Origin: Candidatus Heimdallarchaeum aukensis
Lineage (GTDB): Archaea > Asgardarchaeota > Heimdallarchaeia > Heimdallarchaeales > Heimdallarchaeaceae
Reading direction: 5' to 3'
Assembly (NCBI GenBank): GCA_021513695.1
Contig: CP084166.1
Location: 1,600,001-1,664,000, forward strand
Length of the DNA: 64,000 nucleotides
Shown here: positions 1 to 64,000 of the stretch, in pieces
Position numbering within the stretch: the stretch's first letter is position 1
How the letters are laid out: each line of letters opens with the position of its first letter
Made by a program: the position numbers and the translations under genes
Notes under the pieces: model-generated
What the model was told of the DNA's origin: nothing
Databases searched by the model: none
Seen by the model: only the letters and a program-made list of their open reading frames with translations

Positions 1-867
1 AGCAAGTCTACTTTCTGGCAACATTTTTCCAAAGAGAGTGAAACAGTGTGTCATTTCTTCCCAAATATCTAGCTCCACATTTACACCTTGTTCTAGTGCT
101 TTTTTTGCGAATCTTATTGAATCATCGAGTAAAATTTCAGAGGTTCCAACTTGGATAAATATTGAAGGTAGACCACGAAGGTCACCAAACAAAGGGGACA
201 CTAAGGGGTTTCTAGGATTTTGTCCTTGTAGATACATTTCGGCGGCAAATTCTAGATTCTTTTTTGATAACTGGGGATCTTCATCTTCTTTAGTAAGAAC
301 TGATTCACCAGATAAGGTTAAGTCAGTCCAGGGAGAGATACATATTCCTGCCCTAGGAAGAGGTTTTCTTAATGATTTCAAGTTGAGCATTGTAGATAGT
401 GTCAATCCTCCTCCTGCAGAGTCACCCATTATGATTACTTTTTTTGGGTTAAGTTCCAGATCGCCTATCAAGTTCAAATATGCTTTTGTTGCATCTTCAA
501 GAGCTGCAGGAAAAGGAAATTCTGGAGCTAAACGATAATCAAGAAGTAGTACTTGCGTTTCAGTTATCAGTGAAAATCTTCCTGCAAAAGCTCTATGCGT
601 TTTTGGAGATCCAATTACATATGCTCCCCCATGTAAATATAAAATAGTATATTCAGATTTCATGTAACCGATCTTTGTTGGATATAACCATTCTGCATTT
701 AAATTATTTATTTCAGTTTTTTCAACAGTTATTGCTTTTGGTACTTTTAAAATAGAAAGAGTTCTCTCTAAAATGTGCCTTTTTCTTTCTACACTCCTGT
801 CTCCAGTAGATTTTACGGGCAGAGAACGTAAAAGATTTAACAAAATTTTTGCTTTACGACTAACCAC
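1..867 (-). CDS. alpha/beta-hydrolase esterase/lipase (HSL family), C-terminus runs off the window start
   Basis: Reverse-strand translation of 1-867 gives ...MKSEYTILYLHGGAYVIGSPKTH...IMGDSAGGGLT...NVELDIWEEMTHCF..., i.e. the HGG oxyanion motif, the GDSAGG nucleophile elbow and a C-terminal His block typical of hormone-sensitive-lipase-type carboxylesterases. No ATG lies upstream of the MKSEY Met in frame, so the start is probably GTG near 867 or TTG near 843. This ORF is not in the supplied track because it has no stop inside the window. The + strand ORF 38-538 is its antisense shadow. Confidence 0.7.
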   Translation of the reverse strand, partial: MVSRKAKILLNLLRSLPVKSTGDRSVERKRHILERTLSILKVPKAITVEKTEINNLNAEWLYPTKIGYMKSEYTILYLHGGAYVIGSPKTHRAFAGRFSLITETQVLLLDYRLAPEFPFPAALEDATKAYLNLIGDLELNPKKVIIMGDSAGGGLTLSTMLNLKSLRKPLPRAGICISPWTDLTLSGESVLTKEDEDPQLSKKNLEFAAEMYLQGQNPRNPLVSPLFGDLRGLPSIFIQVGTSEILLDDSIRFAKKALEQGVNVELDIWEEMTHCFTLFGKMLPESRLA

Positions 868-1173
868 AATAACAAAGAATTACTACATAAAACATAAATG
901 TTTTCTTTGGACATGATTTACTTTTTTCCGTAAGTTTTTCGCACTCGGTCTTTCAAGAGAGAAAAACAATAAAATAGCTTAATCGCTTGGTAACTCAACC
1001 TAAACATACAATGAATGGGAGTGGTTGAGACAGACATCATACACGAATCGTGGGAATCATAAAGAAGAAAGGAAGAAAAAAGTAAAACCTTTTTTCTTTT
1101 TTCCTTCACTCCACGAGAGACAAAAAAGAAAGACTAACTCTAACACAAGAGGATAGAATTAGTTTCTTTTCGT

Positions 1174-2628
1174 CTACTGGGGCTGCAACCAATGGCTGAG
1201 CCCTCGGCAAACAGTGAAATGAGTGAGACTGAATTTCTGACCAGTGAGGTAATCAGTAATGGTGTTACATCGAGGACGGAAAAGATATCCAAGGAACTTA
1301 CGAGCGATATTCATTCCCCTTGTTAGATCAGAATGAAAAGTGTAGTTACAGGAAGAACAATGAACTAACCCTCTAACGGGACGGGAAACTTTCCTCCCGC
1401 AACGAGCACAGTGAGAAGATGTCCCTCTTTCCTCTATTGTTAATATTCGGTGAGATTCAAAGCCTCGAAGTATAAGTGCCCGACGGAGAAGAGAGAGAAC
1501 AAGAGAAAAATTCCACTGATGAAGTTTTCTGCGAAACTTACGATTACTTTTTTCTTTTTCTTTTCCTTCTCGAACATGTTTGGGGTAACCTACAACAACG
1601 AAAAGGTCATACACTTGTGCATAACTCTCTATCGTCTGCACAACATCGCTTATAAATTGGTGAATATACGCGCGTTTAACGTTTCTATACCTCCGACGAA
1701 GAAGACCAAGAAAACGGTAAACTTGGTGCTTTTTACCTAACTGGTCGTTTAAAGCTGCTTTCCTCTGAAGACGGGAAAGTTTGAGTTTATATCTATGATT
1801 GATTCTATTCCACTGTTTAGTATACCAGAATTTTATCTCTTTTTTTGTTAACTTCTTTTTAGGAGTCAGTAACACTCCTGCAGCAGGAATGTTTATCCCT
1901 AGATCTATTCCCAGCACAGCTGGGGGAAGAGAAGAAGAATTATCTCCTTGACTTGTGAGATAAAAGGAAGAAGGAGGAAGAACTTTTAATTGGAAATACA
2001 CCCACCATTCACGTGTAGAACGTTTGTATCTTAGTTCTAGACTTTTCACCCTCCCTTTCTTTAACTCTTTCTGGTGAAAATCGCTCATCTCTAAAGGTAA
2101 CCACAACTTCTGATGATAAGGTGTCTTTCTCTTCCAGGTATCTAACGAGTCTCTTATTCCTACCCACCAACGAGTAAGTGTATTATTCTTCTCTTTTGGT
2201 AGATGGACAAGAATGAACCTTTTTCCATTAATTAATTGCCTTCTTGCTCTCTTTATTGGAGGACGAGTAGGACGGGGTCTATACCCTTGTTCATATAATT
2301 GTACAGCTATATCTCTACACTCTTGGAATTCATTGTGAGAACAATAGGGAAACATTTTCTTCAAGTCGTGAGGAACAGTCTTTCTCCTCTCTTCTTCTTT
2401 TACTCTTGAAGTAGTCAGTGTCAACTCGTCTAATTTTCCTCTATGTACTCTTATTTTCCCTTTTTTTGTTCTTATACTTATTTTTCTTCTGTTGTGGTGT
2501 ATAATTCTCACATATTTTTCTATTATTCTCGTGTCTCTCCCCGTTATTCTCCTTAATCTTTCCTTTTTTCTCGTCGTCAATACCTCATTCTTTATTCTCA
2601 CTTTTAATGTTTTGACGACGTCCTCCAT
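1174..2628 (-). CDS. tnpB: TnpB-like RuvC/zinc-finger nuclease (OrfB of IS605 family)
   Basis: A RuvC-I-like LGIDLGI motif is present. The C-terminal zinc finger reads HCARCG...CSSCNYTFHSDLTRGMNIA (CxxC...CxxC followed by the HSD RuvC-III block). The N-terminus is basic and the protein is 484 aa. Confidence 0.8.
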   Translation of the reverse strand: MEDVVKTLKVRIKNEVLTTRKKERLRRITGRDTRIIEKYVRIIHHNRRKISIRTKKGKIRVHRGKLDELTLTTSRVKEEERRKTVPHDLKKMFPYCSHNEFQECRDIAVQLYEQGYRPRPTRPPIKRARRQLINGKRFILVHLPKEKNNTLTRWWVGIRDSLDTWKRKTPYHQKLWLPLEMSDFHQKELKKGRVKSLELRYKRSTREWWVYFQLKVLPPSSFYLTSQGDNSSSLPPAVLGIDLGINIPAAGVLLTPKKKLTKKEIKFWYTKQWNRINHRYKLKLSRLQRKAALNDQLGKKHQVYRFLGLLRRRYRNVKRAYIHQFISDVVQTIESYAQVYDLFVVVGYPKHVREGKEKEKSNRKFRRKLHQWNFSLVLSLLRRALILRGFESHRILTIEERGTSSHCARCGRKVSRPVRGLVHCSSCNYTFHSDLTRGMNIARKFLGYLFRPRCNTITDYLTGQKFSLTHFTVCRGLSHWLQPQ

Positions 2629-2639
2629 CTTTCTTTCCT

Positions 2640-2800
2640 CTTTTCTTATTCTAAACTTTTTTCTTCTCCTTTAATTATACTTTTTTTCCCTATAAAAATT
2701 CCTCACTTTTTCTTCTCTCCCTCCCTCTTCCTTCCTTCTTTCCTTTCTTTTTTCGTTGCACTCTTCCTCAATTTTTATAAATTTACGTAAAAAAGTAAGT
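2640..2800. repeat. pyrimidine-rich (CT) low-complexity tract with a CCTATAAAAA motif, upstream of tnpB-1
   Basis: The + strand here is runs of c/t, e.g. cttctctccctccctcttccttccttctttcctttctttttt. The architecture is similar to 31546-31640. Confidence 0.7.
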
Positions 2801-2947
2801 CATTTATTATGCTTTTCTTTAAAGTTTTTACAGTAAGTGCTGAATGTTTCTATTTCATTTATCCCTGAAAGAGGACAATAGTATAAAAAAGTGTAAAAAA
2901 CAATAATTAAGAAAATATTTATAGTTTAACAAAAATAAAAAACATCA

Positions 2948-3895
2948 ATGTGCTGCAAGATAAAAGAAGTTCATGCAAAAATAAGACAATATATCAACAA
3001 AACTCCAGTGATGACTTCAACTACACTAAATAAACTAACTAAAGCGGAATGCTACTTAAAGTGTGAAAACTTCCAAAAAATGGGTGCATTTAAGATTAGG
3101 GGAGCAGTTAATGCCATACTAAATCTAACTGAAGAACAAAAAAAGAAAGGAGTAATAACGCACAGTTCAGGAAATCATGCTCAGGCCTTATCTCTTGCAG
3201 CTTCTTTTTTTAATGTTAAAGCCACAATTGTTATGCCTGAAAATGCACCAAAGGTTAAAATTGAAGCAACCAGAAATTACGGCGGAGAAGTTATTTTTTG
3301 TGGAAACAAACCCTTGGATAGAGAAAAGAAAACAGAAGAATTAATTAAGCAACACGATTATACATTAATTCATCCTTCAAATAATTGGGACATTATTCGT
3401 GGAGCGGGAACAGCAGCCTATGAATTGATACATGAGATCCAAGATCTAGATTATGTTTTTGCTCCTGTTGGAGGAGGAGGGCTATTAAGTGGAACATCTT
3501 TAGCAGTTAAAGAATTATCACCAAAAACAAAAGTGATTGGTGTTGAACCTGAAAAAGCAGATGATGCTTTTAGATCTATAAGAGACAATAAGATTTACCC
3601 CTCAATTAATCCAGACACAATAGCAGATGGCCTTAGAACTTCATTAGGAAATATTACTTTTTCTGTAATAAGAGACAATGTTGATAAAATCATTTTGGTA
3701 ACAGAAGAAGAAATAGTAAAAGCAATGGAATTTCTGTGGTCTCGTATGAAATTAGTTGTTGAACCCTCTGGTGCTGTTTCATTAGCTGGATTATTAAAAC
3801 AAAAAGAAAGTATAAAAAACAAACGAGTAGGAGCAATCATTTCAGGCGGAAATATTGATTTGACCGATTTCTTTGCAAAATTTAAGGGATTGTAA
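2948..3895 (+). CDS. PLP-dependent serine/threonine dehydratase family protein (fold type II; serine racemase/threonine ammonia-lyase-like)
   Basis: MGAFKIRGA carries the PLP-lysine motif. HSSGNHAQA and the glycine-rich PVGGGGLLSG loop are present. The protein is 315 aa. Confidence 0.75.
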   Translation: MCCKIKEVHAKIRQYINKTPVMTSTTLNKLTKAECYLKCENFQKMGAFKIRGAVNAILNLTEEQKKKGVITHSSGNHAQALSLAASFFNVKATIVMPENAPKVKIEATRNYGGEVIFCGNKPLDREKKTEELIKQHDYTLIHPSNNWDIIRGAGTAAYELIHEIQDLDYVFAPVGGGGLLSGTSLAVKELSPKTKVIGVEPEKADDAFRSIRDNKIYPSINPDTIADGLRTSLGNITFSVIRDNVDKIILVTEEEIVKAMEFLWSRMKLVVEPSGAVSLAGLLKQKESIKNKRVGAIISGGNIDLTDFFAKFKGL

Positions 3896-3909
3896 AACTA
3901 TTCAAAACA

Positions 3910-5439
3910 GTGAAAGTTATGGAAGAATCTTCAAAAAAGCCAATCGCATTTATACCTACACCAAAAGAGATAGCTTCTCTAATGGTTTCTTTGATAACAA
4001 AATCTAAAACTGACAGTATATTAGATCCGGGTTGTGGAAAAGGTATTTTCATTGAATGTTTAAAGGAACAGAACTTCACTAACATAACAGGAGTAGAATT
4101 AAACAAAGAATTGTACAATTATTGTAAAAATAAATTCTCTCAAAATAATATAGTTAACCACGATTTTCTTGATTTGAGCGAAGATAACAAATTTGATGTA
4201 ATCATCGGTAACCCACCCTATACCCATTATAATTCTCTTCCTACAAGTATGAGAGAAAAAGTTTATTCAATTACAAAAACAAGAGAAACAGATATTTATT
4301 ATGCTTTTATCATAAAAGCTGTAAAATTATTGAAGGATGAAGGCGAACTTATTTTTATTGTACCATACAGTTTTTTTTATAATACATTTGCAAAAACAGT
4401 AAGAGAGATTCTTGCAGAAAATGGTTTTTTTGAGATAATAATAGATTTAGATGAAGTAAATTTATTTGAAGGAGAGTTACCAGAAACAATAATTTTTAAG
4501 TTTAAGAAGGTAAAGGAGAAAAGAGATACAGTTGTTCTAAAGATTAAAACAAGGTTAACAAAACCAGCACAAGTTGCTGAAAGAGCACTAGAGAGTTTAG
4601 AAAAAAGAAGAGAAAATGAACTTTTTTCCTATTTCATAAAAAAATTTGATTATAAAGCAGAAACATGGTCAACTTTTCCAGATATTGAAGTCAGTTTTTT
4701 TAACAGACTATCAGAATTAGCTTTTGTTGGAGTTGGAATGGTTTCAGGCTATGATAAAGTCTTTAGACTAGAAGAAAAAACAATTAAATTACTAAACGAT
4801 GAAGAACAAAAAAGAGTTTTTCCATTTGTAAAAGGGGAAAACTGTAAGGGATATTTTATTCAAGGTTGCGTATATTATTTCCTACTAGATAATAACATAA
4901 AATCAGAGGAAGAACTATGTAAAAAATACCCCAATTTTTATTCTATGATTTTGTCTTCTAAAGAAAAAATGATTAAAAGGTATTTACCAAAAAACGGCAA
5001 ATGGTTTCATTGGCAAGCTCTTAGAAATTATGAAACATACAGAAAGAGGTTAGATGCTCCCAAGATTTTTGTTCCTACATTGGATAGAAGTAAGATAAAC
5101 CGTTTCAGCCTTACCTATGAAAAATTGTTTCCTTCAGGAGATGTTATTACAATCATTCCTTACAAAGATGTTGATCCCTTCTTCCTTCTAGGTTATTTGA
5201 ATAGTGACTTCTTTAGGAGATATTATTTTTCATATGGAGGAAAAAGAGGAAACAGAGTTTCGTATACACAACGATTATTATCTAACGCTAAAATACCCAA
5301 ATTTTCTGAGAAAATAAAAAAAATAATTTCATCTGAAGCCAAAAAGATCTTTAATCAAAAGTCATTTCAAAATTGTAGGGAAAAGATAGAAAGAACCATA
5401 CTCAAATCTTTCGAGGAAAATCTTTTTGATTCAGTATAG
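3910..5439 (+). CDS. N6-adenine-specific DNA methyltransferase, gamma class (M.TaqI/Eco57I-like) with a C-terminal target-recognition domain
   Basis: Motif X-like IPTPKEIASLMV is followed by motif I DPGCGKGIF and then motif IV GNPPY. This order is typical of gamma-class amino-MTases. The protein is 509 aa. Confidence 0.8.
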   Translation: MKVMEESSKKPIAFIPTPKEIASLMVSLITKSKTDSILDPGCGKGIFIECLKEQNFTNITGVELNKELYNYCKNKFSQNNIVNHDFLDLSEDNKFDVIIGNPPYTHYNSLPTSMREKVYSITKTRETDIYYAFIIKAVKLLKDEGELIFIVPYSFFYNTFAKTVREILAENGFFEIIIDLDEVNLFEGELPETIIFKFKKVKEKRDTVVLKIKTRLTKPAQVAERALESLEKRRENELFSYFIKKFDYKAETWSTFPDIEVSFFNRLSELAFVGVGMVSGYDKVFRLEEKTIKLLNDEEQKRVFPFVKGENCKGYFIQGCVYYFLLDNNIKSEEELCKKYPNFYSMILSSKEKMIKRYLPKNGKWFHWQALRNYETYRKRLDAPKIFVPTLDRSKINRFSLTYEKLFPSGDVITIIPYKDVDPFFLLGYLNSDFFRRYYFSYGGKRGNRVSYTQRLLSNAKIPKFSEKIKKIISSEAKKIFNQKSFQNCREKIERTILKSFEENLFDSV

Positions 5440-5472
5440 TAATTATTTTAAATAAAAACACATTGTGCCTAT

Positions 5473-6114
5473 ATGACCTCTAGAACTTCAACGAACGGTC
5501 TATTTTTAGTTATTGAAGGAATCGATGGTGTAGGTAAAACTACTCAAGCAAAGAAGCTAGTTGAGTTCCTAAAGTCCAAGAAGATAAAAGCTGAATATAC
5601 AACTGAGCCTACTCACTGGAGCATTTATGGAAAAAAGTTGAGAGAGAGTTTTTTTGCCCCAGAAAGACTATCTGTTGAAGAAGAATTTAGACTTTTTTTA
5701 GAAGATAGAAAGGAACATATTGCAAAAGAAGTACTACCACTTATAGAGCAAGAGACAATAGTTGTATGTGATAGATATTACTTTTCATCTGCTGCATATC
5801 AGGGATCTAGAGGACTAGATTGGAAATATATTCTAGAAGAAAATATGAAGGTTGTTCCACCTCCAGATATTACATTTTTAATTGACATTCCTGTAGAAAA
5901 AGCAATAGATAGAATATCTAATGGAAGAGCGGGAAAAATCAATACCTTTGAGAAAAGAGAGAATCTCATCAAAGTAAGGAAAATTTACCATAAGATTGCT
6001 CAAGAGTTCAGTGATTTAATAGTCGTAATAGATGGAACAGATAGTATAGAAGCAGTTCATGAGTTAATAATTAAGAACTTAAAACCTAAACTTTTGGAAA
6101 AAAACTTAATTTAA
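5473..6114 (+). CDS. tmk: thymidylate kinase
   Basis: P-loop IEGIDGVGKTTQ and the DRY motif (CDRYYFS) are present. The protein is 213 aa. Confidence 0.85.
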   Translation: MTSRTSTNGLFLVIEGIDGVGKTTQAKKLVEFLKSKKIKAEYTTEPTHWSIYGKKLRESFFAPERLSVEEEFRLFLEDRKEHIAKEVLPLIEQETIVVCDRYYFSSAAYQGSRGLDWKYILEENMKVVPPPDITFLIDIPVEKAIDRISNGRAGKINTFEKRENLIKVRKIYHKIAQEFSDLIVVIDGTDSIEAVHELIIKNLKPKLLEKNLI

Positions 6115-6311
6115 ATTGTTTTAGTATCACTTTAAATTTCTTAAAAAGTTTCAAAAACAAAGCATTTTTAAATAAAAAGAAATGATGCTATTTGAGGACT
6201 AATGAGTATAGGTGAATTTGTTCCGAACTTGCAGTAGCAACATTGTTTTACTTAGGAGTAGGAACAACACCTTGAAGAGTCTTTTTTCTATGAAAAAAAA
6301 TATGAGAGGAT

Positions 6312-7757
6312 GTGAAACAGTTGTCAGTTTTTACAAAGAAAAAGGATGAGCAATTCATGGCATGGTATCTTGATGTCATTCGAAGAGCAGAAATTGTAGA
6401 CACTCGAACAGGGGTAAAAGGAGCTAACGTACTTATGAGCAACGGATATGAAATCTGGAAAAGGATGCAAAACATCTTAGATGAGAAATTCTATGGAACT
6501 AATCACAAGACCATGATATTTCCTTTATTAATTCCTGAAAAGTTCTTAATGATGGAAAAAGAACACTTTGAGGGATTTGTTCCAGAAGTAGCACTCGTTA
6601 CTCACGCTGGTGAAAAAAAATTAGAAGAAAATTACGCTTTGAGACCAACATCTGAAACTATAATGTATCACTTATATAGTCAATGGATTAGAAGTTATAC
6701 GGATCTACCTTTAAAAGTAAATCAATGGTGCAACATTATTAGAATTGACACAAAGGATACTCGACCTTTACTTCGTGACAGAGAGTTTCACTGGACAGAG
6801 GCCCATACATGTCATGAAACAGCAGAAGAAGCAGAAGAACAAGTGAAAGAATCGATGTGGATTTATTCAACATTCTTTGATGAATGCTGTTTACCTTATT
6901 TAGTACTTAAACGTCCAAAACATGACACTTTTCCTGGAGCAGAATATAGCGTAGCTTATGATTGCCCTCTTCCTGATGGAAAAAGTTTACAAATTGGGAC
7001 TACACACAATCTTGCACAAGGATTTAGCAAAGTATTTAAAATCAAGTTCCAGAAAGCAGATGGTTCACATGATTTTGCTTATCAAACATGTTACGGACTA
7101 TCCACAAGAGTCATAGCTGCCGTTATTGGAGTACATGGTGATGATCGAGGACTAATCTTACCTCCATATCTAGCACCCACACAAATAGCCATTATCCCTA
7201 TTATATTCAAAGGCAAAGAAGAAAAAGTGAAAAAAACTAGTAAAGAAATATATGAGAAAATCAAGTCGTCTGGTATAAGAGTAATATTAGATGACGGTCC
7301 TAAAACTAGTGGCTGGAAGTTTAATGAATATGAACTTCGAGGGGTACCACTAAGAATAGAAGTAGGTCCAAGAGATGTAGAAAAAGGATCAGTGATTATT
7401 GTTCGTCGTGATACAAAGGAAAAGATCGAAGTCAAAAATGAAGATATAATAGAAGAGATACAAAAATTGTTTGAAGCAATTACTACAGAATTAAAACAAA
7501 GAGCCAAAACCTTATTGGAAAAATCTGTTTCCACAATAGAAACTTTAGAAGAAATTGAAGAGAAATTCAACACAAAAAAACCTGGTTTCATCAGAACAAA
7601 CTGGTGCGGAAATAAGAAATGTGCTGAATATATAAAAGAAAACTTCCGAGCTAATATTCTAGGCACAAAGTATGGTGAAGTAGAGCAAGTTTTTGGAGAT
7701 TGCCCAGTTTGCGGTGAAAAAGCTAAACATGTTGTGTATCTTTCAAGAACCTACTAG
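6312..7757 (+). CDS. proS: prolyl-tRNA synthetase, archaeal/eukaryotic type (likely true start ATG at 6357, MAWYLDV...)
   Basis: A class II aaRS core is followed by a C-terminal zinc-binding domain (WCGNKKC...CPVCGEKAKHVVYLSRTY) characteristic of archaeal-type ProRS. The track start at 6312 is a GTG. Confidence 0.85.
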   Translation: MKQLSVFTKKKDEQFMAWYLDVIRRAEIVDTRTGVKGANVLMSNGYEIWKRMQNILDEKFYGTNHKTMIFPLLIPEKFLMMEKEHFEGFVPEVALVTHAGEKKLEENYALRPTSETIMYHLYSQWIRSYTDLPLKVNQWCNIIRIDTKDTRPLLRDREFHWTEAHTCHETAEEAEEQVKESMWIYSTFFDECCLPYLVLKRPKHDTFPGAEYSVAYDCPLPDGKSLQIGTTHNLAQGFSKVFKIKFQKADGSHDFAYQTCYGLSTRVIAAVIGVHGDDRGLILPPYLAPTQIAIIPIIFKGKEEKVKKTSKEIYEKIKSSGIRVILDDGPKTSGWKFNEYELRGVPLRIEVGPRDVEKGSVIIVRRDTKEKIEVKNEDIIEEIQKLFEAITTELKQRAKTLLEKSVSTIETLEEIEEKFNTKKPGFIRTNWCGNKKCAEYIKENFRANILGTKYGEVEQVFGDCPVCGEKAKHVVYLSRTY

Positions 7758-7866
7758 TTTTTCACTTTCTTATTTTATTTTTTAAAATCTGTGACAAACG
7801 ATAGATTTTTTTGTTTGAAAGATAGTTTTTTAATATTAATACAGTAATTAAGAAAGGAAGAGTAAA

Positions 7867-8247
7867 ATGTCAATAAGTTTACCACCAGAAAAGAAAAAAG
7901 AATTAATTAAAATATTAAAACAAATTTCACAAGGTTGTGAATTGGAAGCTTTAGCAGTTGTAACAGATGAGGGAATTAAAGTAGCTTTTTTTGCCGAGAA
8001 AAGTGCAGACCCTGATTTACTCAGCGCTGTAAGCTCGGCTGTTCTTTCCACCGGAGAGATGGTTACAAAACAGCTTTCTCACGGTTTTTTGGAACAAGTT
8101 TTAATCCGCGGTGCTAAAGGATTTACTATCTTATCTAATTTAGATCACTATCTTTTAATTGGAGCTTCTAAGGATTTACACAGCGTTGGTTTAGCTATAC
8201 AAGTAATAAGAAGGCATAGCCCCACAATTGCAGAATTGTTAAACTAA
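7867..8247 (+). CDS. Roadblock/LC7 (MglB-like) domain protein
   Basis: This 126-aa protein aligns by eye with the MglB/Roadblock pattern (ALAVVTDEGIKVAFFAE...LLSAVSSAVLSTGEMV...QVLIRGAKGFTILSNLDHYLLIGASKDLHSVGLA). Confidence 0.65.
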   Translation: MSISLPPEKKKELIKILKQISQGCELEALAVVTDEGIKVAFFAEKSADPDLLSAVSSAVLSTGEMVTKQLSHGFLEQVLIRGAKGFTILSNLDHYLLIGASKDLHSVGLAIQVIRRHSPTIAELLN

Positions 8248-8289
8248 AAAAGAATTAAAAAAAAGAACTAACTGATTAGTAAGAGAGAG

Positions 8290-9291
8290 TTAATAAAAGA
8301 GGAAACTCTTCTCTATTTCCTCTTGGCTAAAGCCAGCATTAATTCCAACAATTATTCTAATAAGATCAGAGATTTCTGCGTATTTCATTTCAAAAAAGGC
8401 AATCAATATTTTAAGATCAGTTGAAGATTTTTGACGAAATATTTTTTTCCATTTTTTGATTTGGAAACGCTCAACAGCAAATTCTATATCATGTAGAGGA
8501 ATATCATCTTTTCCCATGTAGTCAGCGAAGATTCTTTTGTATATTCCAAAATTGTACATGCTTAGGACTTCAGGAATGGAATTTGATTCTAATGCTTTTG
8601 CAATAAATGTTGTTGGTTTAATATAACGATAGGGAGCAATCCCAAGATTAATACATCTACACACCCAAATTATGTTCTTTAAGTTAACGTAGACATCAAA
8701 CTCACGAGAAATTACAGGGAGAATATAATATTCAAATTGATCTATTGCTGCGTCAACTGGTACAAAACGTCCTGTTTTCTGAAATTCAGAATAGCCTTGT
8801 TCTAATAATTGTTTGAAAGTCTGAATTTTTTCTGACTTAATGATATCAGCAATTGATGAGGAGGAAGAAAGAACTTTTTCATAATATTCATAACTGTATC
8901 TTCCAACTGGAGAAATTCTTTCTATTATTTCTTCATGAGGTTGCTTCATAAACAGTCCACGAAGAATATATCGGATATTCTCTGCATGAAATCGTTGGGA
9001 ATGAAGATCAATTATCTTTTTTGCTCTACTTGATCCCTGTTTATAAAAAGTGCTCACAGTTTGAGCAAAATGGTTCTTTAATTGTTTTGCAACTTCTGGC
9101 ATCTCTGTAACAAAATTAATATCTTGAACAATTGGACCATATTGCGTTTGCCGAAAAGCAGCTTGTAGTTCTTTAAGATTAGAAGAGGATAGAAGAAAAT
9201 TTATCTGACTTCGACTAAGTACTTTGCCTATTATTCCATGAGCTCTTCCATATAAATATCCATCTCCTGAGAACATTTCATTCACCAGCAA
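8290..9291 (-). CDS. atpC: A/V-type ATPase subunit C (homologue of eukaryotic V0 d)
   Basis: It lies immediately downstream of subunit I with a 14-nt overlap. The N-terminal pattern YLYGRAHGIIGKVLSRSQINFLL resembles the Y-x-N/R-A-R-V-R start of subunit C/d. Size (333 aa) and helical pattern fit. Confidence 0.55.
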   Translation of the reverse strand: MLVNEMFSGDGYLYGRAHGIIGKVLSRSQINFLLSSSNLKELQAAFRQTQYGPIVQDINFVTEMPEVAKQLKNHFAQTVSTFYKQGSSRAKKIIDLHSQRFHAENIRYILRGLFMKQPHEEIIERISPVGRYSYEYYEKVLSSSSSIADIIKSEKIQTFKQLLEQGYSEFQKTGRFVPVDAAIDQFEYYILPVISREFDVYVNLKNIIWVCRCINLGIAPYRYIKPTTFIAKALESNSIPEVLSMYNFGIYKRIFADYMGKDDIPLHDIEFAVERFQIKKWKKIFRQKSSTDLKILIAFFEMKYAEISDLIRIIVGINAGFSQEEIEKSFLFY

Positions 9292-12200
9292 TAGTTGTGT
9301 ATTGAATAAATTTGGTTTTCTCTAGTAATGGAGTATATTGGACACCTTCCCCTTTGTAGAACTTGGAGAAAAATTCTACCCAATGCAACCTCAGTGTCTG
9401 TAAGAATGAGAACATTCCTTCAATAGGTACAATCACAACAAGTCCCCAAACAATGCCAACAATCCAATAAATCCAAGAGGTAGCTAAAGCAGAGACGTTA
9501 TGGGTATCAACACCAGCTAAAATATATGGAAGACCACTCAAAATTGCATGGACTAGTAACATAGCTAAGATACGGCTAAAGGATAGTGTGTTAGAGAATA
9601 GAGCAATAAGATGATCTATAGCTTCCATAATCCCCTCTGTTCCTTCATGGAGATATTCGAATAGGAAAACTAGAGGAATTGAAACTAAGGCAATAATTGT
9701 AAATATTGTAGAATAGGGTTTTGGAATACTAGGAAGTGCATTTCCACCGATAAGTCGTGAAGTAGCACCAGCACCCATTAAATTATACAATACTGCAAAA
9801 AGTCCTACGTAAAAAATGGAAAGTATAATTGGAGAAATCCATGAAGCTACACCGTGACCGTATTTTTTGTTTTGTATAAATCTTAACCAGATCCCAAGTT
9901 GTATAATTACAAAACCAATAGAAATGGAAAACAATAAGAACAATGGTACTTCTTTTGTAGGCTCAATCAAAGGCAACCATTCAATATGCAAAACGTTTTC
10001 ATAAATATCAGGTAGAAATACTTCATCACCTAGAAGTGCTCCAAATAGGAAACCAAAGATAATTGAAGAAAAACCAGAAAGAGCAAGTAACTCAGAACCT
10101 TTATACAGAAATCCAGACATTGATTCATCAGGTTCAATATTCTTTTTGTTTTTCTTATAAGTTAGAAACAATCCAATCAAGAAGAGAAGTATTCCATGTC
10201 CCACATCAGCGAACATTATACCAAATATCAAGGGAAAAGTAAATTGTATAATTTTGAAGGGGTCTACTTCATGAGTTGAAGGGATACCCATTCCATCAAC
10301 TATTCCTCGAAAAACTTTAGTAACCTTATTCCCATGTTTTGTCATTGAAGGATTCGTTAATGGTACTTTTTGTTTTTCAGACATAGTTATTGGAAAATCC
10401 AATTTTTCGGTTTCTTTCTTTAAGTCTTCAACCCTATCTTTAGGAACCCAACCCCAAATTGTTGTAGTGGTTTCATCAGTTTTACATTTTTCTTCTGTTT
10501 CCAACCTTTTAATTTCTGTTTCTATTAACTCTTCTAGTGCGAAGATTTTGTCTTCTACTTTCTCCCTAATTTCATCCAATTCATGTTCTTTATGTTCTAT
10601 TTCAGTTTGAAGATTCGTGAGCTGACTTTCAATAGATTCTGAAGATATCATGCTATAGTCAATAGATAACAGCTCAAAGGAATATTCTTCTAGAACTTGT
10701 TGTATAGACTTCTTATAATCTATTAGAGACAATATGTAGACAAAGACTGTGTCACTTTTTTCTGGTTGCTCAACCTCAATGAAAATTAATTGCCCATCAG
10801 AAACTTCATTTAGGAAAAACTTTACAGCCTTAACATTCTTTTTTGGGATATTCCCCAAAAAGGTACAAGTTTCAAAATCTGGATCATCCAAGTATGGTTT
10901 AACATCAGAGCTTAAATAGGAATAAATAGGGATATATGCTTCTAATTCTGTTTTCTTCGCTTTTAATTCTTTAAGTTCGGAACTAAGATTTTCTATTTTT
11001 TCTCCATAATCTGCAATAAATTGCTCAACAAAAGATATAGCTTCATCATAGTTATCTTTTACAGCAATCTTAGAATCAGATATTGCTGGAGGAATAGATA
11101 ATCCAAGGGCTTGTTTGTATCTGCTAATTTTGGAAGATAGTAAAGTAAAATTCTGTCTTTTTTGTTTTATGTCGTTTAAAATATCTTCTGACTGTCTTCC
11201 TATCTTTTCTTGATGAAGGATACCAGTGTTATGAATAAAGGAGATTAACTTACGTGTGTGCTCCTTTGGGACTTCCATTTTAACAAACTCTACATCCTTC
11301 GGAAATAAAGCTCCTCCCTTACTGTCACCTAAATGATGATAAGGAGGAATTTCTTTTTCAATTGTTTTTTCTTCTTTCAAAGTCAAAGAACCACGATCCT
11401 TGGAAATTTTTTTAGATTTTTTATATTTCAGAGGAACATCCCTCAATTGAGTGAGTTTAACAGGAAAAGGAAGCTCTTTGAGTTCCTTTTCGAGATTAAG
11501 ATAATCATTAGGTTTAATCCAACCCCAAAGGGTGAAATTAGTTTGAGTTGTTCGACCCTGTTCTAGAATATCAAATAACTCAAGCATGAGATTAATAAAA
11601 GTGAGAAAATGCAAAAGAGTTTCACGATGTTCATCACGCAATTCTGAAATTTGAGATAAAATTTCATCGTGCTTTTCGTGCAGAAAATCATGTACATTAG
11701 CTACTGTAAGCTTGCTAGTTTCTTCATCACTGAACATATCGGCAAAAACAGACAGTTCAAAATCTATTGAAGAAAAATAGAAATTTTCTAGAATAGTCAA
11801 AACTTCATCTTGATATTCCTGGGGGGTGAGAATAAAAACCAAACGAAAATCAGGGTTAGATGATTCAATACTCCAGAAGTAATAAAGACCTTTAGTTATC
11901 TCATCAATATAAAAGGAGATAACTTTCTTATACGAATGATGGATTTCTCCAACGATAGAAAAGGTGGAAGGCCCAGAAGAAAGTAAATCTAAAGGGATAT
12001 CACCAGTCTCAAACTTATGCCGAAAATAATGAAGTTTGTCGGCAATTAGATGCTTCTTTGTTAAAGAATGATTTTCTTCAAAAAGAGAGATAAGAGAAGT
12101 TTCATGTGTATCTAAGAAAGATTTTAGTTCGGAAAGAAATCTAGAAGCATCAAAAACATCAGAGTAGTTTTTTTCTGAATATGAATAAACATCAGAAAGA

Positions 12201-12406
12201 TCTAGACCTAGTTCTTGTGATATGGTAGTAAAACGCTTTAACAAATCAGAAAAAAGCTGGCGATTATCTTCAATTTTAGCCAATTCTGAAGGAGATTGAG
12301 TATCAATTTGAACAAAATCAAAACAATCTAAATAATGTAATTTGGATACAAGAGGAAGGGAGTCGGAGGGTGACACCTGAACCTTTGAAAGTACTCTTTT
12401 TGCCAT
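9278..12406 (-). CDS. atpI: A/V-type ATPase subunit I (a), unusually long with an internally duplicated cytoplasmic N-terminal domain
   Basis: The C-terminal membrane domain carries the conserved-arginine helix SFSRILAMLLVHAILSG (cf. R-L-W-A-L-S-L-A-H-A-Q-L-S), and the FPLIFGIMFADVGHG motif is present. Two copies of a coiled-coil/GW(I/V)(K/P) module (TLWGWIKPNDY around aa 292 and TIWGWVPKDRV around aa 643) give 1042 aa versus the usual 650-700. Confidence 0.8.
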   Translation of the reverse strand: MAKRVLSKVQVSPSDSLPLVSKLHYLDCFDFVQIDTQSPSELAKIEDNRQLFSDLLKRFTTISQELGLDLSDVYSYSEKNYSDVFDASRFLSELKSFLDTHETSLISLFEENHSLTKKHLIADKLHYFRHKFETGDIPLDLLSSGPSTFSIVGEIHHSYKKVISFYIDEITKGLYYFWSIESSNPDFRLVFILTPQEYQDEVLTILENFYFSSIDFELSVFADMFSDEETSKLTVANVHDFLHEKHDEILSQISELRDEHRETLLHFLTFINLMLELFDILEQGRTTQTNFTLWGWIKPNDYLNLEKELKELPFPVKLTQLRDVPLKYKKSKKISKDRGSLTLKEEKTIEKEIPPYHHLGDSKGGALFPKDVEFVKMEVPKEHTRKLISFIHNTGILHQEKIGRQSEDILNDIKQKRQNFTLLSSKISRYKQALGLSIPPAISDSKIAVKDNYDEAISFVEQFIADYGEKIENLSSELKELKAKKTELEAYIPIYSYLSSDVKPYLDDPDFETCTFLGNIPKKNVKAVKFFLNEVSDGQLIFIEVEQPEKSDTVFVYILSLIDYKKSIQQVLEEYSFELLSIDYSMISSESIESQLTNLQTEIEHKEHELDEIREKVEDKIFALEELIETEIKRLETEEKCKTDETTTTIWGWVPKDRVEDLKKETEKLDFPITMSEKQKVPLTNPSMTKHGNKVTKVFRGIVDGMGIPSTHEVDPFKIIQFTFPLIFGIMFADVGHGILLFLIGLFLTYKKNKKNIEPDESMSGFLYKGSELLALSGFSSIIFGFLFGALLGDEVFLPDIYENVLHIEWLPLIEPTKEVPLFLLFSISIGFVIIQLGIWLRFIQNKKYGHGVASWISPIILSIFYVGLFAVLYNLMGAGATSRLIGGNALPSIPKPYSTIFTIIALVSIPLVFLFEYLHEGTEGIMEAIDHLIALFSNTLSFSRILAMLLVHAILSGLPYILAGVDTHNVSALATSWIYWIVGIVWGLVVIVPIEGMFSFLQTLRLHWVEFFSKFYKGEGVQYTPLLEKTKFIQYTTIAGE

Positions 12407-12867
12407 TAATTTCTCACCAGAATAGTAAGCAAGAACAATTTTAAAATCTTCCTACTGAACATAAGACAAAAAAAATAGTGAGCTTGTTACTAAAAAATAT
12501 GAGAAAATATTGGAGAAGAAACAAGAAAGAGAAGAATGAACTACAAAAACAAAGAAGAGAGTTAAAAAATTAAAAAAGAGATTTGAAAAAAGAATTGTTT
12601 GGTTTAAAAACCAGTGAAATTTTTCAATTTTATTCGAGAATAATTATTTTCAAATGGAAAAACAGTAAAAAAGAGAAACAATAACAGATATGCAAATAAT
12701 CAAAAAACAAAAGATGGAAGAAGGATTCATTTAAAAAGAATGACCTAAGAATAACAAAAAGTTTAATAACTTTCTAAAGGTAACTAAGGTCAGTAACCAA
12801 ATAGGTTAGATTTGTAAAAACAAGTCGAAAAAAATTTGAAAAAAACCAAACAATAGGTGAAAAATTT

Positions 12868-14004
12868 ATGGAAGAAATAGTATCTGATAAACCGTTGGTA
12901 ATAGACAACGGAACAGGATTCACAAAAAATGGATTCGCAGGAGAAGATCAACCAAGAAGTGTGTTCCCAACGCTAATAGGTTATCCAAAATACCAAATAA
13001 TAATGACTGATGTTGAACATTACGTAAGAGAATACTATATAGGAGAAGAAGCACTAAACTTGAGAGGAGTGCTCAAACTAGTATACCCAATAGAACATGG
13101 TCAAATAGGTGACTGGGACGCCATGGAAAGAATCTGGCATTACACCTTCTATAACGACCTTAGAGTTAATCCTAACGAGCATCCTATTTTGCTCACCGAA
13201 CCTCCTCTTAACAAGAATGTCAACAAGGAAAAGATGGCCGAATTAATGTTTGATACCTTTAATGTTCCTGCTATGTATATTAGCATGCAAGCTATTCTTT
13301 CGCTTTATGCTTCTGGTCGTACTACAGGTATTGTAGTCGACAGTGGTGATGGTGTTACACACATCGTTCCTGTTTACGAAGGTTTTGCAATTAGTCATGC
13401 TATTCGCAGAGCTGATATTGGTGGTCGTGATATTACTGACTATCTACGTCGTCTATTAAGACAAAGAGGATATTCCTTAACCAGCAGTGCAGAACGAGAA
13501 ATTGTTCGTGACATTAAGGAACGTCTTTGTTACGTAGCTTTAGATCCTGAAAAAGAACTCAAACTTGCTGAGAAAGTTTCTGGTATGGAAAAGACTTACA
13601 CCTTGCCAGATGGTGAAACTCTAAGCATTGGCGCTGAGCGCTTTATGGCTCCTGAATTGTTCTTCAATCCTGGTGCCATCGGTTCTGAAGAACTTCCTTT
13701 GGATGAACAGATCTATCAAGCTATCACTGATTGTGATGTCGATCTTCGTAGAGATCTTTATTCCAACATTGTTCTTTCTGGTGGATCCACCATGTTCCCA
13801 GGTTTGAAGGAGAGATTACACAAGGAACTTACTGAACTAGTCCCCGAAACTATGGAGGTTAAGATTATCGCTCCACCAGAACGTCGTTACAGTGTTTGGA
13901 TAGGAGGAAGCATCCTCAGTAGTCTTAAGACCTTTACCAAACTTTGGGTGACTAAGAAAGAGTATAAAGAAACTGGTCCTACCGCAGTTTATCGTTGTAT
14001 CTAA
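12868..14004 (+). CDS. actin (eukaryote-like, Asgard 'Lokiactin'-type)
   Basis: The protein aligns along its whole length to eukaryotic actin. Matching blocks include [84 protein letters not shown] and [19 protein letters not shown]. Confidence 0.95.
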
Positions 14005-14029
14005 TTTAACTTGATTGAAATTTATTTAA

Positions 14030-14085
14030 TTCAATCTTTTTTCTTCATTTTTGTGTTTTTCTGTTTTTCTTTTTTCCTATTGGTA
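14030..14085 (+). terminator. T-rich tract downstream of actin (probable archaeal oligo-T terminator)
   Basis: Multiple T5-T7 runs lie within 80 nt after the actin stop. Confidence 0.4.
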
Positions 14086-14185
14086 AAGTCTTTTCTTCAA
14101 TATTCTCAAATTTTTTTCATTAATTTTTATCGGGTTGAGAAAACTTTATTTTATTCTTTGAGTATACATTCTTTTAGGGGGTATA

Positions 14186-15124
14186 TTGTTGGACGTCAAT
14201 TTACTCAGATCTTATTTATCTGAGCCTAACTATCGCGCTGTTTTATCGGAGATTATACATTCCCATCGTAGCCGTTCTATTGACGAACTTTCTTCTCTTT
14301 TTCCTTCTTTAACTAGTAACTACTCTTTAACTAAAATTTTGAAGAAGTTTGTAGATATAGGTATTATTAAAAGCAAGAAAATTTCCCTTGGTTCTCAAGA
14401 GCGTGAATTTTATTTTCCCAATCGGGAACTTTTACGAAGTAATTTTTATCAAGATTTGCTTTTAGAATATGAAGATCTAAATTATCCAGCCAAACTAGAT
14501 CTGGAATTTACTTATCTTTGGGAAGATTGGCCTCAGTGCCTTGTTGATAATGGTTCTTTAACCCTGTATATTGTCACCAGTACTTATTTACCTGAAAATG
14601 TAGATATTTCACACCTAACAAAGCTTCTTACTGTTTGGGCTTTAAAATATGCAAAACTATCTATTGAAAACATTCATATTTCTAATATTGTTGATATTAA
14701 AGCAACACCAGTTAAAACTAATAATCTAATAGTTATTGGTTCTGGAGAAGTCAACAAGGTTACTGCCGATATTTTATCTCTTTATGGTGACTCTTTACCT
14801 ATTCGTTTTCAATCTAAATCAATATATAGTTCCTTGACTTCCAAAAATTATTCTTCTACAAAAGGTTCTATTGTAGGTTTACTTCCAAATCCCTGGAATC
14901 CTAGCAAAATTGCTTTAATCTGTTCTAGTATGAGTTATTTTGGAACTAATATTTCACTTAAAGCTTTAATTGATGATCTTGATTCAATTATCCATCAAGA
15001 ACCCAGAATTTTATCTAATCACTCTGTTTATTCTGAAATCCCCATTCGTGTTCTTGCATCAGAAGAAAACAACAAGAATAAAGAAAAACTTGAAGGACTG
15101 AAATCTTACACTTTCAAAGAATGA
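14186..15124 (+). CDS. hypothetical protein, possible N-terminal winged-helix; TTG start
   Basis: This is a 312-aa ORF with no internal Met for about 250 residues. The N-terminal region (SIDELSSLFPSLTSNYSLTKILKKFVDIGIIKSKK) looks wHTH-like. No recognisable catalytic motifs. Confidence 0.35.
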   Translation: MLDVNLLRSYLSEPNYRAVLSEIIHSHRSRSIDELSSLFPSLTSNYSLTKILKKFVDIGIIKSKKISLGSQEREFYFPNRELLRSNFYQDLLLEYEDLNYPAKLDLEFTYLWEDWPQCLVDNGSLTLYIVTSTYLPENVDISHLTKLLTVWALKYAKLSIENIHISNIVDIKATPVKTNNLIVIGSGEVNKVTADILSLYGDSLPIRFQSKSIYSSLTSKNYSSTKGSIVGLLPNPWNPSKIALICSSMSYFGTNISLKALIDDLDSIIHQEPRILSNHSVYSEIPIRVLASEENNKNKEKLEGLKSYTFKE

Positions 15125-15148
15125 CTTCTATGATACTGTTCAAATATA

Positions 15149-15161
15149 CCCCCCTTTTTTT
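15149..15161 (+). terminator. C-run followed by T7 (intrinsic-type terminator signal between convergent genes)
   Basis: The sequence is cccccc then ttttttt, located 25 nt after the stop at 15124. Confidence 0.4.
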
Positions 15162-15269
15162 ACTATTTCTGCTTTCTTCTTCATATTTTAATTTTCTATT
15201 AAATAATGTAAATCTTAAAGAGGGTTTATAAAAAAAGAGAAACTGAAGTTAACATTTTTAGTTATTTGT

Positions 15270-16058
15270 TCATTTTCCTACATTAACTTCCAGCTTTGGT
15301 AGTTCACCTATTTTCAGTGAAACTATATCCCCCAAATTTATTTTTCCTACTCCCTCAGGTGTTCCTGTTGCAATAATATCTCCTGGCTCTAAAGTCATCA
15401 CTTCTGAGACATATTCTATCATTCTTTCTGGTGGAAAAATCATTTTCTTCGTGTTACTATTTTGTTTTAATTCTCCGTTTACAAATGTTTGAATACTTAA
15501 GTTTTTTACTCGAGTAGTCAAGTCTATCCACGGGCCTAAAGGTCCAAAGGTGTCGAACCCTTTCGCTCTTGTCCACAATCTATCTTTTTTCTGTAAATCT
15601 CTAGCAGTTATATCCAAAAAACCAGTCCAAGCATAATAATCTTCTGGCCATTGTGCTATATCTTCTGCTTTTTCACCTCTTATTTTTCTTCTTATTACTA
15701 GAGCTAGCTCCCCTTCAAAATCCACATGGTTTGACAAAGAAGGATAAATTATTCTTCCCTTGTGAGGAAGTAGAGAACTTGGAGGTTTTAAAAAGATTAT
15801 TGGCTCTTCTGGTACTTCATTACCCAATTCTTTTGCGTGTTCACTATAATTTCTTCCTACACAAACAATTTTTGTTGGAGTTATTGGAATATCAATTTTT
15901 ACCTTTTCTATCTCAATGCCTATTGGATCAAGGTCTATCTCTTCGTGATTTTTTAAGACTTCCTCAATAGGAGATAATATTTCATACACTTTTTCCTCTT
16001 TTTGATCAAATAGCACGTTAAATTTTCTATTTTTATAAATGACCTTTCCTATTAACAA
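15270..16058 (-). CDS. fumarylacetoacetate hydrolase (FAH) family protein
   Basis: VGRNYSEHAKELG, the DFEGELALVI metal-binding block and the TGTPEGVG C-terminal motif are present. Confidence 0.75.
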   Translation of the reverse strand: MLIGKVIYKNRKFNVLFDQKEEKVYEILSPIEEVLKNHEEIDLDPIGIEIEKVKIDIPITPTKIVCVGRNYSEHAKELGNEVPEEPIIFLKPPSSLLPHKGRIIYPSLSNHVDFEGELALVIRRKIRGEKAEDIAQWPEDYYAWTGFLDITARDLQKKDRLWTRAKGFDTFGPLGPWIDLTTRVKNLSIQTFVNGELKQNSNTKKMIFPPERMIEYVSEVMTLEPGDIIATGTPEGVGKINLGDIVSLKIGELPKLEVNVGK

Positions 16059-16079
16059 AATAATCCCTTTTTTACTTTT

Positions 16080-17636
16080 TCATTTTTTATGTTTTGTTTT
16101 CTCTTTATTTTTTGTTTTAAATAATTCAAACTTTTCTGGTCGTAATAACATATAAGTTAGCATTCCAATTACTATCATTAATGCTGCAATATAAAAGGTT
16201 ACTCTGTATGAATAAGCATCAGAATTTCCCCCTGAACTTATCCAGTTAGCTATTTTTTGTGAGAACAGAAAGGCAACAATTACAGAAAACACAAAAGAGA
16301 TACTAAAGGATGACATCTGAATACCTTTTGTTTTATTTAACTTGAAATAAGAAATAAAGAATGTAGCTAACCACATACATACGCTTACAATGAAGAATCC
16401 AACATATATTGAAAGAGTCACTAGATTTACGTCAACTATGCTATCTGCAACTGGGCCAGTTATTAATGTCCCCCCTAATCCCCATGACAAATAAAAAGCG
16501 GCATTATAGTAGCCCATCATTTTCCCTCTTATTTCAAGTGGGATAATCTTCGTTATCATTGAATAAGAGATAGTCTGTATCCACACCCTAGATAATCCTA
16601 AAAGAGCCATATAAACAAAGATAAGTACAATAGACGGTGCAAAAGGTAGAATTAATGTTCCAATAAACAAAAAACTAAATCCAACTAACAATAGTGTATG
16701 ATCACTGAAATGTTTAGTTAAAAAACCAACAAGTAATCCACCAATTATTATTGCAATACTACTTGTATTTCTTAATTGAGCAACAATTACATCTGAAGCA
16801 GCAAAAGTTGACGGTAATCTTATGTAAATACTTACCATTTGATTAATGCTATTTCCTCCAATATTTACAATTCCAAGAACTACTAAAATCCACACAAATA
16901 ATTGCCATTCCCAACGTATTTTTTGAGGATTCTCGACAGTGTTATTTTTTCCTTTATTCTCCATACCCTCTTCATTTTTATTCAAAATCGCGTTGTTAAT
17001 TGGCACTACACCACTATCTTCCAGTTCAGCATAAGATTCAGGTATAAGGAACAAGGCTATAATACTGAAAACCATTATTCCTGAAGAAATAAAAAACAGA
17101 TTTCCATTGGAAAATCCCTCTCCACCTAAGTATAAAAATCCACTCGCTGTAACGCCCAATATATTTCCTATTCCTCCAATAAATTGGAGTCTACCCATTA
17201 TTTTTCCTCTTTCAGTTTCTTTTGTTAGATCTGCAATTAATGCAGTCCACCCTAGGTTACTACTACTCCATCCAGCTTCTATTATTGTGAAACCTATGAT
17301 TATTGTATAAGCTGCTGCATGAAGACTCTTGTTTATGGCCATGTTCTTGTGAATGAAATAAACTACAATATAGCCCACAGCGGCGTATAATTCTCCAAAA
17401 ATAATTAATAATCTCCTTTTTTGGAATTTGTCAGAGATTCTCCCCCAAACTGCTGATTGAGTTAAAATGTTAGCAACCATTGGCAATGTTGCATAAAGTG
17501 TCATTTCTGTGTTACTTACACCCAGATTCTCTTTCAAATATATACTTAGAAAAAAATAGAAGATTCCTCTCCTAAACATAGCCATTATCTGAAATATAGA
17601 CAAGCTTACAAAATGCTTATTTCTCAAAGGTTTCAC
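16080..17636 (-). CDS. MFS transporter
   Basis: About 12 predicted TM segments are split by a hydrophilic loop in 518 aa. Composition is typical of MFS. The real start may be internal (MAMFRRG). Confidence 0.65.
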   Translation of the reverse strand: MKPLRNKHFVSLSIFQIMAMFRRGIFYFFLSIYLKENLGVSNTEMTLYATLPMVANILTQSAVWGRISDKFQKRRLLIIFGELYAAVGYIVVYFIHKNMAINKSLHAAAYTIIIGFTIIEAGWSSSNLGWTALIADLTKETERGKIMGRLQFIGGIGNILGVTASGFLYLGGEGFSNGNLFFISSGIMVFSIIALFLIPESYAELEDSGVVPINNAILNKNEEGMENKGKNNTVENPQKIRWEWQLFVWILVVLGIVNIGGNSINQMVSIYIRLPSTFAASDVIVAQLRNTSSIAIIIGGLLVGFLTKHFSDHTLLLVGFSFLFIGTLILPFAPSIVLIFVYMALLGLSRVWIQTISYSMITKIIPLEIRGKMMGYYNAAFYLSWGLGGTLITGPVADSIVDVNLVTLSIYVGFFIVSVCMWLATFFISYFKLNKTKGIQMSSFSISFVFSVIVAFLFSQKIANWISSGGNSDAYSYRVTFYIAALMIVIGMLTYMLLRPEKFELFKTKNKEKTKHKK

Positions 17637-17875
17637 TCCAAGGAATAATTTACTTTTCGTCGTTTTGCTTTTTTTTGTAACGAATAAATAGTTTGTGTTT
17701 TGCCTATTTTTGTAATAAAAAAATTAAGTTAAAGTAAACTTTTTTATATCGGTGCAATTTTCCTCTTTTGAGGACAATGAATCCTGGTGAATATGAAACA
17801 ATACAGTAAAATGCTTTCTTTTGGTTTAGTAGTTTATCTTTGTCCTCTTGGGAAAAAATGTTTTAAGGTGGAAAG

Positions 17876-19801
17876 ATGGTAGAAGTAAAAGTAAAATTAC
17901 CTGATAACAACGAGATTACCATTGAAAAGGGTAAAACAGTATTGGATTTAGCCAATAAAATAAGCCCTAATTTAGCAAAAGCATCTTTAGCAGCAAAAGT
18001 AGATGATAAATTAGTGGATCTTACTTACCCAATTGAACAAGATTGCAAAGTAGAATTAATTACAGCCAGATCAGATGAAGCTTTTCATATTCTAAATCAC
18101 AGTGCGGCTCACGTATTAGCTAGTGCTGTCGTCGAATTGTTTCCTGAAGCGAAGCCAACTATTGGACCCTCTGTTGATGAGGGATTTTATTACGATTTCG
18201 AGGTAAAAAAGCCCTTTTCTCAAGAGGATTTGGAAAAAATAGAAAAGAAAATGATAGAGATAATAGAAGAAGATACTCCGTTTATTAGAGAAGAAGTTCC
18301 AATTCAAGAAGCCATTAAGTACTATAAAACAGTTGAAAAAAACAAATTCAAAGTAGAAATATTGGAAGAGATGCCAGATGTTGGCACCGTTTCTTTTTAC
18401 TCTCATCGAAACGGTAAATTCAAAGATCTTTGTAGAGGACCACATGTTCCATCAACGAAAAAAATTAAAGCTGTAAAAGTGTTAAACGCTTCTTCTGCAT
18501 TCTGGAGAGGAGATGCAAAAAGAGAATCTCTTCAACGAGTATATGGTATTGCTTTTACTGACGCTAAAAAACTAAAGAAGCACTTGAAAATGCTTGAAGA
18601 AGCAAAGAAACGTGATCATAGAATTTTAGGTCCTCAACTTGACCTATTCGATACTGCAGATGAATGGGGGCCTGGGATGCCATTAATCTATCCTAAAGGC
18701 ACAATCCTTCTAGATACAATCAAAGAGTTTTGGAAAAAAGAACACAAAAAAGCAGGGTATAAGGTTGTTCAAACTCCTCATCTGTTCAAAGAGATAGTTT
18801 GGAAAACGAGTGGGCATCTAGACTACTACATTGAAAACATGTATCCAGTTGACGCTAGAGGTGAACGTTGGTATGTTAAACCTATGAATTGTCCAGGACA
18901 TATGATGATCTTTAATAGAAAAACATATTCCTACAGAGAATTACCTGAAAAAATTGCAGAAATGGGTACTGTATATAGATACGAACTTTCAGGAGTACTT
19001 CATGGTTTATTCAGAATTCGAGGTTTTACCCAAGATGATAGTCACATTTTCATGCTTCCGGAGCAACTAGAAGACGAGATAGTAAAGATTATTGAAATGG
19101 TTAATCATTTTTATAAAGTGTTTGGATTCAAAGAGTGGGAATTTTTCATTAGTACAAGACCAGAGAAGTCTATTGGAACTGACGAAGGCTGGGAACACGC
19201 CACCAAATCTTTAATGAATGCTATAGAAAGAGTTGGAATCAAATACAAGGTTAAGCAAGGAGATGGAGCTTTCTATGGACCAAAGATTGATGTTGATGTT
19301 AAAGATGCAATTGGAAGACGTTGGCAATTAGCAACTATACAAGTAGATTTTAACTTACCTGAGAGATTTGATATAAATTACATAGGAGAAGATGGTCAAA
19401 AACATAGACCATTTGTTATTCACAGAGTCATATACGGTGCCTTAGAACGGTTTTTAGCTATATTAGTCGAGCATTATGCAGGAAAATTGCCAATATGGTT
19501 GAGCCCTGTACAAGCAATTGTTATTCCTATTACTGATGAACATATAGAATATGCAAAAATGGTTGCAACGGCACTTGATAATGAAGGAATTAGAGCAGAA
19601 GCTGATCTTTCTGGAGAGCGAATGGAGTACAAAATAAGACAAGCTACTCTTCAAAAAATACCTTACATTATTAACGTTGGTGGAAAAGAAATAGAGAACA
19701 ACACTATAGCTGTTCGTGATCGAACAAATAAAGTAAGATTTGGCGTTAAGATTGAAGAATTCGTTAAAGAAGTCAAAGAAAAAATAGCAAATTATGAATA
19801 A
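17876..19801 (+). CDS. thrS: threonyl-tRNA synthetase
   Basis: An N-terminal TGS-like domain is followed by a class II core (FRIRGFTQDDSHIF, HRVIYGALERF). The protein is 641 aa. Confidence 0.9.
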   Translation: MVEVKVKLPDNNEITIEKGKTVLDLANKISPNLAKASLAAKVDDKLVDLTYPIEQDCKVELITARSDEAFHILNHSAAHVLASAVVELFPEAKPTIGPSVDEGFYYDFEVKKPFSQEDLEKIEKKMIEIIEEDTPFIREEVPIQEAIKYYKTVEKNKFKVEILEEMPDVGTVSFYSHRNGKFKDLCRGPHVPSTKKIKAVKVLNASSAFWRGDAKRESLQRVYGIAFTDAKKLKKHLKMLEEAKKRDHRILGPQLDLFDTADEWGPGMPLIYPKGTILLDTIKEFWKKEHKKAGYKVVQTPHLFKEIVWKTSGHLDYYIENMYPVDARGERWYVKPMNCPGHMMIFNRKTYSYRELPEKIAEMGTVYRYELSGVLHGLFRIRGFTQDDSHIFMLPEQLEDEIVKIIEMVNHFYKVFGFKEWEFFISTRPEKSIGTDEGWEHATKSLMNAIERVGIKYKVKQGDGAFYGPKIDVDVKDAIGRRWQLATIQVDFNLPERFDINYIGEDGQKHRPFVIHRVIYGALERFLAILVEHYAGKLPIWLSPVQAIVIPITDEHIEYAKMVATALDNEGIRAEADLSGERMEYKIRQATLQKIPYIINVGGKEIENNTIAVRDRTNKVRFGVKIEEFVKEVKEKIANYE

Positions 19802-19814
19802 TTTTTTATATTTT

Positions 19815-20960
19815 TTATTTTTCTTTAAATAGTTCAACAATTGTTTTGAACAACAAATTTGAATAAGTCACGACCTCATCCTTTAATGTATATTCATCAG
19901 TCACATGTAATTTATCCAATCTACCAGGACCAAAAATCACAAAATCAGTATTGTTAGGTGGAACCAATACTGCACCATCTGTACCGTAGGTAACACCTAT
20001 TACTTCCAAAATGCCTTTTTCTTTGAGTTTTTCTTTTAATTTGTCTAAAAATGCTATTTCTGAATTTGATTCAATTGGAGGAATAACATGTACTTCTTCA
20101 AACTCTGCTCGTGCATCCTCTTTAGAATTAAACTGATCTAATACTCTATTTATTTTCATTCTTATTTCATTATAATCGACAGAAGGAACAACTCTATAGT
20201 CTAGAGTAAATTCACAATATTCAGGAACAACGTTGAAAGAAGTCCCCCCGCTTATTTTACCAATATTAAGAGTTGAGTTGTTTAAAAGAGGATGCTTAGT
20301 TGATGGTATAGTTTTCTTAATTTTGGCTATTAATTCAGCAGCTTTCTCTATAGCATTAACTCCCAACTCAGGAGTTGAGCCATGAGCTGACTTGCCGTAT
20401 ACCTTTATTTTTGCCCAATATACACCTTTTTGAGCTATTGAAAGTTTTAATTCTGTTGGCTCACCTATTATAAGAAAGTGAGTCGAATCCATTATATCAG
20501 TGTTTAAAGCAGCTTTAGCACCCCCCATTCCTACTTCTTCATCACTTGTTATTAACAACTTAATTTTTTTTGTTAACTTTATGTTCTTTTCTTTTAATTT
20601 TAACAAAATTGCTATATATGACGCAATAGAGCCTTTCATGTCTGTTGCTCCTCGCCCATATATTCGTCCATTATGCTCAATCCCTTCAAAAGGATTAAAA
20701 GTCCATTTTTCTTCATCTCCAGGGGGAACAACATCAATATGTCCACATAGTACTATGCTTTCTTTACCAGATCCATATTCCGCAAAAAGATTGGCTCGAT
20801 CTTCTGAATACTTTTGAATTTCACATTGTATGCCTTTTTCAGAAAGAATTTTTTTCACATAATTAATCGCGTTTATTGTTTTTCCAGGAGGATTTACTGT
20901 TTTAAACTGGATGAGTTTTTGCAATATTGGAATTACTTCTTTTTCTTTTATTTCATTCAT
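19815..20960 (-). CDS. M20-family metallopeptidase (ArgE/DapE-like deacylase)
   Basis: LCGHIDVVPPGD, GRGATDMKG and the Glu-rich SDEEVG block are present. Confidence 0.7.
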   Translation of the reverse strand: MNEIKEKEVIPILQKLIQFKTVNPPGKTINAINYVKKILSEKGIQCEIQKYSEDRANLFAEYGSGKESIVLCGHIDVVPPGDEEKWTFNPFEGIEHNGRIYGRGATDMKGSIASYIAILLKLKEKNIKLTKKIKLLITSDEEVGMGGAKAALNTDIMDSTHFLIIGEPTELKLSIAQKGVYWAKIKVYGKSAHGSTPELGVNAIEKAAELIAKIKKTIPSTKHPLLNNSTLNIGKISGGTSFNVVPEYCEFTLDYRVVPSVDYNEIRMKINRVLDQFNSKEDARAEFEEVHVIPPIESNSEIAFLDKLKEKLKEKGILEVIGVTYGTDGAVLVPPNNTDFVIFGPGRLDKLHVTDEYTLKDEVVTYSNLLFKTIVELFKEK

Positions 20961-21139
20961 TATTGTTCTTGAGGAATTGAAGCCCCTTCTATAAAATTTT
21001 TTTCTATTGATGTTCTTTAGATTCTCAATGTTTTAAAAACGAAAATTTGCACCTAAAAATAAGATACTTGTAATCAAATTTTCCAGATATTACATTCATT
21101 TTAAAAACCCCTCATAATTGTGTTGTTGGTTGAACCATC

Positions 21140-22558
21140 TTGTTAGTATTATCAAGTTGTCAATATTGTGGTAATAAAGCTCAATATTATTGTACAAATT
21201 GTGGAAAATTACTATGTTCAGAACATGCGACTGAAGCCCACACAGTCTACTATTGTAAAAACTGTGATTTAGAAGTGTATGAAAAGCAATGTCACAAGTG
21301 TGGAAACAAAACAGAATTTTCTAGAAATGATAATGTTCTCCTGTGCGAATGGTGCAAAACTCCTACAGTAGTAGATGGCTATGCCTATCATCAACAATTA
21401 CCTGAAAAAATATTTAGTTCAATACTTAGAATAAATAAAAAGATAGCTGATTTGCTTTACCTAACAGATAGATATCACAAATTAGTTGACGAAATTCTAA
21501 AAGTGCGATATGCTAAAATAAAATTATTTCCAGAAATTGAAGATGATCTCTCCATTCTAAGAACAAAAATAGACAACTTAATCAAAAAACTAAGAATCAT
21601 CAGTGATAGCTTATTTTTGAAAATAAACAAAAAGTTACAATCATTAAACTACCTTAGATCCCCAAACTTAAACAACCTTGAACCAGCTGAAGAATTAATC
21701 AATTATTTAGACAAAAACTATGAATCTTTAGGATATAGCTTACATTTAAAAATTGAGCAAATAGAAGAATACTTTGCCTCCATTGGCAAAAAAGTTGATT
21801 TTCTGAATTATCAATATACTCTTTTGAAGATAATATACCGACTTATTCCTGAAGTTGAAGGAGAGGAATTAATTGCTATCATTCCTAGAATGTGGATAAA
21901 AAAAAGTTATAAGCTCCCTAAGCGTCATGTTTTTGTTTTAACAAACAAGAACATCTACCTCTTAAGAGAAAAAGGCCTATTTCGTACAATGTTAAAATTA
22001 AAAGAGAAAATCGATCTCTCTAATGTAAGATTAGTTTCAGAATCCCAAACATTATTGAAAGGAAAGGTTGTAAAAATTTCAACATTACTTTCACAATATT
22101 CATTGTTTGGTAGAGATATAGCTATTTCAGAGTTATCAAAATATTTCAGTATCTATTATGAATACTTCAAATATTCTACAAGTGACCTCACAGTAATTAA
22201 TGAATTTAAATATTATAATTTATCTGTAAAAGATTTACGAGAAGCAATAAATAAATACCTCAACAACCTCCGTGTTTCTCTTCTTAAAAAGAGAGAAATA
22301 AAAAGAGAAATAATGTATAAAAATAGTTTAGTAGCAAGACGACAGCAGATATTACAACGATTAGCAAATATAAGACGTAAAATCCAAGAAATAACGCAAT
22401 CTAGAACAGGAAGATATCAAAGTCCTAAAGTTTTCAACAACCTGTTACAGAGACTTATGGAAGAGCAATCTCGTTTAGAAAAAGAAATAAGAATAAATGA
22501 CGCAAAAATCAGAGAGATAGATGAATTGTGGGGTGTTTTTTATGATCAAGTTTCTTAA
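21140..22558 (+). CDS. hypothetical protein with N-terminal B-box-like zinc fingers, a bPH-like segment and a C-terminal coiled coil
   Basis: The first finger reads CQYCGNKAQYYCTNCGKLLCSEHATEAH (C-x2-C-x7-C-x2-C-x4-C-x2-H-x4-H), and a second CxxC...CxxC...CxxC cluster follows. The mid-region HVFVLTNKNIYLLREKGLF...KIDLSNVRLVSESQTLLKGKV resembles bacterial PH (bPH_2) domains. The start is TTG. Confidence 0.4.
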   Translation: MLVLSSCQYCGNKAQYYCTNCGKLLCSEHATEAHTVYYCKNCDLEVYEKQCHKCGNKTEFSRNDNVLLCEWCKTPTVVDGYAYHQQLPEKIFSSILRINKKIADLLYLTDRYHKLVDEILKVRYAKIKLFPEIEDDLSILRTKIDNLIKKLRIISDSLFLKINKKLQSLNYLRSPNLNNLEPAEELINYLDKNYESLGYSLHLKIEQIEEYFASIGKKVDFLNYQYTLLKIIYRLIPEVEGEELIAIIPRMWIKKSYKLPKRHVFVLTNKNIYLLREKGLFRTMLKLKEKIDLSNVRLVSESQTLLKGKVVKISTLLSQYSLFGRDIAISELSKYFSIYYEYFKYSTSDLTVINEFKYYNLSVKDLREAINKYLNNLRVSLLKKREIKREIMYKNSLVARRQQILQRLANIRRKIQEITQSRTGRYQSPKVFNNLLQRLMEEQSRLEKEIRINDAKIREIDELWGVFYDQVS

Positions 22559-22641
22559 CCCCCTTTTCCTTTCCTATTACTATAGAAAAACTAATAAGGA
22601 CTGTAATTAACTCTATTTTAGTTAATTCAAGAGTTGAAAAA

Positions 22642-23790
22642 ATGAATCCAATTCCTGTTGTAGATGTGAATATTAATGAAAAAGAGTTAGAAGCGGTAAA
22701 AAAAGTAATTGAAAGCAAGTATCTTGTAGAAGGTAAGAACGCGAGAGAATTTGAAAAGAAATTTGCTAAATTCACTGGTGCTAAATATGTTACTACTGTT
22801 GTAAACGGTACAGCCGCGCTTCATCTTGCAATGACCGCTTTGGATATTGGTCCTGGAGATGAAGTTATAACTACACCATTTACTTTTATTGCTTCTTCAA
22901 ATGCTATCCTATTTAATGGTGGAGTACCGATTTTTGTTGATGTTGATAAAGAGACTTTTAACATAGACCCAGAGAAAATTGAAGAAGCAATTACTGAAAA
23001 AACAAAAGCTATTCTTCCCGTACATATTTTCGGAAACCCGTGTGACATGAAAGCAATATCTGATATCGCTGAAGATCACAATTTAATAGTAATTGAAGAT
23101 TGTGCTCAAGCACATGATGCGCGAATAGATGGTGTTCATACTGGAAATTTTGGACAGATTGGTTCATTCTCTTTCTATGGAACGAAGAACCTTATTGGTG
23201 GAGAAGGTGGGGCAGTAATCTGTAATGATGAAGAACTTTTCGAAAAAATAAAAAGTATAAAAAATCACGGAAGAAGTCCAAAAGGAGGGTATTATCACTA
23301 TAGAATAGGGTTTAACTATCGAACAACAGATATATCTGCTGCCATCATGAATGTACAAATGGATAGAGCTCAAGAAATTTTAGAAAGAAGGCATAAGAAT
23401 GGAGAACTTTATAGAAAATTACTTTCTGAACAAGAAAATTTAATGATACAAAAAGTTCTTCCAGGCCATCAGCATAGTGACTATATAATGACACCAATAA
23501 TACTAAATGAAAAAGTGAAAACTGAAGAAATTATTAGTTACCTTAAGAAGAATGGCATCTCATCAAGAACAATTTACTCAATACTTTCTTACGAACAACC
23601 ATCTTATACTGATCTTTCAAATTGGCACATGTCTCGTGTTGTTAACTATCCAGATTATTCGAAAGTTTCTTGCCCTAATGCAGAATTTTTAGCAAGAAAC
23701 CACTTCGAAATACCTATGGTATCCACACTTTCAGATGAAGAAATTACTTTCATTGTAGAAAAAATAAATGATTTCTTCAAAAAAAAGTAA
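22642..23790 (+). CDS. DegT/DnrJ/EryC1/StrS-family PLP-dependent sugar aminotransferase
   Basis: Overall pattern (VNGTAALHLA, ITTPFTF, HIFGNPCDM, SFYGTKN) is characteristic of the family. Confidence 0.8.
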   Translation: MNPIPVVDVNINEKELEAVKKVIESKYLVEGKNAREFEKKFAKFTGAKYVTTVVNGTAALHLAMTALDIGPGDEVITTPFTFIASSNAILFNGGVPIFVDVDKETFNIDPEKIEEAITEKTKAILPVHIFGNPCDMKAISDIAEDHNLIVIEDCAQAHDARIDGVHTGNFGQIGSFSFYGTKNLIGGEGGAVICNDEELFEKIKSIKNHGRSPKGGYYHYRIGFNYRTTDISAAIMNVQMDRAQEILERRHKNGELYRKLLSEQENLMIQKVLPGHQHSDYIMTPIILNEKVKTEEIISYLKKNGISSRTIYSILSYEQPSYTDLSNWHMSRVVNYPDYSKVSCPNAEFLARNHFEIPMVSTLSDEEITFIVEKINDFFKKK

Positions 23791-23913
23791 TATAGACTTA
23801 AAAAAAATCTTTTTCTTTTCTTATAGATTCTATCATTTTACTTGGAACTTAAAAAAATGAATATTCAATCTTTTTCCAAAACATTTTTTTGCTCTTACTG
23901 ACAAGAATAAACA

Positions 23914-24846
23914 ATGAGTAACTTACCATTAGAATTTCCTTTGTATCTTAGTAATATTTCAGTAAAAGAAAAAGACACTCCAGAATTAGTTTTAACTTAT
24001 GAGGGAGATGAAACCCTTGTTGATAAATTGCTTCTAATTGGGAAGAATAATGGCTTACCTGACAACATTAATGCGGCCTTACCTTTTGAGCAAAAGAAAG
24101 TAAAAGGGAGAGTAGTTTTTGAGATTACTATCCCTATTTATGAGGACGGAGAATTTCAAGCTGTTGTGGAGTATGAAGACGAATATATTTATGAACCAGG
24201 GCAAGCTCATAATATAGTCTTTAGAGGTAAAGGTATTTTTTTGGATTTCAGAAAAATATTCCATCTTCAAAAAGAAGTTGTAAGACCAAAAGGAGCACCT
24301 AAACCTACCAAAAAAGAAACAGAACTCGAGGAAAAAATTGAAATTAAGAAAGAAGAGGATAAGCTTACTCCGTCTATTGAAAAGAAGAAAGATTTGACTC
24401 CTATTGCGGATAAAGATAACCTGCTAAAGGTTCAGCCTAAGGATTTTAGAAACTTTGATGAAAACCTTAAAACAAAACTTCTTCAGATATTGGATTATTT
24501 AGCAAATGAAAAAAGTAAAAAACTTGTTCTTGACACCATTATTCTGCCAGATATCTCTAGAACACTCAAAAGGCTAATTCTAGAAGAAATGAGGAAAAGC
24601 GTCTACGAAGCATGTTTTCCTGTAATTGTGTTGATCGAGAAGGCTCTGATATTAGGTGGTATGGTTTTTCAAGCTGTTTTTACTGATGAAACATTTGAAG
24701 AATATAAAAAAGAGGTTGTAGAAAAAATCCCAAAAATAAAAGAAAAAATCAATAGAATTGAGTTTGAACCCACAAATACTATGATAAAAGTAAAATACGA
24801 TAAAGACAAGCATTCATTTAAGAAAATGTTATATCATCAGATATAA
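23914..24846 (+). CDS. hypothetical protein
   Basis: This 310-aa ORF has a K/E-rich linker and no recognisable motifs. Confidence 0.35.
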   Translation: MSNLPLEFPLYLSNISVKEKDTPELVLTYEGDETLVDKLLLIGKNNGLPDNINAALPFEQKKVKGRVVFEITIPIYEDGEFQAVVEYEDEYIYEPGQAHNIVFRGKGIFLDFRKIFHLQKEVVRPKGAPKPTKKETELEEKIEIKKEEDKLTPSIEKKKDLTPIADKDNLLKVQPKDFRNFDENLKTKLLQILDYLANEKSKKLVLDTIILPDISRTLKRLILEEMRKSVYEACFPVIVLIEKALILGGMVFQAVFTDETFEEYKKEVVEKIPKIKEKINRIEFEPTNTMIKVKYDKDKHSFKKMLYHQI

Positions 24847-24882
24847 TTTTACTTTTTAATTATTGAAAAAATAAAAAAATGA

Positions 24883-25998
24883 TTAGGATTTATCTAGTTT
24901 TACTTTTTTTACTTTGTACTGGTGGTAAGCTGTTAACACTCTAATGAAACCATTATTTAATTCAGGAATATTCACTTCACCGTTTAAGTCAATTTTTATG
25001 CTTTCAATTGTTTGAACCTTTGAACTTGTTGAGACAACAATAAGATCAACTTTTTTACAACCATTGATTACTCTTGCGCTTATTTGTTGATTTCCTCTAC
25101 CTAATAGAAATCCTTGGCCCCCTATTGGTGAAAGAAGAATTTTAACTTCTTTATCTTTCGCTAGATTATATAATGTCTCTTCGTCAACATCCTCTGCAAT
25201 AATTTTTCCATTTTCCATAAAGTCTACGCCTAAAAGAGTTTTGTTAAAACCCAAATATTTCATCACTTGATAAACTGTACTCCCTGTACCTAAGATAACG
25301 GATCCATTCAATATATCATAACTAAATTTCAGATCCTCTGCAATAGATTCATACTCAATTTCATCACTATGTCCAGTGGGAATTTTTCCTCCTTGCATTA
25401 AGCCACCCTTTACTGGAGTTAAAACAGAGCCAAAATAATTTGCTGAAACTTGCCCATTTCTGAAGAGTTCTTCGTCAACGTCAAGAACATCTTCTAAAGT
25501 ATATTGAATCTCACCACTTTCTATTGCCTTGATTATCTCACCAAGATAAGTAGGATATTGCAGGAAACATCCACTGAACATTTTCACTCCAGAGGGTATA
25601 CCTACAATAGGAACTTCTTGGTTAACCACTGTTAATATATCTCTAGCTGTTCCATCTCCTCCAACAAAAACAATTAAATCAACTTTTTTATCTAGGAACA
25701 ATTTACATGCATTTTTCGTGTCTTCAGCTGTCGTTTGATCTTTTGCAAATGAATACACTAATTCTTTTTTAAAAGGATAGTTTTGTAGAATCGATTCACC
25801 CATTGGATCTGAACAATAATAGAAGAAAAGTGATTTTGAGTCAGAAATTGAAGATAGAGCTTTTTCAACTCTTTCATATGCATATTTCTCTTTTTCGAAA
25901 ATAGTCCAAGCTTCTTCTATTCCATCAGTTCCCTTCCAAGCTCTTTTTCCTCCAATTCCTGCAATTGGATTAACAATAAAACCAATTTTAATCGTCAT
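24883..25998 (-). CDS. ATP-NAD kinase/diacylglycerol-kinase-like (GGDGT motif) family protein
   Basis: VFVGGDGTARDIL is the GGDGT catalytic motif of the NAD-kinase/DAGK superfamily. The track ORF extends to 26073, but the likely start is MTIKIGFIVNP at 25998. Confidence 0.5.
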   Translation of the reverse strand: MTIKIGFIVNPIAGIGGKRAWKGTDGIEEAWTIFEKEKYAYERVEKALSSISDSKSLFFYYCSDPMGESILQNYPFKKELVYSFAKDQTTAEDTKNACKLFLDKKVDLIVFVGGDGTARDILTVVNQEVPIVGIPSGVKMFSGCFLQYPTYLGEIIKAIESGEIQYTLEDVLDVDEELFRNGQVSANYFGSVLTPVKGGLMQGGKIPTGHSDEIEYESIAEDLKFSYDILNGSVILGTGSTVYQVMKYLGFNKTLLGVDFMENGKIIAEDVDEETLYNLAKDKEVKILLSPIGGQGFLLGRGNQQISARVINGCKKVDLIVVSTSSKVQTIESIKIDLNGEVNIPELNNGFIRVLTAYHQYKVKKVKLDKS

Positions 25999-26134
25999 TG
26001 AAAAGGAATAAAGTATAAGAAATTTTAATTTTCCGCATAAGCAAAAAATAGAAAAAAGTAGACAATTGAACAAGTTATTTTATTTGAAAGTTACACATTA
26101 AAAAAACTTAAAACAATATCAAAAAAGTTATCTT

Positions 26135-26506
26135 GTGATTACCTTAAAGAAAAAAGACTTGTTGAAATATTATGGAGGAGCTTATTTATTAGTTGCCATC
26201 CTTGAAACATTATTATTTACCGCTATTCACGGAGATTGGAGCTTTAGGAGTATAATACTTAGCTTTAGCATTTGGGGAATTATCTGGTTAATATCAATGT
26301 TCGCATACCCTTCACTGATTACTGATGCAAACTATGAAATGCTAGCATTATCGCCATATCTATCACTTCTAGGATATGTAATAATCATTTTAGTTTTCTA
26401 TATTGTTTTCCGAGTTCATAAGCAAAAGGTAGAAAAAAAATTAGGAAAAAAATTAACTTTTGGGAAACTAATGGATTTATACTTTCCAATCAAAGAAGAA
26501 ACTTGA
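26135..26506 (+). CDS. small membrane protein, hypothetical
   Basis: Three predicted TM helices in 123 aa. Confidence 0.3.
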   Translation: MITLKKKDLLKYYGGAYLLVAILETLLFTAIHGDWSFRSIILSFSIWGIIWLISMFAYPSLITDANYEMLALSPYLSLLGYVIIILVFYIVFRVHKQKVEKKLGKKLTFGKLMDLYFPIKEET

Positions 26507-26730
26507 ACCCTTCTTTATATTGTTCAGAACAAAATTTCTTTCTTTTTGAATTAAAATATAGCAATAATGTTATTCAAGTTAGTATCTTTGATCTTACTCT
26601 TATTGCTTTTTCTAATCTTTCTTTACTCCCTTTCACACCTATTACTTGAATTTTTCTTTTTTTTCTATAAAATTCTCAATTATTTTTCTTCTTTCCTAAA
26701 CTTTATAAAAATTATACAAAAAATTCAATC

Positions 26731-27936
26731 ATGAAAATATCAAGTCGAGCTTCTAGTTTTAGTTATGCAATCAGAGACATTCTATCGGTAGCTAAAGAAG
26801 TGGAAGAAAAAGGTCATAAATTAATAAAATTAAATATCGGAGACCCTATTAAGTATGACTTTAAAACTCCTGATATCTTAACTGAACAATTAAAATTTGC
26901 AAAAACAGAAAATTATAATTTTTATGCTGATTCTCAGGGTTTGCTTGAATTTAGAGAGCAAATTGCGAATTATGAAAATAGAAAACATGGATTAAATGTT
27001 TCAGAAGAAAACGTGTTAGCTACTTCAGGGGTAAGTGAAGGCATTGCTTTTACATTTATGGCCTTCACAAATGAGGGAGATGATGTTTTAATTCCAGGAA
27101 TACATTATCCTAGTTATTCTGGAAATTCTTCAATCTATGGCACTAATTCAATATTTTATAAGACGGTAGTTGAAGAAAACTTTTATCCTGACCCAGATGA
27201 GATTCGTTCTCTCATGACAGAAAAAACGAAATTGGTATTTCTTAATACGCCTAATAATCCTACTGGAAGTGTTTATCCTGAAAAAGTAATTAAAGAGATT
27301 GTTGATATAGTTGGAGAATATGACGCGTGTATCGTCTCTGACGAAACTTACGATCAACTAATCTTAGATGATGGACTCAAACACATTCCAACTGCAAAAG
27401 TGGCAAAAGATGTTCCAGTAATAGCTTACAATGGTTTTAGCAAAGTTTTTTTGGCTCCAGGATGGAGATTGGGGTATCTTTACGTTCATGACCCAGAAGG
27501 AAAGATAGAAGAACCTTGGGAAGGAATAAATAAGTTAGCTAGAATTCGTTTATGTGCTTCAACCCCCTTGCAAAAAGCAGGAGCAGAGGCCTTAAAAATT
27601 GACCAAAGCGTTTACTTACCAGAAGTCATCCAAGATTTAAGAAAAAGAAGAGATTTAATGTATAATCGATTAAAAGAAATGGATGGTGTTTCTGTTTATA
27701 AACCCCAAGCAGCGTTTTACATCTTTCCTGTACTTGATATGGAACAATTCACATGGAAAAATGATAAAGAGTTTGTAATAGATTTTCTAAAAAAGAAACA
27801 TGTGTTAACAGTCTTTGGAACTGGTTTTGGTCCTTATGGAAAAAATGGTTTCCGTATGGTCTTTTTGCCTACACCAGAAGAGATAGACGAATCAATGAAC
27901 AGGCTTGAGGAATTGTTAAAAGAAAATAGAAAATAA
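26731..27936 (+). CDS. class I PLP aminotransferase (alanine/aspartate aminotransferase-like)
   Basis: LNIGDP, NTPNNPTG and YNGFSKVFLAPGWRLGY (the SK lysine) are present. Confidence 0.75.
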   Translation: MKISSRASSFSYAIRDILSVAKEVEEKGHKLIKLNIGDPIKYDFKTPDILTEQLKFAKTENYNFYADSQGLLEFREQIANYENRKHGLNVSEENVLATSGVSEGIAFTFMAFTNEGDDVLIPGIHYPSYSGNSSIYGTNSIFYKTVVEENFYPDPDEIRSLMTEKTKLVFLNTPNNPTGSVYPEKVIKEIVDIVGEYDACIVSDETYDQLILDDGLKHIPTAKVAKDVPVIAYNGFSKVFLAPGWRLGYLYVHDPEGKIEEPWEGINKLARIRLCASTPLQKAGAEALKIDQSVYLPEVIQDLRKRRDLMYNRLKEMDGVSVYKPQAAFYIFPVLDMEQFTWKNDKEFVIDFLKKKHVLTVFGTGFGPYGKNGFRMVFLPTPEEIDESMNRLEELLKENRK

Positions 27937-27946
27937 GAGAATACCT

Positions 27947-28903
27947 TTATTCTTTATCTACTTCTTCTTTTGTTTTTTTCAAATTTTGTGAAACAGATGT
28001 TAAACCGATACCTATTATCACAATTAGAGCATAAGCAAGTGTGATTATTTCTGGAATTTGATCTAGAAAAATTATGCCTAATATAGTAGCTCCAATAGGT
28101 TCTGCAACTATAACAGTTCCTACAATAAAAGCGGGGATTTTTCTAAGAGAATAGTTATATGTAGCATGACCAATAAGTGATGGTCCTAAAGCCATTAGGA
28201 CTATAAATAAAAATGCTTTTCCTGAAAAAACAAAACTATTACGTTGAATTAGATTATAAATCATTAACGCGACTGCAGAAACGATGTTTACAACTCCAAA
28301 ATAAGCCCATAGCGGAGAATCTTTTAATATTTTTTTTCCTATTAAGAAATAAAAACTTACAGTGATTGCTCCTATTATAGCTAAAATTCCACCTAATAAA
28401 GGGTTAAGCAAATCAGAAGACTGAGATGTTGAGAGTGTTAGTAAAACACTACCAACAATTGCTATAACAATCCCGGTAACACCTATCCAGTTAACCCTTT
28501 CTCGAAAGAATAAATAGCCAAAAATAGCCATAAAAATTGGTACAGTGTCGACCAATGTTGTGGAGATTGCAACAGAGATAAATCGTAGGGATAAGAACCA
28601 AGTTGCGAAATGAATAGCTAATAGTATACCAGAGAGAATTATCCAGTGATATCTCCTTCTAGTTTTTTCTGATTTTAGCCATTTAACATCTTTATTAATC
28701 GTTGAAATAGTGAGAGCACCAATTCCAGCAAAGAAGGTTCGATACATTGCCACAATTTCAGAAGAAACATTGTATTCTTGAATTAAAACAACGAGAGGAG
28801 CAGCAAATGAAACGGCAATTATTGCTATGAATAAAAGAATAAAAGGGGTGTATTTTTTTATCCACGAGTTATTTCTAATTTTTTTCATTTGCACCAATTC
28901 CAA
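27947..28903 (-). CDS. EamA/DMT-family transporter
   Basis: About 10 TM helices arranged as two repeated halves in 318 aa. Confidence 0.6.
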   Translation of the reverse strand: MELVQMKKIRNNSWIKKYTPFILLFIAIIAVSFAAPLVVLIQEYNVSSEIVAMYRTFFAGIGALTISTINKDVKWLKSEKTRRRYHWIILSGILLAIHFATWFLSLRFISVAISTTLVDTVPIFMAIFGYLFFRERVNWIGVTGIVIAIVGSVLLTLSTSQSSDLLNPLLGGILAIIGAITVSFYFLIGKKILKDSPLWAYFGVVNIVSAVALMIYNLIQRNSFVFSGKAFLFIVLMALGPSLIGHATYNYSLRKIPAFIVGTVIVAEPIGATILGIIFLDQIPEIITLAYALIVIIGIGLTSVSQNLKKTKEEVDKE

Positions 28904-28936
28904 TACTCCTCACTGTCAATAAAGTAATATAGTGTT

Positions 28937-30172
28937 TTAAGCTCCAAACTTTTCTACCAAGTGCAACTCATTTAATAACACTTTCATTAGATGTTTTCCT
29001 TTAATTCTTCCTAATCCACCATTATACGCATAACGTTCTCCAAAATACTTAACATTATCTTTTACGCAAGTTGGAGAATAAACAATTAGTGGAACTGGAT
29101 CAGCAGAGTGGTCTTTAAAGGAACAAGGAGTACTATGATCCCCAGAAATCATTACAACTAATTCTTCATCAAAGTTTTCAGGAAGAAATCTGTAAAGCTC
29201 TTTGTCAACTTTTTCAATGAATTCGACTTTTCCGTTATAATTTCCATCGTGCCCATAATTATCTGTTCCCTTAAAATGTAAAAATATGAAATCATGAGTT
29301 TTTAGAAGGTTAAAAGCAGTTTCAGCTTTTAAACGTACATCAGTGTTTGTTCCTCCTGTCATTCCATCTTTTTCAACTATTTCCATTCCGAGCATTCGAG
29401 CAACACCTTTGTAAAGACCTCCACCCGCTACACATGCTGTTTGCAACCCATATTCTTTTTCAAAGTTTGGCAATTTAGGGACTCTTCCAGCACCTCTGAT
29501 TAGCAAGTAATTTGCAGGTAATTTACCGGCTTCAATTCTTTGTTCATTTAGGGGGGAATGAGACAAAATTTCGTGAGATTTCCTTGCAAACTCAGATAAC
29601 ACCCTAGCAGTTTTTTGTGCTGATTCTGAATCATCTAAAGCTTTAAACGAATAAGGAGCTTTTCCTTCTACTTTAGGATCATTTGCTGAAACTTTATCTG
29701 ATAGATTTTCACCACGAAGAACTAGCGCAGCCCTATGTTCAGTACCTGCTTTCATGAGAAATTGAACATCTTCTATCTTCATTCCATTTAATTGCTTAAT
29801 GAACTCTTCTGTTCCTTCTTTTATACGCCCAGCACGACGATCAATAATAATTCCTTTTTCATCCATCGTGGCAAAATTCACTCTAAAAGCAATATCTCCC
29901 TCTTTTACAGTCAAACCAACACCTGAAGCTTCAAAAGGTCCGCGTCCTGTATAATACTGAAAAGGATCAACTCCAAATAGTGCAAGATGAGCAGTATCAC
30001 TTCCTGGCGTCTGTCCAGTTTCAATTACGTCCATGATTCCAGTTACACCCAGTTCAGCAAACTTATCCATATTTGGTGTTTTTGCATACTCTAAGGGAGT
30101 TTTACCGTCTAATTCAGGAATTGGACGATCACCTAATCCATCAAGGATAATAAATAATAATTTTCCAGTCAT
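28937..30172 (-). CDS. apgM: 2,3-bisphosphoglycerate-independent phosphoglycerate mutase, archaeal type
   Basis: [28 protein letters not shown] and the size (411 aa) are typical of ApgM. Confidence 0.85.
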
Positions 30173-30246
30173 TAATCAACTTGATTTTTGTACAAAAATA
30201 AATTTTGTGCAAGAATCTTGCTCTCGGAAAGCACTAAAAGAAACTA

Positions 30247-31545
30247 TCACGAAGGAGAGTTTAGATTAGGCGAACCGGTCATAGAGCCAGAGGAGAGAGT
30301 TGATAAACCCTCGACCACGGAAACTGGAAAAAAGAACTTTTTCCGCTCACGTGGGACAGGAAAATAAGAAAAAAAGGAAGAAGAGAGAGGGAGAGGAAGA
30401 GAACCAAAAAAGAGAAGAGAAAGGTTGCGAGAGGCGTTGCGGTCAGAGTGAACTTCAAAACCACAAGAAACGCAACGAAAAAGGTCACGAGTGACACGGG
30501 AGGAAGGAGAAACGTGACCGCAACGAGAGCAACGTTGACTGGTATAATGAGGGGGGACAGGAAGAACAGGAATATGCTTTTCTTCAGCAAGAGAGGTCAA
30601 GAAAGAGAGGAAAAAGCGATAAGACCAGCGGTTGAGAGAGCGACGAATACGTTCTCTTCCTCTAAAATTCTTTTTAGTCCATTTTTTTCTTATTTTACTA
30701 ATTTCTTCAATTACTATCGCAGAGCGTGTAACTACTGCTAAATCTACAATCTCGTGAGCTATTTGCTCACATCGGGTTTTGTTATAATTTTTTTCTTTAT
30801 TTTTCAATCTTTTTAACGCACGCCGTGCTTTTTCACTTCCTTTATCAGCATACGATTGTAGCTTTCTTCTTCTTTCATTAAACTTATGTTGTTTCCAGGC
30901 AAGATCTTTTCCGAGGTAACGTTCAATTAGAGTAAAAGAGGGATGATTAAGTGTTATTGCGGCAGCTATCTTTCTACCTACGTCTACTCCTATCGTTCCT
31001 TCTACTTGTTGAGGAGGAAAAAGGTTAAGTTCTTTACGTAAAATTATGTGCTCTACCCACTTTCTTTCCCGTTTAAAGACTTTACAACTATGCTCTTTCC
31101 ATCCTTCTCTGCGGTATGCTTCTACTCTTCTCCATCCTCCATCTAGTTTGATAGGTATAGCTATCCTTTCTTTCATCGGAGAAATAGCTAAAACAGGGTT
31201 CCCTCTCTCTGTTTCTTTTATTCCTCCACTCCTGGGAAAGTTGAACTCCAACGGTAAATTATCGAACTTTTTCACTTTCCTTGCCGCATAAACTCTTCTC
31301 TGTACCGCTTCTTGCACTTGACTGTGTAACTTCACATATTTGAACCTCTTATATACTAAATGATGGAACTCTTTTCCTGATTTCGCTTTTTCCTTGAACA
31401 CTATTATTTTATTTGCCATCTCTGTCGCTTTTTTCTGTGCTCTCTGCATGTATGCTCTTTTTCTTCTACTCGGGAGAATATTCACTTTTACTGTTTTTTC
31501 TTTCCACTTCCTTTTCTTTCCTTTTCTTCTCCCTTTCGTTTTCAT
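30247..31545 (-). CDS. tnpB: TnpB-like RuvC/zinc-finger nuclease
   Basis: RuvC-I reads IGVDVGRK and RuvC-II reads AIVIEEISK. The zinc finger reads CSRCGHVS...FRCVSCGFEVHSDRNASRNL. The K/R-rich N-terminus and low-complexity C-terminal tail probably reflect read-through of the low-complexity ends. Confidence 0.8.
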   Translation of the reverse strand: MKTKGRRKGKKRKWKEKTVKVNILPSRRKRAYMQRAQKKATEMANKIIVFKEKAKSGKEFHHLVYKRFKYVKLHSQVQEAVQRRVYAARKVKKFDNLPLEFNFPRSGGIKETERGNPVLAISPMKERIAIPIKLDGGWRRVEAYRREGWKEHSCKVFKRERKWVEHIILRKELNLFPPQQVEGTIGVDVGRKIAAAITLNHPSFTLIERYLGKDLAWKQHKFNERRRKLQSYADKGSEKARRALKRLKNKEKNYNKTRCEQIAHEIVDLAVVTRSAIVIEEISKIRKKWTKKNFRGRERIRRSLNRWSYRFFLSFLTSLAEEKHIPVLPVPPHYTSQRCSRCGHVSPSSRVTRDLFRCVSCGFEVHSDRNASRNLSLLFFGSLPLPLSSSFFSYFPVPRERKKFFFPVSVVEGLSTLSSGSMTGSPNLNSPS

Positions 31546-31640
31546 TCCTTCTTCTTACTTTTTTTTCCTATATAAACCCCTCTCCTCTCTCTTTCCTTTT
31601 CTTTTCTTTCCTCTTTTTTTACAAAAAACTTGTTCATGAG
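31546..31640. repeat. pyrimidine-rich low-complexity tract with a CCTATATAAA motif upstream of tnpB-2
   Basis: The sequence is ttttttcctatataaacccctctcctctctctttccttttcttttctttcctcttttttt. It spawns the spurious ORFs 31394-31649. Confidence 0.7.
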
Positions 31641-31789
31641 AAAAATTAGTGAATACAAATAAATGTTGCTTTAAATCAATAATTCTTTTTGAAACTACTT
31701 TATTTTTCTTATTAAGAATTTAAAAACGGAGAATCTGCTCTGTTTAATATTAAGCTGAAAAATTTTGCTTGGTGTTAAATCAGATTATT

Positions 31790-32521
31790 CTAAAAGAAAT
31801 AAAATGAAAGAACACAAATAGCTATCGAAACAGATGAGATAAAGAAATCTTTTATTCTAAATCTCCTACTGATGCTATATTTTCGTTTGATGGAGGGGTT
31901 ATATCCTTTTATAACTAAAGTTTCGGCAAATAGGATACTATTATTGATAGCTCTAATAAATACTGTTTTCAACATTTTTTTTAGGATGGAAAATTGATTT
32001 ATGACATTCCAACTAGGAGAAACAAATCCTTTTATTCTTCTTGAATGATTTAAGATGGATATTTCTTTTGTGAAAAGAGGTATTAATTGATAGAGACTTG
32101 TGAAAATAGTTGTCAACTTTTGTGGAATATACATTTTATTCATTACGATAGACAACTCATTTGTTGAAACAGTTTGAAAAAACCAAGTAATCAAACAAAA
32201 AGAAGTGATAAAACGATTAAAGAAAAGATAGAACAATAAAATTAATTCATCTAAGGTTTGTTTCTGGTGTAAGAAGAAAATTCCCAAAAACGAAAAGAAA
32301 AGAAAAGCTAGAGCTATTTTTAGTAGTGTTTTTAGTGGAAATTTAATACTAATTATTAGAATTAGTGATAAAACTATAAGATAAGAATGATACCATAAAG
32401 ATTCTGAAGTAAAAAGAATAACTAATTGAGTAATAAGAAAAACAATCTTCGTTCTCGGATCAATTGTTTGGGGTTCAATTAATCTATCAATTGTTTTGTC
32501 AGTATCTATCATTTTCTTCAC
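31790..32521 (-). CDS. ecfT: ECF transporter transmembrane (T) component
   Basis: This 243-aa polytopic protein lies immediately downstream of the duplicated ABC ATPase. Size and position fit EcfT/CbiQ. Confidence 0.55.
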   Translation of the reverse strand: MKKMIDTDKTIDRLIEPQTIDPRTKIVFLITQLVILFTSESLWYHSYLIVLSLILIISIKFPLKTLLKIALAFLFFSFLGIFFLHQKQTLDELILLFYLFFNRFITSFCLITWFFQTVSTNELSIVMNKMYIPQKLTTIFTSLYQLIPLFTKEISILNHSRRIKGFVSPSWNVINQFSILKKMLKTVFIRAINNSILFAETLVIKGYNPSIKRKYSISRRFRIKDFFISSVSIAICVLSFYFF

Positions 32522-32529
32522 TCTTGATC

Positions 32530-33999
32530 TTAAATTTCTCTAGCAACTTTAGCTATCTGTTTATTCTTAATAACAAATATCTCATCAGCAATGGACTTCA
32601 AAAACATTAAATCATGACTAGCGAAAATTACTAATTTTCCTTGCGCTTTTTCTTTAATCAACTGCATTTGAAGCCATTTTTTATTTTCTATATCCATTCC
32701 ATTTGTAATTTCATCTAGCAGTATGATTTTTGGATTATGGAAGGTAGAAGAAATAAATGCCAATCTTCCTTTTTCGCCTTCAGATAAAGAAAAAGGGCTA
32801 TAGAGGGAGTATTCATCTAATCCAGCTTTCTTTAATGTCTCAATAATCTTATTTTTGGCAGGAACTTTTCTATTTAAATTTCTGAGAACTAATGTTACCT
32901 CATCCTCTACTGTTTCTTCAAAAAATTGTAACTCAGGATTTTGTGATACAAATCCAAATAGAGAAGCTTTTTCTAACCATTTAAACTTATGAACGGATTG
33001 GTTGTCGATTAATATTTGACCCTTTTTTGGTTTTAAAAGTCCAGTAATTAATGAAAGTAAAGTTGTCTTTCCTGTACCATTGCTGCCAGTAATTCCAACT
33101 ATTTGCCCATTTTTAAGAGAAAGAGAGAGATTTTCAAAAACACTCTCGTCTCTTTCCTTATATTTAAAGTGAATTTTATCAAGTATTAAAGAGAAAGAAG
33201 CAATTTCAAGATTAGTATTTGAACTATAATCAAGATAAACTTCTTTAATTCTCGATGGAAAAGAATTCTTTTTTTCTACTTCACTAAAACTCATTTCTGT
33301 CAATTTATTGTTCTGAAGTTGAAATATCTTGGGAGATAAAAGTGAATATTTCGAAATGTCGTGACTTGCAATTATAATAGTATATTTTTGTTCTTTTAGT
33401 TTTAATAGAAGATTTATTGTCTTCTTCTGGTTTATAACATCGAGATTGGCAAGAGGTTCGTCTGCTATAATTAATTTAGGGTAAGAAATAATAGTTGAAC
33501 CTAAACAAGTTTTTTGTTTTTCTCCTTCTGATATATTTCGAGGGTTCAATGGCAGTAGTTCCTTCAATGATAATTCTTCTGCAATTGAAAAAACCCTTGC
33601 TCTAGTTTCACATATTGGTATTTGTTTGTATTCTAAGCCAAAAGACAGTTCTTCATAGACTGTAGGTTCAGTTATAAAATTATTAACTCGTTGAGGGATA
33701 TACCCTACTCGTTCGGTAATCTTTGAAATCTTTGAAGATAACACATTTTCTCTATTAACATAAATTTCTCCCTTTACATCTCCTTTATAAAGATGTGGAA
33801 CCAGACCTAAAATTGAATAGAGGATAGTAGATTTTCCTGAACCACTAGAACCAGTTAAGAGAATTGTTTCACCTTGTTTTATCTTAAAGGATAGATTTTC
33901 GATTACATATTTGTCTCTAAAATGATATTTAAAACTAAAATTCTTGAACTCTACTACAGGTTTATCTATAGACAAATCAACACCGCTCATTGGAACCAA
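32530..33999 (-). CDS. ecfA: ECF transporter ATPase, fused tandem ABC domains (EcfA-EcfA')
   Basis: There are two Walker A motifs (GSSGSGKST, GSNGTGKTT), two ABC signature regions (LSEGEKQ, LSEGEKG) and two Walker B motifs (IIADEP, ILLDE). Confidence 0.8.
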   Translation of the reverse strand: MVPMSGVDLSIDKPVVEFKNFSFKYHFRDKYVIENLSFKIKQGETILLTGSSGSGKSTILYSILGLVPHLYKGDVKGEIYVNRENVLSSKISKITERVGYIPQRVNNFITEPTVYEELSFGLEYKQIPICETRARVFSIAEELSLKELLPLNPRNISEGEKQKTCLGSTIISYPKLIIADEPLANLDVINQKKTINLLLKLKEQKYTIIIASHDISKYSLLSPKIFQLQNNKLTEMSFSEVEKKNSFPSRIKEVYLDYSSNTNLEIASFSLILDKIHFKYKERDESVFENLSLSLKNGQIVGITGSNGTGKTTLLSLITGLLKPKKGQILIDNQSVHKFKWLEKASLFGFVSQNPELQFFEETVEDEVTLVLRNLNRKVPAKNKIIETLKKAGLDEYSLYSPFSLSEGEKGRLAFISSTFHNPKIILLDEITNGMDIENKKWLQMQLIKEKAQGKLVIFASHDLMFLKSIADEIFVIKNKQIAKVAREI

Positions 34000-34005
34000 A
34001 ACTGA

Positions 34006-35031
34006 CTAGTAAACTTTATCGAGTATCAATTTTAGCACTTCATGTTTAAGTTTATCGATATCATTAGGTAAGTCACCTATATTTGGCAGATTTATTCCTG
34101 CTGCGGTTATATGCCCCCCTCCTGTTCCACCTAAACTGAGTGAAAGTTGGTACGCTATTTCTCCTAAATCTATACTATGTTTTTTGGCAAAAGACTTCTT
34201 ACATCGGAGACTTATTCGCAGTTGTGATGGCTTTTGTTTAGAAACTACAATTGCCAAATCTGTACCTACAGAGGTTAAACTTCTCGCTACGGCTGATTCA
34301 AAAGAACTTACATGAGATATTGCAATTAAGTCATCATCTATTTTTTTTAATATTGCTCGCTGCATACCCTTAATTTTTGCAACTCGCTCAGATAGGGATA
34401 CTGGTGTTGCTAAAACAGATAAAGCTTGTTCATAATCGCCATATTTGGTTAGAAAATTAGTTACTTCGAAAATGTGCTTTGAAGTAATGAGAAAGCGACG
34501 AGAATCAGACATTATTCCAGCTAATAATAGAGTTGCTATGTTTTTTGGTAAGGAGATACCTGATTGATAAAAAATATATGAAATTATCTCCGAAGCAGAA
34601 CTAAATGATTGATCAATTATTGTGAAATCAGCTCTTTCACTAAATTCATGAAAAGAATGGTGATCTATAATAAAAAACGGCTTATCACCTGGAAATTCTT
34701 GATTTAGGATTAGTTCACCTAATTGTAAAAGATTGTTTACGTCGCAAAAGAAAAAAGCTTCGTAATCGTCAATTATCAAATTGTCATATACATTTATCTT
34801 AAAATGAGAACACAGATTTCCTGTGAGTGAATTTAAGGAAGAAGCAAATAATTGTATGCTTACTGAAGGGATAAAGTGATGTATTAATTCTTTTAAACCC
34901 ATTGCACTAGCTATTGCATCAGCATCAGCATTCTGGTGGAGAAGTATTGCTATTTTGATTATTTTTCTTTCTTTTAAGAAAGAAATTATTTTTCGGAATT
35001 CTTGTAGCAACGGAGTTCCTCCTCCAACCAA
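34006..35031 (-). CDS. DHH/DHHA1-family phosphoesterase (NrnA/RecJ-like)
   Basis: HQNADADAIASA carries the DHH motifs. GGTGGGHITAAG is the GGGH motif of DHHA1. The protein is 341 aa. Confidence 0.7.
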   Translation of the reverse strand: MVGGGTPLLQEFRKIISFLKERKIIKIAILLHQNADADAIASAMGLKELIHHFIPSVSIQLFASSLNSLTGNLCSHFKINVYDNLIIDDYEAFFFCDVNNLLQLGELILNQEFPGDKPFFIIDHHSFHEFSERADFTIIDQSFSSASEIISYIFYQSGISLPKNIATLLLAGIMSDSRRFLITSKHIFEVTNFLTKYGDYEQALSVLATPVSLSERVAKIKGMQRAILKKIDDDLIAISHVSSFESAVARSLTSVGTDLAIVVSKQKPSQLRISLRCKKSFAKKHSIDLGEIAYQLSLSLGGTGGGHITAAGINLPNIGDLPNDIDKLKHEVLKLILDKVY

Positions 35032-35297
35032 ACAGTTAATAATTCTGATATTTTTTCGTGCAACTCACTTAATTTCTCACTATTAAGTGCACCAGAAGAT
35101 TCAATTTCTAAATTTAAGGTGAGTTTCCTACTTTTATCTTGCTCTAAATTAATTATGATCGAATATTCAGTAAGAATAGACAATAATTTCTCCGCGGACA
35201 AATAATCAAATAATTTCTCTGACAGTTTTTCAGCAAAGTTTTCTAGTTCTTTAGATGAAAAAGAAGGAAGGCCGATTTCGATGAAATCTTCTGTCAT
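34986..35297 (-). CDS. small acidic hypothetical protein (overlaps DHH gene start by 46 nt)
   Basis: 103 aa with no motif recognised. It lies in the same strand run as prefoldin and the DHH protein. Confidence 0.3.
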   Translation of the reverse strand: MTEDFIEIGLPSFSSKELENFAEKLSEKLFDYLSAEKLLSILTEYSIIINLEQDKSRKLTLNLEIESSGALNSEKLSELHEKISELLTVWLEEELRCYKNSEK

Positions 35298-35327
35298 ACA
35301 TTATACACCATTAAAAGGGAATAATCC

Positions 35328-35666
35328 CTATATTTTTAGTCGTTCTTGAATTTCTTTTAGAGAGTTCAATATATTTTTCTCTCTTTTTTGAAGAGAAGAC
35401 AGATGTATCTCTATTCTTTCAAGTTCCTCTGTTAACGATTTTTTAACTGTTTCAACGTCTGATTGAAAAAGTATTGGACCAGTGGAGCGATAGATTACAG
35501 TTGACTCATCTAATTCATCAACTACTTTCAAGGCATTAGAACTATCATGTTTCATAATTTCATATTGCTGTATGTTTAGTCTAATTGAATCTAGACTTTG
35601 TCTGAGTTCATAATATCGTTGAACATCTTTTTCTTGTTCTGGAGTAAGTTTTCCTGGACTTGACAT
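35328..35666 (-). CDS. pfdB: prefoldin beta subunit
   Basis: 112 aa with coiled coil, a central beta-hairpin (VIYRSTGPILFQ) and coiled coil. Size and heptad pattern fit prefoldin beta. Confidence 0.6.
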   Translation of the reverse strand: MSSPGKLTPEQEKDVQRYYELRQSLDSIRLNIQQYEIMKHDSSNALKVVDELDESTVIYRSTGPILFQSDVETVKKSLTEELERIEIHLSSLQKREKNILNSLKEIQERLKI

Positions 35667-35833
35667 AATATATCCTCATTAAATGATATGAACGTCAAGT
35701 AATAGAGGAAATAAAGTTTTTGTTAAGTCATATTCTACCTAAAATCTTTTACAAAACGATATCTCTTTTATTTTATAGTGCTCTTTTTTTCTTAAATAAT
35801 AAAAATAAAAAAAGAGTTTGAAATTAAAAAAAG

Positions 35834-36517
35834 TTATTTTAGTTTGGCAAATTCTTCCTCAATATGAGATATTTTAATACCAAGGCTATCCATTAAAACA
35901 AAGCACCAACCCAACCAGATATTCACAAAACCTTTAGCTCCTGCGTCTACAACCCCAGCTTCTTTCAAAACGGGTAGCAAATTGGGTGTTTCTTTTAGAG
36001 ATTCTACTGCAGTTAAATAAGTGCCACTGATCATTTCGACCCAATCGCCACCATTTTCTGCTATTTCTCTTGCTTTGTCTGCAGTGTCTTTTATTACTGT
36101 TAACATTGTTCCCTCTTGAGGATTCATTACTGCATCATAAGCCCATTCTTTTCCTTCTTGTAATGCATCTGCAAATTCTTTAATTCCTATCTCTTCATGT
36201 TCTTCAATTGAAGAAGAAAATCCTTGGAAAAACTGACTAATTATAACACCAGAGTTTCCTTTAGCTCCCAAAAAAGACCCTTTAGAGATTAGTTGGGCAG
36301 CTTCTGCCACTGATTTGGCATTATCATCTGTGAATTGTTCAATTACCGTTCTTACGGTTAAAAACAGATTCACACCGGTGTCCCCATCTGGAACTGGAAA
36401 AACATTAATTGCATTTATTTCTTCCTTTGTTCGTTCTAAATTATTAGCAGCAGTAATCATCATTTTCTTAAGAGTAGAGCCGTTAATTTTTGTGCTACTT
36501 AGCATCACTTTTTTCAC
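35834..36517 (-). CDS. DAK2-domain protein (DhaL / FakA N-terminal-like)
   Basis: PVPDGDTGVNL is the DGDTG nucleotide/Mg-binding motif of DAK2 domains. The protein is 227 aa and all-helical. Confidence 0.55.
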   Translation of the reverse strand: MKKVMLSSTKINGSTLKKMMITAANNLERTKEEINAINVFPVPDGDTGVNLFLTVRTVIEQFTDDNAKSVAEAAQLISKGSFLGAKGNSGVIISQFFQGFSSSIEEHEEIGIKEFADALQEGKEWAYDAVMNPQEGTMLTVIKDTADKAREIAENGGDWVEMISGTYLTAVESLKETPNLLPVLKEAGVVDAGAKGFVNIWLGWCFVLMDSLGIKISHIEEEFAKLK

Positions 36518-36548
36518 CGATTCTTATAGTTTATTTCTCGAAATACAG

Positions 36549-36595
36549 TTTTACGGCTTCCTTTATAATACTTCCTAGTTTTTATGGCCGTAAAA
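36549..36595. promoter_or_regulatory. inverted repeat TTTTACGGC / GCCGTAAAA flanking a TATA-like tattataaa, upstream of the DAK2 gene; a third direct copy at 36657-36670
   Basis: The arms are 36549-36557 and 36587-36595 with a 29-nt spacer containing (minus strand) tattataaagg. A direct repeat variant agccataaaatattat lies 70 nt away. Confidence 0.3.
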
Positions 36596-36693
36596 TATTA
36601 TTTTCAAAATTATGTTTTTTCAATTCTTTTTAAGTTTAATCTTTGTTCGTTTCATAGCCATAAAATATTATATAATTATAAAATAATAAAAAG

Positions 36694-39630
36694 TTAAAGA
36701 AGTAAAATAGCTGGTTTCATAGGTCTAGCTTTACGAGCTTTGTTTTGTGGGTCAAAAATATCTTTTGTTTCAGAGATGTAGGTTTCGACTGTTATTTCAG
36801 GGTATTTTTGATTGATAATTTTCATATATCCTTGAATTGCATCCAATTGTTCTTCAGGAGAAAGCATTGAAATTCTAAAAATTGTTGGATCTTTTATCAT
36901 CAGCTTTGCTTCTTCGGCAATATTTTTCATGTATTTGTTTAATGTTTCGTGGTTTTTCACTAAAGACATTATTTTTCCTATATTGAAAGCTTCTTCAACG
37001 AAGGAATCCTTAGCAAGTTTATAAAAATCATTTTTCCACTGTGGAGCTATATATATAATCATTTTTTTAGGCTCTGATTTAACTAATTTCATGATTTGTT
37101 CGATATCTTTCATTAGATTTGTTAAGAATTTTAGCTGTAATGCTAGTCGTGTATCTTCTTCTGTTAAAACAACATCGTTTATTTTCTGTAAGGAAACAAA
37201 ACCTGTATTTCCATATCGTTCATATATCTCTTCACAAATGTGTGGAATCACTGGCGCCATCAGTATTATCATGTTTTCAATAGTCTGTTTTATTACACTT
37301 TGAACTTCTTTCTTGTCTAAATTTGAAGATATTTTCAAGTAATTTTCTATTTCTCTAATATTATCAAAGAACCCTGATAATATATAGTCTCGTGGATTAA
37401 ATTGCTCCATTGCATCAATTGCTAATTTCATATTACGTTTTACAGAAGCGATGACGATCTTAGATATAAAAGAATATGATTGTGGGTCAACTTTTTTGCT
37501 TTTTTCTACCATTGTTGCAAATTCCCAGAACTTACGTAATTTTTCTTTAGAATGGTTAACTTCTACTTCTCTCCAATCGACCACAGACTCTTGTGTTGCA
37601 ACAGAAGCTAAATGTAAACGTGTTAAGTCAACACTATACTTTTCTGGAATTTTAGCTATTGGAATTACATTTCCTTTACTTTTTCCCATTTTTTCTCCTT
37701 CTCTATTTAACATCTCATTCAAAGAGAACATTTGAGGCCAATATTTTTCTGGAAAAATTGCTACATGGTGAAAAATAGTAAAAGACAAATGATTAGAAAT
37801 GTGTGCTATTGCAGTGTGTCGCAAATCGTTAGGATACCAATACTCAAATTCACTTTTCATTTTTTTTATACTATCAATAGAAATTCCTGTTTCTTTAGAT
37901 ACTGTTTCAACATCGTGCTTGGAAAGGAATATATGGTCAAATAATATCGGTTTTAACTGCTTTGGTTTTATTTTTGATTCTTTAATTTTCTTTATGATTG
38001 TGTAGAATGCCATATATATGACAGAATCGCTTAATGATTCAATGATCCACCCTTTTCCCTTTGTAATAGGAAATTCAGTTCCTAATCCTCTCTTTCGCAC
38101 ACATGGGCGTTTATCTAACCAATTAAACACGTTTTCAAATGCTTGACGGTATTTTTCTGGAACTATTTTCATTTTGTTTAATGCTTTAAATGCAAGTTCT
38201 TTCCATTCAGTATTTCCGTAATTTAAGAAGTATTGGTCTTCAATCACTGCAGCAATTATTTTTCCACCACATCTACATCTTGCTTTTGTTGAAATTTCGT
38301 AAATATTTGATGCTAAATTCAGTTCTTTGAGTTTTTTCGCAACAGCAACTTTTGCTTCTTCAACTTTTAGCCCTTTAAATTCACCAGTATTTGATTTCAT
38401 TACTCCAGAGTAAAATTCTTCTTTGTATATTGTCTGCGTAGCTTTCTCTAACTTTTCAATGTCTTCTTGACTTTGAACACCCATTTTCTCATATATTTCT
38501 ACAGCTGGAAAATCTCCATATCCATCTAATTTAATTAGAGAAATAGCAGTAATGCTTTTCAGTTTTTTTTCATCTAATGAATACTCTTTTATCGCTTCAT
38601 CATTTTTTTGCAAATCTACTAATGCTGCATAATCATAAGGAGCATGTCCTGGAACGCTATACACTACTCCAGTTGCATGATCCGTATCAACAAATGTTGC
38701 GGGATAAATGGGAATAACAACACCAGTTAATGGCACTTCAACTTCTTGGTCAAATAATTCTCTTCCCTTAAATTCTCTAATTACCTCAATCTTATGATGT
38801 TGATTCTCTAATTTACTTACAGATTCTGATGATACAATCCAGTTTTCATTATCTATCTTAATCTCACAGTATGTATTTTCAGGATGTATCCAAACATTTG
38901 TTGCTCCAAAGATAGTTTCAGGTCTGAAAGTAGCAGCAACCAAAAAAGTGTTTTTGTTTTTTATTTTGAACTTGATTCCGACGAATTCAGATACTTCTAC
39001 TTTTGTTTCATCACCCGCATAAATATCATCCTCTCCAACAGCATTTTTACAGTTTGTACACCACAAGATAGGATATTCTCCCTTTGTAATGTATCCTTTT
39101 TCGTTAAGAATCTTATATTGCCATTCAATGAACTTGTTATATTCTGGATCACCAGTCGTAAACTCACGTGTATCATCTATCGAAAAACCCATTCTCTTAA
39201 AATCTTCCATTAACTTACCTGAAAAATACATAGCTACATTCATAGGTTCTACAAATGAACTAACTATTTCTTCAACTTTCTTTTCATCAGATTCGTAGAT
39301 AGATACATAATCTCTGTATTTTTTCCATTCTTTCTCATCCTTTTCTTTTATTTTTGCGGAAACTGAAAGAACAGGAGTTCCCGTAATATGGTAAGCCATT
39401 GGCCACATCACATTAAATCCTCGTTGCCTTTTATATCTTGCAAATAGATCACCAAGATTATATGTTCGACAATGGCCAATATGAAGAGAACCGCTTGCAT
39501 AGGGATAAGGTACAGTAACAAAATACTTGGGTTTGGAATTGTCTACTTTACCTACAAAGATTTTTTTTTCATCCCATCGTTTTTGCCATTTCGTTTCAAT
39601 TTTACGTATTTCCTCTAAAAAACCAGTCAT
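36694..39630 (-). CDS. leuS: leucyl-tRNA synthetase, archaeal type
   Basis: The HIGH motif is PYASGSLHIGH, the KMSKS motif is GEKMGKSKGN, and the editing domain is present. The protein is 978 aa. Confidence 0.9.
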   Translation of the reverse strand: MTGFLEEIRKIETKWQKRWDEKKIFVGKVDNSKPKYFVTVPYPYASGSLHIGHCRTYNLGDLFARYKRQRGFNVMWPMAYHITGTPVLSVSAKIKEKDEKEWKKYRDYVSIYESDEKKVEEIVSSFVEPMNVAMYFSGKLMEDFKRMGFSIDDTREFTTGDPEYNKFIEWQYKILNEKGYITKGEYPILWCTNCKNAVGEDDIYAGDETKVEVSEFVGIKFKIKNKNTFLVAATFRPETIFGATNVWIHPENTYCEIKIDNENWIVSSESVSKLENQHHKIEVIREFKGRELFDQEVEVPLTGVVIPIYPATFVDTDHATGVVYSVPGHAPYDYAALVDLQKNDEAIKEYSLDEKKLKSITAISLIKLDGYGDFPAVEIYEKMGVQSQEDIEKLEKATQTIYKEEFYSGVMKSNTGEFKGLKVEEAKVAVAKKLKELNLASNIYEISTKARCRCGGKIIAAVIEDQYFLNYGNTEWKELAFKALNKMKIVPEKYRQAFENVFNWLDKRPCVRKRGLGTEFPITKGKGWIIESLSDSVIYMAFYTIIKKIKESKIKPKQLKPILFDHIFLSKHDVETVSKETGISIDSIKKMKSEFEYWYPNDLRHTAIAHISNHLSFTIFHHVAIFPEKYWPQMFSLNEMLNREGEKMGKSKGNVIPIAKIPEKYSVDLTRLHLASVATQESVVDWREVEVNHSKEKLRKFWEFATMVEKSKKVDPQSYSFISKIVIASVKRNMKLAIDAMEQFNPRDYILSGFFDNIREIENYLKISSNLDKKEVQSVIKQTIENMIILMAPVIPHICEEIYERYGNTGFVSLQKINDVVLTEEDTRLALQLKFLTNLMKDIEQIMKLVKSEPKKMIIYIAPQWKNDFYKLAKDSFVEEAFNIGKIMSLVKNHETLNKYMKNIAEEAKLMIKDPTIFRISMLSPEEQLDAIQGYMKIINQKYPEITVETYISETKDIFDPQNKARKARPMKPAILLL

Positions 39631-39946
39631 ATTTACACCTCAATACTGGAATAAAGAATTTTTCTTTTCTATAGTAAATTACAGTTGCGATAAAAAATAG
39701 TAATATTATAAATTTACTGTAAAAAGATTCTTTTCTAAAAAATCGGGAAACCTTGTATCCAGTAACTATGTTAATAAAATAACTGTTTTCCAAGAAGAAC
39801 ATAGTCACCTTTCATCTTCTGGTCTCCTAAAACAGAAAAGGAGATATTAATTAAAAAGTTTATTCATATGACAGATTTTTGAGTACTTTTGGAAAAAGGA
39901 ATTGTGCAATTTCTCAAATTTTCTACTCAACTTTGTTGAAACGTTT

Positions 39947-40010
39947 GAAATAGATAGTATTTTTCTTAACTATGAAGTTGAAATAGTATTTTTCTTAACT
40001 ATGAGGTTGA
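39947..40010. repeat. tandem direct repeat, 2 x about 31 nt (tagtatttttcttaactatga[a/g]gttgaaat)
   Basis: Two adjacent copies differ by one base, and further GTTGAAA(T) half-motifs lie just upstream. There are no spacers, so this is not a CRISPR. Confidence 0.8.
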
Positions 40011-40059
40011 AATTTTACTTAATTTCTTCAGGACTCTACCCAACCAGTCAATAAACATA

Positions 40060-40205
40060 GCGAAAGTTGTGAAGACTGGCTTAAGAGAAAATGAAAGACA
40101 CAGTCTTAAGTGAGTTCTCTAAGGGGTTCATCTCCTGATCCCGGGCACTCATAACTCCCACATGGAAGACCGGGTGTCGTAGGAATGAAACCTACGTCTT
40201 TAAGC
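40060..40205. ncRNA. candidate structured small RNA (unclassified): GC-rich patch with three local hairpins
   Basis: GC is about 48% in a roughly 30% background. Hairpins are AGACTG(40073-78)/CAGTCT(40101-06), CCCGG(40140-44)/CCGGG(40170-74) and GTCGTAGG-aatgaaa-CCTACGTC (40177-40199). No ORF is present, and the patch lies in a 670-nt intergenic gap. I could not fold it into a tRNA cloverleaf or match SRP/RNase P motifs. Confidence 0.25.
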
Positions 40206-40304
40206 ATATAGCTCAAGACAATAGATAAATGATAATTGAATATATAAAGACAGCGGAAAAGTTGTAACACTCCCCAATATCGTAAATTATTTATTAATAC
40301 AAAT

Positions 40305-40964
40305 GTGTTTCTGGTTGTTATTGGTCTAATAACTCCACAAACTAAAAATTTAGTTTTTTACGAAAAAAGTATTTCATGGAGAAAAGATCCACTGTATCAA
40401 GAAGTGAAAAAGACTTTTATTTGGACTATACCTATATTACAACTTTATAACGTTTATCTTTTTGTATTTGCTTTTCGTACAGAATTAAAAGCAGATCAAT
40501 CTATTCCTTGTGTTATCGATATTTTAGTACTAATAACTTTAACTTCGTGGCAGCTCATTTCTGACATAAGCAAAAAGTTGAAGGAGAAAAAACTGATAGT
40601 TAACCAAAGAAAGTTGATACTTTACTTATATTTCATATATACAACAACTATATACAGCAACGTCATCACTTCATTCTTCGGAGAAACTGAGGTTTTTAAT
40701 TACTGGGTTGCAGTTTTTACAGGACTTGGTATAATAGTAACTTTTGTTAGTGTAACTAGAGAAATAGGAAGAAAATATGGAGCAATAAACGTTAATTTAT
40801 TTTCATTTATGTTTAACACAATCAAATATTCAAAAGAAATTAAAAAAGATAGCATAAACCTATGTTCAAATTGTAATTCCCCAATAAAAATATCTGACAA
40901 ATTTTGTGGTCATTGTGGTCTTAAACTAGAAAAGCATGTAGAAACTAATTCTTCTAATATATAA
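40305..40964 (+). CDS. membrane protein with C-terminal zinc-ribbon (GTG start)
   Basis: About 4 TM helices are followed by CSNCNSPIKISDKFCGHCGLKL (CxxC-x11-CxxC). Confidence 0.35.
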   Translation: MFLVVIGLITPQTKNLVFYEKSISWRKDPLYQEVKKTFIWTIPILQLYNVYLFVFAFRTELKADQSIPCVIDILVLITLTSWQLISDISKKLKEKKLIVNQRKLILYLYFIYTTTIYSNVITSFFGETEVFNYWVAVFTGLGIIVTFVSVTREIGRKYGAINVNLFSFMFNTIKYSKEIKKDSINLCSNCNSPIKISDKFCGHCGLKLEKHVETNSSNI

Positions 40965-41067
40965 AAAAGCCTAACTAATCTTTAATAAATACTAATTTAT
41001 TCTTTTTCAAATTAATAAAAATCTTAAAGAAAGTTTAAATATTGATTACGGAATCCTATTTGGTGAT

Positions 41068-41994
41068 TTGTTGTCTCGTTTCAAGATATTTATAATAAAT
41101 TGCTTACCAGATTTTGCAGTTTATTTCTTTGCAAAGCCTTATCTTGGTGGAAATAGTTTGGAGGAGGGAATTAACAAGGCTAAATTACTTTGGAAAAAAG
41201 GTTTATCCTCAACTATTGATATGCTTGGAGAAGATTTGAAAAGTAAAGAAGAAGTCGAGCATGCTATTGGTGTTTATTTAAAAGCTATTGATAGAGTAAA
41301 TGAAGAACAAATGCAAGATTATGCTTCAATTTCTGTTAAACCTTCATCTCTCGGGTACTTAGTATCAGAGGACTATTACATTAAAAACTTAGAAAAAGTT
41401 GTTTCTTATGCTTCAGAAAAGGGAATTGAAATAACAATTGACATGGAAGATCATAACTATACAGACATTACACTGAAATCATATAAATTATTAAAACCAA
41501 AATATCCTCTTTTAGGTACTGTACTTCAAACTAGATTATTCAGAACAGAGAGAGATATCGAAGAATTAGGAGACATTAATGCGAGGATACGATTATGTAT
41601 TGGTATATACAGAGAACCAAAAGAAATTGCTTATACAAATAAAAAACTGATGAAAGAGCGTTTGATAGCTTTTGCACAAGAACTTATTTCCAATAATCAT
41701 TATGTTGCCTTTGCGACACATGATGAGAAATATATTAGACGGATGCTCTCTATTGTCGATGAAAAAGGTTTAACAAAGGATCAAATTGAATTTCAAATGC
41801 TTCTTGGGGTACCGAGAAGGAAGATACAAAAAGAAATCATTGAACGAGGTTTTGTCATGCGACTTTATGTGCCTTTTGCAGAAGAGAAAAAATATTCTAT
41901 CGCTTATTTACGTAGAAGGCTTTACGAAAACCCATTCATGGTATTCTCTGTTTTGAAAAATATTTTCAGAACAATTTTTAAATTTGGAAATTAA
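41068..41994 (+). CDS. proline dehydrogenase (PutA PRODH-domain family, monofunctional)
   Basis: YLGGNSLEEGI...IDMLGED, ISVKPSSLG and the C-terminal RLYVPFAEE...YLRRRLYENP match the hallmark blocks of bacterial/archaeal PRODH. The start is TTG. Confidence 0.7.
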   Translation: MLSRFKIFIINCLPDFAVYFFAKPYLGGNSLEEGINKAKLLWKKGLSSTIDMLGEDLKSKEEVEHAIGVYLKAIDRVNEEQMQDYASISVKPSSLGYLVSEDYYIKNLEKVVSYASEKGIEITIDMEDHNYTDITLKSYKLLKPKYPLLGTVLQTRLFRTERDIEELGDINARIRLCIGIYREPKEIAYTNKKLMKERLIAFAQELISNNHYVAFATHDEKYIRRMLSIVDEKGLTKDQIEFQMLLGVPRRKIQKEIIERGFVMRLYVPFAEEKKYSIAYLRRRLYENPFMVFSVLKNIFRTIFKFGN

Positions 41995-42035
41995 ATTTAG
42001 GAAAAATTTTTTTACACCTCTTCTATTTTTATTTA

Positions 42036-43127
42036 ATGATATGGACATCATTAGTTTACATTACCTCTGCAATTTTCATCTTATTAATTGTAATTGTTAC
42101 AATGTTGAAATACAAATTCCAGATGTCTAGTCAAGCCTTTTATTATTTTCTTTCAATGTTGATTTTTTTGATTATATGGTTTATCACTGATTTGGGCTTA
42201 ATTATAGCAAGTAACTCAAGAGATTCCGATTCTGCTAGATTTTTTTCCAAATTAGGTACAACATTCAGCATGATCGCGATGATATCTGTAATTTTTTATA
42301 CACAATTTTTAACTTCTAAAGAGTTTTTCAACTCTCCACATATTGTTATTTCGTCGTTTTTACTTGGAGGTGTTATTGCCCTTACTTTGTCTCCTGTATA
42401 TGATGTCCAAGAAGCAATTGTAGATCCTACAAATATTTTTTATATTGCAAAAGTAAATACATCATGGTTTGTTTTTGATACAGCATTACCATTATACGCA
42501 GGTTGCTTGCTGATTTATTACTTAACTAGACAAAAAAAGATTGTTCCAGAGAGACATAATTCAGCTCTAAATTTGATGATCATTGGGACAATAATAGCTT
42601 TTTTTGGGACAATAACAATTTTTGTTTCTCGAAAGGTAGTATTCATTATTTTTAACAAAATTATTTTACTTCATGTTGAATTATTAGCTGTAGCTATTGG
42701 AGCAGTTATAATGCTTATAGCAACCATTCAAGGAGGAGTAAAAACTTTCTACTATTCATCCAAGATTCATTCACTCCATATTTATGATAATATGGGGATG
42801 GATATTTACACTGCCACTTTTGAAACAAAAAGAAACGTATCAACTGGATTTATACCTGGTGTAACAAGCGCCATTTCTGTTTTTGCTACAGATTTAATCG
42901 GCAAAGATGTGAAACCTAAAGAAATATCCTTTGGGGAGTATTCGTTAATGATTGAATCTTATGGAGAAATAAATTGTTTTGTTTGTGTTGAGTATCCAAC
43001 AATAAATTTCAGAAAAGGGATACAAAATTTAATCAAACAAATTAAAGTAAACCAGTCACATCAGGAAATTTCTGAATTGATAGAAGAAATTTTAGCAATT
43101 ACCCCGATTTACCAAAAAAAACTTTAG
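42036..43127 (+). CDS. polytopic membrane protein (about 7 TM) with a C-terminal soluble alpha/beta domain, hypothetical
   Basis: Hydrophobic helices run through about aa 230, followed by about 130 aa of soluble sequence with alternating beta/alpha pattern. Confidence 0.4.
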   Translation: MIWTSLVYITSAIFILLIVIVTMLKYKFQMSSQAFYYFLSMLIFLIIWFITDLGLIIASNSRDSDSARFFSKLGTTFSMIAMISVIFYTQFLTSKEFFNSPHIVISSFLLGGVIALTLSPVYDVQEAIVDPTNIFYIAKVNTSWFVFDTALPLYAGCLLIYYLTRQKKIVPERHNSALNLMIIGTIIAFFGTITIFVSRKVVFIIFNKIILLHVELLAVAIGAVIMLIATIQGGVKTFYYSSKIHSLHIYDNMGMDIYTATFETKRNVSTGFIPGVTSAISVFATDLIGKDVKPKEISFGEYSLMIESYGEINCFVCVEYPTINFRKGIQNLIKQIKVNQSHQEISELIEEILAITPIYQKKL

Positions 43128-43142
43128 TTTGATATGAAGTTT

Positions 43143-43679
43143 TTACTGTTTATTAAAAAATAGTTTAGATTCTTGCATTAGAAGTTTTTTCTTAAGTTCG
43201 ACTCCACCTTCTGATGAAAAATTACCTGGTTTTCCATTAGATAAAATCACCCTATGACAAGGAATAATTGGAGCAAAGCGGTTTTTGGCCATCACATTTC
43301 CAACAAATCTTGCTGCGTTAGGCAATCCTGCTAATTTAGCCAATTCTCCATAAGAAACTGTTTTTCCTACTGGAACTTTGAGCAGTGCCTTTAATACCTT
43401 AATTTCTTTATTTGTGTAACCAGAAAAATCAAATTCGATCTTTGGAATATTATAATTTACACCGTTTACTATGTTATTTATTGCTTTGATTATTGGATGT
43501 TCATCTTCAATAACCTCAACATCACAATTACATTTTGACTTTAAATGAGATAGAAGTTTTTCTTTCGTTGGAAAATTATAAGTAGAATAGAACAATCTAT
43601 TATTTCTAAGAATTATTCCAGTCCAAGTTTTTTCACTTTTTGAGATTATAAGTTGCATATCAATATTAGGAGTATCCAC
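43143..43679 (-). CDS. ogt: methylated-DNA-protein-cysteine methyltransferase
   Basis: The PCHRV active-site motif (IIPCHRVI) and the preceding HTH (VSYGELAKLAGLPNAARFVGNVM) are present. Confidence 0.8.
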   Translation of the reverse strand: MDTPNIDMQLIISKSEKTWTGIILRNNRLFYSTYNFPTKEKLLSHLKSKCNCDVEVIEDEHPIIKAINNIVNGVNYNIPKIEFDFSGYTNKEIKVLKALLKVPVGKTVSYGELAKLAGLPNAARFVGNVMAKNRFAPIIPCHRVILSNGKPGNFSSEGGVELKKKLLMQESKLFFNKQ

Positions 43680-43750
43680 ATATAATTAAGATTATTGGAA
43701 TAAAAAAAGAAAAAAAATAATAGACAATAGTATCCAAAATCGATACTTAT

Positions 43751-44563
43751 TTATTTTTCTTTATTTATATTTTCGAGCATTTTTGTTACAATTTCACCAA
43801 AAACGCTTTTAGTCAAATCATCTAATTTCACAGCAGGTTTTCCTGTATCTCCTGCTTCACATATTTTTGGAATTAGTGGAACTGCACCTAAAAATGGAAT
43901 ATTAAGCATCTTGGCTACGTTTTTTCCTCCATCTTTAGCAAAGATATAGGTAATATTTCCACAGTGTTCACACTTGAAACCACTCATATTTTCAACAATT
44001 CCTAAGATTGGAGTATTAGTAACATTTGCAAAGTTGATAGATTTTCTTACATCGAGCAAAGATACTGCTTGTGGAGTAGTAACAACCACCATTCCATTCA
44101 AATCTTTAATTGTTTGTACGATTGATAAGGGCTCATCACTACTTCCTGGAGGTAGATCAACAATTAGAAAATCTAGTTCTCCCCACGCAACATCTCCAAT
44201 AAGTTGTTTTAGACCTTTAATTTTTAAGGGGCCTCGCCAAATGATAGCTTTGCTTTTATCTTCAAGTAAGAACTCCATAGAAACAACTTTAACATTTCCT
44301 GCTTCTATTGGAAGAATTTTGTTTCCGTCAGACATTAATTGCTCATTTTCTACTCCAAGCATTAAAGGTACATTAGGTCCTGTAATGTCTGCGTCAAGAA
44401 TACCTACTTTATATCCTTTATCTGCTAAGGTTTGAGCAATATTAACAGTAACAGTCGTTTTCCCTGTTCCCCCTTTTCCACTCAAAACAGCTATCTTATA
44501 TTTGATCTTGCTGAGTGTTTCCTCAATTTTTTGATCTTCTTCAGATTTTAATTTTAGTTCCAT
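43751..44563 (-). CDS. Mrp/NBP35/ApbC-family Fe-S cluster carrier ATPase
   Basis: The deviant Walker A reads VLSGKGGTGKTTV, and the CxxC pair reads FKCEHCGN. Confidence 0.8.
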   Translation of the reverse strand: MELKLKSEEDQKIEETLSKIKYKIAVLSGKGGTGKTTVTVNIAQTLADKGYKVGILDADITGPNVPLMLGVENEQLMSDGNKILPIEAGNVKVVSMEFLLEDKSKAIIWRGPLKIKGLKQLIGDVAWGELDFLIVDLPPGSSDEPLSIVQTIKDLNGMVVVTTPQAVSLLDVRKSINFANVTNTPILGIVENMSGFKCEHCGNITYIFAKDGGKNVAKMLNIPFLGAVPLIPKICEAGDTGKPAVKLDDLTKSVFGEIVTKMLENINKEK

Positions 44564-44738
44564 TTTAAACCCTTCTTTTCGTTATGAAAAACAAATAAAT
44601 AATTTAAAAACAATTTGATTCATCAATTTTTTTTAAATTTTTGGAGCAAATTAGGTAAAAACTGAAAACTTAGTACGTATTTGAAGACTTTAGTGTTTGC
44701 TAAAATTGCGAATAAAAAAGAAAAAATTTGATTAAGAC

Positions 44739-45893
44739 TTACTTTAACTTCTCTGTAGATTTAAAGTCTCTATACAATGATAATTCATCAAGAATTCTTT
44801 TATCATCAGAAGTAAGTTCATCTGTTACTAATCTAGACAATAGTTCACCAAGCCCAGGCCCCAACATAAAGCCTTGACCACACATTCCAACAGCGTTAAT
44901 ATATCCTTTAACATCTTTTACTGGTCCAACAATGGGACTACCATCTGGTGTCATAGGATAAATACCTCTCCAAGTGCGACGCATTTTCAGATGTTTAGTT
45001 CTCGGTAATAATTCAATCATTCGTTGTGCAGCTTGAGGTAAAAAGACGGATGTTTCTCTACAATCAGTTCCTGGAATTAAAGGATTTGGTGTTAAACACA
45101 GTATAAATTGACCTTGTTTATTTTGATAGAAATAGAAATTTTTTGTTCCAGGACGACCACGTATGTCGACTACTAAGGGTTTAACGAATTTTTTTACAGG
45201 TTCAGTTATACCTGATTCATGTGAATCTGGATAAATAGGAAGATCTATTCCAACCATTTTTCCTATCTTAGATGCTTCAGAACCTGCAGTATTTATAACA
45301 AACTCTGTTTCATAAACACCTTTATCAGTTTCAACTTGTTTTACTTGTCCTTTTTCTGTCTTTATGGTAGTAACTGTTTCCTCAAAAAAGAAATCTGCTC
45401 CTTCTCTTTTTGCAGCATCATAAAATGCGTAGGAACAAAGAATAGGTGATGCAGTTCCATCTTCAGGTGAATAAGTACCTCCTCTTAATCCTTCTTCTGA
45501 AATACCTGGCACTAACTCTTTTATTTTTTCTTTTGACACCCAGCTAATGTTTAGGCCAGCTTTTTGTTGGACGTTAATAGTCTCTTTCAGCATTTTCTCG
45601 TCTTCTTCTGTATAAGCAACGAACACGTACCCTCCTTGTTCCCATTCAATATCGTGCCCATATGTCTCTTTCCAACTAGAAAAAATACGAATTGAATCAA
45701 GACAAATCTTTATTTTAGCAAAACTAGAATGTGTTGCTCTAATACCCCCTATTGCACGTTTATTCTGTCCTTGTCCTGTAGCAGCGTTACTCTCAATCAC
45801 TGCAACCTTTAATCCTTTTTTTGCTATTGACAAAGCAGTGGGGACTCCTACACTTCCTCCACCTATAATTACAACATCATACTTTTTGTTCAT
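44739..45893 (-). CDS. FAD-dependent oxidoreductase, sarcosine oxidase beta / HcnC / dye-linked L-proline dehydrogenase beta-like
   Basis: The N-terminal dinucleotide fold reads YDVVIIGGGSVGVPTA. The size is DAO-family (384 aa). It abuts the alpha-like gene, with stop and start adjacent at 45893/45894. Confidence 0.7.
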   Translation of the reverse strand: MNKKYDVVIIGGGSVGVPTALSIAKKGLKVAVIESNAATGQGQNKRAIGGIRATHSSFAKIKICLDSIRIFSSWKETYGHDIEWEQGGYVFVAYTEEDEKMLKETINVQQKAGLNISWVSKEKIKELVPGISEEGLRGGTYSPEDGTASPILCSYAFYDAAKREGADFFFEETVTTIKTEKGQVKQVETDKGVYETEFVINTAGSEASKIGKMVGIDLPIYPDSHESGITEPVKKFVKPLVVDIRGRPGTKNFYFYQNKQGQFILCLTPNPLIPGTDCRETSVFLPQAAQRMIELLPRTKHLKMRRTWRGIYPMTPDGSPIVGPVKDVKGYINAVGMCGQGFMLGPGLGELLSRLVTDELTSDDKRILDELSLYRDFKSTEKLK

Positions 45894-47975
45894 CTAGTTC
45901 TCCTCCTTTGAAGAAAAATTCTTTAGAGGTACTTCAACAAATAGTGGCCTTTTTGAAGATGGTTTATATTCTCCCCTCGTATAGCCTTCTTCTCTGTAAA
46001 TTCGTTCAATTAGTGAAGAACAAGTTTTACCTCCACACGCACCTAAACCTGCACGGGTGATCGCCTTTAATTCATTCATATCTTTTACACCAGAACGGAT
46101 ATATTTTCTTACCTCTCCTGCAGTAACCCTTTCACACCGACATACATAAGCATCATCAGGAATAATCGTTCCATAATATTTATCCTCAACATTATGTGCT
46201 ATAATGTTTTGTACTTTAAATGACATTGCTTTCCACGCAATTTCTTTTGGAACCTGAAGTTCAACCAATTTTGTTGCTGGATATTTTCTTAACTCTCTAA
46301 CTTTATTGACACTAAATTTCCCGAGTTCATTTCCGTCCTCATCAACGAGCACTAAAGTATCGCCTTGGTTTACTTCAGTAAATATTTCACAAGGAAGCGT
46401 TATAGTTGGGTTTTCATTATCATTTCTGAAATCAACAAGTGTAATCGCTAATCCTGGGCAAATTGCAACACACTGAGCACAACCTATACATTTATCCTCT
46501 GTATCTATAAATTTAGGAATACCTAAAATTCCTCCTTCTTCAATTTTTATTAGATTCTTTGGACAAACTGACGTACAAGGATTGCAAGGAATCTCTTGGT
46601 TACAGTGGATAATTGGATAAACTCCACTTGTCGAGTTGGGTTTTTCTCTCTCAAATATTTTTCCAGGATGACTCTTTAGAATTGCTTCTTTTTCTCTCCA
46701 TTCTTCTGGAATACTCTCATTTGTAAAGCCTAAAGATCTAGCTATTTCAACACCAGCAATTTTTCCCCCAAACATTGCGGCTGAAGCTTCAGCTATTTCT
46801 TTTGCATCTCCAGCAGACCAAACATCAAACCCATATTCTTTAGCTTTGAGATAAAATTCATTAACAGGGTTTAACCCAACAGCTATAAGTATTGTATCAA
46901 CATCAAAAGTCTTTTCTGTTCCATCTATTGGCTTAAAGTTCTCGTCTATCTCTGCAATTGTTATAGACTCTACTCTCTCTTCTCCATGTGCAGCCAAAAT
47001 AGTATGGCTTGTGAAGATAGGAACTCCAAGTCTTCTGAGCTTATCCTCATGAACTTTATACCCACCACAACGGGGTAATGCTTCTACTAAACCAACTACC
47101 TCGATTCCAGCTTGAATTGCATGATATCCAGCAATTAAACCTACATTTCCTCCTCCTACAATAAAAATCCTTTCACTAGTTTTTACTAAATCCCTATTTA
47201 CTAATGTCTGAAAAGCTCCAGCACCATAAACTCCAGGAAGAGTGTTTCCTGGAAAAACTAACATTTTTTCTCTTGCACCTGTAGCTATTAGTAGTTTTTT
47301 TGGTTTTACTAGAATATATTGATCTTTCTTTAATATCCCCACAACTTTATCAGAAAAAACTGCAATTGCTGTACTCTCAAGCCAAACATCTACTTTTTGT
47401 GATGAATTAATTTGATCAGCTAATATATTTCCGATCTGAATCCCTCTTGTTCCAGCAAATGAATCCTTAATGGAACCAAAGAATTTATGCGTTTGAAGGA
47501 CGAGTTTTCCACCTAATTTAGATTTATCATCTACAATTAGAACATTGATATCATATTTTGATAATTCCATTGCCGCAGACAATCCTGCAGGACCACCACC
47601 TATAATTAAAACATCAGTTTCTATTGTCTTTACGGGTTTCAAATCAATAGGTTCATCATCTTCGGGTAATGATGGTAAGCCTTCTAAACTTTCTATTTTC
47701 ATTCCTTCCTTAAGGGGCGTCATACAAGATTTTACAGCTAAGCCATCCACAATTACAGTGCATTGGGCACATTGACCATTTGCACAAAAAATCCCTTGAG
47801 GGCTTTTATCCTTTTTATGATGACCAAAAATATCTATTCCATTAGCTATTAAAGCAGATGATATCATCTCGTTTTCATAGCCAAACATTTCTTTTGAATT
47901 AAATGTAAAAGAAACTTTCTTTCGTTCAATATTCGTAGGCAAAACAGGGTGTCTAGTAATTCTTCTGTCTGTCAT
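45894..47975 (-). CDS. multidomain flavoprotein: N-terminal 2Fe-2S ferredoxin-like, FAD/NAD(P) oxidoreductase, 4Fe-4S and BFD-like [2Fe-2S] domains (HcnA+HcnB / sarcosine oxidase alpha-like)
   Basis: The N-terminal domain reads CANGQCAQCTV...KSC. The Rossmann fold reads LIIGGGPAGLSAA and a second IFIVGGGNVG. The 4Fe-4S motif reads CIGCAQCVAICP. The BFD-like domain reads CRCERVTAGE...GACGGKTC. Confidence 0.7.
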   Translation of the reverse strand: MTDRRITRHPVLPTNIERKKVSFTFNSKEMFGYENEMISSALIANGIDIFGHHKKDKSPQGIFCANGQCAQCTVIVDGLAVKSCMTPLKEGMKIESLEGLPSLPEDDEPIDLKPVKTIETDVLIIGGGPAGLSAAMELSKYDINVLIVDDKSKLGGKLVLQTHKFFGSIKDSFAGTRGIQIGNILADQINSSQKVDVWLESTAIAVFSDKVVGILKKDQYILVKPKKLLIATGAREKMLVFPGNTLPGVYGAGAFQTLVNRDLVKTSERIFIVGGGNVGLIAGYHAIQAGIEVVGLVEALPRCGGYKVHEDKLRRLGVPIFTSHTILAAHGEERVESITIAEIDENFKPIDGTEKTFDVDTILIAVGLNPVNEFYLKAKEYGFDVWSAGDAKEIAEASAAMFGGKIAGVEIARSLGFTNESIPEEWREKEAILKSHPGKIFEREKPNSTSGVYPIIHCNQEIPCNPCTSVCPKNLIKIEEGGILGIPKFIDTEDKCIGCAQCVAICPGLAITLVDFRNDNENPTITLPCEIFTEVNQGDTLVLVDEDGNELGKFSVNKVRELRKYPATKLVELQVPKEIAWKAMSFKVQNIIAHNVEDKYYGTIIPDDAYVCRCERVTAGEVRKYIRSGVKDMNELKAITRAGLGACGGKTCSSLIERIYREEGYTRGEYKPSSKRPLFVEVPLKNFSSKEEN

Positions 47976-48271
47976 TTTTCTTCCTCACAACAAATCAATG
48001 TTCGTTTTTGTGCACAAATTAATTGTCGAAATCGAATAGTAAATATATAATAATGTTTCTCAACAAGCATTGTTTTCACTTTTTCTAAAATCTTTTTACT
48101 ATAGGTATTAATCTTGGTCGTTTCATTTGACCTTAAGAAGATAGGAATGAAAAATAATAGGTTTTTCCTCTGAAATTAACGGATTTTATAGGTAAAAATA
48201 ATGCAAGAAATAAAGATATAAAATTAATAATCTAATCTATATTTTTTTTCTATATTGGAAGATAATTATTA

Positions 48272-48296
48272 TTACACATAACTTTCAAATGTGTAA
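48272..48296. promoter_or_regulatory. perfect 8-bp-arm palindrome TTACACAT-n9-ATGTGTAA about 50 nt upstream of the MBL-fold gene
   Basis: ttacacat aactttcaa atgtgtaa lies just upstream of an A/T-rich TATA-like ttttaaataaaaa at about 48312-48322. Confidence 0.35.
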
Positions 48297-48342
48297 AACG
48301 TTCTTAAAAAGTTTTAAATAAAAAGTCGTTACATGTTAAGCG

Positions 48343-49200
48343 ATGAGTATTCAAGTAACAAGTGTATATACAAACACAAAAGAACGCAACACTAACTTCA
48401 AAACTGGACACGGTCAGTCATTTTTTATTACAAACCTACAATCAGGTAAGAAAATTCTCTTTGATATTGGAACAAAAGGAGACGACGTTCTTTTTAATAT
48501 GAATCTTTTAGGTATTCACCCAGATGAAGTTGATTTAATTGCATTTTCTCATGGTCATTATGATCATACAAGAGGATTAGAAAGTTTTCTTAAAGTAAGA
48601 AAAAAAGAAATAACTATAATAGGGCATCCAAGCATTATTGAACCCAAAAAACTGAAATTTAAAAAATGGTTTTTCAACGTAAAAATTGATATTGGATTTC
48701 CCAAACTGAAATCATCTCTTAAAAAGAAAATAAAGTTCTTATTTCAAACAGAATTTTATGCAATAACAGACAACATTTTCCTTTCAGGAGAGATTATTAA
48801 TAGAAATGAAAAAGATGGAACAGAAGATAGGTTAATACATCATAATGGCAAAAAATGGGAAAGAGATCCTTTACAAGATGATCAATCACTTATTATTGAA
48901 ACAGATAAAGGACTAGTAATTATCTGTGGTTGTTGTCACTCAGGATTGTTAAATACACTAAACCATGTTAGTCAAACGTTTGAAAACAAAAATATCTATG
49001 CAGTTATCGGGGGAACCCACATGCTAAAATTTAATGAACATGAATTAGAACATATCAGCAAAGTTCTTGTTGAAAAATACAAAAAACCTATACTTTATTT
49101 GAACCATTGTACAGGTAATTTTGCTTTCGATTTCCTTCAGCAAAAACTTGGGAAGGAAACGGTAAAACCGTTCCATACAGGATATAAGCTCTCTTTTTAA
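48343..49200 (+). CDS. MBL-fold metallo-hydrolase
   Basis: The HxHxDH motif reads SHGHYDHTRG, and a later His/Asp motif reads CGCCHSG. Confidence 0.7.
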   Translation: MSIQVTSVYTNTKERNTNFKTGHGQSFFITNLQSGKKILFDIGTKGDDVLFNMNLLGIHPDEVDLIAFSHGHYDHTRGLESFLKVRKKEITIIGHPSIIEPKKLKFKKWFFNVKIDIGFPKLKSSLKKKIKFLFQTEFYAITDNIFLSGEIINRNEKDGTEDRLIHHNGKKWERDPLQDDQSLIIETDKGLVIICGCCHSGLLNTLNHVSQTFENKNIYAVIGGTHMLKFNEHELEHISKVLVEKYKKPILYLNHCTGNFAFDFLQQKLGKETVKPFHTGYKLSF

Positions 49201-49319
49201 TCTATTTCTCTTCTTGCTCTTTGTTTTTGAAACTAAAGAAAGAGTCAAAAATCGTAAAATTTATATATCAGTAATTGGACAGTATTATACAGAAAGTATA
49301 ATACCGAGAGGTGATATAA

Positions 49320-49979
49320 ATGGTATGGAAAAACAAAAAGGATGAAAGAAACCCCAACTTTAGAGAGTTTCGTTCTGTTAGATATTATACCAATATAAAT
49401 GGTAAAGAAAATACTTATGGTTATGATTACACTATTGACGAAAATGGTAAAAAAATCTATAAAGAATATGGAGATCCATCAATGTTTAATTTAAGTGAAA
49501 ACATTGAAGAAAGAATTAGAGAGTTTGAAAATATGTTTAGTAACGAATTGAGAGTTGACAGATTTGGATTGTTGAACAGTATCTTTCCAAAATTAAGTAA
49601 TATGTTTGAAGAACACATCTCAAGTTTAGGATTACCTATGGCTTCAGAGCCAAGATCAATTGAGCCATTAGAAAATGATAAATCTAGTGGTAAGCAAGAA
49701 TTAAGTTATGATTTCCAAAAAGAAGGTGACAAGTTATATCTAATTATTGAACTTCCTGGATTTGGGAAAGAAGACCTTAAACTCAAGCTTAAAGACAATA
49801 AACTCTATCTAGTTGCAAAAAACAACAAGAAGGAAATAAGTACTGTAATTGACCTCAAATATAAAGTGAATAAAAAATCTAAAATCGATGCCACTATGCA
49901 AAATGGTATTCTCGAACTACAATTTGAACTAGATAAAGATGAAAAAAACGATGATGGATTAGACATCACCATCCACTAA
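49320..49979 (+). CDS. Hsp20/alpha-crystallin-domain protein with a roughly 120-aa N-terminal extension
   Basis: The C-terminal 90 aa fit the ACD pattern (YDFQKEGDKLYLIIELPGFGKEDLKLKLKDNKLYLVAKN...ATMQNGILELQFE). Confidence 0.5.
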   Translation: MVWKNKKDERNPNFREFRSVRYYTNINGKENTYGYDYTIDENGKKIYKEYGDPSMFNLSENIEERIREFENMFSNELRVDRFGLLNSIFPKLSNMFEEHISSLGLPMASEPRSIEPLENDKSSGKQELSYDFQKEGDKLYLIIELPGFGKEDLKLKLKDNKLYLVAKNNKKEISTVIDLKYKVNKKSKIDATMQNGILELQFELDKDEKNDDGLDITIH

Positions 49980-49996
49980 ATTTTTTCTTTTTTTAG

Positions 49997-52237
<2,241 letters not shown>

Positions 52238-52259
52238 CCCATTTCTTTTTTTTCAGGAG

Positions 52260-52991
52260 ATGAGGATTATGGATGATGACGAAGAGATTATGGATATCGA
52301 AGAACTATTTGAAGTATTTAGTAACTCTACAAGGCGAAAGATTCTTGAACTACTATCGTCTGAAGCTCTATATCCTTTTCAAATTTCAAAAATCCTAGAA
52401 ATATCTCCAAGAATAATAGGAAAATATATTTCTGAACTTGAAGAATTAGGATTAGTAAAAACAATTGAAAAAAAGAGTGATAAAGGACCAGTAAGAAGGT
52501 ATGCACAGATAGACAAAACATTTTCTATTATGATTGACATCGGGCCTAACAATTTCTCTTGGAAAGTAGTTCCCATTGAGACAGAAACCAGTGATGAAGA
52601 GGTACAAACAACAGGAATTAGGAAAATTAGAGAAAGTGACATAAGAAGTATTGAAGAAGTTAAAAATTCGATTAAGAAAAAGGTTGCTGAAGTTGTAAAA
52701 ATAGATAATAAGAGAAAAGAATTAGTTGCAGACATAAATGAATGTTTTAAGATTTTTAATGACCTTTTAGAGAACACAATAGAAGAATATATTGATAGAG
52801 TTTATGTACGGACTTTGCTTCGAGAGATGGTAAACATGAAGCAAGAATGGATTTCTTCTAATCACTTATCGAACACTTTACGAGAGTGGAGAGGAGATAT
52901 TAGGAATAGGTTAATTAAACTAGCTGAAGAAACAGGAATTGTAAAGTATAAATTTGATAATCGAAAAAATGATTATTTATTTTCTATCTAA
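52260..52991 (+). CDS. ArsR-family winged-HTH transcriptional regulator with a C-terminal extension
   Basis: FEVFSNSTRRKILELLSSEALYPFQISKILEISPRIIGKYISELEELGLV is an ArsR/SmtB-type HTH. The probable start is MRIMDDDEE (ATG at 52260 or 52269) rather than the track's 52224. Confidence 0.6.
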   Translation: MRIMDDDEEIMDIEELFEVFSNSTRRKILELLSSEALYPFQISKILEISPRIIGKYISELEELGLVKTIEKKSDKGPVRRYAQIDKTFSIMIDIGPNNFSWKVVPIETETSDEEVQTTGIRKIRESDIRSIEEVKNSIKKKVAEVVKIDNKRKELVADINECFKIFNDLLENTIEEYIDRVYVRTLLREMVNMKQEWISSNHLSNTLREWRGDIRNRLIKLAEETGIVKYKFDNRKNDYLFSI

Positions 52992-53031
52992 TCATTTTTA
53001 TTTAGTCTGTTAAATTTCATTATAAGCTAAA

Positions 53032-54384
53032 ATGACAAAAAGTTTCATTCAATTACACATTGGCATAGATGACACTGATTCACTATCTGGAAATTGTACC
53101 ACTTATGTAGCTGCAAGAATCATAGAATATCTCTCTAATTTTGTCAAGTTTAGCGATTATCCTAGGTTAATCAGAAATAACCCCAATATTCCATGGAAAA
53201 CTAGAGGAAATGGGGCAATTGCAATTTCATTTAAGGTAGAAGAAAAATATATTGACGAAATAATTTCTTTTATTTTTAACTACATAAAAGATAATCATGA
53301 ACATGATATTAATACAAATCCAGGTTGTGTGATCATTAAAGGAGAAGTTCCTCTTCTTGTCAGAGAATTTTCTAAAAGAGCTTTAATCTCTAATATCAAA
53401 ATTAATGAAGCAAAGGAACTGATTAAGGATCTAAATTTAAAATCTTTTCACATTGGTAATGGGCGAGGTTTAATTGGTGCTTTAGCTGCATTAGGCAATG
53501 AGTTAAAACCTTCAGAAGAAGATTTCACGTATGAATTACTTACTTACAGACGAAAAGAGAACATAGGAAAAAAACGATTAGTGTCTGAAGAAAGTGTTCA
53601 TTTAATGGATAAAGAACTGTATCCATTTGTTTTCAACAATATTGATGAGGAAAAAAATAAATCGATCATTGCTCCTGCAGGAAAAGACCCAGTATTATAT
53701 GGTATCAGAGGAGAAAATGCTGAAATATTATTGAAAGCATTAAAAATTGTTAAAACTTATGAAGAAATAGAAAGATACTGTATTTTTAGGACAAATCAAG
53801 GAACAGATCAACATTTTAAATTTGCAAGTTCAAAAATTGAAAAGTATTCAGTATTCAAAGGCGAAATAGAAGTCCAAACAAAGCCTACAACTATCTTAGG
53901 AGGACATGTTTTTTTTAAAGGAAAAATCCTTGATAGCGGTAAAATCGTAGATGTTGCTGCATTTGAACCAACAAAGAAGTTTAGACTAGTAGTTAAACAA
54001 TTACTACCAAATGACAGAATAATTGCTTTTGGTGGAGTTCAAGTTTTTCAGGAGAATGTTTTTACAATTCAACTAGAAAAGATGATAGTTACGCATGTTG
54101 CAGAACAATACAAAGAGCTTTCTCCACTCTGTCCTCAATGTGGAAAGAGAATGACTTCTGCTGGTTTTTCAAAAGGCCATAAATGTAAAAAATGTGGTTA
54201 CAAAGATAGAAATAGCAAAAAAATTAGAGAAACTGTTTACAGAGAATTGAAAAAAGGACTATATATTCCTCCAGCTGGTTCTCAGCGGCATTTAGTTAAA
54301 CCCCATAGAAGGTATTCTATAGAAAACTCAAGAGAGAATAAAATTGTTCTTATTAATAATTGGTGGAGAAAAAACGAGAATTAG
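53032..54384 (+). CDS. tiaS: tRNA(Ile2) 2-agmatinylcytidine synthetase
   Basis: LHIGIDDTDSLSGNCTTYVA is the TiaS kinase-domain signature. YPRLIRNNPNIPWKTRGNGAIA is present. The C-terminal zinc ribbon reads CPQCGKR...CKKCG. Confidence 0.8.
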   Translation: MTKSFIQLHIGIDDTDSLSGNCTTYVAARIIEYLSNFVKFSDYPRLIRNNPNIPWKTRGNGAIAISFKVEEKYIDEIISFIFNYIKDNHEHDINTNPGCVIIKGEVPLLVREFSKRALISNIKINEAKELIKDLNLKSFHIGNGRGLIGALAALGNELKPSEEDFTYELLTYRRKENIGKKRLVSEESVHLMDKELYPFVFNNIDEEKNKSIIAPAGKDPVLYGIRGENAEILLKALKIVKTYEEIERYCIFRTNQGTDQHFKFASSKIEKYSVFKGEIEVQTKPTTILGGHVFFKGKILDSGKIVDVAAFEPTKKFRLVVKQLLPNDRIIAFGGVQVFQENVFTIQLEKMIVTHVAEQYKELSPLCPQCGKRMTSAGFSKGHKCKKCGYKDRNSKKIRETVYRELKKGLYIPPAGSQRHLVKPHRRYSIENSRENKIVLINNWWRKNEN

Positions 54385-54464
54385 GAGGTTAACCCCTCCA
54401 ATGAAGGCGCGTATGAGCGCTGAGTGTCGGTTAAAAAACCTCAGCAAAGAGTTAATGTTTTTTT
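54384..54464. terminator. hairpin cluster plus T8 run between convergent tiaS and aIF5B (bidirectional terminator region)
   Basis: The hairpins are GGAGG-ttaacc-CCTCC, GCGC-gtatga-GCGC and CTGAG...GGTT-aaaa-AACC...CTCAG. A T8 run lies at 54457-54464 and an A6 run faces the other strand. Confidence 0.4.
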
Positions 54465-54492
54465 TCTATTTAAAATTATCGGAGAAATGATC

Positions 54493-56310
54493 TTACCATG
54501 CCCACCATTTATCAACATTTTTCCTCTTTATCTCAATTAGCTCATCTAAACATTTAGATTGGTCTTGTGTTAAAGACTCACCATATTTCTTTTTCAGTAA
54601 CCTTACATGTCTCTCCGGAATATCAACATAAAGAATATCACCCTCATGAATTTGTCGACCAACAGTTGGTCCTCTGATACTCATAGCAACTTGTTGACCT
54701 TTTTTTGCTTCTTGTATGTTTTCTCCTCTATCCTGAAGACCATGAATTCTTCCAACCCGTCTATTATCTTCTCGAATTAACATTGAACCAGTGTTTATTT
54801 TACCAGCTAATACCTCTATTCCAACTATCGCAGGATTTGATCTACGAAATACGTATCCTTGTAATATTTCTAATTTAGCGGGCATAATTATATCTTTCAG
54901 AGATTCAGCTTTTATAGACTCTTTAACATCTTCTTTCCAGCGATCATATTCATCTATCAAATTATAGATAACTCTATCAGAAAAAATCTTGATATCGTTG
55001 ATTGAAGCTTCTTCTTCTGCATCGGGAAGCAATTCTGTATTAAAACATAATACTGCACCATACTCTGGAGCTTTTTCAGCCACTATTGCTGCATCAATAA
55101 TATCTTTTTTAGTAACTTCACCCACATTAGCTTTTTGAATGGGTATATTTCTACTTTTTAACATGTCAACAATTGCTTCTAAACTACCAAGAGTATCAAC
55201 TTTTACGATTACTCCGTTTTCTTCAGTATCAAAAACAAACTGTTGAAGTTCTGCATTAACTTCATCAATAACTTGTTGCTCTTTGCCTTTAGGAGCTACT
55301 CGTACAGGAGCCCCTGCTAGAACATCTTCTAAACCAGGAGCACTTATTTTTAAACCAGCAGAAGCATAAACTTTATCTACATTTCTAAATTTATCTCGAG
55401 GATCACGCATCTCATCAAGTTCTTTAGCTTGGAGGAGTGCTCGTATCTTTACTAATTTAGCTCCTCCTCTTCCTCCTATAACAACTTGGTCATTTTTTGT
55501 AATTACACCATCATATAAGATGATGTCAGCTGTTGTTCCCATACCTTCAACATCTTTTACTTCTAATACTGTACCAGAACCAGGCCCAGTACTGTATTCT
55601 AGTTTTTTCATCATAAATTGTTGTGTTAAACCTGCTAAAACCAAAAACAAGTCGGGTATTCCTTCTCCTGTAACTGCACTTGTAGGAATGATTGCTATTT
55701 TCTTTCTAAAATCTTTCACACGGTCATAACGATCAGCTTCAAATTTTAATTCACTTAACTCTCCCATTATTTCATAAATTCTGTTATCAAGATCCTGTTT
55801 AGCTTTAGGTATTTGTTTATTATAAGACTCAATGAAAGTAGCTCCTTCTATCCCTTTCCAAGCTGAGATTCTATCAATTTTGTTTGCAGCAACAATAAAG
55901 GGTACTTTTCTTGCCTTTAAAATATCCATTGATTCATAAGTCTGAGCTTGAAACCCTCGAGTTAAGTCAACAACTAATATTGCAATATCTGCAACAGAAG
56001 CTCCTCTTTTTCTCAGATTTGTGAAAACAGCATGTCCAGGAGTATCAACAATGAGTATTCCAGGAATATTTAACTCTATTTTAGAATTTTTCATTAATTT
56101 ACTACTTACTTTTACAATCGTTTCTGTTGGAAAAAAACTTGCCCCAACATGTTGTGTGATACCTGCTGCTTCTCTAGCTTGAACAGCAGTTCCCCTTACC
56201 TTATCTAAAAGACTAGTTTTTCCAGAATCAACATGCCCAAGAATAACAGCTATTGGGCTTCGAATTCTCTTTCCACTTTCTTCATTTACAACTTTAGACA
56301 ATAGAAACAC
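54493..56310 (-). CDS. infB: translation initiation factor aIF5B (IF-2 homologue)
   Basis: G1 reads GHVDSGKTSLLD, G3 reads DTPGH and G4 reads NKID. The protein is 605 aa with domains II-IV. Confidence 0.9.
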   Translation of the reverse strand: MFLLSKVVNEESGKRIRSPIAVILGHVDSGKTSLLDKVRGTAVQAREAAGITQHVGASFFPTETIVKVSSKLMKNSKIELNIPGILIVDTPGHAVFTNLRKRGASVADIAILVVDLTRGFQAQTYESMDILKARKVPFIVAANKIDRISAWKGIEGATFIESYNKQIPKAKQDLDNRIYEIMGELSELKFEADRYDRVKDFRKKIAIIPTSAVTGEGIPDLFLVLAGLTQQFMMKKLEYSTGPGSGTVLEVKDVEGMGTTADIILYDGVITKNDQVVIGGRGGAKLVKIRALLQAKELDEMRDPRDKFRNVDKVYASAGLKISAPGLEDVLAGAPVRVAPKGKEQQVIDEVNAELQQFVFDTEENGVIVKVDTLGSLEAIVDMLKSRNIPIQKANVGEVTKKDIIDAAIVAEKAPEYGAVLCFNTELLPDAEEEASINDIKIFSDRVIYNLIDEYDRWKEDVKESIKAESLKDIIMPAKLEILQGYVFRRSNPAIVGIEVLAGKINTGSMLIREDNRRVGRIHGLQDRGENIQEAKKGQQVAMSIRGPTVGRQIHEGDILYVDIPERHVRLLKKKYGESLTQDQSKCLDELIEIKRKNVDKWWAW

Positions 56311-56441
56311 CTTTCTTTTTTCTTTTACTCTTATTTCTGTTTATTTCTCTTTTTTTAAAAATAAATTGGTCTGTTATACTTTATTAAAAAAAACAACAAT
56401 GAAGAAAAAAGAAAAAAAATTAAGAACAAAAGATTATAAAT

Positions 56442-56612
56442 CTAAAGATCTCTTGCACTTACAGTTTTACGTCCGTTGGCTTTAGCTCTTTCAGCTGCTT
56501 TCTTGACAATTCCTTCAACAAGTTTGTCAAGAGCATCAAAGAGGTCTCCACCAACTTTGTAATCACCAAGTTCCTTGATGAGTTCTCTTACTTTACTTTT
56601 TACGACAATCAT
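56442..56612 (-). CDS. short histone-fold protein (56 aa; archaeal histone-like with truncated alpha-3) - not in the supplied ORF track
   Basis: The reverse-strand translation is MIVVKSKVRELIKELGDYKVGGDLFDALDKLVEGIVKKAAERAKANGRKTVSARDL. ...ERAKANGRKTVSARDL aligns with the archaeal histone L2-alpha-3 block ...KHAGRKTIKAEDI. The alpha-1/loop/alpha-2 pattern is preserved, but alpha-3 is cut after DL. Confidence 0.45.
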   Translation of the reverse strand: MIVVKSKVRELIKELGDYKVGGDLFDALDKLVEGIVKKAAERAKANGRKTVSARDL

Positions 56613-56906
56613 TTTTTTGTCACCTTATGCTTTGTGCCTTGCGTTTTTCACGCAAGTACGATAAATACTATTACAGAGCCCCTTAAAAAGGTTTTTGGTT
56701 TAGCCATCTTTTTTTAAAACCTTACGCTATCTAGTAAAAAAAGCCGACAATAATTGCCCTACATTCAAAAAATTCCAGTTTGAGCGAGTTTTGTCCTCTA
56801 ATTTTAATGAGGTTCGATTTAAAAGGATATAAAAAAGAATAACAATAAAAATAAAAAATATGTGGTTTTAGAGGTTTTAATGATATTTCATTATATTGCA
56901 ACAAGG

Positions 56907-58202
56907 TTATACGTGTTTAGTAAGCAATTCGCCTAGTTTTCTTACTCCTTCATCCAACAGTTCTGGATTAAGGAAGGAAAAGCCTATTCTCATTCCTCCT
57001 TTAATTACTTTTAGAGGTACAATAGTTCTCGTCTCCAAATCATAGGAATACCCAACGGGGGGATAAAATGCAGCTCCAGGAACAACTAGTACATCATTAG
57101 GTAGAAGAATATCTTGGTTAAACTTTCCGACATCAAAAGAATAAGCTTTTTCATCAGGTGCTTGCCACCAGATAAAGAAACCACCAGTAGGATTTGTATA
57201 ATCCCCTTCTGGAAAAGTATCTTGTAATGCCTTAAAAGCCACATCTTTTTGTTTTTTATACTTTTGAACAATTTCAGGTAAATAGGTATCAATATATTTG
57301 GCATAATATATTTCAGCAACTCTTTGAGTTAAAGTAGGAGTACAAAGGTCTATATAACCTTTTGATTTTTCTGCTTCTAAATGCAGATGCTCTGGCATTA
57401 GAGAATAACCTATTCTAAGAGGTGCAGCTTCTTTTGATGTTGAAGAGACATAAATAACCCATTCATTATCCTTATCCAAAGACTTGATTGGAGGAATACG
57501 CTCAGTAAATTGCATTTCTTTATAAGCTTCATCTTCTAAAATGAAAACATTGTATTTCTCAGCGAGATCATACAGGGCCTTTCTCCTTTCATAAGGTAAA
57601 GTAGTCCCTTTTGGATTGTCGCTATCACTTACAACATATAGAAGCTTAACTTTTTTGCCTAATTCCTTTTCTGCTTTAACAATTGTATCCTCAACAGCTT
57701 CTGGTATAAGCCCAAATTCATCTGTGGGAGCAGTTACAACTGTTCCTCCAATTTTTACAACCGCTGTGACAAATCCTAGATATGCAGGACTGGGGGTTAT
57801 AACTATATCTCCAGGGTTTACTAATATATCAAGAACAAGATAAGTGGCTTGTTGTGACCCTGTTGTAATTAACATTTTTTCCCAATCTTGTTTTCCTGAG
57901 ATACATGAAATTTTATCTTTAACATGTAATCTTTCAGCTAAAACTTCTCTTAATCCCTTGGCTCCAGCAGTCATACCATATTGAAATTCATTAATAACTC
58001 TTTTTTCATCCTCTTTGTAATATTCTGATAACTCATCTAAAATTTTAGGAAATACTTTAGTAGGTAAATTGCCGGGAAGACCACCAGCTAAATAATACTT
58101 TGTTTTATTTTTTAATAAGCGTCTAATCTCAGATTCTGGTATTTTTTTGGTCCAATCGGCAAGCAATTCTCTTGTTGATTCTATATTTCTCATTGCGTCC
58201 AA
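56907..58202 (-). CDS. class I/II PLP aminotransferase (2-aminoadipate/aromatic aminotransferase-like)
   Basis: Aminotransferase fold pattern, 431 aa, SSTSKEAAPLRIGY (the SxSK lysine), and no HTH. Confidence 0.7.
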   Translation of the reverse strand: MDAMRNIESTRELLADWTKKIPESEIRRLLKNKTKYYLAGGLPGNLPTKVFPKILDELSEYYKEDEKRVINEFQYGMTAGAKGLREVLAERLHVKDKISCISGKQDWEKMLITTGSQQATYLVLDILVNPGDIVITPSPAYLGFVTAVVKIGGTVVTAPTDEFGLIPEAVEDTIVKAEKELGKKVKLLYVVSDSDNPKGTTLPYERRKALYDLAEKYNVFILEDEAYKEMQFTERIPPIKSLDKDNEWVIYVSSTSKEAAPLRIGYSLMPEHLHLEAEKSKGYIDLCTPTLTQRVAEIYYAKYIDTYLPEIVQKYKKQKDVAFKALQDTFPEGDYTNPTGGFFIWWQAPDEKAYSFDVGKFNQDILLPNDVLVVPGAAFYPPVGYSYDLETRTIVPLKVIKGGMRIGFSFLNPELLDEGVRKLGELLTKHV

Positions 58203-58386
58203 TTTCCAACCTCCAATCCTTGTACTAATATTTATAGAAAAATCTTAATTAGTATCTAAAAAACTTTCGCAACAACTATAAATTAATTTTATAAAATCTT
58301 TCTAATAATCGGCTAAAACAATAGAGATATTTTAAAGTTTAATTGAAACGAGTAATGTTTTTATTGAAGACATTTAAGAATGACTT

Positions 58387-59556
58387 GTGCAAATCGAGAA
58401 GATAGATATTGGAATAATTGGAGCTGGACCAGCAGGATTATCAGCGGGTTTAGCTTTAGCAATGAATGGACATAAACCAATAATTTTTGAAGAACACTCC
58501 GTAGTGGGAATACCTGTTCAATGCGGAGAGGGTATTAGCGATAAAGTTTTTCTAGATTTTCCAATATTAAAGGATAATAGAGGATTCCTATTAAGGAAAT
58601 TTAAAAATACAAAAATCTATTTTCCAGGCAACTATGCTGTTTTTGGAGATACTCATGCATACATGATTATGAGAGATAAATTTGATCAATTTCTTGCCAA
58701 ACATGTTGAGAGAAGTGGAGGAAGAATTCTTACAAATTCTAGAGTAATTGACGTAACTGAAAAGAAAGGAGGTGTCCAGATAGAGATAGAAAAAGAAGGA
58801 AAAAGACAATTATTCTTATCTTCCATCTTACTTATTGCTGAAGGACCAAAAGCGAATATAGCAAAAAAACTAGGGTTTGAAACTCCGGAGATGATAAGAG
58901 CTTTAGAATATAGAATTCAGGGAGAGTTCAGCGATACTATGGAATTCTACTTTGATAACGAGAAATATCCCTTTGGATATTGCTGGATATTCCCAAGGAA
59001 AGAAGAAACAAATGTTGGAATAGTAACTACCGCCAAAAATCGTAAAGAAATTTTGGATAATTTTCTTAAAGAGAGAAATATTTCAGGAAAGATAATAAAA
59101 AAAATAGGTGGGGCAATACCAAAAAAGGGTATAGTAAAACGACTTGCTACAGAAAAAATAGCTCTACTGGGTGATACAGGGGGCTTTGCCAATCCTCTTT
59201 TTTACGGCGGAATACGAAACGCAATGTTCAGTGGGAAAATAGTTGCAGATATTATTAATATGCAGCTAAAAAACAGAGAAAAAATAGATCTTAGAATATT
59301 TGAGAAAGAAGTTAGAAAACACCCATTTACTTCTGAAATAAGTATAAAATGCCATAATTACTTTTACACAAGTTCTGTAAAATTTCAAGAGAAAATTGGC
59401 AAATTATTTAATGAAACATATATAAATCGAATTGAAAATAAAGAGATATTAAAATATTTATTAAAATTAGCAACTAATCCAACACTTATCAAAAATCCTA
59501 GAAAACTATACTTGCTTTATAAAGGTTTCAAACTAGCAAGAGACTATGGATTTTAA
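58387..59556 (+). CDS. geranylgeranyl reductase family FAD-dependent oxidoreductase
   Basis: The FAD-binding fold reads IGIIGAGPAGLSAGLALA, and the GD motif reads ALLGDTGGFANP, as in the GGR family. GTG start. Confidence 0.75.
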   Translation: MQIEKIDIGIIGAGPAGLSAGLALAMNGHKPIIFEEHSVVGIPVQCGEGISDKVFLDFPILKDNRGFLLRKFKNTKIYFPGNYAVFGDTHAYMIMRDKFDQFLAKHVERSGGRILTNSRVIDVTEKKGGVQIEIEKEGKRQLFLSSILLIAEGPKANIAKKLGFETPEMIRALEYRIQGEFSDTMEFYFDNEKYPFGYCWIFPRKEETNVGIVTTAKNRKEILDNFLKERNISGKIIKKIGGAIPKKGIVKRLATEKIALLGDTGGFANPLFYGGIRNAMFSGKIVADIINMQLKNREKIDLRIFEKEVRKHPFTSEISIKCHNYFYTSSVKFQEKIGKLFNETYINRIENKEILKYLLKLATNPTLIKNPRKLYLLYKGFKLARDYGF

Positions 59557-59686
59557 ATTAATCGTTCTAAAAAACAGAAAAAACATTGTTTAACCTCTTT
59601 TAGTCTATTTTTCTTTTTTGTGCAATAAAGGACGAAAACCATAAGAGTTAAATGCAAACCAATGATGAAATCTTCGAGGAAAAAAA

Positions 59687-59878
59687 ATGATTATCCCCGT
59701 ACGTTGTTGGACATGTGGTTCTTTAATTGCAGATAAGTGGGAAGAGTTTCACGAAAGAGTTGAAAATAACGAGAATCCAGAAAAAGTATTAGATGACTTG
59801 AAAGTCAATCGTTGGTGTTGTCGAAGAATGTTGATAGCACATATTGATCTCATTGATGAGATACTCCCATTCAGTTAG
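59687..59878 (+). CDS. rpoN: DNA-directed RNA polymerase subunit Rpo10 (N)
   Basis: [11 protein letters not shown]...RWCCRRML is the canonical Rpo10 Zn-binding pattern. Confidence 0.85.
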
Positions 59879-59949
59879 GAAGTTTATAACAAACAACAAA
59901 AAAAAGAACAAGAAACGAAACTTTTTATATAAAACTAAAAGAGAATGAA

Positions 59950-60612
59950 GTGATTAGGAAACGAGGAAGAAAAATGTCTGAAGAAACTAAAGATCCAATT
60001 GAAGAAGAACAAACACTTTTAGTTCCTAGAGATGAATATTTAGTTAGCGGAATTCATATTGGGACAAGTGTATGCACAAAATCAATGCAAAAATACATGT
60101 ATCGAGTTCGCACTGATGGTATTTTTGTTCTTAATGTAAATTTAACAGACGAACGTATACGTACTGCTGCTAAGTTTTTAGCTCGATTCGAGCCTTCTCA
60201 AGTAGCAGTTTTTGCAACAAGACAATATGCATCTGTACCATCTACAAAAATGGCTCGTTATTGTGGTTTTAAAGTATTTCCAGGTCGTTTTATCCCAGGA
60301 ACTTTAACCAATCCTACATACTCAGGATATATTGAGCCAGATATAATAATTCTAACTGACCCACGAGCAGACAAACAAGCTCTAACAGAAGCTTCTTCAC
60401 GTGGTATTCCTATTATTGCATTATGCGATACAGATAATATCACAACAAATGTCGATTTTGTTATTCCTGTAAATAATAAAGGAAGAAAAAGTCTTGCGTT
60501 AGTATATTACCTACTAACAAGACAGGTATTGATCGAGCGTGGAGAGTTAGGCGAAAACGAAGATTTGCCAGAAACTGTAGAAGACTTTTCTTTCAAACTA
60601 ATTAGAGATTAA
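59950..60612 (+). CDS. rps2: 30S ribosomal protein uS2 (likely start MSEETKD at 59974)
   Basis: LVSGIHIGT, VFATRQYA and IIILTDPRAD...ASSRGIPIIALCDTDN are uS2/SA-family blocks. Confidence 0.85.
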   Translation: MIRKRGRKMSEETKDPIEEEQTLLVPRDEYLVSGIHIGTSVCTKSMQKYMYRVRTDGIFVLNVNLTDERIRTAAKFLARFEPSQVAVFATRQYASVPSTKMARYCGFKVFPGRFIPGTLTNPTYSGYIEPDIIILTDPRADKQALTEASSRGIPIIALCDTDNITTNVDFVIPVNNKGRKSLALVYYLLTRQVLIERGELGENEDLPETVEDFSFKLIRD

Positions 60613-60946
60613 TGTGTTCCTTTTCTTTCATTTTATTGTTAAAAAGAAAAGGGAATACTCTACTTCTTTTTTGCGACAGTCCTTTAGGAACTATCAGTTA
60701 AACTTTCCAATAGAAAAATAATTTACTCTTAGTCGTTATCAGATATTATCTTTAAATTAAAATATGTAAAAATTACTTCTCTAACAGAATTCTTTCCTTA
60801 TATTTATGTTTCATTGATTTCATAGTGTTTTTATTTGTTTACATTATTGAAGCTCAATAACACAACTTTATTTTCTCTTCCATTTTCAAAAAAAATCAAT
60901 ATAGAAGCTTGAAAAAGCTTTTATCATCCAATTTTTTGTCAGACAT

Positions 60947-61918
60947 ATGAAAGAAATTATCTCCTGTTCTGCCCCTGGTAAAGTTATTCTATTTGGGGAG
61001 CATGCAGTTGTTTATGGCTTTCCAGCTATTGCACTAGCCATCAATAAAAGAGCAAGAGTAAGCATAACAGAAGGAGATGATGAACTAAAAACTCTTTTCA
61101 CCCCAGATTTATTTCCAAAAAAACGATTTGATCTTACCAACGAGCATGATGCCCCTACACAGCTTAAAGCAATCTTTTTTCTTTTAAAGAAAATGAATAT
61201 GGTTGACAATTTATCTAATGGGCAACAAATACTAATAAAGTCTCAAATTCCTCCTTCAGCAGGATTAGGATCTAGCGCTGCAGTTAGTGTATCATTAGCA
61301 ATGTTGGGAACTAAAATTTCTAACAAAAAACTAACACTTGAAGAGATTAATAAAATTGCTTTTCAAGCTGAAAAGATTCAACATGGAACCCCTAGTGGAA
61401 TAGACAACTTCATTTCAACATTTGGAGGAGGAGTTTATTACTTAAAGAAATCACTAGAAAGAATTGACATTTCTAAAATATCCTTTAAAATAGTTATTAT
61501 TAACACAAAAGTCACTAGAAATACAAAAGATTTAGTTTTAGCAGTAAAAAAGAGATATGAAAAAAATAAAGAGTATACTAAAGAGATATTAAATGAAATT
61601 AAAACGATAACCGAACAAGCAAAAACAGCTATAGAAAAAGGGATGACTGAAAAAATAGGTGAATTAATGAATCAAAACCAAGTAGCATTAGATAAATTAG
61701 GAGTAGGGCACAAAAAAATTACAGAAACTGTTAATATTTTAAGGAGTGAAGGAGCAATAGGTGCAAAACTAACTGGGGCAGGAGGAGGAGGGTGTGTTCT
61801 CGGAATATTTTCAAGTAAACAAGAAGCTTCCATAGCTGTAAAAAGGGCAGAAGATGAAGGTTTTGAGGCCTTTATTACGGAACCATCTAAAATAGGAGCA
61901 AGAGAAAATGAACTCTAA
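60947..61918 (+). CDS. mvk: mevalonate kinase
   Basis: The GHMP kinase motifs read APGKVILFGEHAVVYG and PPSAGLGSSAAVSVSL. The protein is 323 aa. Confidence 0.8.
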   Translation: MKEIISCSAPGKVILFGEHAVVYGFPAIALAINKRARVSITEGDDELKTLFTPDLFPKKRFDLTNEHDAPTQLKAIFFLLKKMNMVDNLSNGQQILIKSQIPPSAGLGSSAAVSVSLAMLGTKISNKKLTLEEINKIAFQAEKIQHGTPSGIDNFISTFGGGVYYLKKSLERIDISKISFKIVIINTKVTRNTKDLVLAVKKRYEKNKEYTKEILNEIKTITEQAKTAIEKGMTEKIGELMNQNQVALDKLGVGHKKITETVNILRSEGAIGAKLTGAGGGGCVLGIFSSKQEASIAVKRAEDEGFEAFITEPSKIGARENEL

Positions 61919-62708
61919 AAAAATCGAAATAATAAAAATCGGAGGATCGGTAATAACTGATAAACGAAATTATAAAACTTTGTTAACAAAGAATCTTGCG
62001 AGAATAATAGAAGAGATTTCATTATCCTTTGATAAATCGAGAATAATTATTCATGGAGCAGGTTCTTTTGGGCACATTGTTGCAAAAAAATATGATATAA
62101 TTAATGGTTTCAAAAAGACAGAACAAATCAAAGGAATAATAAAAATTCGAGAAGATATGACAGAATTAACAAAAAATATTGTAAGACTACTAAACGAAAA
62201 AAACTTGAAAGCTATTTCTTTCCAAACTAGTGCTATAACTTTTGAGAATCAAGAAACGAGAAGAATAGAAATCTTTGTTGAGCCTATCAAAAAAGCTTTA
62301 GAAATGGATTTGATTCCTGTTTTATCGGGAGATATTATATTTAGTGAGAACAGAAGTTTTTCTATAATTAGCGGAGATCAACTAATAGAAGTATTAACAC
62401 ACTTTTTCGAGGTTGAAAGAGTAGTTTTTTGCTCAGATATCGACGGACTATTAGTATATAATGAAAAAAATGAGCAATTGCTAATTGAAGAAATAGAATA
62501 TAATAAAATAGATACAATAAACATAGCTAAAATAAAAGAAACAGAAAAAATTGACGTTACAGGAGAGATGAATAATAAATTTAATATTATAAGAAAACTT
62601 TCAGACAAAGTTAATGAAGTAGTATTGGTTAACGGATTAATTGAAGGGAGACTTCGCTCTGTCTTAAACAATGAAAAAACGATATGTACAAAAATAATTA
62701 ATAAATAG
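61908..62708 (+). CDS. isopentenyl phosphate kinase (amino-acid-kinase family)
   Basis: IIKIGGSVITDK and HGAGSFGH are present. It lies immediately downstream of mvk with an 11-nt overlap, the canonical archaeal MK-IPK pair. Confidence 0.75.
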   Translation: MNSKKIEIIKIGGSVITDKRNYKTLLTKNLARIIEEISLSFDKSRIIIHGAGSFGHIVAKKYDIINGFKKTEQIKGIIKIREDMTELTKNIVRLLNEKNLKAISFQTSAITFENQETRRIEIFVEPIKKALEMDLIPVLSGDIIFSENRSFSIISGDQLIEVLTHFFEVERVVFCSDIDGLLVYNEKNEQLLIEEIEYNKIDTINIAKIKETEKIDVTGEMNNKFNIIRKLSDKVNEVVLVNGLIEGRLRSVLNNEKTICTKIINK

Positions 62709-62727
62709 AAATGAATAGATGATTATT

Positions 62728-63180
62728 CTATTCATATATCCATTCTTCATCTATTTTTTGATACTGAACAAATTCTTCTTCATCAAAATAGATAGAATAT
62801 TCAATTTTTGCATTTTCTGGTGAGTCACCAGCATGAATTATATTACGTCCAATTTCTAATGCAAAATCTCCTCGTATTGTACCTGGTTGAGCATCAACAG
62901 GATCTGTAGCTCCGACTATTTTACGTGTTAATTTAACAGCATTTTTTCCTTCAACAACCATTGCTACTACAGGACCGCTAGTTATATATTCAATTAAGCC
63001 TTCATAAAATGATTTTCCTTTATGAATAGCATAATGTTCTTCTGCCATTTTTTTGGTTAATTGGAGCATTTTTAGACCAATAATTTTTAGCCCTACACGC
63101 TCAATGCGTTTGATAACATCACCAATTAATCCTCGCTGAACACCATCAGGTTTTATCATGATAAATTCTCGTTCCATATT
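62728..63180 (-). CDS. ndk: nucleoside diphosphate kinase (start at MEREF..., not the track's 63219)
   Basis: EREFIMIKPDGVQRGL and NIIHGSD-type NIIHAGDS are present. The protein is about 150 aa. Confidence 0.9.
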   Translation of the reverse strand, partial: NMEREFIMIKPDGVQRGLIGDVIKRIERVGLKIIGLKMLQLTKKMAEEHYAIHKGKSFYEGLIEYITSGPVVAMVVEGKNAVKLTRKIVGATDPVDAQPGTIRGDFALEIGRNIIHAGDSPENAKIEYSIYFDEEEFVQYQKIDEEWIYE

Positions 63181-63306
63181 AACACCAAAATCGAAAAAGT
63201 ATAAGGAAATAAAAAACATTCGATTAAGTTTTAAATTACATTATTAGAAAATTACTAAAAATAGGATAAAAACAAACGAAAAACAGTTTAGAAAGAAAGA
63301 AAAGAA

Positions 63307-63495
63307 TTAGAAAATTTTCTTTTCGTATTTAGTTGTATATTTTAGTTTTTTGGGGTCTCGCTTGAAGTCAAGATTTGATCTTTTACATTTATTACTACAA
63401 AAATGTAAAACGTTTCCAGTGCGTTGAACATATAATAAACCTTGACCATGGGGAATTTCTTTTCCGCAAAATGAACAAGTTCGTGTTTTTGGCAT
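63307..63495 (-). CDS. rpl24e: 50S ribosomal protein L24e
   Basis: MPKTRTCSFCGKEIPHGQGLLYVQRTGNVLHFCSNKC is the L24e zinc-ribbon signature. Confidence 0.85.
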   Translation of the reverse strand: MPKTRTCSFCGKEIPHGQGLLYVQRTGNVLHFCSNKCKRSNLDFKRDPKKLKYTTKYEKKIF

Positions 63496-63505
63496 ATTTT
63501 GTCAC

Positions 63506-63721
63506 CTATCGTCTCCTTATTTTTCTTGCTTCACGCTCAGTTTCTCTAAGCATGAGTATATCTCCTTTTCTTACAGGACCCTTAAGATTACGTGTAATAA
63601 TACGATTTTTGTCAGGTCCTTCTAGGACTTTTACTCTTGCTTGGATGACTTCCCCCACTGAACCAGTTCTATCTAAAACCTGGATAACTTCAGCAGGTAT
63701 TCCTAGATCTTCAGAGCTCAT
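63506..63721 (-). CDS. rps28e: 30S ribosomal protein S28e
   Basis: [47 protein letters not shown] is present. Confidence 0.85.
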
Positions 63722-63735
63722 TCTTAATCACCAAA

Positions 63736-64000
63736 TTATTTTTTGAGTTCTGCAATCTTTTGAGCGAGACTTTCAAGAGTGCTTTTAGCTTCTCCAGCTT
63801 TTACTACTGCTATTGAAGCTGAACCAACAGAAAGACCCACTGCCTTTCCTAATTCTTCTTTTGTTGGAACAAAAGTGTAAGGTATTTTGTTCTCTTCACA
63901 TAACAAAGGAAGGTGCATTACGATTTCTGGTGGTTCGACATCTTCAGCAATGTAAACCATAGAAGCGGTTTTTCTTTCTACAGCTTTAGTAACCTCATTA
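63736..64000 (-). CDS. rpl7ae: ribosomal protein L7Ae (N-terminus continues beyond the window end)
   Basis: ...NEVTKAVERKTASMVYIAEDVEPPEIVMHLPLLCEENKIPYTFVPTKEELGKAVG... is present. The in-frame translation continues upstream of the track's Met through 64000. Confidence 0.8.
   Translation of the reverse strand, partial: NEVTKAVERKTASMVYIAEDVEPPEIVMHLPLLCEENKIPYTFVPTKEELGKAVGLSVGSASIAVVKAGEAKSTLESLAQKIAELKK

Follow-up and report, generated by a model that had tools for sequence, protein, structure and literature searches.

To our knowledge, the only prokaryotic homologues of ESCRT-I and ESCRT-II are those of the Asgard archaea. The Asgard ESCRT machinery must reach the membrane with no ESCRT-0, GLUE or phosphoinositide system of the eukaryotic kind, and an ESCRT-linked PH protein is an obvious candidate for that link. 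A family of this kind has been described as Znr_CC_PH_SB (also Znr_PH_CC_SB; asCOG cog.011556), an Asgard-specific, computationally proposed ESCRT-I component (Makarova et al., mBio 2024, PMC10936438). In its published Lokiarchaeum GC14_75 member, the gene lies just downstream of ribosomal protein L35Ae and is followed by Snf7 on the opposite strand (PMC10936438). Here we describe a member from the Heimdallarchaeia, a group placed close to eukaryotes (PMC8813620, PMC10307638). The family and the ESCRT proposal were known beforehand; what is added is a compact, divergent Heimdallarchaeial version, clade-specific evidence from gene neighbourhoods for a link to ESCRT, and the caution that a steadiness box cannot be assumed in the Heimdall clade. 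The current picture is unchanged by these findings.

Two eukaryotic systems are useful for comparison. Like the present protein, the ESCRT-I subunits Vps23/TSG101 and Vps37 have a long stalk of helices and, after it, a helical hairpin at the C-terminus; however, our protein has no UEV domain, its own hairpin is not matched by theirs, and its helices, at about 40 and 36 residues, exceed theirs in length. The ESCRT-II subunit Vps36/EAP45 consists of a GLUE PH domain, NZF zinc fingers (in yeast) and two EAP30-family winged helices, whereas our protein lacks EAP30, and its zinc module is N-terminal and B-box/ribbon-like rather than of the NZF type inserted in the PH domain.

The window analysed here is a stretch of 64,000 nucleotides from Candidatus Heimdallarchaeum aukensis. 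The open reading frame at 21140-22558 is a real gene: its product is identical to K9W45_06945, a hypothetical protein at NCBI (100% identity across 100% of the length), and full-length orthologues are kept, with identities to K9W45_06945 of 63, 58, 41, 37 and 37%. The TTG start, which an earlier note on this DNA had already assigned, is the sole possible one: an in-frame stop stands two codons before it, and from there to the conserved Cys7 there is no alternative start codon. The two closest orthologues also have non-ATG starts, TTG in one (L001) and GTG in the other (L002). At both of these loci the upstream motif recurs 32-46 nt before the start in the form GATATTACATT[CT][AC]TTTTAAAA, and the motif is probably a BRE/TATA promoter element. 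A scan of the protein against NCBIfam gave no meaningful match, and searching solved structures with the single sequence returned weak zinc-finger noise and nothing else. The features of the locus are listed in the table.

Table. Features of the K9W45_06945 locus (nucleotide positions in the window)
Feature	Residues	Positions	Strand	Description
Whole gene		21140..22558	+	472 aa, TTG start, TAA stop; K9W45_06945 of Ca. Heimdallarchaeum aukensis
Upstream motif GATATTACATTCATTTTAAAAA (probable promoter element)		21086..21107	+	conserved; ends 32 nt before TTG
Eight-ligand zinc module (predicted)	7-42	21158..21265	+	C-x2-C-x7-C-x2-C-x4-C-x2-H-x9-C-x2-C; ligands conserved in 32 members
Third zinc site (predicted)	51-72	21290..21355	+	C-x2-C-x14-C-x2-C, zinc-ribbon type; four Cys invariant (32/32)
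Stalk / coiled-coil region	80-235	21377..21844	+	AlphaFold2 helices 80-124, 131-168, 177-235
Family signature R-x6-LFPEIEDDL	123-137	21506..21550	+	turn between helices 1 and 2
PH domain	244-351	21869..22192	+	seven beta-strands and C-terminal helix
Linker helix	363-381	22226..22282	+	last segment alignable with Loki-type members (hhalign ends at residue 377)
Arg/Gln-rich helical hairpin	384-464	22289..22531	+	AlphaFold2 helices 384-423, 429-464; pLDDT 76-88

Judged by profile comparison and gene order, K9W45_06945 is a divergent Heimdallarchaeial member of Znr_CC_PH_SB, cog.011556. A profile built from five Heimdall-clade sequences retrieved 52 representatives, with matches that start at the first Cys and end near residue 380, and hhalign joined the Heimdall clade to the Loki clade at 99.4% (E 1.2e-21, 367 columns, residues 5-377). 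A second, word-indexed homology search with a 43-sequence alignment yielded nothing beyond seven proteins already found. The Loki-type sequences in the hhalign comparison include relatives of the Ca. Lokiarchaeum ossiferum member. In L. ossiferum, the family gene follows closely on that of ribosomal protein L35Ae, and Snf7 comes after it on the other strand, which is the GC14_75 arrangement; this common gene order ties the family to the published cog.011556. The three zinc-binding motifs at the N-terminus (zinc ribbons in the published description), the coiled coil and the PH domain are all present in the order expected of Znr_CC_PH_SB, and the restriction to Asgard archaea is also shared. The association with ESCRT genes holds for three members of the Heimdall clade and four Loki-type members, but not in the window or in the two closest relatives. 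The multi-domain protein was thus wrongly called novel in the earlier note, since its architecture has been published under this name (PMC10936438). Its placement in an Asgard setting was correct: the organism is Heimdallarchaeum aukensis, and the named family members, a minority of the matches, are all Asgard (Heimdall-, Prometh(Loki)-, Thor- and Jordarchaeal), with no non-Asgard name among them. In addition, a profile of the Heimdall orthologues gives about 50 representatives, Asgard only, that share this architecture. The note did not see the tie to ESCRT, the central biological point. Compared with other Znr_CC_PH_SB proteins, those of the Heimdall clade are compact (about 470 aa versus 580-840 aa), lack the long Q/N/P-rich linker, have His rather than Cys as ligand 6, and end in a hairpin that cannot be recognised as a steadiness box.

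All the cysteines of the protein (11/11) fall within residues 1-72, in the pattern C7-x2-C10-x7-C18-x2-C21-x4-C26-x2-H29-x4-H34 followed by C39-x2-C42, C51-x2-C54 and C69-x2-C72; the finger and the further CxxC pairs are exactly as first described. C7, C10, C18, C21, C26, C39, C42, C51, C54, C69 and C72 are invariant in 32/32 family members, and residue 29 is His in the clade of our protein and Cys in every other clade. These 11 invariant cysteines plus H29 make 12 ligand positions, which is enough for three zinc ions. H34 can be rejected as a zinc ligand because the position is variable even among the closest orthologues (T, N or K), and the last ligand pair of the zinc module is most likely C39/C42, as the conservation pattern indicates.

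Residues 7-42 would form a B-box1- or RING-cross-brace-like module that is predicted to hold two zinc ions. The first six ligands have B-box type 1 spacing, the conserved last pair being C39-x2-C42 and not His, and AlphaFold2 gives a pLDDT of 78-88 over the module. Pfam zf-B_box (PF00643) scores 20.8 bits on our protein, under its gathering threshold of 24.1, and ANCHR-like_BBOX (PF22586) scores 21.2 bits, under its threshold of 27; B-box matches, again sub-threshold, occur in 11/43 family members, with a best E-value in the family of 4.4e-4. The family profile of the module matches RING and PHD structures as well as the B-boxes of TRIM, KAP1 and PML. In a Foldseek search the PML B1-box ranked first among compact-domain matches (E 0.25, probability 0.82, TM 0.50), although the eIF2-gamma chain 1kjz received the same probability (0.82). 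The description of the finger as B-box-like was therefore essentially right, apart from the sub-threshold Pfam score and the last pair, which had been placed on histidine. The third zinc site weakly resembles the zinc ribbons of the ribosomal proteins eL37 and uS14.

A helical region of 155 residues, absent from the earlier note, separates the fingers from the PH domain. Its 3.5-residue periodicity is stronger than that of all 2000 shuffles, and residues 80-235 align throughout the whole family. Within the family signature, R123 does not vary and E134 shows conservation of at least 90% among 43 members, and again among 30 members. Against solved structures, a profile of the region matched designed or viral coiled coils only and identified no specific relative.

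The segment in the middle of the protein has a true PH fold. It had been likened to bPH_2, and here the fold stands but the family does not: bPH_2 (PF03703) has no match to our protein at E <= 10, and it is missing from the 25 Pfam families listed for 43 members (E <= 0.01), where bPH_3 and GRAM appear instead. A structure prediction lacking a PH-like fold had been named as grounds for abandoning this description; this was tested, and the outcome favours a PH fold. Weak Pfam matches are to Myosin_TH1 in our protein and to bPH_3, GRAM and Vps36-GLUE in its relatives. The best sequence-level matches of the family PH profile are bacterial PH structures of bPH_1/DUF1696 (3dcx and 3hsa, E 2e-4), and bPH_3 is matched in 11/43 family members, whereas our protein itself has no bPH match; bacterial PH proteins, unlike it, are small and stand-alone or membrane-anchored. 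A specific assignment as GLUE was rejected, because generic PH domains outscore GLUE and the Pfam GLUE family (PF11605) has no match in our protein. The PH surface is strongly basic, and the beta1-beta2 loop (WIKKSYKLPKRH) is basic.

The C-terminal 100 residues, noted at the outset as heptad-patterned and rich in Arg and Gln, bear out that description and are modelled as a helical hairpin: Arg reaches 14% and Gln 9%, against 6.1% and 4.0% in the whole protein, and the 3.5-residue hydrophobic periodicity lies above 99.85% of shuffles. The hairpin occupies the place that the ESCRT-I steadiness box has in other clades. The C-terminal profile of the Loki, Thor and Jord members matches yeast Vps23 core structures (E 2.6e-7) and TSG101 (E 1.1e-5), Pfam Vps23_core is found in 6/43 family members, and an intermediate clade is linked to the Loki/Thor/Jord profile at 96%. 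For the clade of our protein, hhalign gave a weak but in-register alignment of the hairpin to the family steadiness box (34.7%, E 4e-4); its alignment to the intermediate clade reached 5.6%, eukaryotic ESCRT-I cores gave none, and there was no Vps23 or TSG101 match. Nor is there similarity between our hairpin and the canonical box kept in the Heimdall UEV-Vps23-Vps28 fusion. As far as profile comparison can tell, the hairpin of this clade is unrecognisable as a steadiness box. In one Promethearchaeal family member (P0058), EAP30 stands where the steadiness box would be (44.7 bits versus a threshold of 26.8).

The most constant neighbour of the family is Snf7, which lies within 4 kb in 7/10 loci with enough flank. 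Loki-type members have a Snf7 gene within 0.04-3.6 kb at 4/4 loci. In the clade of our protein, three members more distant from K9W45_06945 lie about 1 kb (P0079 and P0085) or 3.9 kb (P0010) from a Snf7-Snf7-Vps4-Vps25-EAP30-UQ_con/Vps28 cluster, and at the first two loci ThiF (E1) and ubiquitin follow beyond the ESCRT cluster within the available flanks. Orientation is unlike between two of these three loci. H. aukensis and its two closest relatives (L001 and L002) have no ESCRT gene within 8-10 kb of the gene, and none turned up in the window when its ORFs of 90 aa or longer were checked (apart from five short ones at the window edges or overlapping other genes); the neighbours of K9W45_06945 are housekeeping genes. 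A downstream DegT aminotransferase and a conserved protein of about 310 aa were considered as functional partners and rejected, since the synteny holds in the three closest genomes only, with insertions, and is absent from three further loci (L012, L013 and L014).

We consider it reasonably probable that K9W45_06945, as the Heimdallarchaeial Znr_CC_PH_SB, acts as a membrane adaptor of the ubiquitin-ESCRT remodelling machinery. In this mechanism, the strongly basic PH domain would dock the protein on the membrane, and the helices would serve as a stalk or oligomerisation element like the ESCRT-I stalk. The zinc module, by analogy with the yeast Vps36 zinc fingers, may contact a protein such as ubiquitin, a UEV/E2-like domain or the Vps28 C-terminal domain. 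The C-terminal hairpin could pack on those of the Heimdall UEV-Vps23-Vps28 fusion, or on another ESCRT subunit, and this packing would deliver the complex to the membrane before ESCRT-III and Vps4. The EAP30 fusion ties the module to ESCRT once again. On the other hand, the adaptor role is weakened by a hairpin unlike a steadiness box and by the lack of ESCRT genes near the gene in H. aukensis and its two closest relatives.

It is unlikely, though worth weighing, that the protein is CdvA-like and not an ESCRT-I subunit: the PH domain would bind the membrane, and the protein itself would recruit ESCRT-III of Vps20/Snf7 type, bypassing ESCRT-I and -II. That Snf7, and neither Vps23 nor Vps28, is the neighbour found most regularly, and that it is the sole nearby ESCRT gene at the four Loki-type loci is consistent with such a role, as are a weak Pfam CdvA coiled-coil match in a Jordarchaeial member (E 0.0059), the published resemblance of the CdvA hairpin to the steadiness box (Makarova et al. 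2024, PMC10936438), and the divergence of our hairpin from that box. However, outside the Heimdall clade the C-terminus specifically matches Vps23/TSG101 cores, the module that assembles ESCRT-I; no ESCRT-III-binding motif was identified; and the Heimdall loci adjoin a complete cluster, so that neighbourhood cannot separate the partners.

We give a still lower probability to repurposing within the genus Heimdallarchaeum, in which the steadiness box diverged, the gene left the ESCRT cluster, and the protein became a membrane-associated coiled-coil scaffold of general use, with no relation to ESCRT. The unrecognisable box and the housekeeping surroundings in the window and ESCRT-free flanks at L001 and L002 would suit this. 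However, the same divergent C-terminus is found in clade members that still lie beside the ESCRT cluster, which indicates that the hairpin diverged before the gene moved and that the linkage survived this divergence. Furthermore, the genes flanking the L012 locus (ProRS, Roadblock, V-ATPase, aminotransferase, EamA and phosphomutase) reappear in the window, reshuffled, beside TnpB-like genes, which points to plain genome rearrangement.

Equally improbable is a role as TRIM-like scaffold in the ubiquitin system of Asgard archaea, with a B-box/RING-like zinc module that self-associates or binds E2, a coiled coil that dimerises and a PH domain that selects substrate or membrane: C-x2-C-x7-C-x2-C-x4-C-x2-H equals the first six B-box type 1 ligands and a long coiled coil follows, as in TRIM/RBCC proteins, but no RING precedes it, the last pair is C-x2-C at x9 and not H...H, and the Pfam scores are sub-threshold.

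There is also a wider proposal, which we regard as a long shot: the zinc-finger/coiled-coil/PH module might be the archaeal forerunner of the N-terminal half of eukaryotic Vps36 (GLUE plus zinc fingers), the half that binds membrane and ubiquitin. The family would then provide a bridging subunit able to join ESCRT-I by way of a steadiness box or ESCRT-II by way of EAP30 winged helices. If this were true, the third type of C-terminus in the Heimdall clade would mark a further docking mode in a lineage near eukaryotes. Under the same proposal, P0058 is a natural example of the module joined to an ESCRT-II-type EAP30.

The protein encoded by the target ORF is, as judged from profile comparisons, a divergent Heimdallarchaeial member of the published, computationally defined Znr_CC_PH_SB family. 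With this protein as query, a word-indexed homology search recovered no more than seven close relatives; profile searching, done exhaustively with the alignment of the Heimdall clade (cut-off E <= 1e-3), yielded 52 representatives of 436-836 aa, the matches running from the first Cys up to approximately residue 380. The family alignment keeps the target's order of parts, and where the first helix turns it has the motif R-x6-[LF]-[FHY]-P-x-[IL]-E, with R123 invariant and E134 near-invariant. Members with names are Heimdall-, Prometh(Loki)-, Thor- and Jordarchaeal. Makarova et al. (mBio 2024, PMC10936438) define Znr_CC_PH_SB (cog.011556) by three zinc ribbons, a coiled coil, a PH domain and a steadiness box, and regard it as specific to Asgard archaea and probably ancestral to that phylum, calling it 'a likely ESCRT-I component' whose PH domain is 'expected to be membrane associated'; contrary to the earlier note, the protein is thus not novel. 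Their Lokiarchaeum GC14_75 member follows ribosomal protein L35Ae, two genes before Vps20, and this arrangement is shared by the member from Ca. Lokiarchaeum ossiferum, with L35Ae, the gene itself, and Snf7 downstream on the opposite strand. This arrangement, together with the hhalign comparison of the Heimdall and Loki clades (99.4% probability, E 1.2e-21, target residues 5-377), ties the target directly to the family. The family would be familiar to a specialist, and the target overturns no current view.

The N-terminus contains exactly the Cys/His pattern first noticed by eye, C7-x2-C10-x7-C18-x2-C21-x4-C26-x2-H29-x4-H34, followed by C39-x2-C42, C51-x2-C54 and C69-x2-C72, but H34 is not conserved, the closest orthologues having T, N or K there. 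All 11 cysteines of the target lie within residues 1-72, and each is kept in every one of 32 family members; position 29 is His in the target clade and Cys in all others, which looks like a typical ligand swap in the alignment. This conservation gives 12 ligand positions, sufficient for three zinc ions. Ligands 1-6 have B-box type 1 spacing, and the first eight close with a CxxC pair. Against Pfam, the target scores below threshold for both zf-B_box (20.8 bits; threshold 24.1) and ANCHR-like_BBOX (21.2; 27), and the zf-B_box match recurs in 11 of 43 relatives. Among solved structures, the family profile matches cross-brace fingers (RNF4 RING, RING2/BMI1, PHF21A PHD, and the B-boxes of TRIM2, KAP1 and PML), with E-values inflated by cysteine richness. 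Foldseek with the full AlphaFold2 model places the PML B1-box top among few compact-domain matches (E 0.25, probability 0.82, TM 0.50), a probability equalled by an eIF2-gamma chain (1kjz). Given the ligand spacing, the sub-threshold Pfam scores and these matches, the best reading of the region, described in PMC10936438 as three zinc ribbons, appears to be a 'B-box-like cross-brace plus one zinc ribbon', which agrees with the B-box-like finger proposed earlier.

The full-length AlphaFold2 model, built from a five-sequence alignment (pLDDT 63.9), is reliable in the zinc region and along three long helices (80-124, 131-168 and 177-235) and poor for residues 240-360. Residues 236-352 were modelled separately with a 41-sequence alignment that included distant relatives (pLDDT 90.6, pTM 0.82), and the PH-like beta-sandwich sought there is present: seven beta-strands and then a C-terminal helix, residues 244-351. 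The family PH profile matches the bacterial PH structures 3dcx and 3hsa (E 2e-4) and BBS5 (0.057), and Pfam gives bPH_3 hits in 11 and GRAM hits in 2 of 43 members; the module anticipated in the earlier note is borne out as a PH fold, although the family it named, bPH_2, is not matched. The domain is strongly basic (20 K/R vs 8 D/E), as is the beta1-beta2 loop, WIKKSYKLPKRH, whose character is kept clade-wide. The C-terminal 100 residues, described from the outset as Arg/Gln-rich and heptad-patterned, indeed contain 14% Arg and 9% Gln with a heptad-type periodicity exceeding that of 99.85% of shuffles, and are modelled as a helical hairpin (384-423 and 429-464). Overall, what the earlier note read from raw sequence proves remarkably accurate.

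Whether this hairpin is a steadiness box was addressed by profile comparison. Six of 43 members match Pfam Vps23_core at the extreme C-terminus, and the C-terminal profile of Loki, Thor and Jord members matches the ESCRT-I core structures of yeast Vps23 (E 2.6e-7) and human TSG101 (1.1e-5). The target-clade C-terminal profile found no Vps23, TSG101 or Vps37 match among solved structures, nor did hhalign against the eukaryotic cores. Its match to the family box is weak (34.7%, E 4e-4), with the turn 'TGRYQSPKVF' in register over 'G-x-I-S-x-x-E-Y'; an intermediate clade scores 5.6% against the target clade and 96% against the family box. A Heimdall UEV-Vps23-Vps28 fusion, encoded beside the family gene in a related genome, retains a canonical box (84% against the family profile, 0% against that of the target clade). 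The fourth module is thus not demonstrable from sequence in the target's clade, and the hairpin would either descend from a steadiness box with strong divergence or have replaced one.

Housekeeping genes surround the target: upstream of it are ThrRS and an M20 peptidase, and downstream a DegT aminotransferase, a protein of ~310 aa and NAD kinase. No ESCRT gene occurs among the checked ORFs of at least 90 aa in the 64-kb window, a scan covering all but five short ORFs (38-538, 19463-19840, 20500-20817, 62728-63219 and 63375-63746), and the two closest relatives (58-63% identity) have the same context without ESCRT genes nearby. Distant target-clade members (34-37% identity), which have the same C-terminal type, adjoin a complete cluster, Snf7-Snf7-Vps4-Vps25-EAP30-UQ_con/Vps28, followed in L012 and L013 by a ThiF (E1) gene and ubiquitin; the L014 flank stops inside the UQ_con/Vps28 gene. 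L012 and L013 differ in how the gene is oriented with respect to the cluster. The other flank of L012 shares with the window ProRS, Roadblock, V-ATPase subunits, aminotransferase, EamA and phosphomutase, which in the window are reshuffled and adjoined by two TnpB-like genes. The simplest reading is that the gene ancestrally lay beside the ESCRT cluster and was separated in Heimdallarchaeum by rearrangement.

Locations of the target, its upstream motif and other features (L001 and L002, orthologous loci of the two closest relatives; L004 and L012-L014, loci of further members)
Feature	Location	Strand	Remarks
Target ORF	window 21140..22558	+	472 aa
Motif GATATTACATT[CT][AC]TTTTAAAA	window 21086-21107		non-coding; common to L001, L002 (upstream of position 8001)
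TnpB/Cas12f-like ORF	window 1174-2628	-	Cas12f1-like_TNB domain
TnpB/Cas12f-like ORF	window 30247-31545	-	Cas12f1-like_TNB domain
Roadblock/LC7	window 7867-8247	+	
V-type ATPase AC39	window 8290-9291	-	
V-type ATPase I	window 9278-12406	-	
Asgard actin	window 12868-14004	+	Pfam Actin, 441 bits
ORF after actin	window 14186-15124	+	312 aa, no Pfam match
~310-aa protein	window 23914-24846	+	no Pfam match
P0058/P0042	L004 10001-11806		601 aa; Promethearchaeota MAG JBHLPL010000001.1
P0079	L012		~1 kb from ESCRT cluster
P0085	L013		~1 kb from ESCRT cluster
P0010	L014		402 aa; 3.9 kb from ESCRT cluster
Uncalled stretch	L014 9329-10000		~670 nt, upstream of P0010
Small gene pair	L012 11446-12196		
Small gene pair	L013 9135-9878		
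Small gene pair	L001 3917-4656		

In eukaryotes, a PH domain and zinc fingers occur in Vps36, and a stalk and hairpin in Vps23/Vps37; the target unites features divided among these proteins. Membership in these families was rejected, as the target has no GLUE-specific similarity, UEV or EAP30, and its B-box scores are below threshold. By analogy, it may work like an accessory of ESCRT-I or ESCRT-II, and we regard an 'ESCRT-linked membrane adaptor, ESCRT-I-like' as rather probable. Beyond the domain composition, homology and neighbourhood, which are observed, we infer that the basic PH domain would bind membrane, the helices would provide a stalk or mediate oligomerisation, the zinc module would make a protein contact (by analogy with yeast Vps36 zinc fingers, candidates are ubiquitin, a UEV/E2-like domain or the Vps28 C-terminal domain), and the hairpin would dock on an ESCRT subunit. 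A CdvA-like direct recruiter of ESCRT-III seems unlikely, even though Snf7 is the most constant neighbour (0.04-3.6 kb off in 4 of 4 Loki-type loci). We give still less credence to a ubiquitin-system scaffold built, like TRIM proteins, from a B-box and a coiled coil, and as little to loss of the ESCRT role in the genus Heimdallarchaeum, which is weakened because the divergent C-terminus also occurs in members still adjoining the cluster.

A separate case is P0058/P0042, in which the zinc-finger/coiled-coil/PH module is fused to a C-terminus that is genuinely EAP30 (Vps22/36 winged-helix) and takes the place of the steadiness box (one of 43 members; 44.7 bits vs threshold 26.8, with a near-threshold Vps36 GLUE match). 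By its sequence it is an archaeal protein of Vps36-like architecture, and the 2024 ESCRT survey was not found to mention this combination in its text. Its gene is followed at 0.6 kb by a Snf7 gene and preceded at 7-9 kb by an EAP30-Vps28-UEV cluster.

From end to end the target product is identical to hypothetical protein K9W45_06945 (NCBI, 3.08-Mb contig of Candidatus Heimdallarchaeum aukensis), labelled 'B box-type ...' in UniRef; the window thus comes from an Asgard archaeon, as the earlier note supposed. The TTG start read initially is borne out, being the sole start codon ahead of the conserved Cys7, with an in-frame stop two codons upstream; L001 and L002 likewise use non-ATG starts, TTG and GTG respectively. 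The upstream motif lies 32-46 nt 5' of the non-ATG start in all three loci, whose proteins are only 58-63% identical, and is probably a promoter, comprising a BRE/TATA element and an additional conserved upstream element. P0010 keeps only the last CxxC of the zinc region; its start may be miscalled, or the gene disrupted upstream.

One of the TnpB/Cas12f-like ORFs lies at the edge of a gene block rearranged relative to related genomes, and these ORFs may be mobile elements behind the lost synteny with the ESCRT cluster. The Roadblock/LC7, AC39 and I genes, which adjoin one another, also flank the target's orthologues in L002 and L012. The aminotransferase and ~310-aa protein form a pair kept in three Heimdallarchaeum-like genomes (310, 323 and 309 aa) and not seen in the more distant L012-L014. 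The small gene pair beside the orthologues encodes a 124-130-aa protein and an ATP-synt_C proteolipid, and in L012 and L013 lies between the orthologue and the ESCRT cluster.

Follow-up and report, generated by a model that had tools for sequence, protein, structure and literature searches.

A tnpB gene directly upstream of apgM in Candidatus Heimdallarchaeum aukensis raises two questions: whether it belongs to a working transposon or to the remains of one, and how apgM can be expressed with an insertion so close to its start. The gene lies in the 64,000-nucleotide stretch of DNA analyzed here (hereafter the window), and its product is 100% identical to the Ca. Heimdallarchaeum aukensis entry UJG39608.1. 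A reading made from the sequence only had described a TnpB-only element spanning 30180–31640. This description proved accurate, as tnpB is the sole gene in 1,461 bp, a length that leaves no room for a transposase gene. The span was at most 5 nt off at each end, and the accompanying label "GC-rich" holds only in a relative sense (38.7%, compared with 32.5% for the window). The element and its surroundings comprise the following features, with two predicted products of its movement given last.

30175–31635, minus strand: whole element, 1,461 bp, GAACAAG...CAAGTTGAT, without target-site duplication or terminal inverted repeats
31636–31639, minus strand: TCAT of the left flank, the inferred insertion target and inferred TAM for TnpB
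31614–31628, minus strand: left-end subterminal palindrome TTTTTTGTAAAAAAA (TTTTGTACAAAA in other family members)
31569–31576, minus strand: the gene's own TATA-like box, TTTATATA, beginning 31 nt ahead of the tnpB ATG
30247–31545, minus strand: tnpB, an uninterrupted ORF of 432 aa
30982–30984, minus strand: RuvC-I residue D188 of TnpB
30706–30708, minus strand: RuvC-II residue E280
30442–30444, minus strand: RuvC-III residue D368
30463–30531, minus strand: zinc-finger cysteines C339 to C361 (C339, C342, C358, and C361)
28937–30172, minus strand: apgM, archaeal cofactor-independent phosphoglycerate mutase, the host gene directly downstream
Predicted precise-excision junction: TTTTTCTCAT then TAATGACTGG
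Predicted circle junction: CAAGTTGAT then GAACAAGTTTT

We defined the ends to the base by three routes: empty alleles of the same locus, 96%-identical copies elsewhere, at a locus for which an empty allele is also available, and alignment of diverged relatives. The relatives were obtained by an alignment-based search of a genome collection; a single-protein query of that collection, from which H. aukensis is apparently absent, returned no match, and a metagenome search contributed only 8 further loci, mostly partial. On two empty-site contigs (L082 and L083), ...TTTTTCTTAT is joined straight to TAATGACTGG, which defines both junctions of the element. BLAST alignments to the 96%-identical copies (L095–L098) run from CTCAT to exactly 30175, and among relatives with 55–62% protein identity, conservation ends at the same two points, 30175 and 31635. 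All 17 independent family copies that were compared have TCAT immediately before the left end, despite flanks with no other similarity, and right-end conservation terminates at ...AAGTYGAT in the 14 copies compared. The left-end palindrome is conserved in all family copies and has not changed between this element and the 96% copies at the other locus; a hairpin, GCACAAAA...TTTTGTAC, is placed 15 nt from the right end. TTTTGTACAAAAA, a sequence related to the left-end palindrome motif, is also present near that end.

The element is polymorphic for presence and absence at two loci among closely related genomes. At apgM, the flanks of occupied and empty strains are 99.1–99.9% identical, the apgM protein is 100% identical, and the empty alleles carry TTAT where the occupied allele has TCAT. 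Divergence between the alleles shows a step at the insertion site, which may mark a point of recombination. The second locus, CutA, is empty in H. aukensis itself, with TCAT retained, and is occupied by a 96% copy in a sister lineage; both junctions there indicate insertion after TCAT without duplication, the same rule as at apgM. Insertion 3′ of a fixed motif without target duplication is therefore seen in two independent pairs of empty and occupied sites. Because CutA presents a clean insertion after TCAT, we prefer a C/T difference inside TCAT at apgM and dropped a reading of that junction as a one-base indel. The polarity of this TCAT/TTAT difference cannot be read from the 75–77%-identical orthologues, which are too diverged in the spacer to tell the ancestral allele. 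We conclude that this TnpB-only transposon is intact and recently mobile. A separate idea, that the family targets start codons and rebuilds an ATG from its terminal AT and a flanking G, was rejected, since the downstream gene follows no rule of orientation (7 loci co-oriented, 5 convergent). Only two copies have an in-frame ATG where element and flank meet: L009, where a downstream Met is an equally good start, and L010, where the ORF has no Pfam match.

The protein retains what a nuclease of this type would need. It scores above threshold against Pfam Cas12f1-like_TNB (PF07282; E = 7.5e-19, 68.1 bits, cut-off 26.3) and NCBIfam guided_TnpB (NF040570; 129.8 bits, cut-off 100). The RuvC-I/II/III and zinc-finger core proposed earlier is present in full: D188, E280, D368, C339, C342, C358, and C361 are invariant in 16 family members, and the catalytic residues align with the catalytic motifs of solved Cas12f and TnpB chains. 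An AlphaFold2 model has a mean pLDDT of 70, a moderate value, and falls below 50 in the C-terminal tail. Its top Foldseek matches are AsCas12f, OsCas12f, CnCas12f1, ISFba1 TnpB, ISDra2 TnpB, and Fanzor2 (E from 4e-18 to 7e-7), with TM-scores that are low (about 0.3) because domain orientation differs. As modeled, then, the protein appears to have the TnpB/Cas12f fold. Judged from its codon changes, tnpB is under purifying selection, with dN/dS of 0.14–0.16 (about 0.15) relative to the 96% copies, and a T-rich TATA-like motif is conserved upstream of tnpB at the same position across the family. Two small ORFs within the gene, 30279–30590 and 30300–30494, had been dismissed as antisense composition artefacts. 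Artefacts they are, having many amino-acid changes where changes in the tnpB frame are mostly synonymous and both being disrupted by a frameshift in L095; "antisense," however, is wrong for 30279–30590, which lies on the tnpB strand in another frame. The organization had also been equated with that of a second tnpB in the window (copy 1, 1174–2628), and this is true only in part. Copy 1 shares just 26% identity with tnpB, over the C-terminal third, lacks the RuvC-II glutamate in a pairwise alignment, and has a 3′ region without a match to the RNA model of the element described below.

Several observations support the view that the C-terminal tail is read-through over a guide-RNA scaffold, without constraint at the protein level, in agreement with the read-through proposed from sequence at the outset. 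The tail is the low-pLDDT part of the model, it is frame-shifted in a 96%-identical copy (P0237), and several homologues terminate early although the DNA beyond stays conserved. The last ~50 tnpB codons overlap a structured RNA, with these features:

30175–30359, minus strand: RNA scaffold, inferred omegaRNA, ~185 nt, six helices, ending at the right end of the element
30190–30210, minus strand: terminal right-end hairpin GCACAAAA-TTTAT-TTTTGTAC, helix 6 of the consensus structure
30155–30174, minus strand: predicted guide segment TAATGACTGGAAAATTATTA, the flank directly 3′ of the right end, covering the apgM start and first six codons

RNAalifold predicted 38 pairs in the scaffold, of which 35 were counted for covariation after one doubtful 3-pair long-range helix was left out. 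Compensatory changes occur in 18 of these 35, and 92.8% of cells are paired, as opposed to 38–54% when partners are slid by 1–3 columns. The covariation score was reached by 0 of 500 shuffles, and the single-sequence fold has z = −4.1. A covariance model built on the structure scores 129 bits at the scaffold and finds one match at the 3′ end of every family tnpB, held-out sequences included; it detected no orphan guide RNAs in the window. No Rfam family matches the scaffold at E up to 10 beyond five weak matches. From its position overlapping the 3′ end of tnpB, we infer that the scaffold is an omegaRNA.

By analogy with characterized TnpB systems, in which the guide occupies the same position, the RNA would be transcribed beyond the right end, so that its last 16–20 nt (TAATGACTGGAAAATT...) would serve as the guide. 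The first 16 nt of this segment have no other exact match in the window, and the same 20 nt follow TTAT in the empty alleles. TnpB and its RNA would be expected to cut TCAT followed by the guide sequence, an arrangement present only once the element has excised; cutting would thus force repair from an occupied sister chromosome and so retain the element. In the occupied allele, these 20 nt are preceded by TGAT, one base from TCAT, and self-cutting would for this reason be avoided. RNA-guided, TAM-dependent cleavage with TCAT and a 20-nt guide is thus a prediction of the analogy.

We consider it highly probable that the locus as a whole, its effect on the host gene included, is explained by a non-autonomous, TnpB-only insertion sequence of the IS200/IS605 type (IS1341-like) with its guide RNA. 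The element has the asymmetric ends, subterminal imperfect palindromes, and absence of terminal inverted repeats of that class. We found no transposase gene within the element or next to the 13 close and 10 more distant relatives examined, and the IS200/IS605 (Y1) assignment therefore draws on end architecture only. With IS1341-type elements such as ISDra2 of Deinococcus radiodurans and the "sotRNA" elements of Halobacterium, it shares a single tnpB between asymmetric ends with subterminal palindromes, insertion 3′ of a fixed motif of 4–5 nt without target duplication, a structured RNA that runs over the tnpB 3′ end to the right end with the flank supplying the guide, and an intact RuvC D-E-D and zinc finger. 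It differs from them in its Asgard host and from ISDra2 in its motif, here inferred to be TCAT in place of TTGAT. The five weak Rfam matches of the scaffold include neither RF02656 nor RF02657, the haloarchaeal sotRNA families (named in PMC12558985). Sequence profiles place the protein far from ISDra2 TnpB (E = 1e-4) and nearer Cas12f-type proteins (E = 1e-24 to 1e-28); the miniature type V-F effectors AsCas12f, OsCas12f, and CnCas12f1 are its best full-length matches in both profile and fold, and like them, it has ~420–430 aa with a RuvC and zinc-finger core. Unlike these effectors, it has no CRISPR array and no cas1 or cas2 nearby, the unit transposes, and its guide would be supplied by the flanking DNA; NCBIfam Cas12f2 gives 106 bits, below its cut-off of 450. 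The element adds another member to the known IS200/IS605-type, IS1341-like elements.

The element most likely owes its movement to a Y1 transposase provided in trans, and to our knowledge no autonomous partner that carries the transposase has been described. Movement by another enzyme, either an IS607-type serine recombinase with its crossover point at the middle AT of TC-AT-GA or an Asgard Cas1-like enzyme, strikes us as improbable, even though parts of the junctions invite it. The left junction is TCATGA in most copies, a palindrome with a central AT; the right junction is TGAT followed by G in 10 of 14 copies; and AT is common to both junctions and the empty site. In L095–L098, moreover, the left end and the right flank begin with the same 7 nt, which hints at homology-dependent site choice and for which the standard Y1 mechanism offers no account. 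Asgard TnpB groups linked to Cas1 homologues have been reported (PMC10691335), and these Cas1H-Asgard groups are described as having an adjacent Cas1-like gene, flanking repeats, and a conserved GTTCACTCA motif after a hypervariable region downstream of tnpB (PMC10691335). Here, tnpB is the sole gene, GTTCACTCA was not found in 30000–31900, and no recombinase or Cas1 gene lies beside any copy examined. A strict 4-nt motif on the left flank only, the lack of duplication, asymmetric ends with subterminal palindromes, and a guide RNA at the right end instead form the classic IS200/IS605 pattern. Two further accounts were considered. That it is a decaying fossil, with an ORF open by chance and non-functional ends, is largely refuted and can be given hardly any weight. 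Consistent with decay, no transposase was found, the left-end palindrome departs from the family consensus (GTAA for GTAC), and the right-end stem has one mismatch. These deviant ends are nevertheless also those of the 96% copies at a different site; we accordingly regard them as the working ends of a subfamily and rejected the proposal that the ends in the window are degraded. The polymorphism at two loci, the dN/dS of about 0.15, and RNA helices maintained by compensatory changes likewise oppose decay. Neither of the grounds on which the sequence-only reading would have been abandoned, a disrupted tnpB ORF or a fossil without intact ends, was encountered. Domestication, in which TnpB would be fixed beside apgM as an RNA-guided regulator of that gene in the manner of nuclease-dead TldR repressors, is very unlikely as well. 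The predicted guide does cover the apgM start codon and first codons, and the exact TnpB is single-copy in the genome. TldR proteins are distinguished by lost RuvC residues and a fixed syntenic position, but all RuvC residues are intact here, the insertion is missing in sister strains with 100% identical apgM, and orthologues of apgM (L084–L086) have no upstream TnpB. The "guide" in every copy is merely whatever adjoins the right end, so that the same element at its other locus has a different flank and with it a different guide, and the DNA beside the guide match is TGAT rather than the TCAT of the family.

If the element is a mobile IS1341-like insertion, what remains is its consequence for apgM, which was identified by Pfam Metalloenzyme and PhosphMutase matches (E about 1e-53 to 1e-55). 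The sequence-only reading had placed the 3′ end of the element within ~75 nt of apgM, and the distance is far shorter: the apgM start is 74 nt past the tnpB stop codon but only 2 nt past the right end. Two candidate promoter elements matter here.

31656–31663, minus strand: displaced native apgM TATA box TTTATTTG, 20 nt upstream of TCAT, facing the left end and tnpB
30194–30202, minus strand: TATA-like TTTATTTTT, in the loop and 3′ arm of the hairpin at the right end

In the empty alleles and in orthologues L084–L086 (75–77% identical), (T/C)TTATTTG lies exactly 22 nt before the apgM ATG, as TTTATTTG in the empty alleles and L084 and as CTTATTTG in L085 and L086, and this native-type box is conserved in L084–L086 though their upstream genes differ. 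The insertion separates this TATA box from the start codon of a gene that appears to be leaderless. With the right end 2 nt before the ATG, the native TATA box has been shifted 1.46 kb upstream and now faces tnpB. The occupied right end reads TTTATTTT, then 22 nt, then the apgM ATG. Within the loop, ATTTATTT has 8-of-8 identity to the native box, and TTTAT starts exactly 30 nt before the ATG (−30), the register of the native TATA. Across the window, this 8-mer has a frequency of just 1.6e-4 per position. Of the 24 ATG-start genes in the window, 5 have TTTA[TA]N beginning between −31 and −29, as against 0.42 expected. The most likely source of apgM transcription is the TATA-like ATTTATTTTT of the right-end hairpin, and the right end appears to supply a replacement promoter. 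Such a replacement would account for the persistence of an insertion just 2 nt from the start codon of a gene central to glycolysis. It had been suggested that the insertion could affect apgM expression or that the element carries a promoter, and both alternatives fit the sequence. Bacterial insertion sequences with outward-facing promoters that activate or rescue a neighboring gene are a general phenomenon. As in those cases, an element end just upstream of a host gene would provide promoter elements in the correct register; unlike them, the candidate is an archaeal TATA-like box inside a guide-RNA scaffold hairpin, and it would replace rather than supplement the promoter of an apparently leaderless gene.

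The same loop can be read in other ways. Over its final 60 nt, the right end does not differ from that of the 96% copies at another locus, and the hairpin is therefore intrinsic to the element; this excludes evolution of the TTTATTTTT loop after insertion to rescue apgM. In those copies, the same TATA-like motif lies 44 nt upstream of a gene with its own TATA. The motif is thus not adapted to apgM, and its register in front of this gene could be luck. A TTTA[TA]N match within 1 nt would arise at about 1.7% of positions. The occupied apgM might accordingly be expressed by read-through from the tnpB promoter or from the displaced apgM promoter, the TATA-like loop being an A/T-rich hairpin coincidence, an explanation we regard as possible but on the unlikely side. 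The two genes share a strand with only 74 nt between them, an omegaRNA needs transcription beyond the right end anyway, the loop is not tuned to apgM, and A/T-rich loops are present in all family members. A read-through mRNA, on the other hand, would place the apgM ATG behind a 1.4-kb leader without Shine-Dalgarno-like GGAGG or GGTG within 15 nt, motifs that other leadered genes in the window do carry, whereas native apgM and its orthologues have leaderless spacing. Chance is an unlikely source of the exact register and of the 8-of-8 match between ATTTATTT and the native box. Five consecutive T in the loop, a stretch that can serve as a terminator signal in archaea, would also tend to halt read-through. 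Favoring a promoter at the right end, we offer a tentative extension of it, more speculative than the replacement at apgM: the terminal hairpin of the guide scaffold may double as a portable, outward-facing archaeal promoter, with its TATA-like loop ~28 nt from the end, so that the element, because it inserts after TCAT, could separate a leaderless gene from its TATA box without silencing it. The captured host promoter would then drive tnpB, and TTAT, seen in both empty alleles, would be the sign of an allele protected from invasion as well as from cutting by TnpB.

Heimdallarchaeia are the archaeal group closest to eukaryotes, and the element provides evidence for recent movement of a TnpB element within them. 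Our literature search found no paper mentioning both Heimdallarchaeum and TnpB, and the terms TnpB, IS200, and IS605 are absent from the genome paper. With its ends known to the base, empty and occupied sites paired at two loci, TCAT as the inferred TAM, an RNA backed by covariation, and a compact, near-Cas12f protein of 432 aa, the element offers the prerequisites for testing as an RNA-guided nuclease. For the host, the displacement of a native promoter and the look-alike TATA offered by a transposon end make this locus a concrete case of how insertions could be tolerated beside leaderless genes.

The element beside apgM is an ordinary TnpB-only transposon of the IS200/IS605 type, whose ends can be placed to the base:

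1174–2628, minus strand: copy 1, a 484-aa TnpB-like ORF
28937–30172, minus strand: apgM, downstream of tnpB, with its ATG starting at 30172
30175–31635, minus strand: the element (1,461 bp)
30247–31545, minus strand: tnpB (432 aa), the single long ORF of the region
31656–31663: displaced native apgM TATA box, now pointing into the element left end and tnpB
31790–32521: CbiQ-type gene, upstream of tnpB

We place the ends at 30175 and 31635 because three independent lines agree: empty apgM sites, copies at the CutA locus and diverged relatives. The apgM protein is 100% identical on six contigs read, which fall into three distinct contexts. One contig (L081) equals the window; two from JGI metagenomes (L082 and L083) lack TnpB and carry CbiQ, then 157 nt, then apgM, with flanks 99.1–99.9% identical to those of the window. 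The empty site reads ...CACTAATTTTTCTTAT/TAATGACTGG and the occupied site ...CACTAATTTTTCTCAT/GAACAAG...CAAGTTGAT/TAATGACTGG. Two proteins of at least 90% identity (P0237 and P0238) are encoded on four further contigs (L095–L098), between an FAD-oxidoreductase gene and a CutA gene, by element DNA 96% identical to that of the window in an alignment spanning CTCAT to exactly 30175. The CutA locus of H. aukensis itself has no element, the flanking protein accessions being consecutive, and the empty site is visible in L099 and L100; the junctions are AACTCAT/ATCTACGAAC when empty and AACTCAT/element/AACTAAGAAC when occupied. Diverged relatives, 13 from Heimdallarchaeota genomes at 55–62% protein identity and more from metagenomes, are conserved from TCAT/GA-N5-CTTTTTTGTAC to ...TTTTGTACAAAAATCAAGTYGAT, with flanks on either side unrelated from copy to copy. 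TCAT lies immediately 5′ of the inserted element in 17/17 copies, insertion causes no target duplication, and the ends are asymmetric with subterminal palindromes. Since presence and absence are reciprocal at two loci in such close genomes, the element has moved recently. The sequence-only reading, which had described a TnpB-only element at 30180–31640 with its 3′ end within about 75 nt of the apgM start, came within 5 nt at each end, and its observation and interpretation hold overall.

In the CutA-locus copies (L095–L098), element and right flank begin with the same 7 nt, AACTAAG (e.g., L095 152–158 and 1615–1621), and a weaker form of this identity occurs in contigs L013 (GAGAG), L005 (GATT) and L002 (GAAT). 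We reject a target duplication here because the window locus has none. One occupied CutA haplotype (L098, ~900–920) has lost 10 nt (AATTAACTCA) and with them the TCAT by the left end, and L095 has an additional 24-nt insertion in that left flank; much variation therefore lies right at this left junction.

Both empty apgM haplotypes have TTAT where the occupied allele has TCAT. This is the sole difference around the site from −102 to +254 (L083) and from −102 to +2232 (L082), and overall difference density gives a chance of ~2–3.5% for a difference within those 4 nt. Two directions of change make sense: a TTAT allele would not be open to invasion or, alternatively, only a joint with a mutant target-adjacent motif (TAM) would escape TnpB cutting after excision. 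Divergence also steps at the insertion site: between L082 and the window, 31 positions differ over 3.5 kb on the CbiQ side, and none over the initial 2.2 kb on that of apgM. The step may mark a recombination breakpoint at the element or close to it.

The tnpB product, 100% identical to a database entry from Candidatus Heimdallarchaeum aukensis, an Asgard archaeon whose circularised genome measures 3,081,793 bp (PMC8813620), matches Pfam Cas12f1-like_TNB (E = 7.5e-19) and passes NCBIfam guided_TnpB (129.8 bits; cut-off 100). RuvC D188, E280 and D368 and four zinc-finger cysteines are all present, invariant among 16 family members, and line up with the catalytic motifs in Cas12f and TnpB chains of solved structure, bearing out the RuvC and zinc-finger core read from sequence. 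An AlphaFold2 model (mean pLDDT 70) most closely matches AsCas12f, OsCas12f, CnCas12f1, ISFba1 TnpB, ISDra2 TnpB and Fanzor2. Over codons 1–400, the window copy differs from the 96% copies by 23–24 synonymous and 13–14 non-synonymous changes (dN/dS 0.14–0.16). The last ~50 residues are unlike the rest: they are modeled at pLDDT <50, P0237 has a frameshift within them, and some homologues end 20–25 codons early with the DNA still conserved, in keeping with the proposed C-terminal read-through. The two extra ORFs overlapping tnpB (30279–30590 and 30300–30494) accumulate many amino-acid changes and are both broken by a frameshift in L095; they are artefacts, as had been suspected. Strand composition reverses inside tnpB (82% purines over coding-strand nt 1–200, only 26–30% over nt 1001–1400), which accounts for an N-terminus rich in Lys/Arg, a tail rich in Ser/Leu/Phe/Pro and the spurious ORFs.

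DNA conservation extends beyond the tnpB stop codon. RNAalifold predicted 38 pairs from 14 sequences; covariation was counted on 35, after one doubtful three-pair long-range helix was dropped. Two-sided changes occur in 18 of these 35 pairs, against only 2–8 pairs when partners are slid 1–3 columns, and 92.8% of cells are paired (38–54% when slid). None of 500 shuffles reached the covariation score of the real alignment, and the window sequence alone adopts the same fold (z = −4.1). A covariance model built on the final 154 positions of the consensus scores 129 bits at 30175–30359, with no further significant match in the window, and finds exactly one match at the 3′ end of each family tnpB, including those of L004, L088 and L095–L098, which were left out of model building; empty-site loci gave no match. 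Weak matches (E = 0.003–0.007) occur at the equivalent place, after the gene, in L016 (5078–5255), L019 (5063–5240) and L023 (5077–5253), loci of Atabeyarchaeia and other Promethearchaeati genomes with TnpB relatives of 31–33% identity, so the scaffold architecture may be older than the Heimdall family. An Rfam search with the scaffold matched no family. This new, covariation-supported family has the position and behavior of a TnpB omegaRNA; by analogy with characterised TnpB systems, it is probably such an RNA, and the 16–20 nt that follow it (TAATGACTGGAAAATTATTA, 30174–30155) would be its guide.

Copy 1 had been thought to differ in sequence and share this organization. The former is so, with only 26% identity to the apgM-side TnpB over the C-terminal third; the latter holds only in part, as its 3′ region does not match the RNA model and V/G occupies the RuvC-II glutamate position in pairwise alignment. 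Its NCBIfam TnpB score (74.7 bits) is under the cut-off of 100, and judging from sequence it may be nuclease-dead.

Several other readings of the element were weighed. A fossil with lost ends or a disrupted ORF is contradicted by base-exact ends, recent movement and the dN/dS of tnpB. We also reject a domesticated regulator: TnpB retains its catalytic residues, sister strains and orthologous apgM loci lack the element, and a sister lineage has it at another site beside a different flank. Nor does the element belong to the Asgard TnpB transposons linked to Cas1 (PMC10691335): it carries tnpB alone and lacks the downstream motif reported for them. No tnpA was found beside close or distant relatives; AT is common to both junctions, and a serine-recombinase mechanism crossing over at AT may move the element.

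Empty alleles carry AACATTTATTTG, then 22 nt, then the apgM ATG. An orthologue (L084; 77% identical protein, other upstream gene) has the same box and spacing, and L085 and L086 have AGACTTATTTG at that spacing, the arrangement of a TATA box that serves a leaderless archaeal mRNA. TTTA[TA]N begins at −31 to −29 in 5 of 24 ATG-start genes of the window (0.42 expected); others have GGAGG- or GGTG-like motifs near −8 in its place. Many window genes, including those at 2948, 23914, 26731 and 48343, lack a Shine-Dalgarno motif and show a TATA-like box whose end falls ~22 nt upstream of the ATG; they are thus probably leaderless, a split that helps annotate start codons in this genome.

The element inserted between the native box and the ATG, and tnpB has its own TATA-like box (TTTATATA at −31). 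The loop of the right-end hairpin is AAAATTTATTTTTG in the occupied allele, with TTTAT beginning exactly at −30 of the apgM ATG; its 8-mer ATTTATTT matches the native box at every base and has a frequency of 1.6e-4 per position across the window. The apgM promoter would thus lie inside the element, as had been raised. No Shine-Dalgarno-like motif precedes the ATG in this allele, and the main rival is apgM expression by read-through transcription. The 96% copies at the CutA locus, where the host gene's own TATA lies downstream of the insertion, have exactly this loop, which makes the motif part of the element and not a product of selection at apgM. Most likely, only insertions that by chance restored a promoter in register would survive at such a position. 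In two relatives, L009 (5335–6234) and L010 (5326–5727), a same-strand ORF opens with an ATG formed by the element's terminal AT and the first base of the flank, G, ~32 nt downstream of TATAAAT in the right-end hairpin; the L009 ORF encodes a 299-aa alpha/beta hydrolase (Abhydrolase_3, E = 3.5e-57), and the true start codons of both are uncertain.

The element is an unusually well-documented case, with base-exact ends from two natural empty/occupied pairs, an inferred TCAT motif, a new guide-RNA family supported by covariation and, plausibly, a swapped promoter at an essential gene.

Follow-up and report, generated by a model that had tools for sequence, protein, structure and literature searches.

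The window analysed here is a stretch of 64,000 nucleotides from Candidatus Heimdallarchaeum aukensis (GCA_021513695.1, CP084166.1:1600001-1664000), with a G+C content of 32.5%. Its minus strand contains an open reading frame (ORF) of 171 nt, including an ATG start and a TAG stop, which was translated from the window into a protein of 56 amino acids. This ORF had been proposed in an earlier reading of the same DNA made by a model without database searches (the sequence-only reading), and the product quoted there is matched exactly by the translation. The gene had also been described as unannotated, which is correct with respect to the list of ORFs of at least 60 aa, but the identical 56-aa sequence is held by NCBI, UniRef and JGI as a 'DUF1931 domain-containing protein' of Ca. 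Heimdallarchaeum. Together with its flanks, the gene appears to form a cassette ordered as BRE/TATA promoter, stem-loop at the predicted mRNA 5' end, Shine-Dalgarno element, coding sequence (CDS) and oligo-T terminators (Table 1).

The in-frame TAA codon upstream of the gene leaves the ATG at position 56612 as the sole possible start. GGTG-type motifs were found at a comparable distance from the ATG in four other loci (L012, L015, L081 and L161). The orthologue from Ca. H. endolithica PR6 (P0001) has been called as a 69-aa protein with an N-terminal extension (MKNARHKAYGDKK-), which is read through a TAT codon (at about 5986-5988 of the PR6 locus, L001) at the place of the TAA of the window. 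Such an extension, present also in an 86-aa call (P0002), was rejected, because the TAA of the window is in frame and the 'extension' is translated promoter and hairpin region; with the upstream frame closed in the window, the genuine product is the 56-aa form. The gene is thus missed or given a wrong start by gene finders and ORF-length cut-offs, as in the two extended calls. Downstream of the stop codon, translation of all three frames yielded F/L-rich junk with stops and no α3-like peptide, and a frameshift that would restore a full α3 was rejected.

Table 1. Positions of the features of the histone cassette and of related loci. Positions are those of the window unless a locus or residues are named.
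Feature	Position	Strand	Basis or remark
CDS of face-to-face (FtF; α3-truncated) histone	56442..56612	(-)	ORF, PDB homology, invariant residues, AF2, Foldseek
Protein layout	residues: α1 5-15, L1 16-21, α2 22-45, L2 with R48-K49-T50, residual α3 S52-L56		
Shine-Dalgarno-like AGGTGA	56620-56625	(-)	7 nt before ATG; read from sequence
In-frame TAA stop	56625-56627	(-)	4 codons upstream of ATG; overlaps Shine-Dalgarno; closes frame
Leader block AAAACCGACAGAAGTGC/GCACAAAGCATAAGGTGAC	56613-56637 (alignment A2 columns 93-118)		
Stem-loop CTTGCGT-gaaaa-ACGCAAG	56638-56656	(-)	7-bp stem, 5-nt loop, about -10.5 kcal/mol as RNA
Predicted transcription start (+/-2 nt)	56657	(-)	purine after pyrimidine, 24 nt past TATA-like octamer
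BRE/TATA-like block CCAAAAACC-TTTTTAAG	56682-56698	(-)	invariant or near-invariant columns of upstream alignment
Oligo-T tracts T8, T6, T8	56386-56419	(-)	begin 23 nt past stop codon
Conserved island	56386-56750	(-)	against L001 5865-6220
Inverted cassette region	L161 3001-3261 and 3421-4707		GCA_054001415.1
Tandem FtF copies	L081 869-1036 and 1361-1416		

The sequence-only reading assigned the product to the histone fold, with an α1/L1/α2/L2 layout and a GRKT motif in L2, and PDB matches, sequence alignment, an AF2 model and Foldseek all agree with this assignment. The homology is real, but the canonical profiles score it under their curated cut-offs: Pfam CBFD_NFYB_HMF gave E = 0.001 and 19.7 bits (cut-off 21.4), and NCBIfam archaea_histone gave 33.5 bits (cut-off 50). 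Phmmer searches of the PDB gave full-length matches to HBb (8FVX/8CMP, E = 1.5e-10) and HTkC (9F2C, E = 8e-9), and weak matches to HMfA/B (E of about 0.08-0.6, with 0.08 for HMfA). The AF2 model (59 homologues; pLDDT 93.8) contains α1 and an α2 of 24 residues, and DSSP assigned no helix after residue 45. All top Foldseek matches of the model were histones, namely HTkC (TM-score 0.93-0.95, rmsd 0.7-0.8 Å, 42-44% identity), HBb (about 0.9), HLp (0.90) and nucleosomal histones (0.63-0.77). The proposed shortening of α3 to a few residues was likewise borne out by the AF2 model lacking a helix after L2, by the same end point in homologues and by the lack of a continuation in any frame.

When the window protein was aligned with 58 homologues from databases (59 sequences), only five columns proved invariant, namely R42, N46, R48, T50 and D55. 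These comprise the tetramerisation Arg (R42, which aligns with R45 of HTkC by the offsets of the PDB alignment), the tetramerisation Asn (N46) and the RxTxxxxD motif (R48, T50 and D55). Nearly all homologues are 53-58 aa long with a common end point, and in all alignment rows shown, except P0063 and P0065, the chain ends one residue past D55; in the window protein, D55 is followed by L56 and the stop codon, six residues beyond the L2 Thr. α2 is shorter than in nucleosomal histones, as seen from a 4-residue gap when it is aligned with HmvA and 1F1E. α3-truncated histones have been defined by an α3 of 3-4 residues, compared with about 10 residues in nucleosomal histones, and by an α2 that is 4-5 residues shorter than the nucleosomal one (Schwab et al., 2024; PMC11390915). 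In the same work, the FtF signature was given for Haloferax volcanii D4GZE0 as R41, N45, R47, T49 and D54, and FtF histones were described as closed toroidal tetramers, confirmed by the crystal structure of HTkC. The spacing of R42/N46/R48/T50/D55 is that of the published signature, which places the protein in the FtF category of the α3-truncated superfamily. It differs from the nucleosomal class in missing both curated cut-offs and lacking α3, and from DUF1931 pseudodimers in having 56 residues, a single fold and a Pfam DUF1931 (PF09123) score of 16.0 bits, below the gathering cut-off of 21.8 (E = 0.014, profile positions 22-53 of 138). Overall, the 56-aa gene very probably encodes an FtF histone of the α3-truncated superfamily, and its product would be a self-closing, DNA-wrapping tetramer by homology to HTkC and HLp. 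The short α3 is an ancient defining feature of FtF histones and not a degenerate state.

By E-value and identity, the closest solved sequence is dimeric HBb (50% identity), above tetrameric HTkC (42-44%). As the best PDB sequence match (48-50% identity over the alignments), HBb suggests another possibility, namely that no wrapping tetramer forms and that the protein, remaining dimeric, bends DNA in the manner of HU/IHF, and the R45A mutant of HTkC shows that one residue can separate dimer from tetramer behaviour. However, bacterial dimer histones are defined by the missing tetramerisation Arg and Asn, replaced by S and D in HBb, whereas R42 and N46 are present here and invariant across the alignment; the dimer class has, moreover, been reported from bacteria only. 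Despite the better E-value of HBb, the presence of R42 and N46 thus indicates the FtF type and not the HBb type, and a dimeric histone at this locus is improbable.

The sequence-only reading also suggested that a truncated paralogue could cap hypernucleosomes and thereby limit oligomerisation. Such a protein would heterodimerise or stack with full-length nucleosomal histones and end hypernucleosome growth for want of α3. Truncation does remove the interface that serves hypernucleosome extension, and the interaction between FtF and nucleosomal histones has been called an open question for HTkC in the literature. Nevertheless, the truncation in this family is of ancient origin and linked with a self-closing tetramer, a self-contained ring inside which both interfaces are used, and FtF histones wrap and compact DNA on their own, HTkC and HLp wrapping it round the tetramer. 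FtF histones but no nucleosomal ones have been reported for H. volcanii, Heimdallarchaeota LC2 and the Heimdallarchaeia MAG KowaHeim1, and α3-truncated histones are abundant in the KowaHeim1 metaproteome; the lack of nucleosomal histones in these related Heimdallarchaeia would leave nothing to cap. In the 64-kb window, phmmer with HMfA, HMfB, HTkC and HBb against stop-to-stop ORFs of at least 30 aa found no other histone. In 287 kb of related Heimdall loci, phmmer with HMfA, HMfB and the window protein found orthologues and one tandem copy and nothing else, so that a nucleosomal histone ORF was absent from both. Within the scope of the window and the related loci, the cap model is unlikely for the Heimdallarchaeum FtF histone, and very little credence is left for a capstone acting on nucleosomal partners. 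What would survive of the suggested limit on oligomerisation is a limit on the protein's own assembly, at the tetramer; it would not limit other histones. Finally, an artefact, be it a small ORF that arose by chance or a full-length histone that was frameshifted or pseudogenised, as the short length and the sub-threshold Pfam and NCBIfam scores might suggest, is scarcely credible when hundreds of homologues share length and end point, the sole CDS difference from PR6 is synonymous, no α3-like peptide follows the stop in any frame, and the gene has its own promoter, Shine-Dalgarno element and terminator.

The assembly expected of an FtF histone at this locus can be outlined from HTkC. In HTkC, R45 forms a salt bridge with the opposing dimer's C-terminal carboxylate; the R45A mutation converts the tetramer to a dimer, and a C-terminal extension should disrupt this bridge. 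The HTkC ring takes up both dimer-dimer interfaces, so that further dimers cannot join. By analogy, two chains of the Heimdallarchaeum protein would form a histone-fold dimer via crossed α2 helices, and two dimers would form a closed, planar toroidal tetramer. The free carboxylate of L56 would form a salt bridge to R42 of the opposing dimer, which it could reach because the chain stops one residue past D55. Hydrogen bonds between N46 and R48 would lie at the dimer-dimer interface, on its front side, and R48 and D55 should form the usual RxTxxxxD clamp. With both interfaces consumed in the ring, the protein could not polymerise into a hypernucleosome. The DNA contacts of HTkC (K7, S8, K9, K11, R22, V23, K52 and T53) map to K5, S6, K7, R9, K19, V20, K49 and T50, of which six are identical and two are K/R-conservative. 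The tetramer may thus bind DNA via the minor groove, without sequence preference, through the N-terminal end of α1 (K5, S6, K7 and R9), L1 (K19 and V20) and L2 (K49 and T50). HLp, a bacterial FtF histone, is a stable tetramer that wraps about 60 bp, and the Heimdallarchaeum tetramer would wrap roughly 60 bp around itself. For tetramer formation and DNA wrapping, as for abundance, the expectation for the Heimdallarchaeum protein is drawn from its relatives.

Comparison with characterised histones reveals both shared and distinctive features. Archaeal FtF HTkC (Thermococcus kodakarensis, PDB 9F2C and 9T30) has the same length class and fold, shares the tetramerisation Arg (R45, equivalent to R42) and has equal spacing between the L2 Thr and the C-terminus. 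At the positions of the family-typical N46 and D55 of the Heimdallarchaeum protein, however, it carries E49 and H58, so that details of the interface differ; this replacement frees R51 of HTkC to touch DNA. In addition, T. kodakarensis carries nucleosomal histones HTkA/B. H. volcanii D4GZE0 (HVO_0196), compared by published residue numbers only, has the identical signature and the same end after the Asp. Bacterial FtF HLp (Leptospira perolatii, PDB 9QT0-2) has the same fold with a TM-score of 0.90 at only 33% identity, and bacterial FtF histones usually have a basic N-terminal tail, unlike the Heimdallarchaeum protein. The dimer histone HBb (Bd0055; Bdellovibrio bacteriovorus, PDB 8FVX, 8CMP and 9EZZ) shares the truncated α3 and the RKT motif. 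Nucleosomal HMfA/B and HHoB have the histone fold, RxTxxxxD and the L1/L2 logic of DNA binding in common with the window protein, but they have a 10-residue α3 and an α2 about 4 residues longer, and polymerise into open hypernucleosomes; HHoB and the related HPhA gave TM-scores of 0.74-0.77 to the AF2 model. The DUF1931 (PF09123) pseudodimers Aq_328 and TTHA1013 show weak local similarity over α2-L2. DUF1931 pseudodimeric histones have about 140 residues and two fused folds, without DNA-binding residues. Because the window protein is a 56-residue single fold with DNA-binding residues, the public 'DUF1931' label is a misnomer that points to the wrong histone class.

The protein is of an already known kind, and its sequence is already catalogued. 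FtF histones have been a defined class since 2024, and the solution of their structure and mechanism followed in 2024-2025. The representative alignment of Hu et al. (2025) lists a Ca. H. endolithica histone, A0A9Y1FPJ9, beside HTkC and D4GZE0, and through this entry the Heimdallarchaeum protein itself apparently stands in a published alignment. The pattern RAKANGRKT was found at 512 confirmed loci among GTDB species representatives, spanning Heimdall, DPANN and other archaea and some bacteria, and the shorter pattern RAKANGRK at a minimum of 438 loci in metagenomes. The protein itself adds nothing new to knowledge of FtF histones, although it may rank among the main chromatin proteins in a lineage close to eukaryotes. 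As a side observation, the representative of the 90%-identity cluster that includes the 56-aa histone is an unrelated 382-aa PLP-enzyme-like protein. Cluster members of 382 and 315 aa (among P0069, P0072 and P0073) were considered as fusions and rejected as unrelated PLP-enzyme-like proteins, indicative of a clustering artefact that could mislead automated annotation.

The conservation of the locus was observed at the DNA level. The flanking 10 kb are 87.4% identical to the complete genome of the sister species Ca. H. endolithica PR6 (CP084167.1), and the neighbouring proteins are 79-96% identical, whereas the CDS is identical at 170/171 nt, with a single synonymous change. About 135 nt before the ATG are about 98% identical to PR6, and about 48 nt after the stop are near-identical. 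Very strong purifying selection on the CDS would fit a major, highly expressed chromatin protein, with the abundance taken from relatives. Apart from this, an island of about 355 nt (promoter, leader, CDS and first T-tracts) was noticed to be 98-99% identical to PR6 in surroundings of 87%, which points either to extreme purifying selection on both coding and non-coding DNA or to the cassette having recently recombined between species.

The aminotransferase gene upstream is a conserved neighbour, and adjacency to aIF5B is found in the genus only. In a third Heimdallarchaeum-like genome (L161; GCA_054001415.1, JBMXSF010000080.1), the histone cassette has an inverted orientation with respect to the aminotransferase gene and adjoins genes for NDK and ribosomal proteins L24e, S28e and L7Ae, and it keeps the TATA block, the hairpin CTTGCA-gaaaa-TGCAAG, the GGTGA motif and the T-tracts. 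No operon is implied in view of this inversion, and a functional link or operon with the neighbours was rejected on the basis of the inversion and of the restriction of aIF5B adjacency to the genus. On a metagenome contig (L081), a second FtF histone copy lies in tandem about 325 nt downstream of the first, and the contig ends inside it. The second copy has its own promoter block, stem-loop (CTTGC-ctaga-GCAAG) and Shine-Dalgarno element.

The BRE/TATA-like block holds the invariant or near-invariant columns of an alignment of 21 Heimdall upstream regions, and its Heimdall consensus is CCGAAAAGG-TTTTTAAT. In Pyrococcus furiosus, the promoter consensus consists of a BRE at -36 to -32, a TATA box at -30 to -23, an AT-rich melted region at -11 to -2 and an initiator YR at -1/+1 (PMC6640164). 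The transcription start was placed by fitting this consensus to the alignment, as a position given by spacing and not by mapping. The predicted +1 lies 0-2 nt from the first base of the stem and the predicted leader is about 45 nt long, so that the stem-loop would start at the mRNA 5' end or no more than about 2 nt away from it. Downstream, the T8/T6/T8 tracts are likely to be an archaeal-type terminator, ending a monocistronic unit of about 240-270 nt, and T-runs hold the same position in L161 and L081. A scan for bacterial-type promoters and terminators found no terminator, but its models are bacterial and uninformative for an archaeon. The BRE/TATA block, the T-tracts and the conserved flanks point to a self-contained monocistronic cassette. 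On the 3' side of the hairpin, the leader of loci outside Heimdallarchaeum (L002-L026) carries a highly conserved block, AAAACCGACAGAAGTGC, in place of which the window and PR6 carry GCACAAAGCATAAGGTGAC, which contains a better Shine-Dalgarno.

The leader stem-loop is the only possibly new feature of the locus. The sequence-only reading gave its sequence correctly but located it at 56634-56652, four bases off, and its distance from the start was given as about 20 nt, when 25 nt in fact separate its 3' end from the ATG. Taken alone, the window hairpin is unremarkable, being equalled by 4-9% of shuffled 75-mers, and an Rfam scan of 56300-56910 gave no match near any gathering score. The stem-loop is, however, kept at the same position in at least 30 Heimdall loci, in 23 distinct sequence versions, and is present in all examined Heimdall loci except L087, whose upstream context differs. 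It accompanies the histone gene through the inversion in L161 and the tandem duplication in L081. Across the alignment, 94.6-95.9% of cells are paired, compared with 10-45% when partners are slid, and 3-4 of 5-6 pairs are changed on both sides. The covariation score is 0.24-0.26, compared with 0.18 in shuffles, and was reached by 0/500 shuffles. Pair 6 is G-C, U-A, C-G or A-U in different lineages, and G.U intermediates (L083) connect the CTTGCC/GGCAAG and CTTACC/GGTAAG forms. RNAalifold predicted this helix alone on the 128-column upstream alignment, and all 24 versions fold as a hairpin (-3.2 to -10.5 kcal/mol).

The preferred reading is that of a 5'-terminal RNA stem-loop, which would influence how stable the mRNA of a highly expressed gene is or how it is translated. 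It could serve as a 5'-terminal protective hairpin, or it could be bound by the histone itself or by an RNA-binding protein. The further step, that it is a dedicated post-transcriptional control element for a major chromatin protein in Heimdallarchaeia, is put forward tentatively.

A serious rival is that the inverted repeat acts as DNA, as a palindrome over the start site that serves a dimeric transcription factor as operator; this possibility is also rated as doubtful. The repeat overlaps the predicted start site, which is a classic position for archaeal repressors, and symmetric half-sites could co-vary too. Folding energies do not discriminate between the strands: the sense strand is not favoured, with means of -7.1 and -6.8 kcal/mol and greater stability in 10/24 versions. 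On the other hand, the loop varies from 3 to 7 nt, a poor fit to a fixed half-site spacing, and the arms vary while pairing stays, with all four Watson-Crick types at pair 6. G.U intermediates occur in L083, L085 and L018, and pairs 0-5 show nine G.U cells on the sense strand against one A.C cell. It is this count, together with the variable loop length, that favours RNA.

Stem-loop control is known from eukaryotic histone mRNAs, and Heimdallarchaeia lie within the archaeal lineage closest to eukaryotes. If the leader element were indeed a control element, it would form a functional, non-homologous parallel to the eukaryotic case. If functional, the stem-loop would offer a first handle on the expression control of such a histone in Asgard archaea.

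Hairpins were also observed in the 75 nt upstream of FtF genes in L027-L080 (DPANN, Chloroflexota, Planctomycetota and others), where the best ones are only slightly stronger than those of shuffled sequences (6.2 as against 5.3). In these loci, 12/15 stems of at least 7 bp end 15-35 nt before the ATG, although the cases are not independent; an example is AATTTTGCC-ttcaatt-GGYGRAATT in L059, L076 and L079. FtF histone genes may carry leader hairpins more widely, read with the same non-independence in mind. A last observation concerns the 605-aa aIF5B-like ORF next to the cassette (window 56299-56311, minus strand), which is listed from a GTG at 56310 that lies within a GGTG motif. An in-frame TTG is found at 56301, 6 nt after the GTG motif, and the true start of this ORF is probably the TTG, three codons downstream of the GTG.
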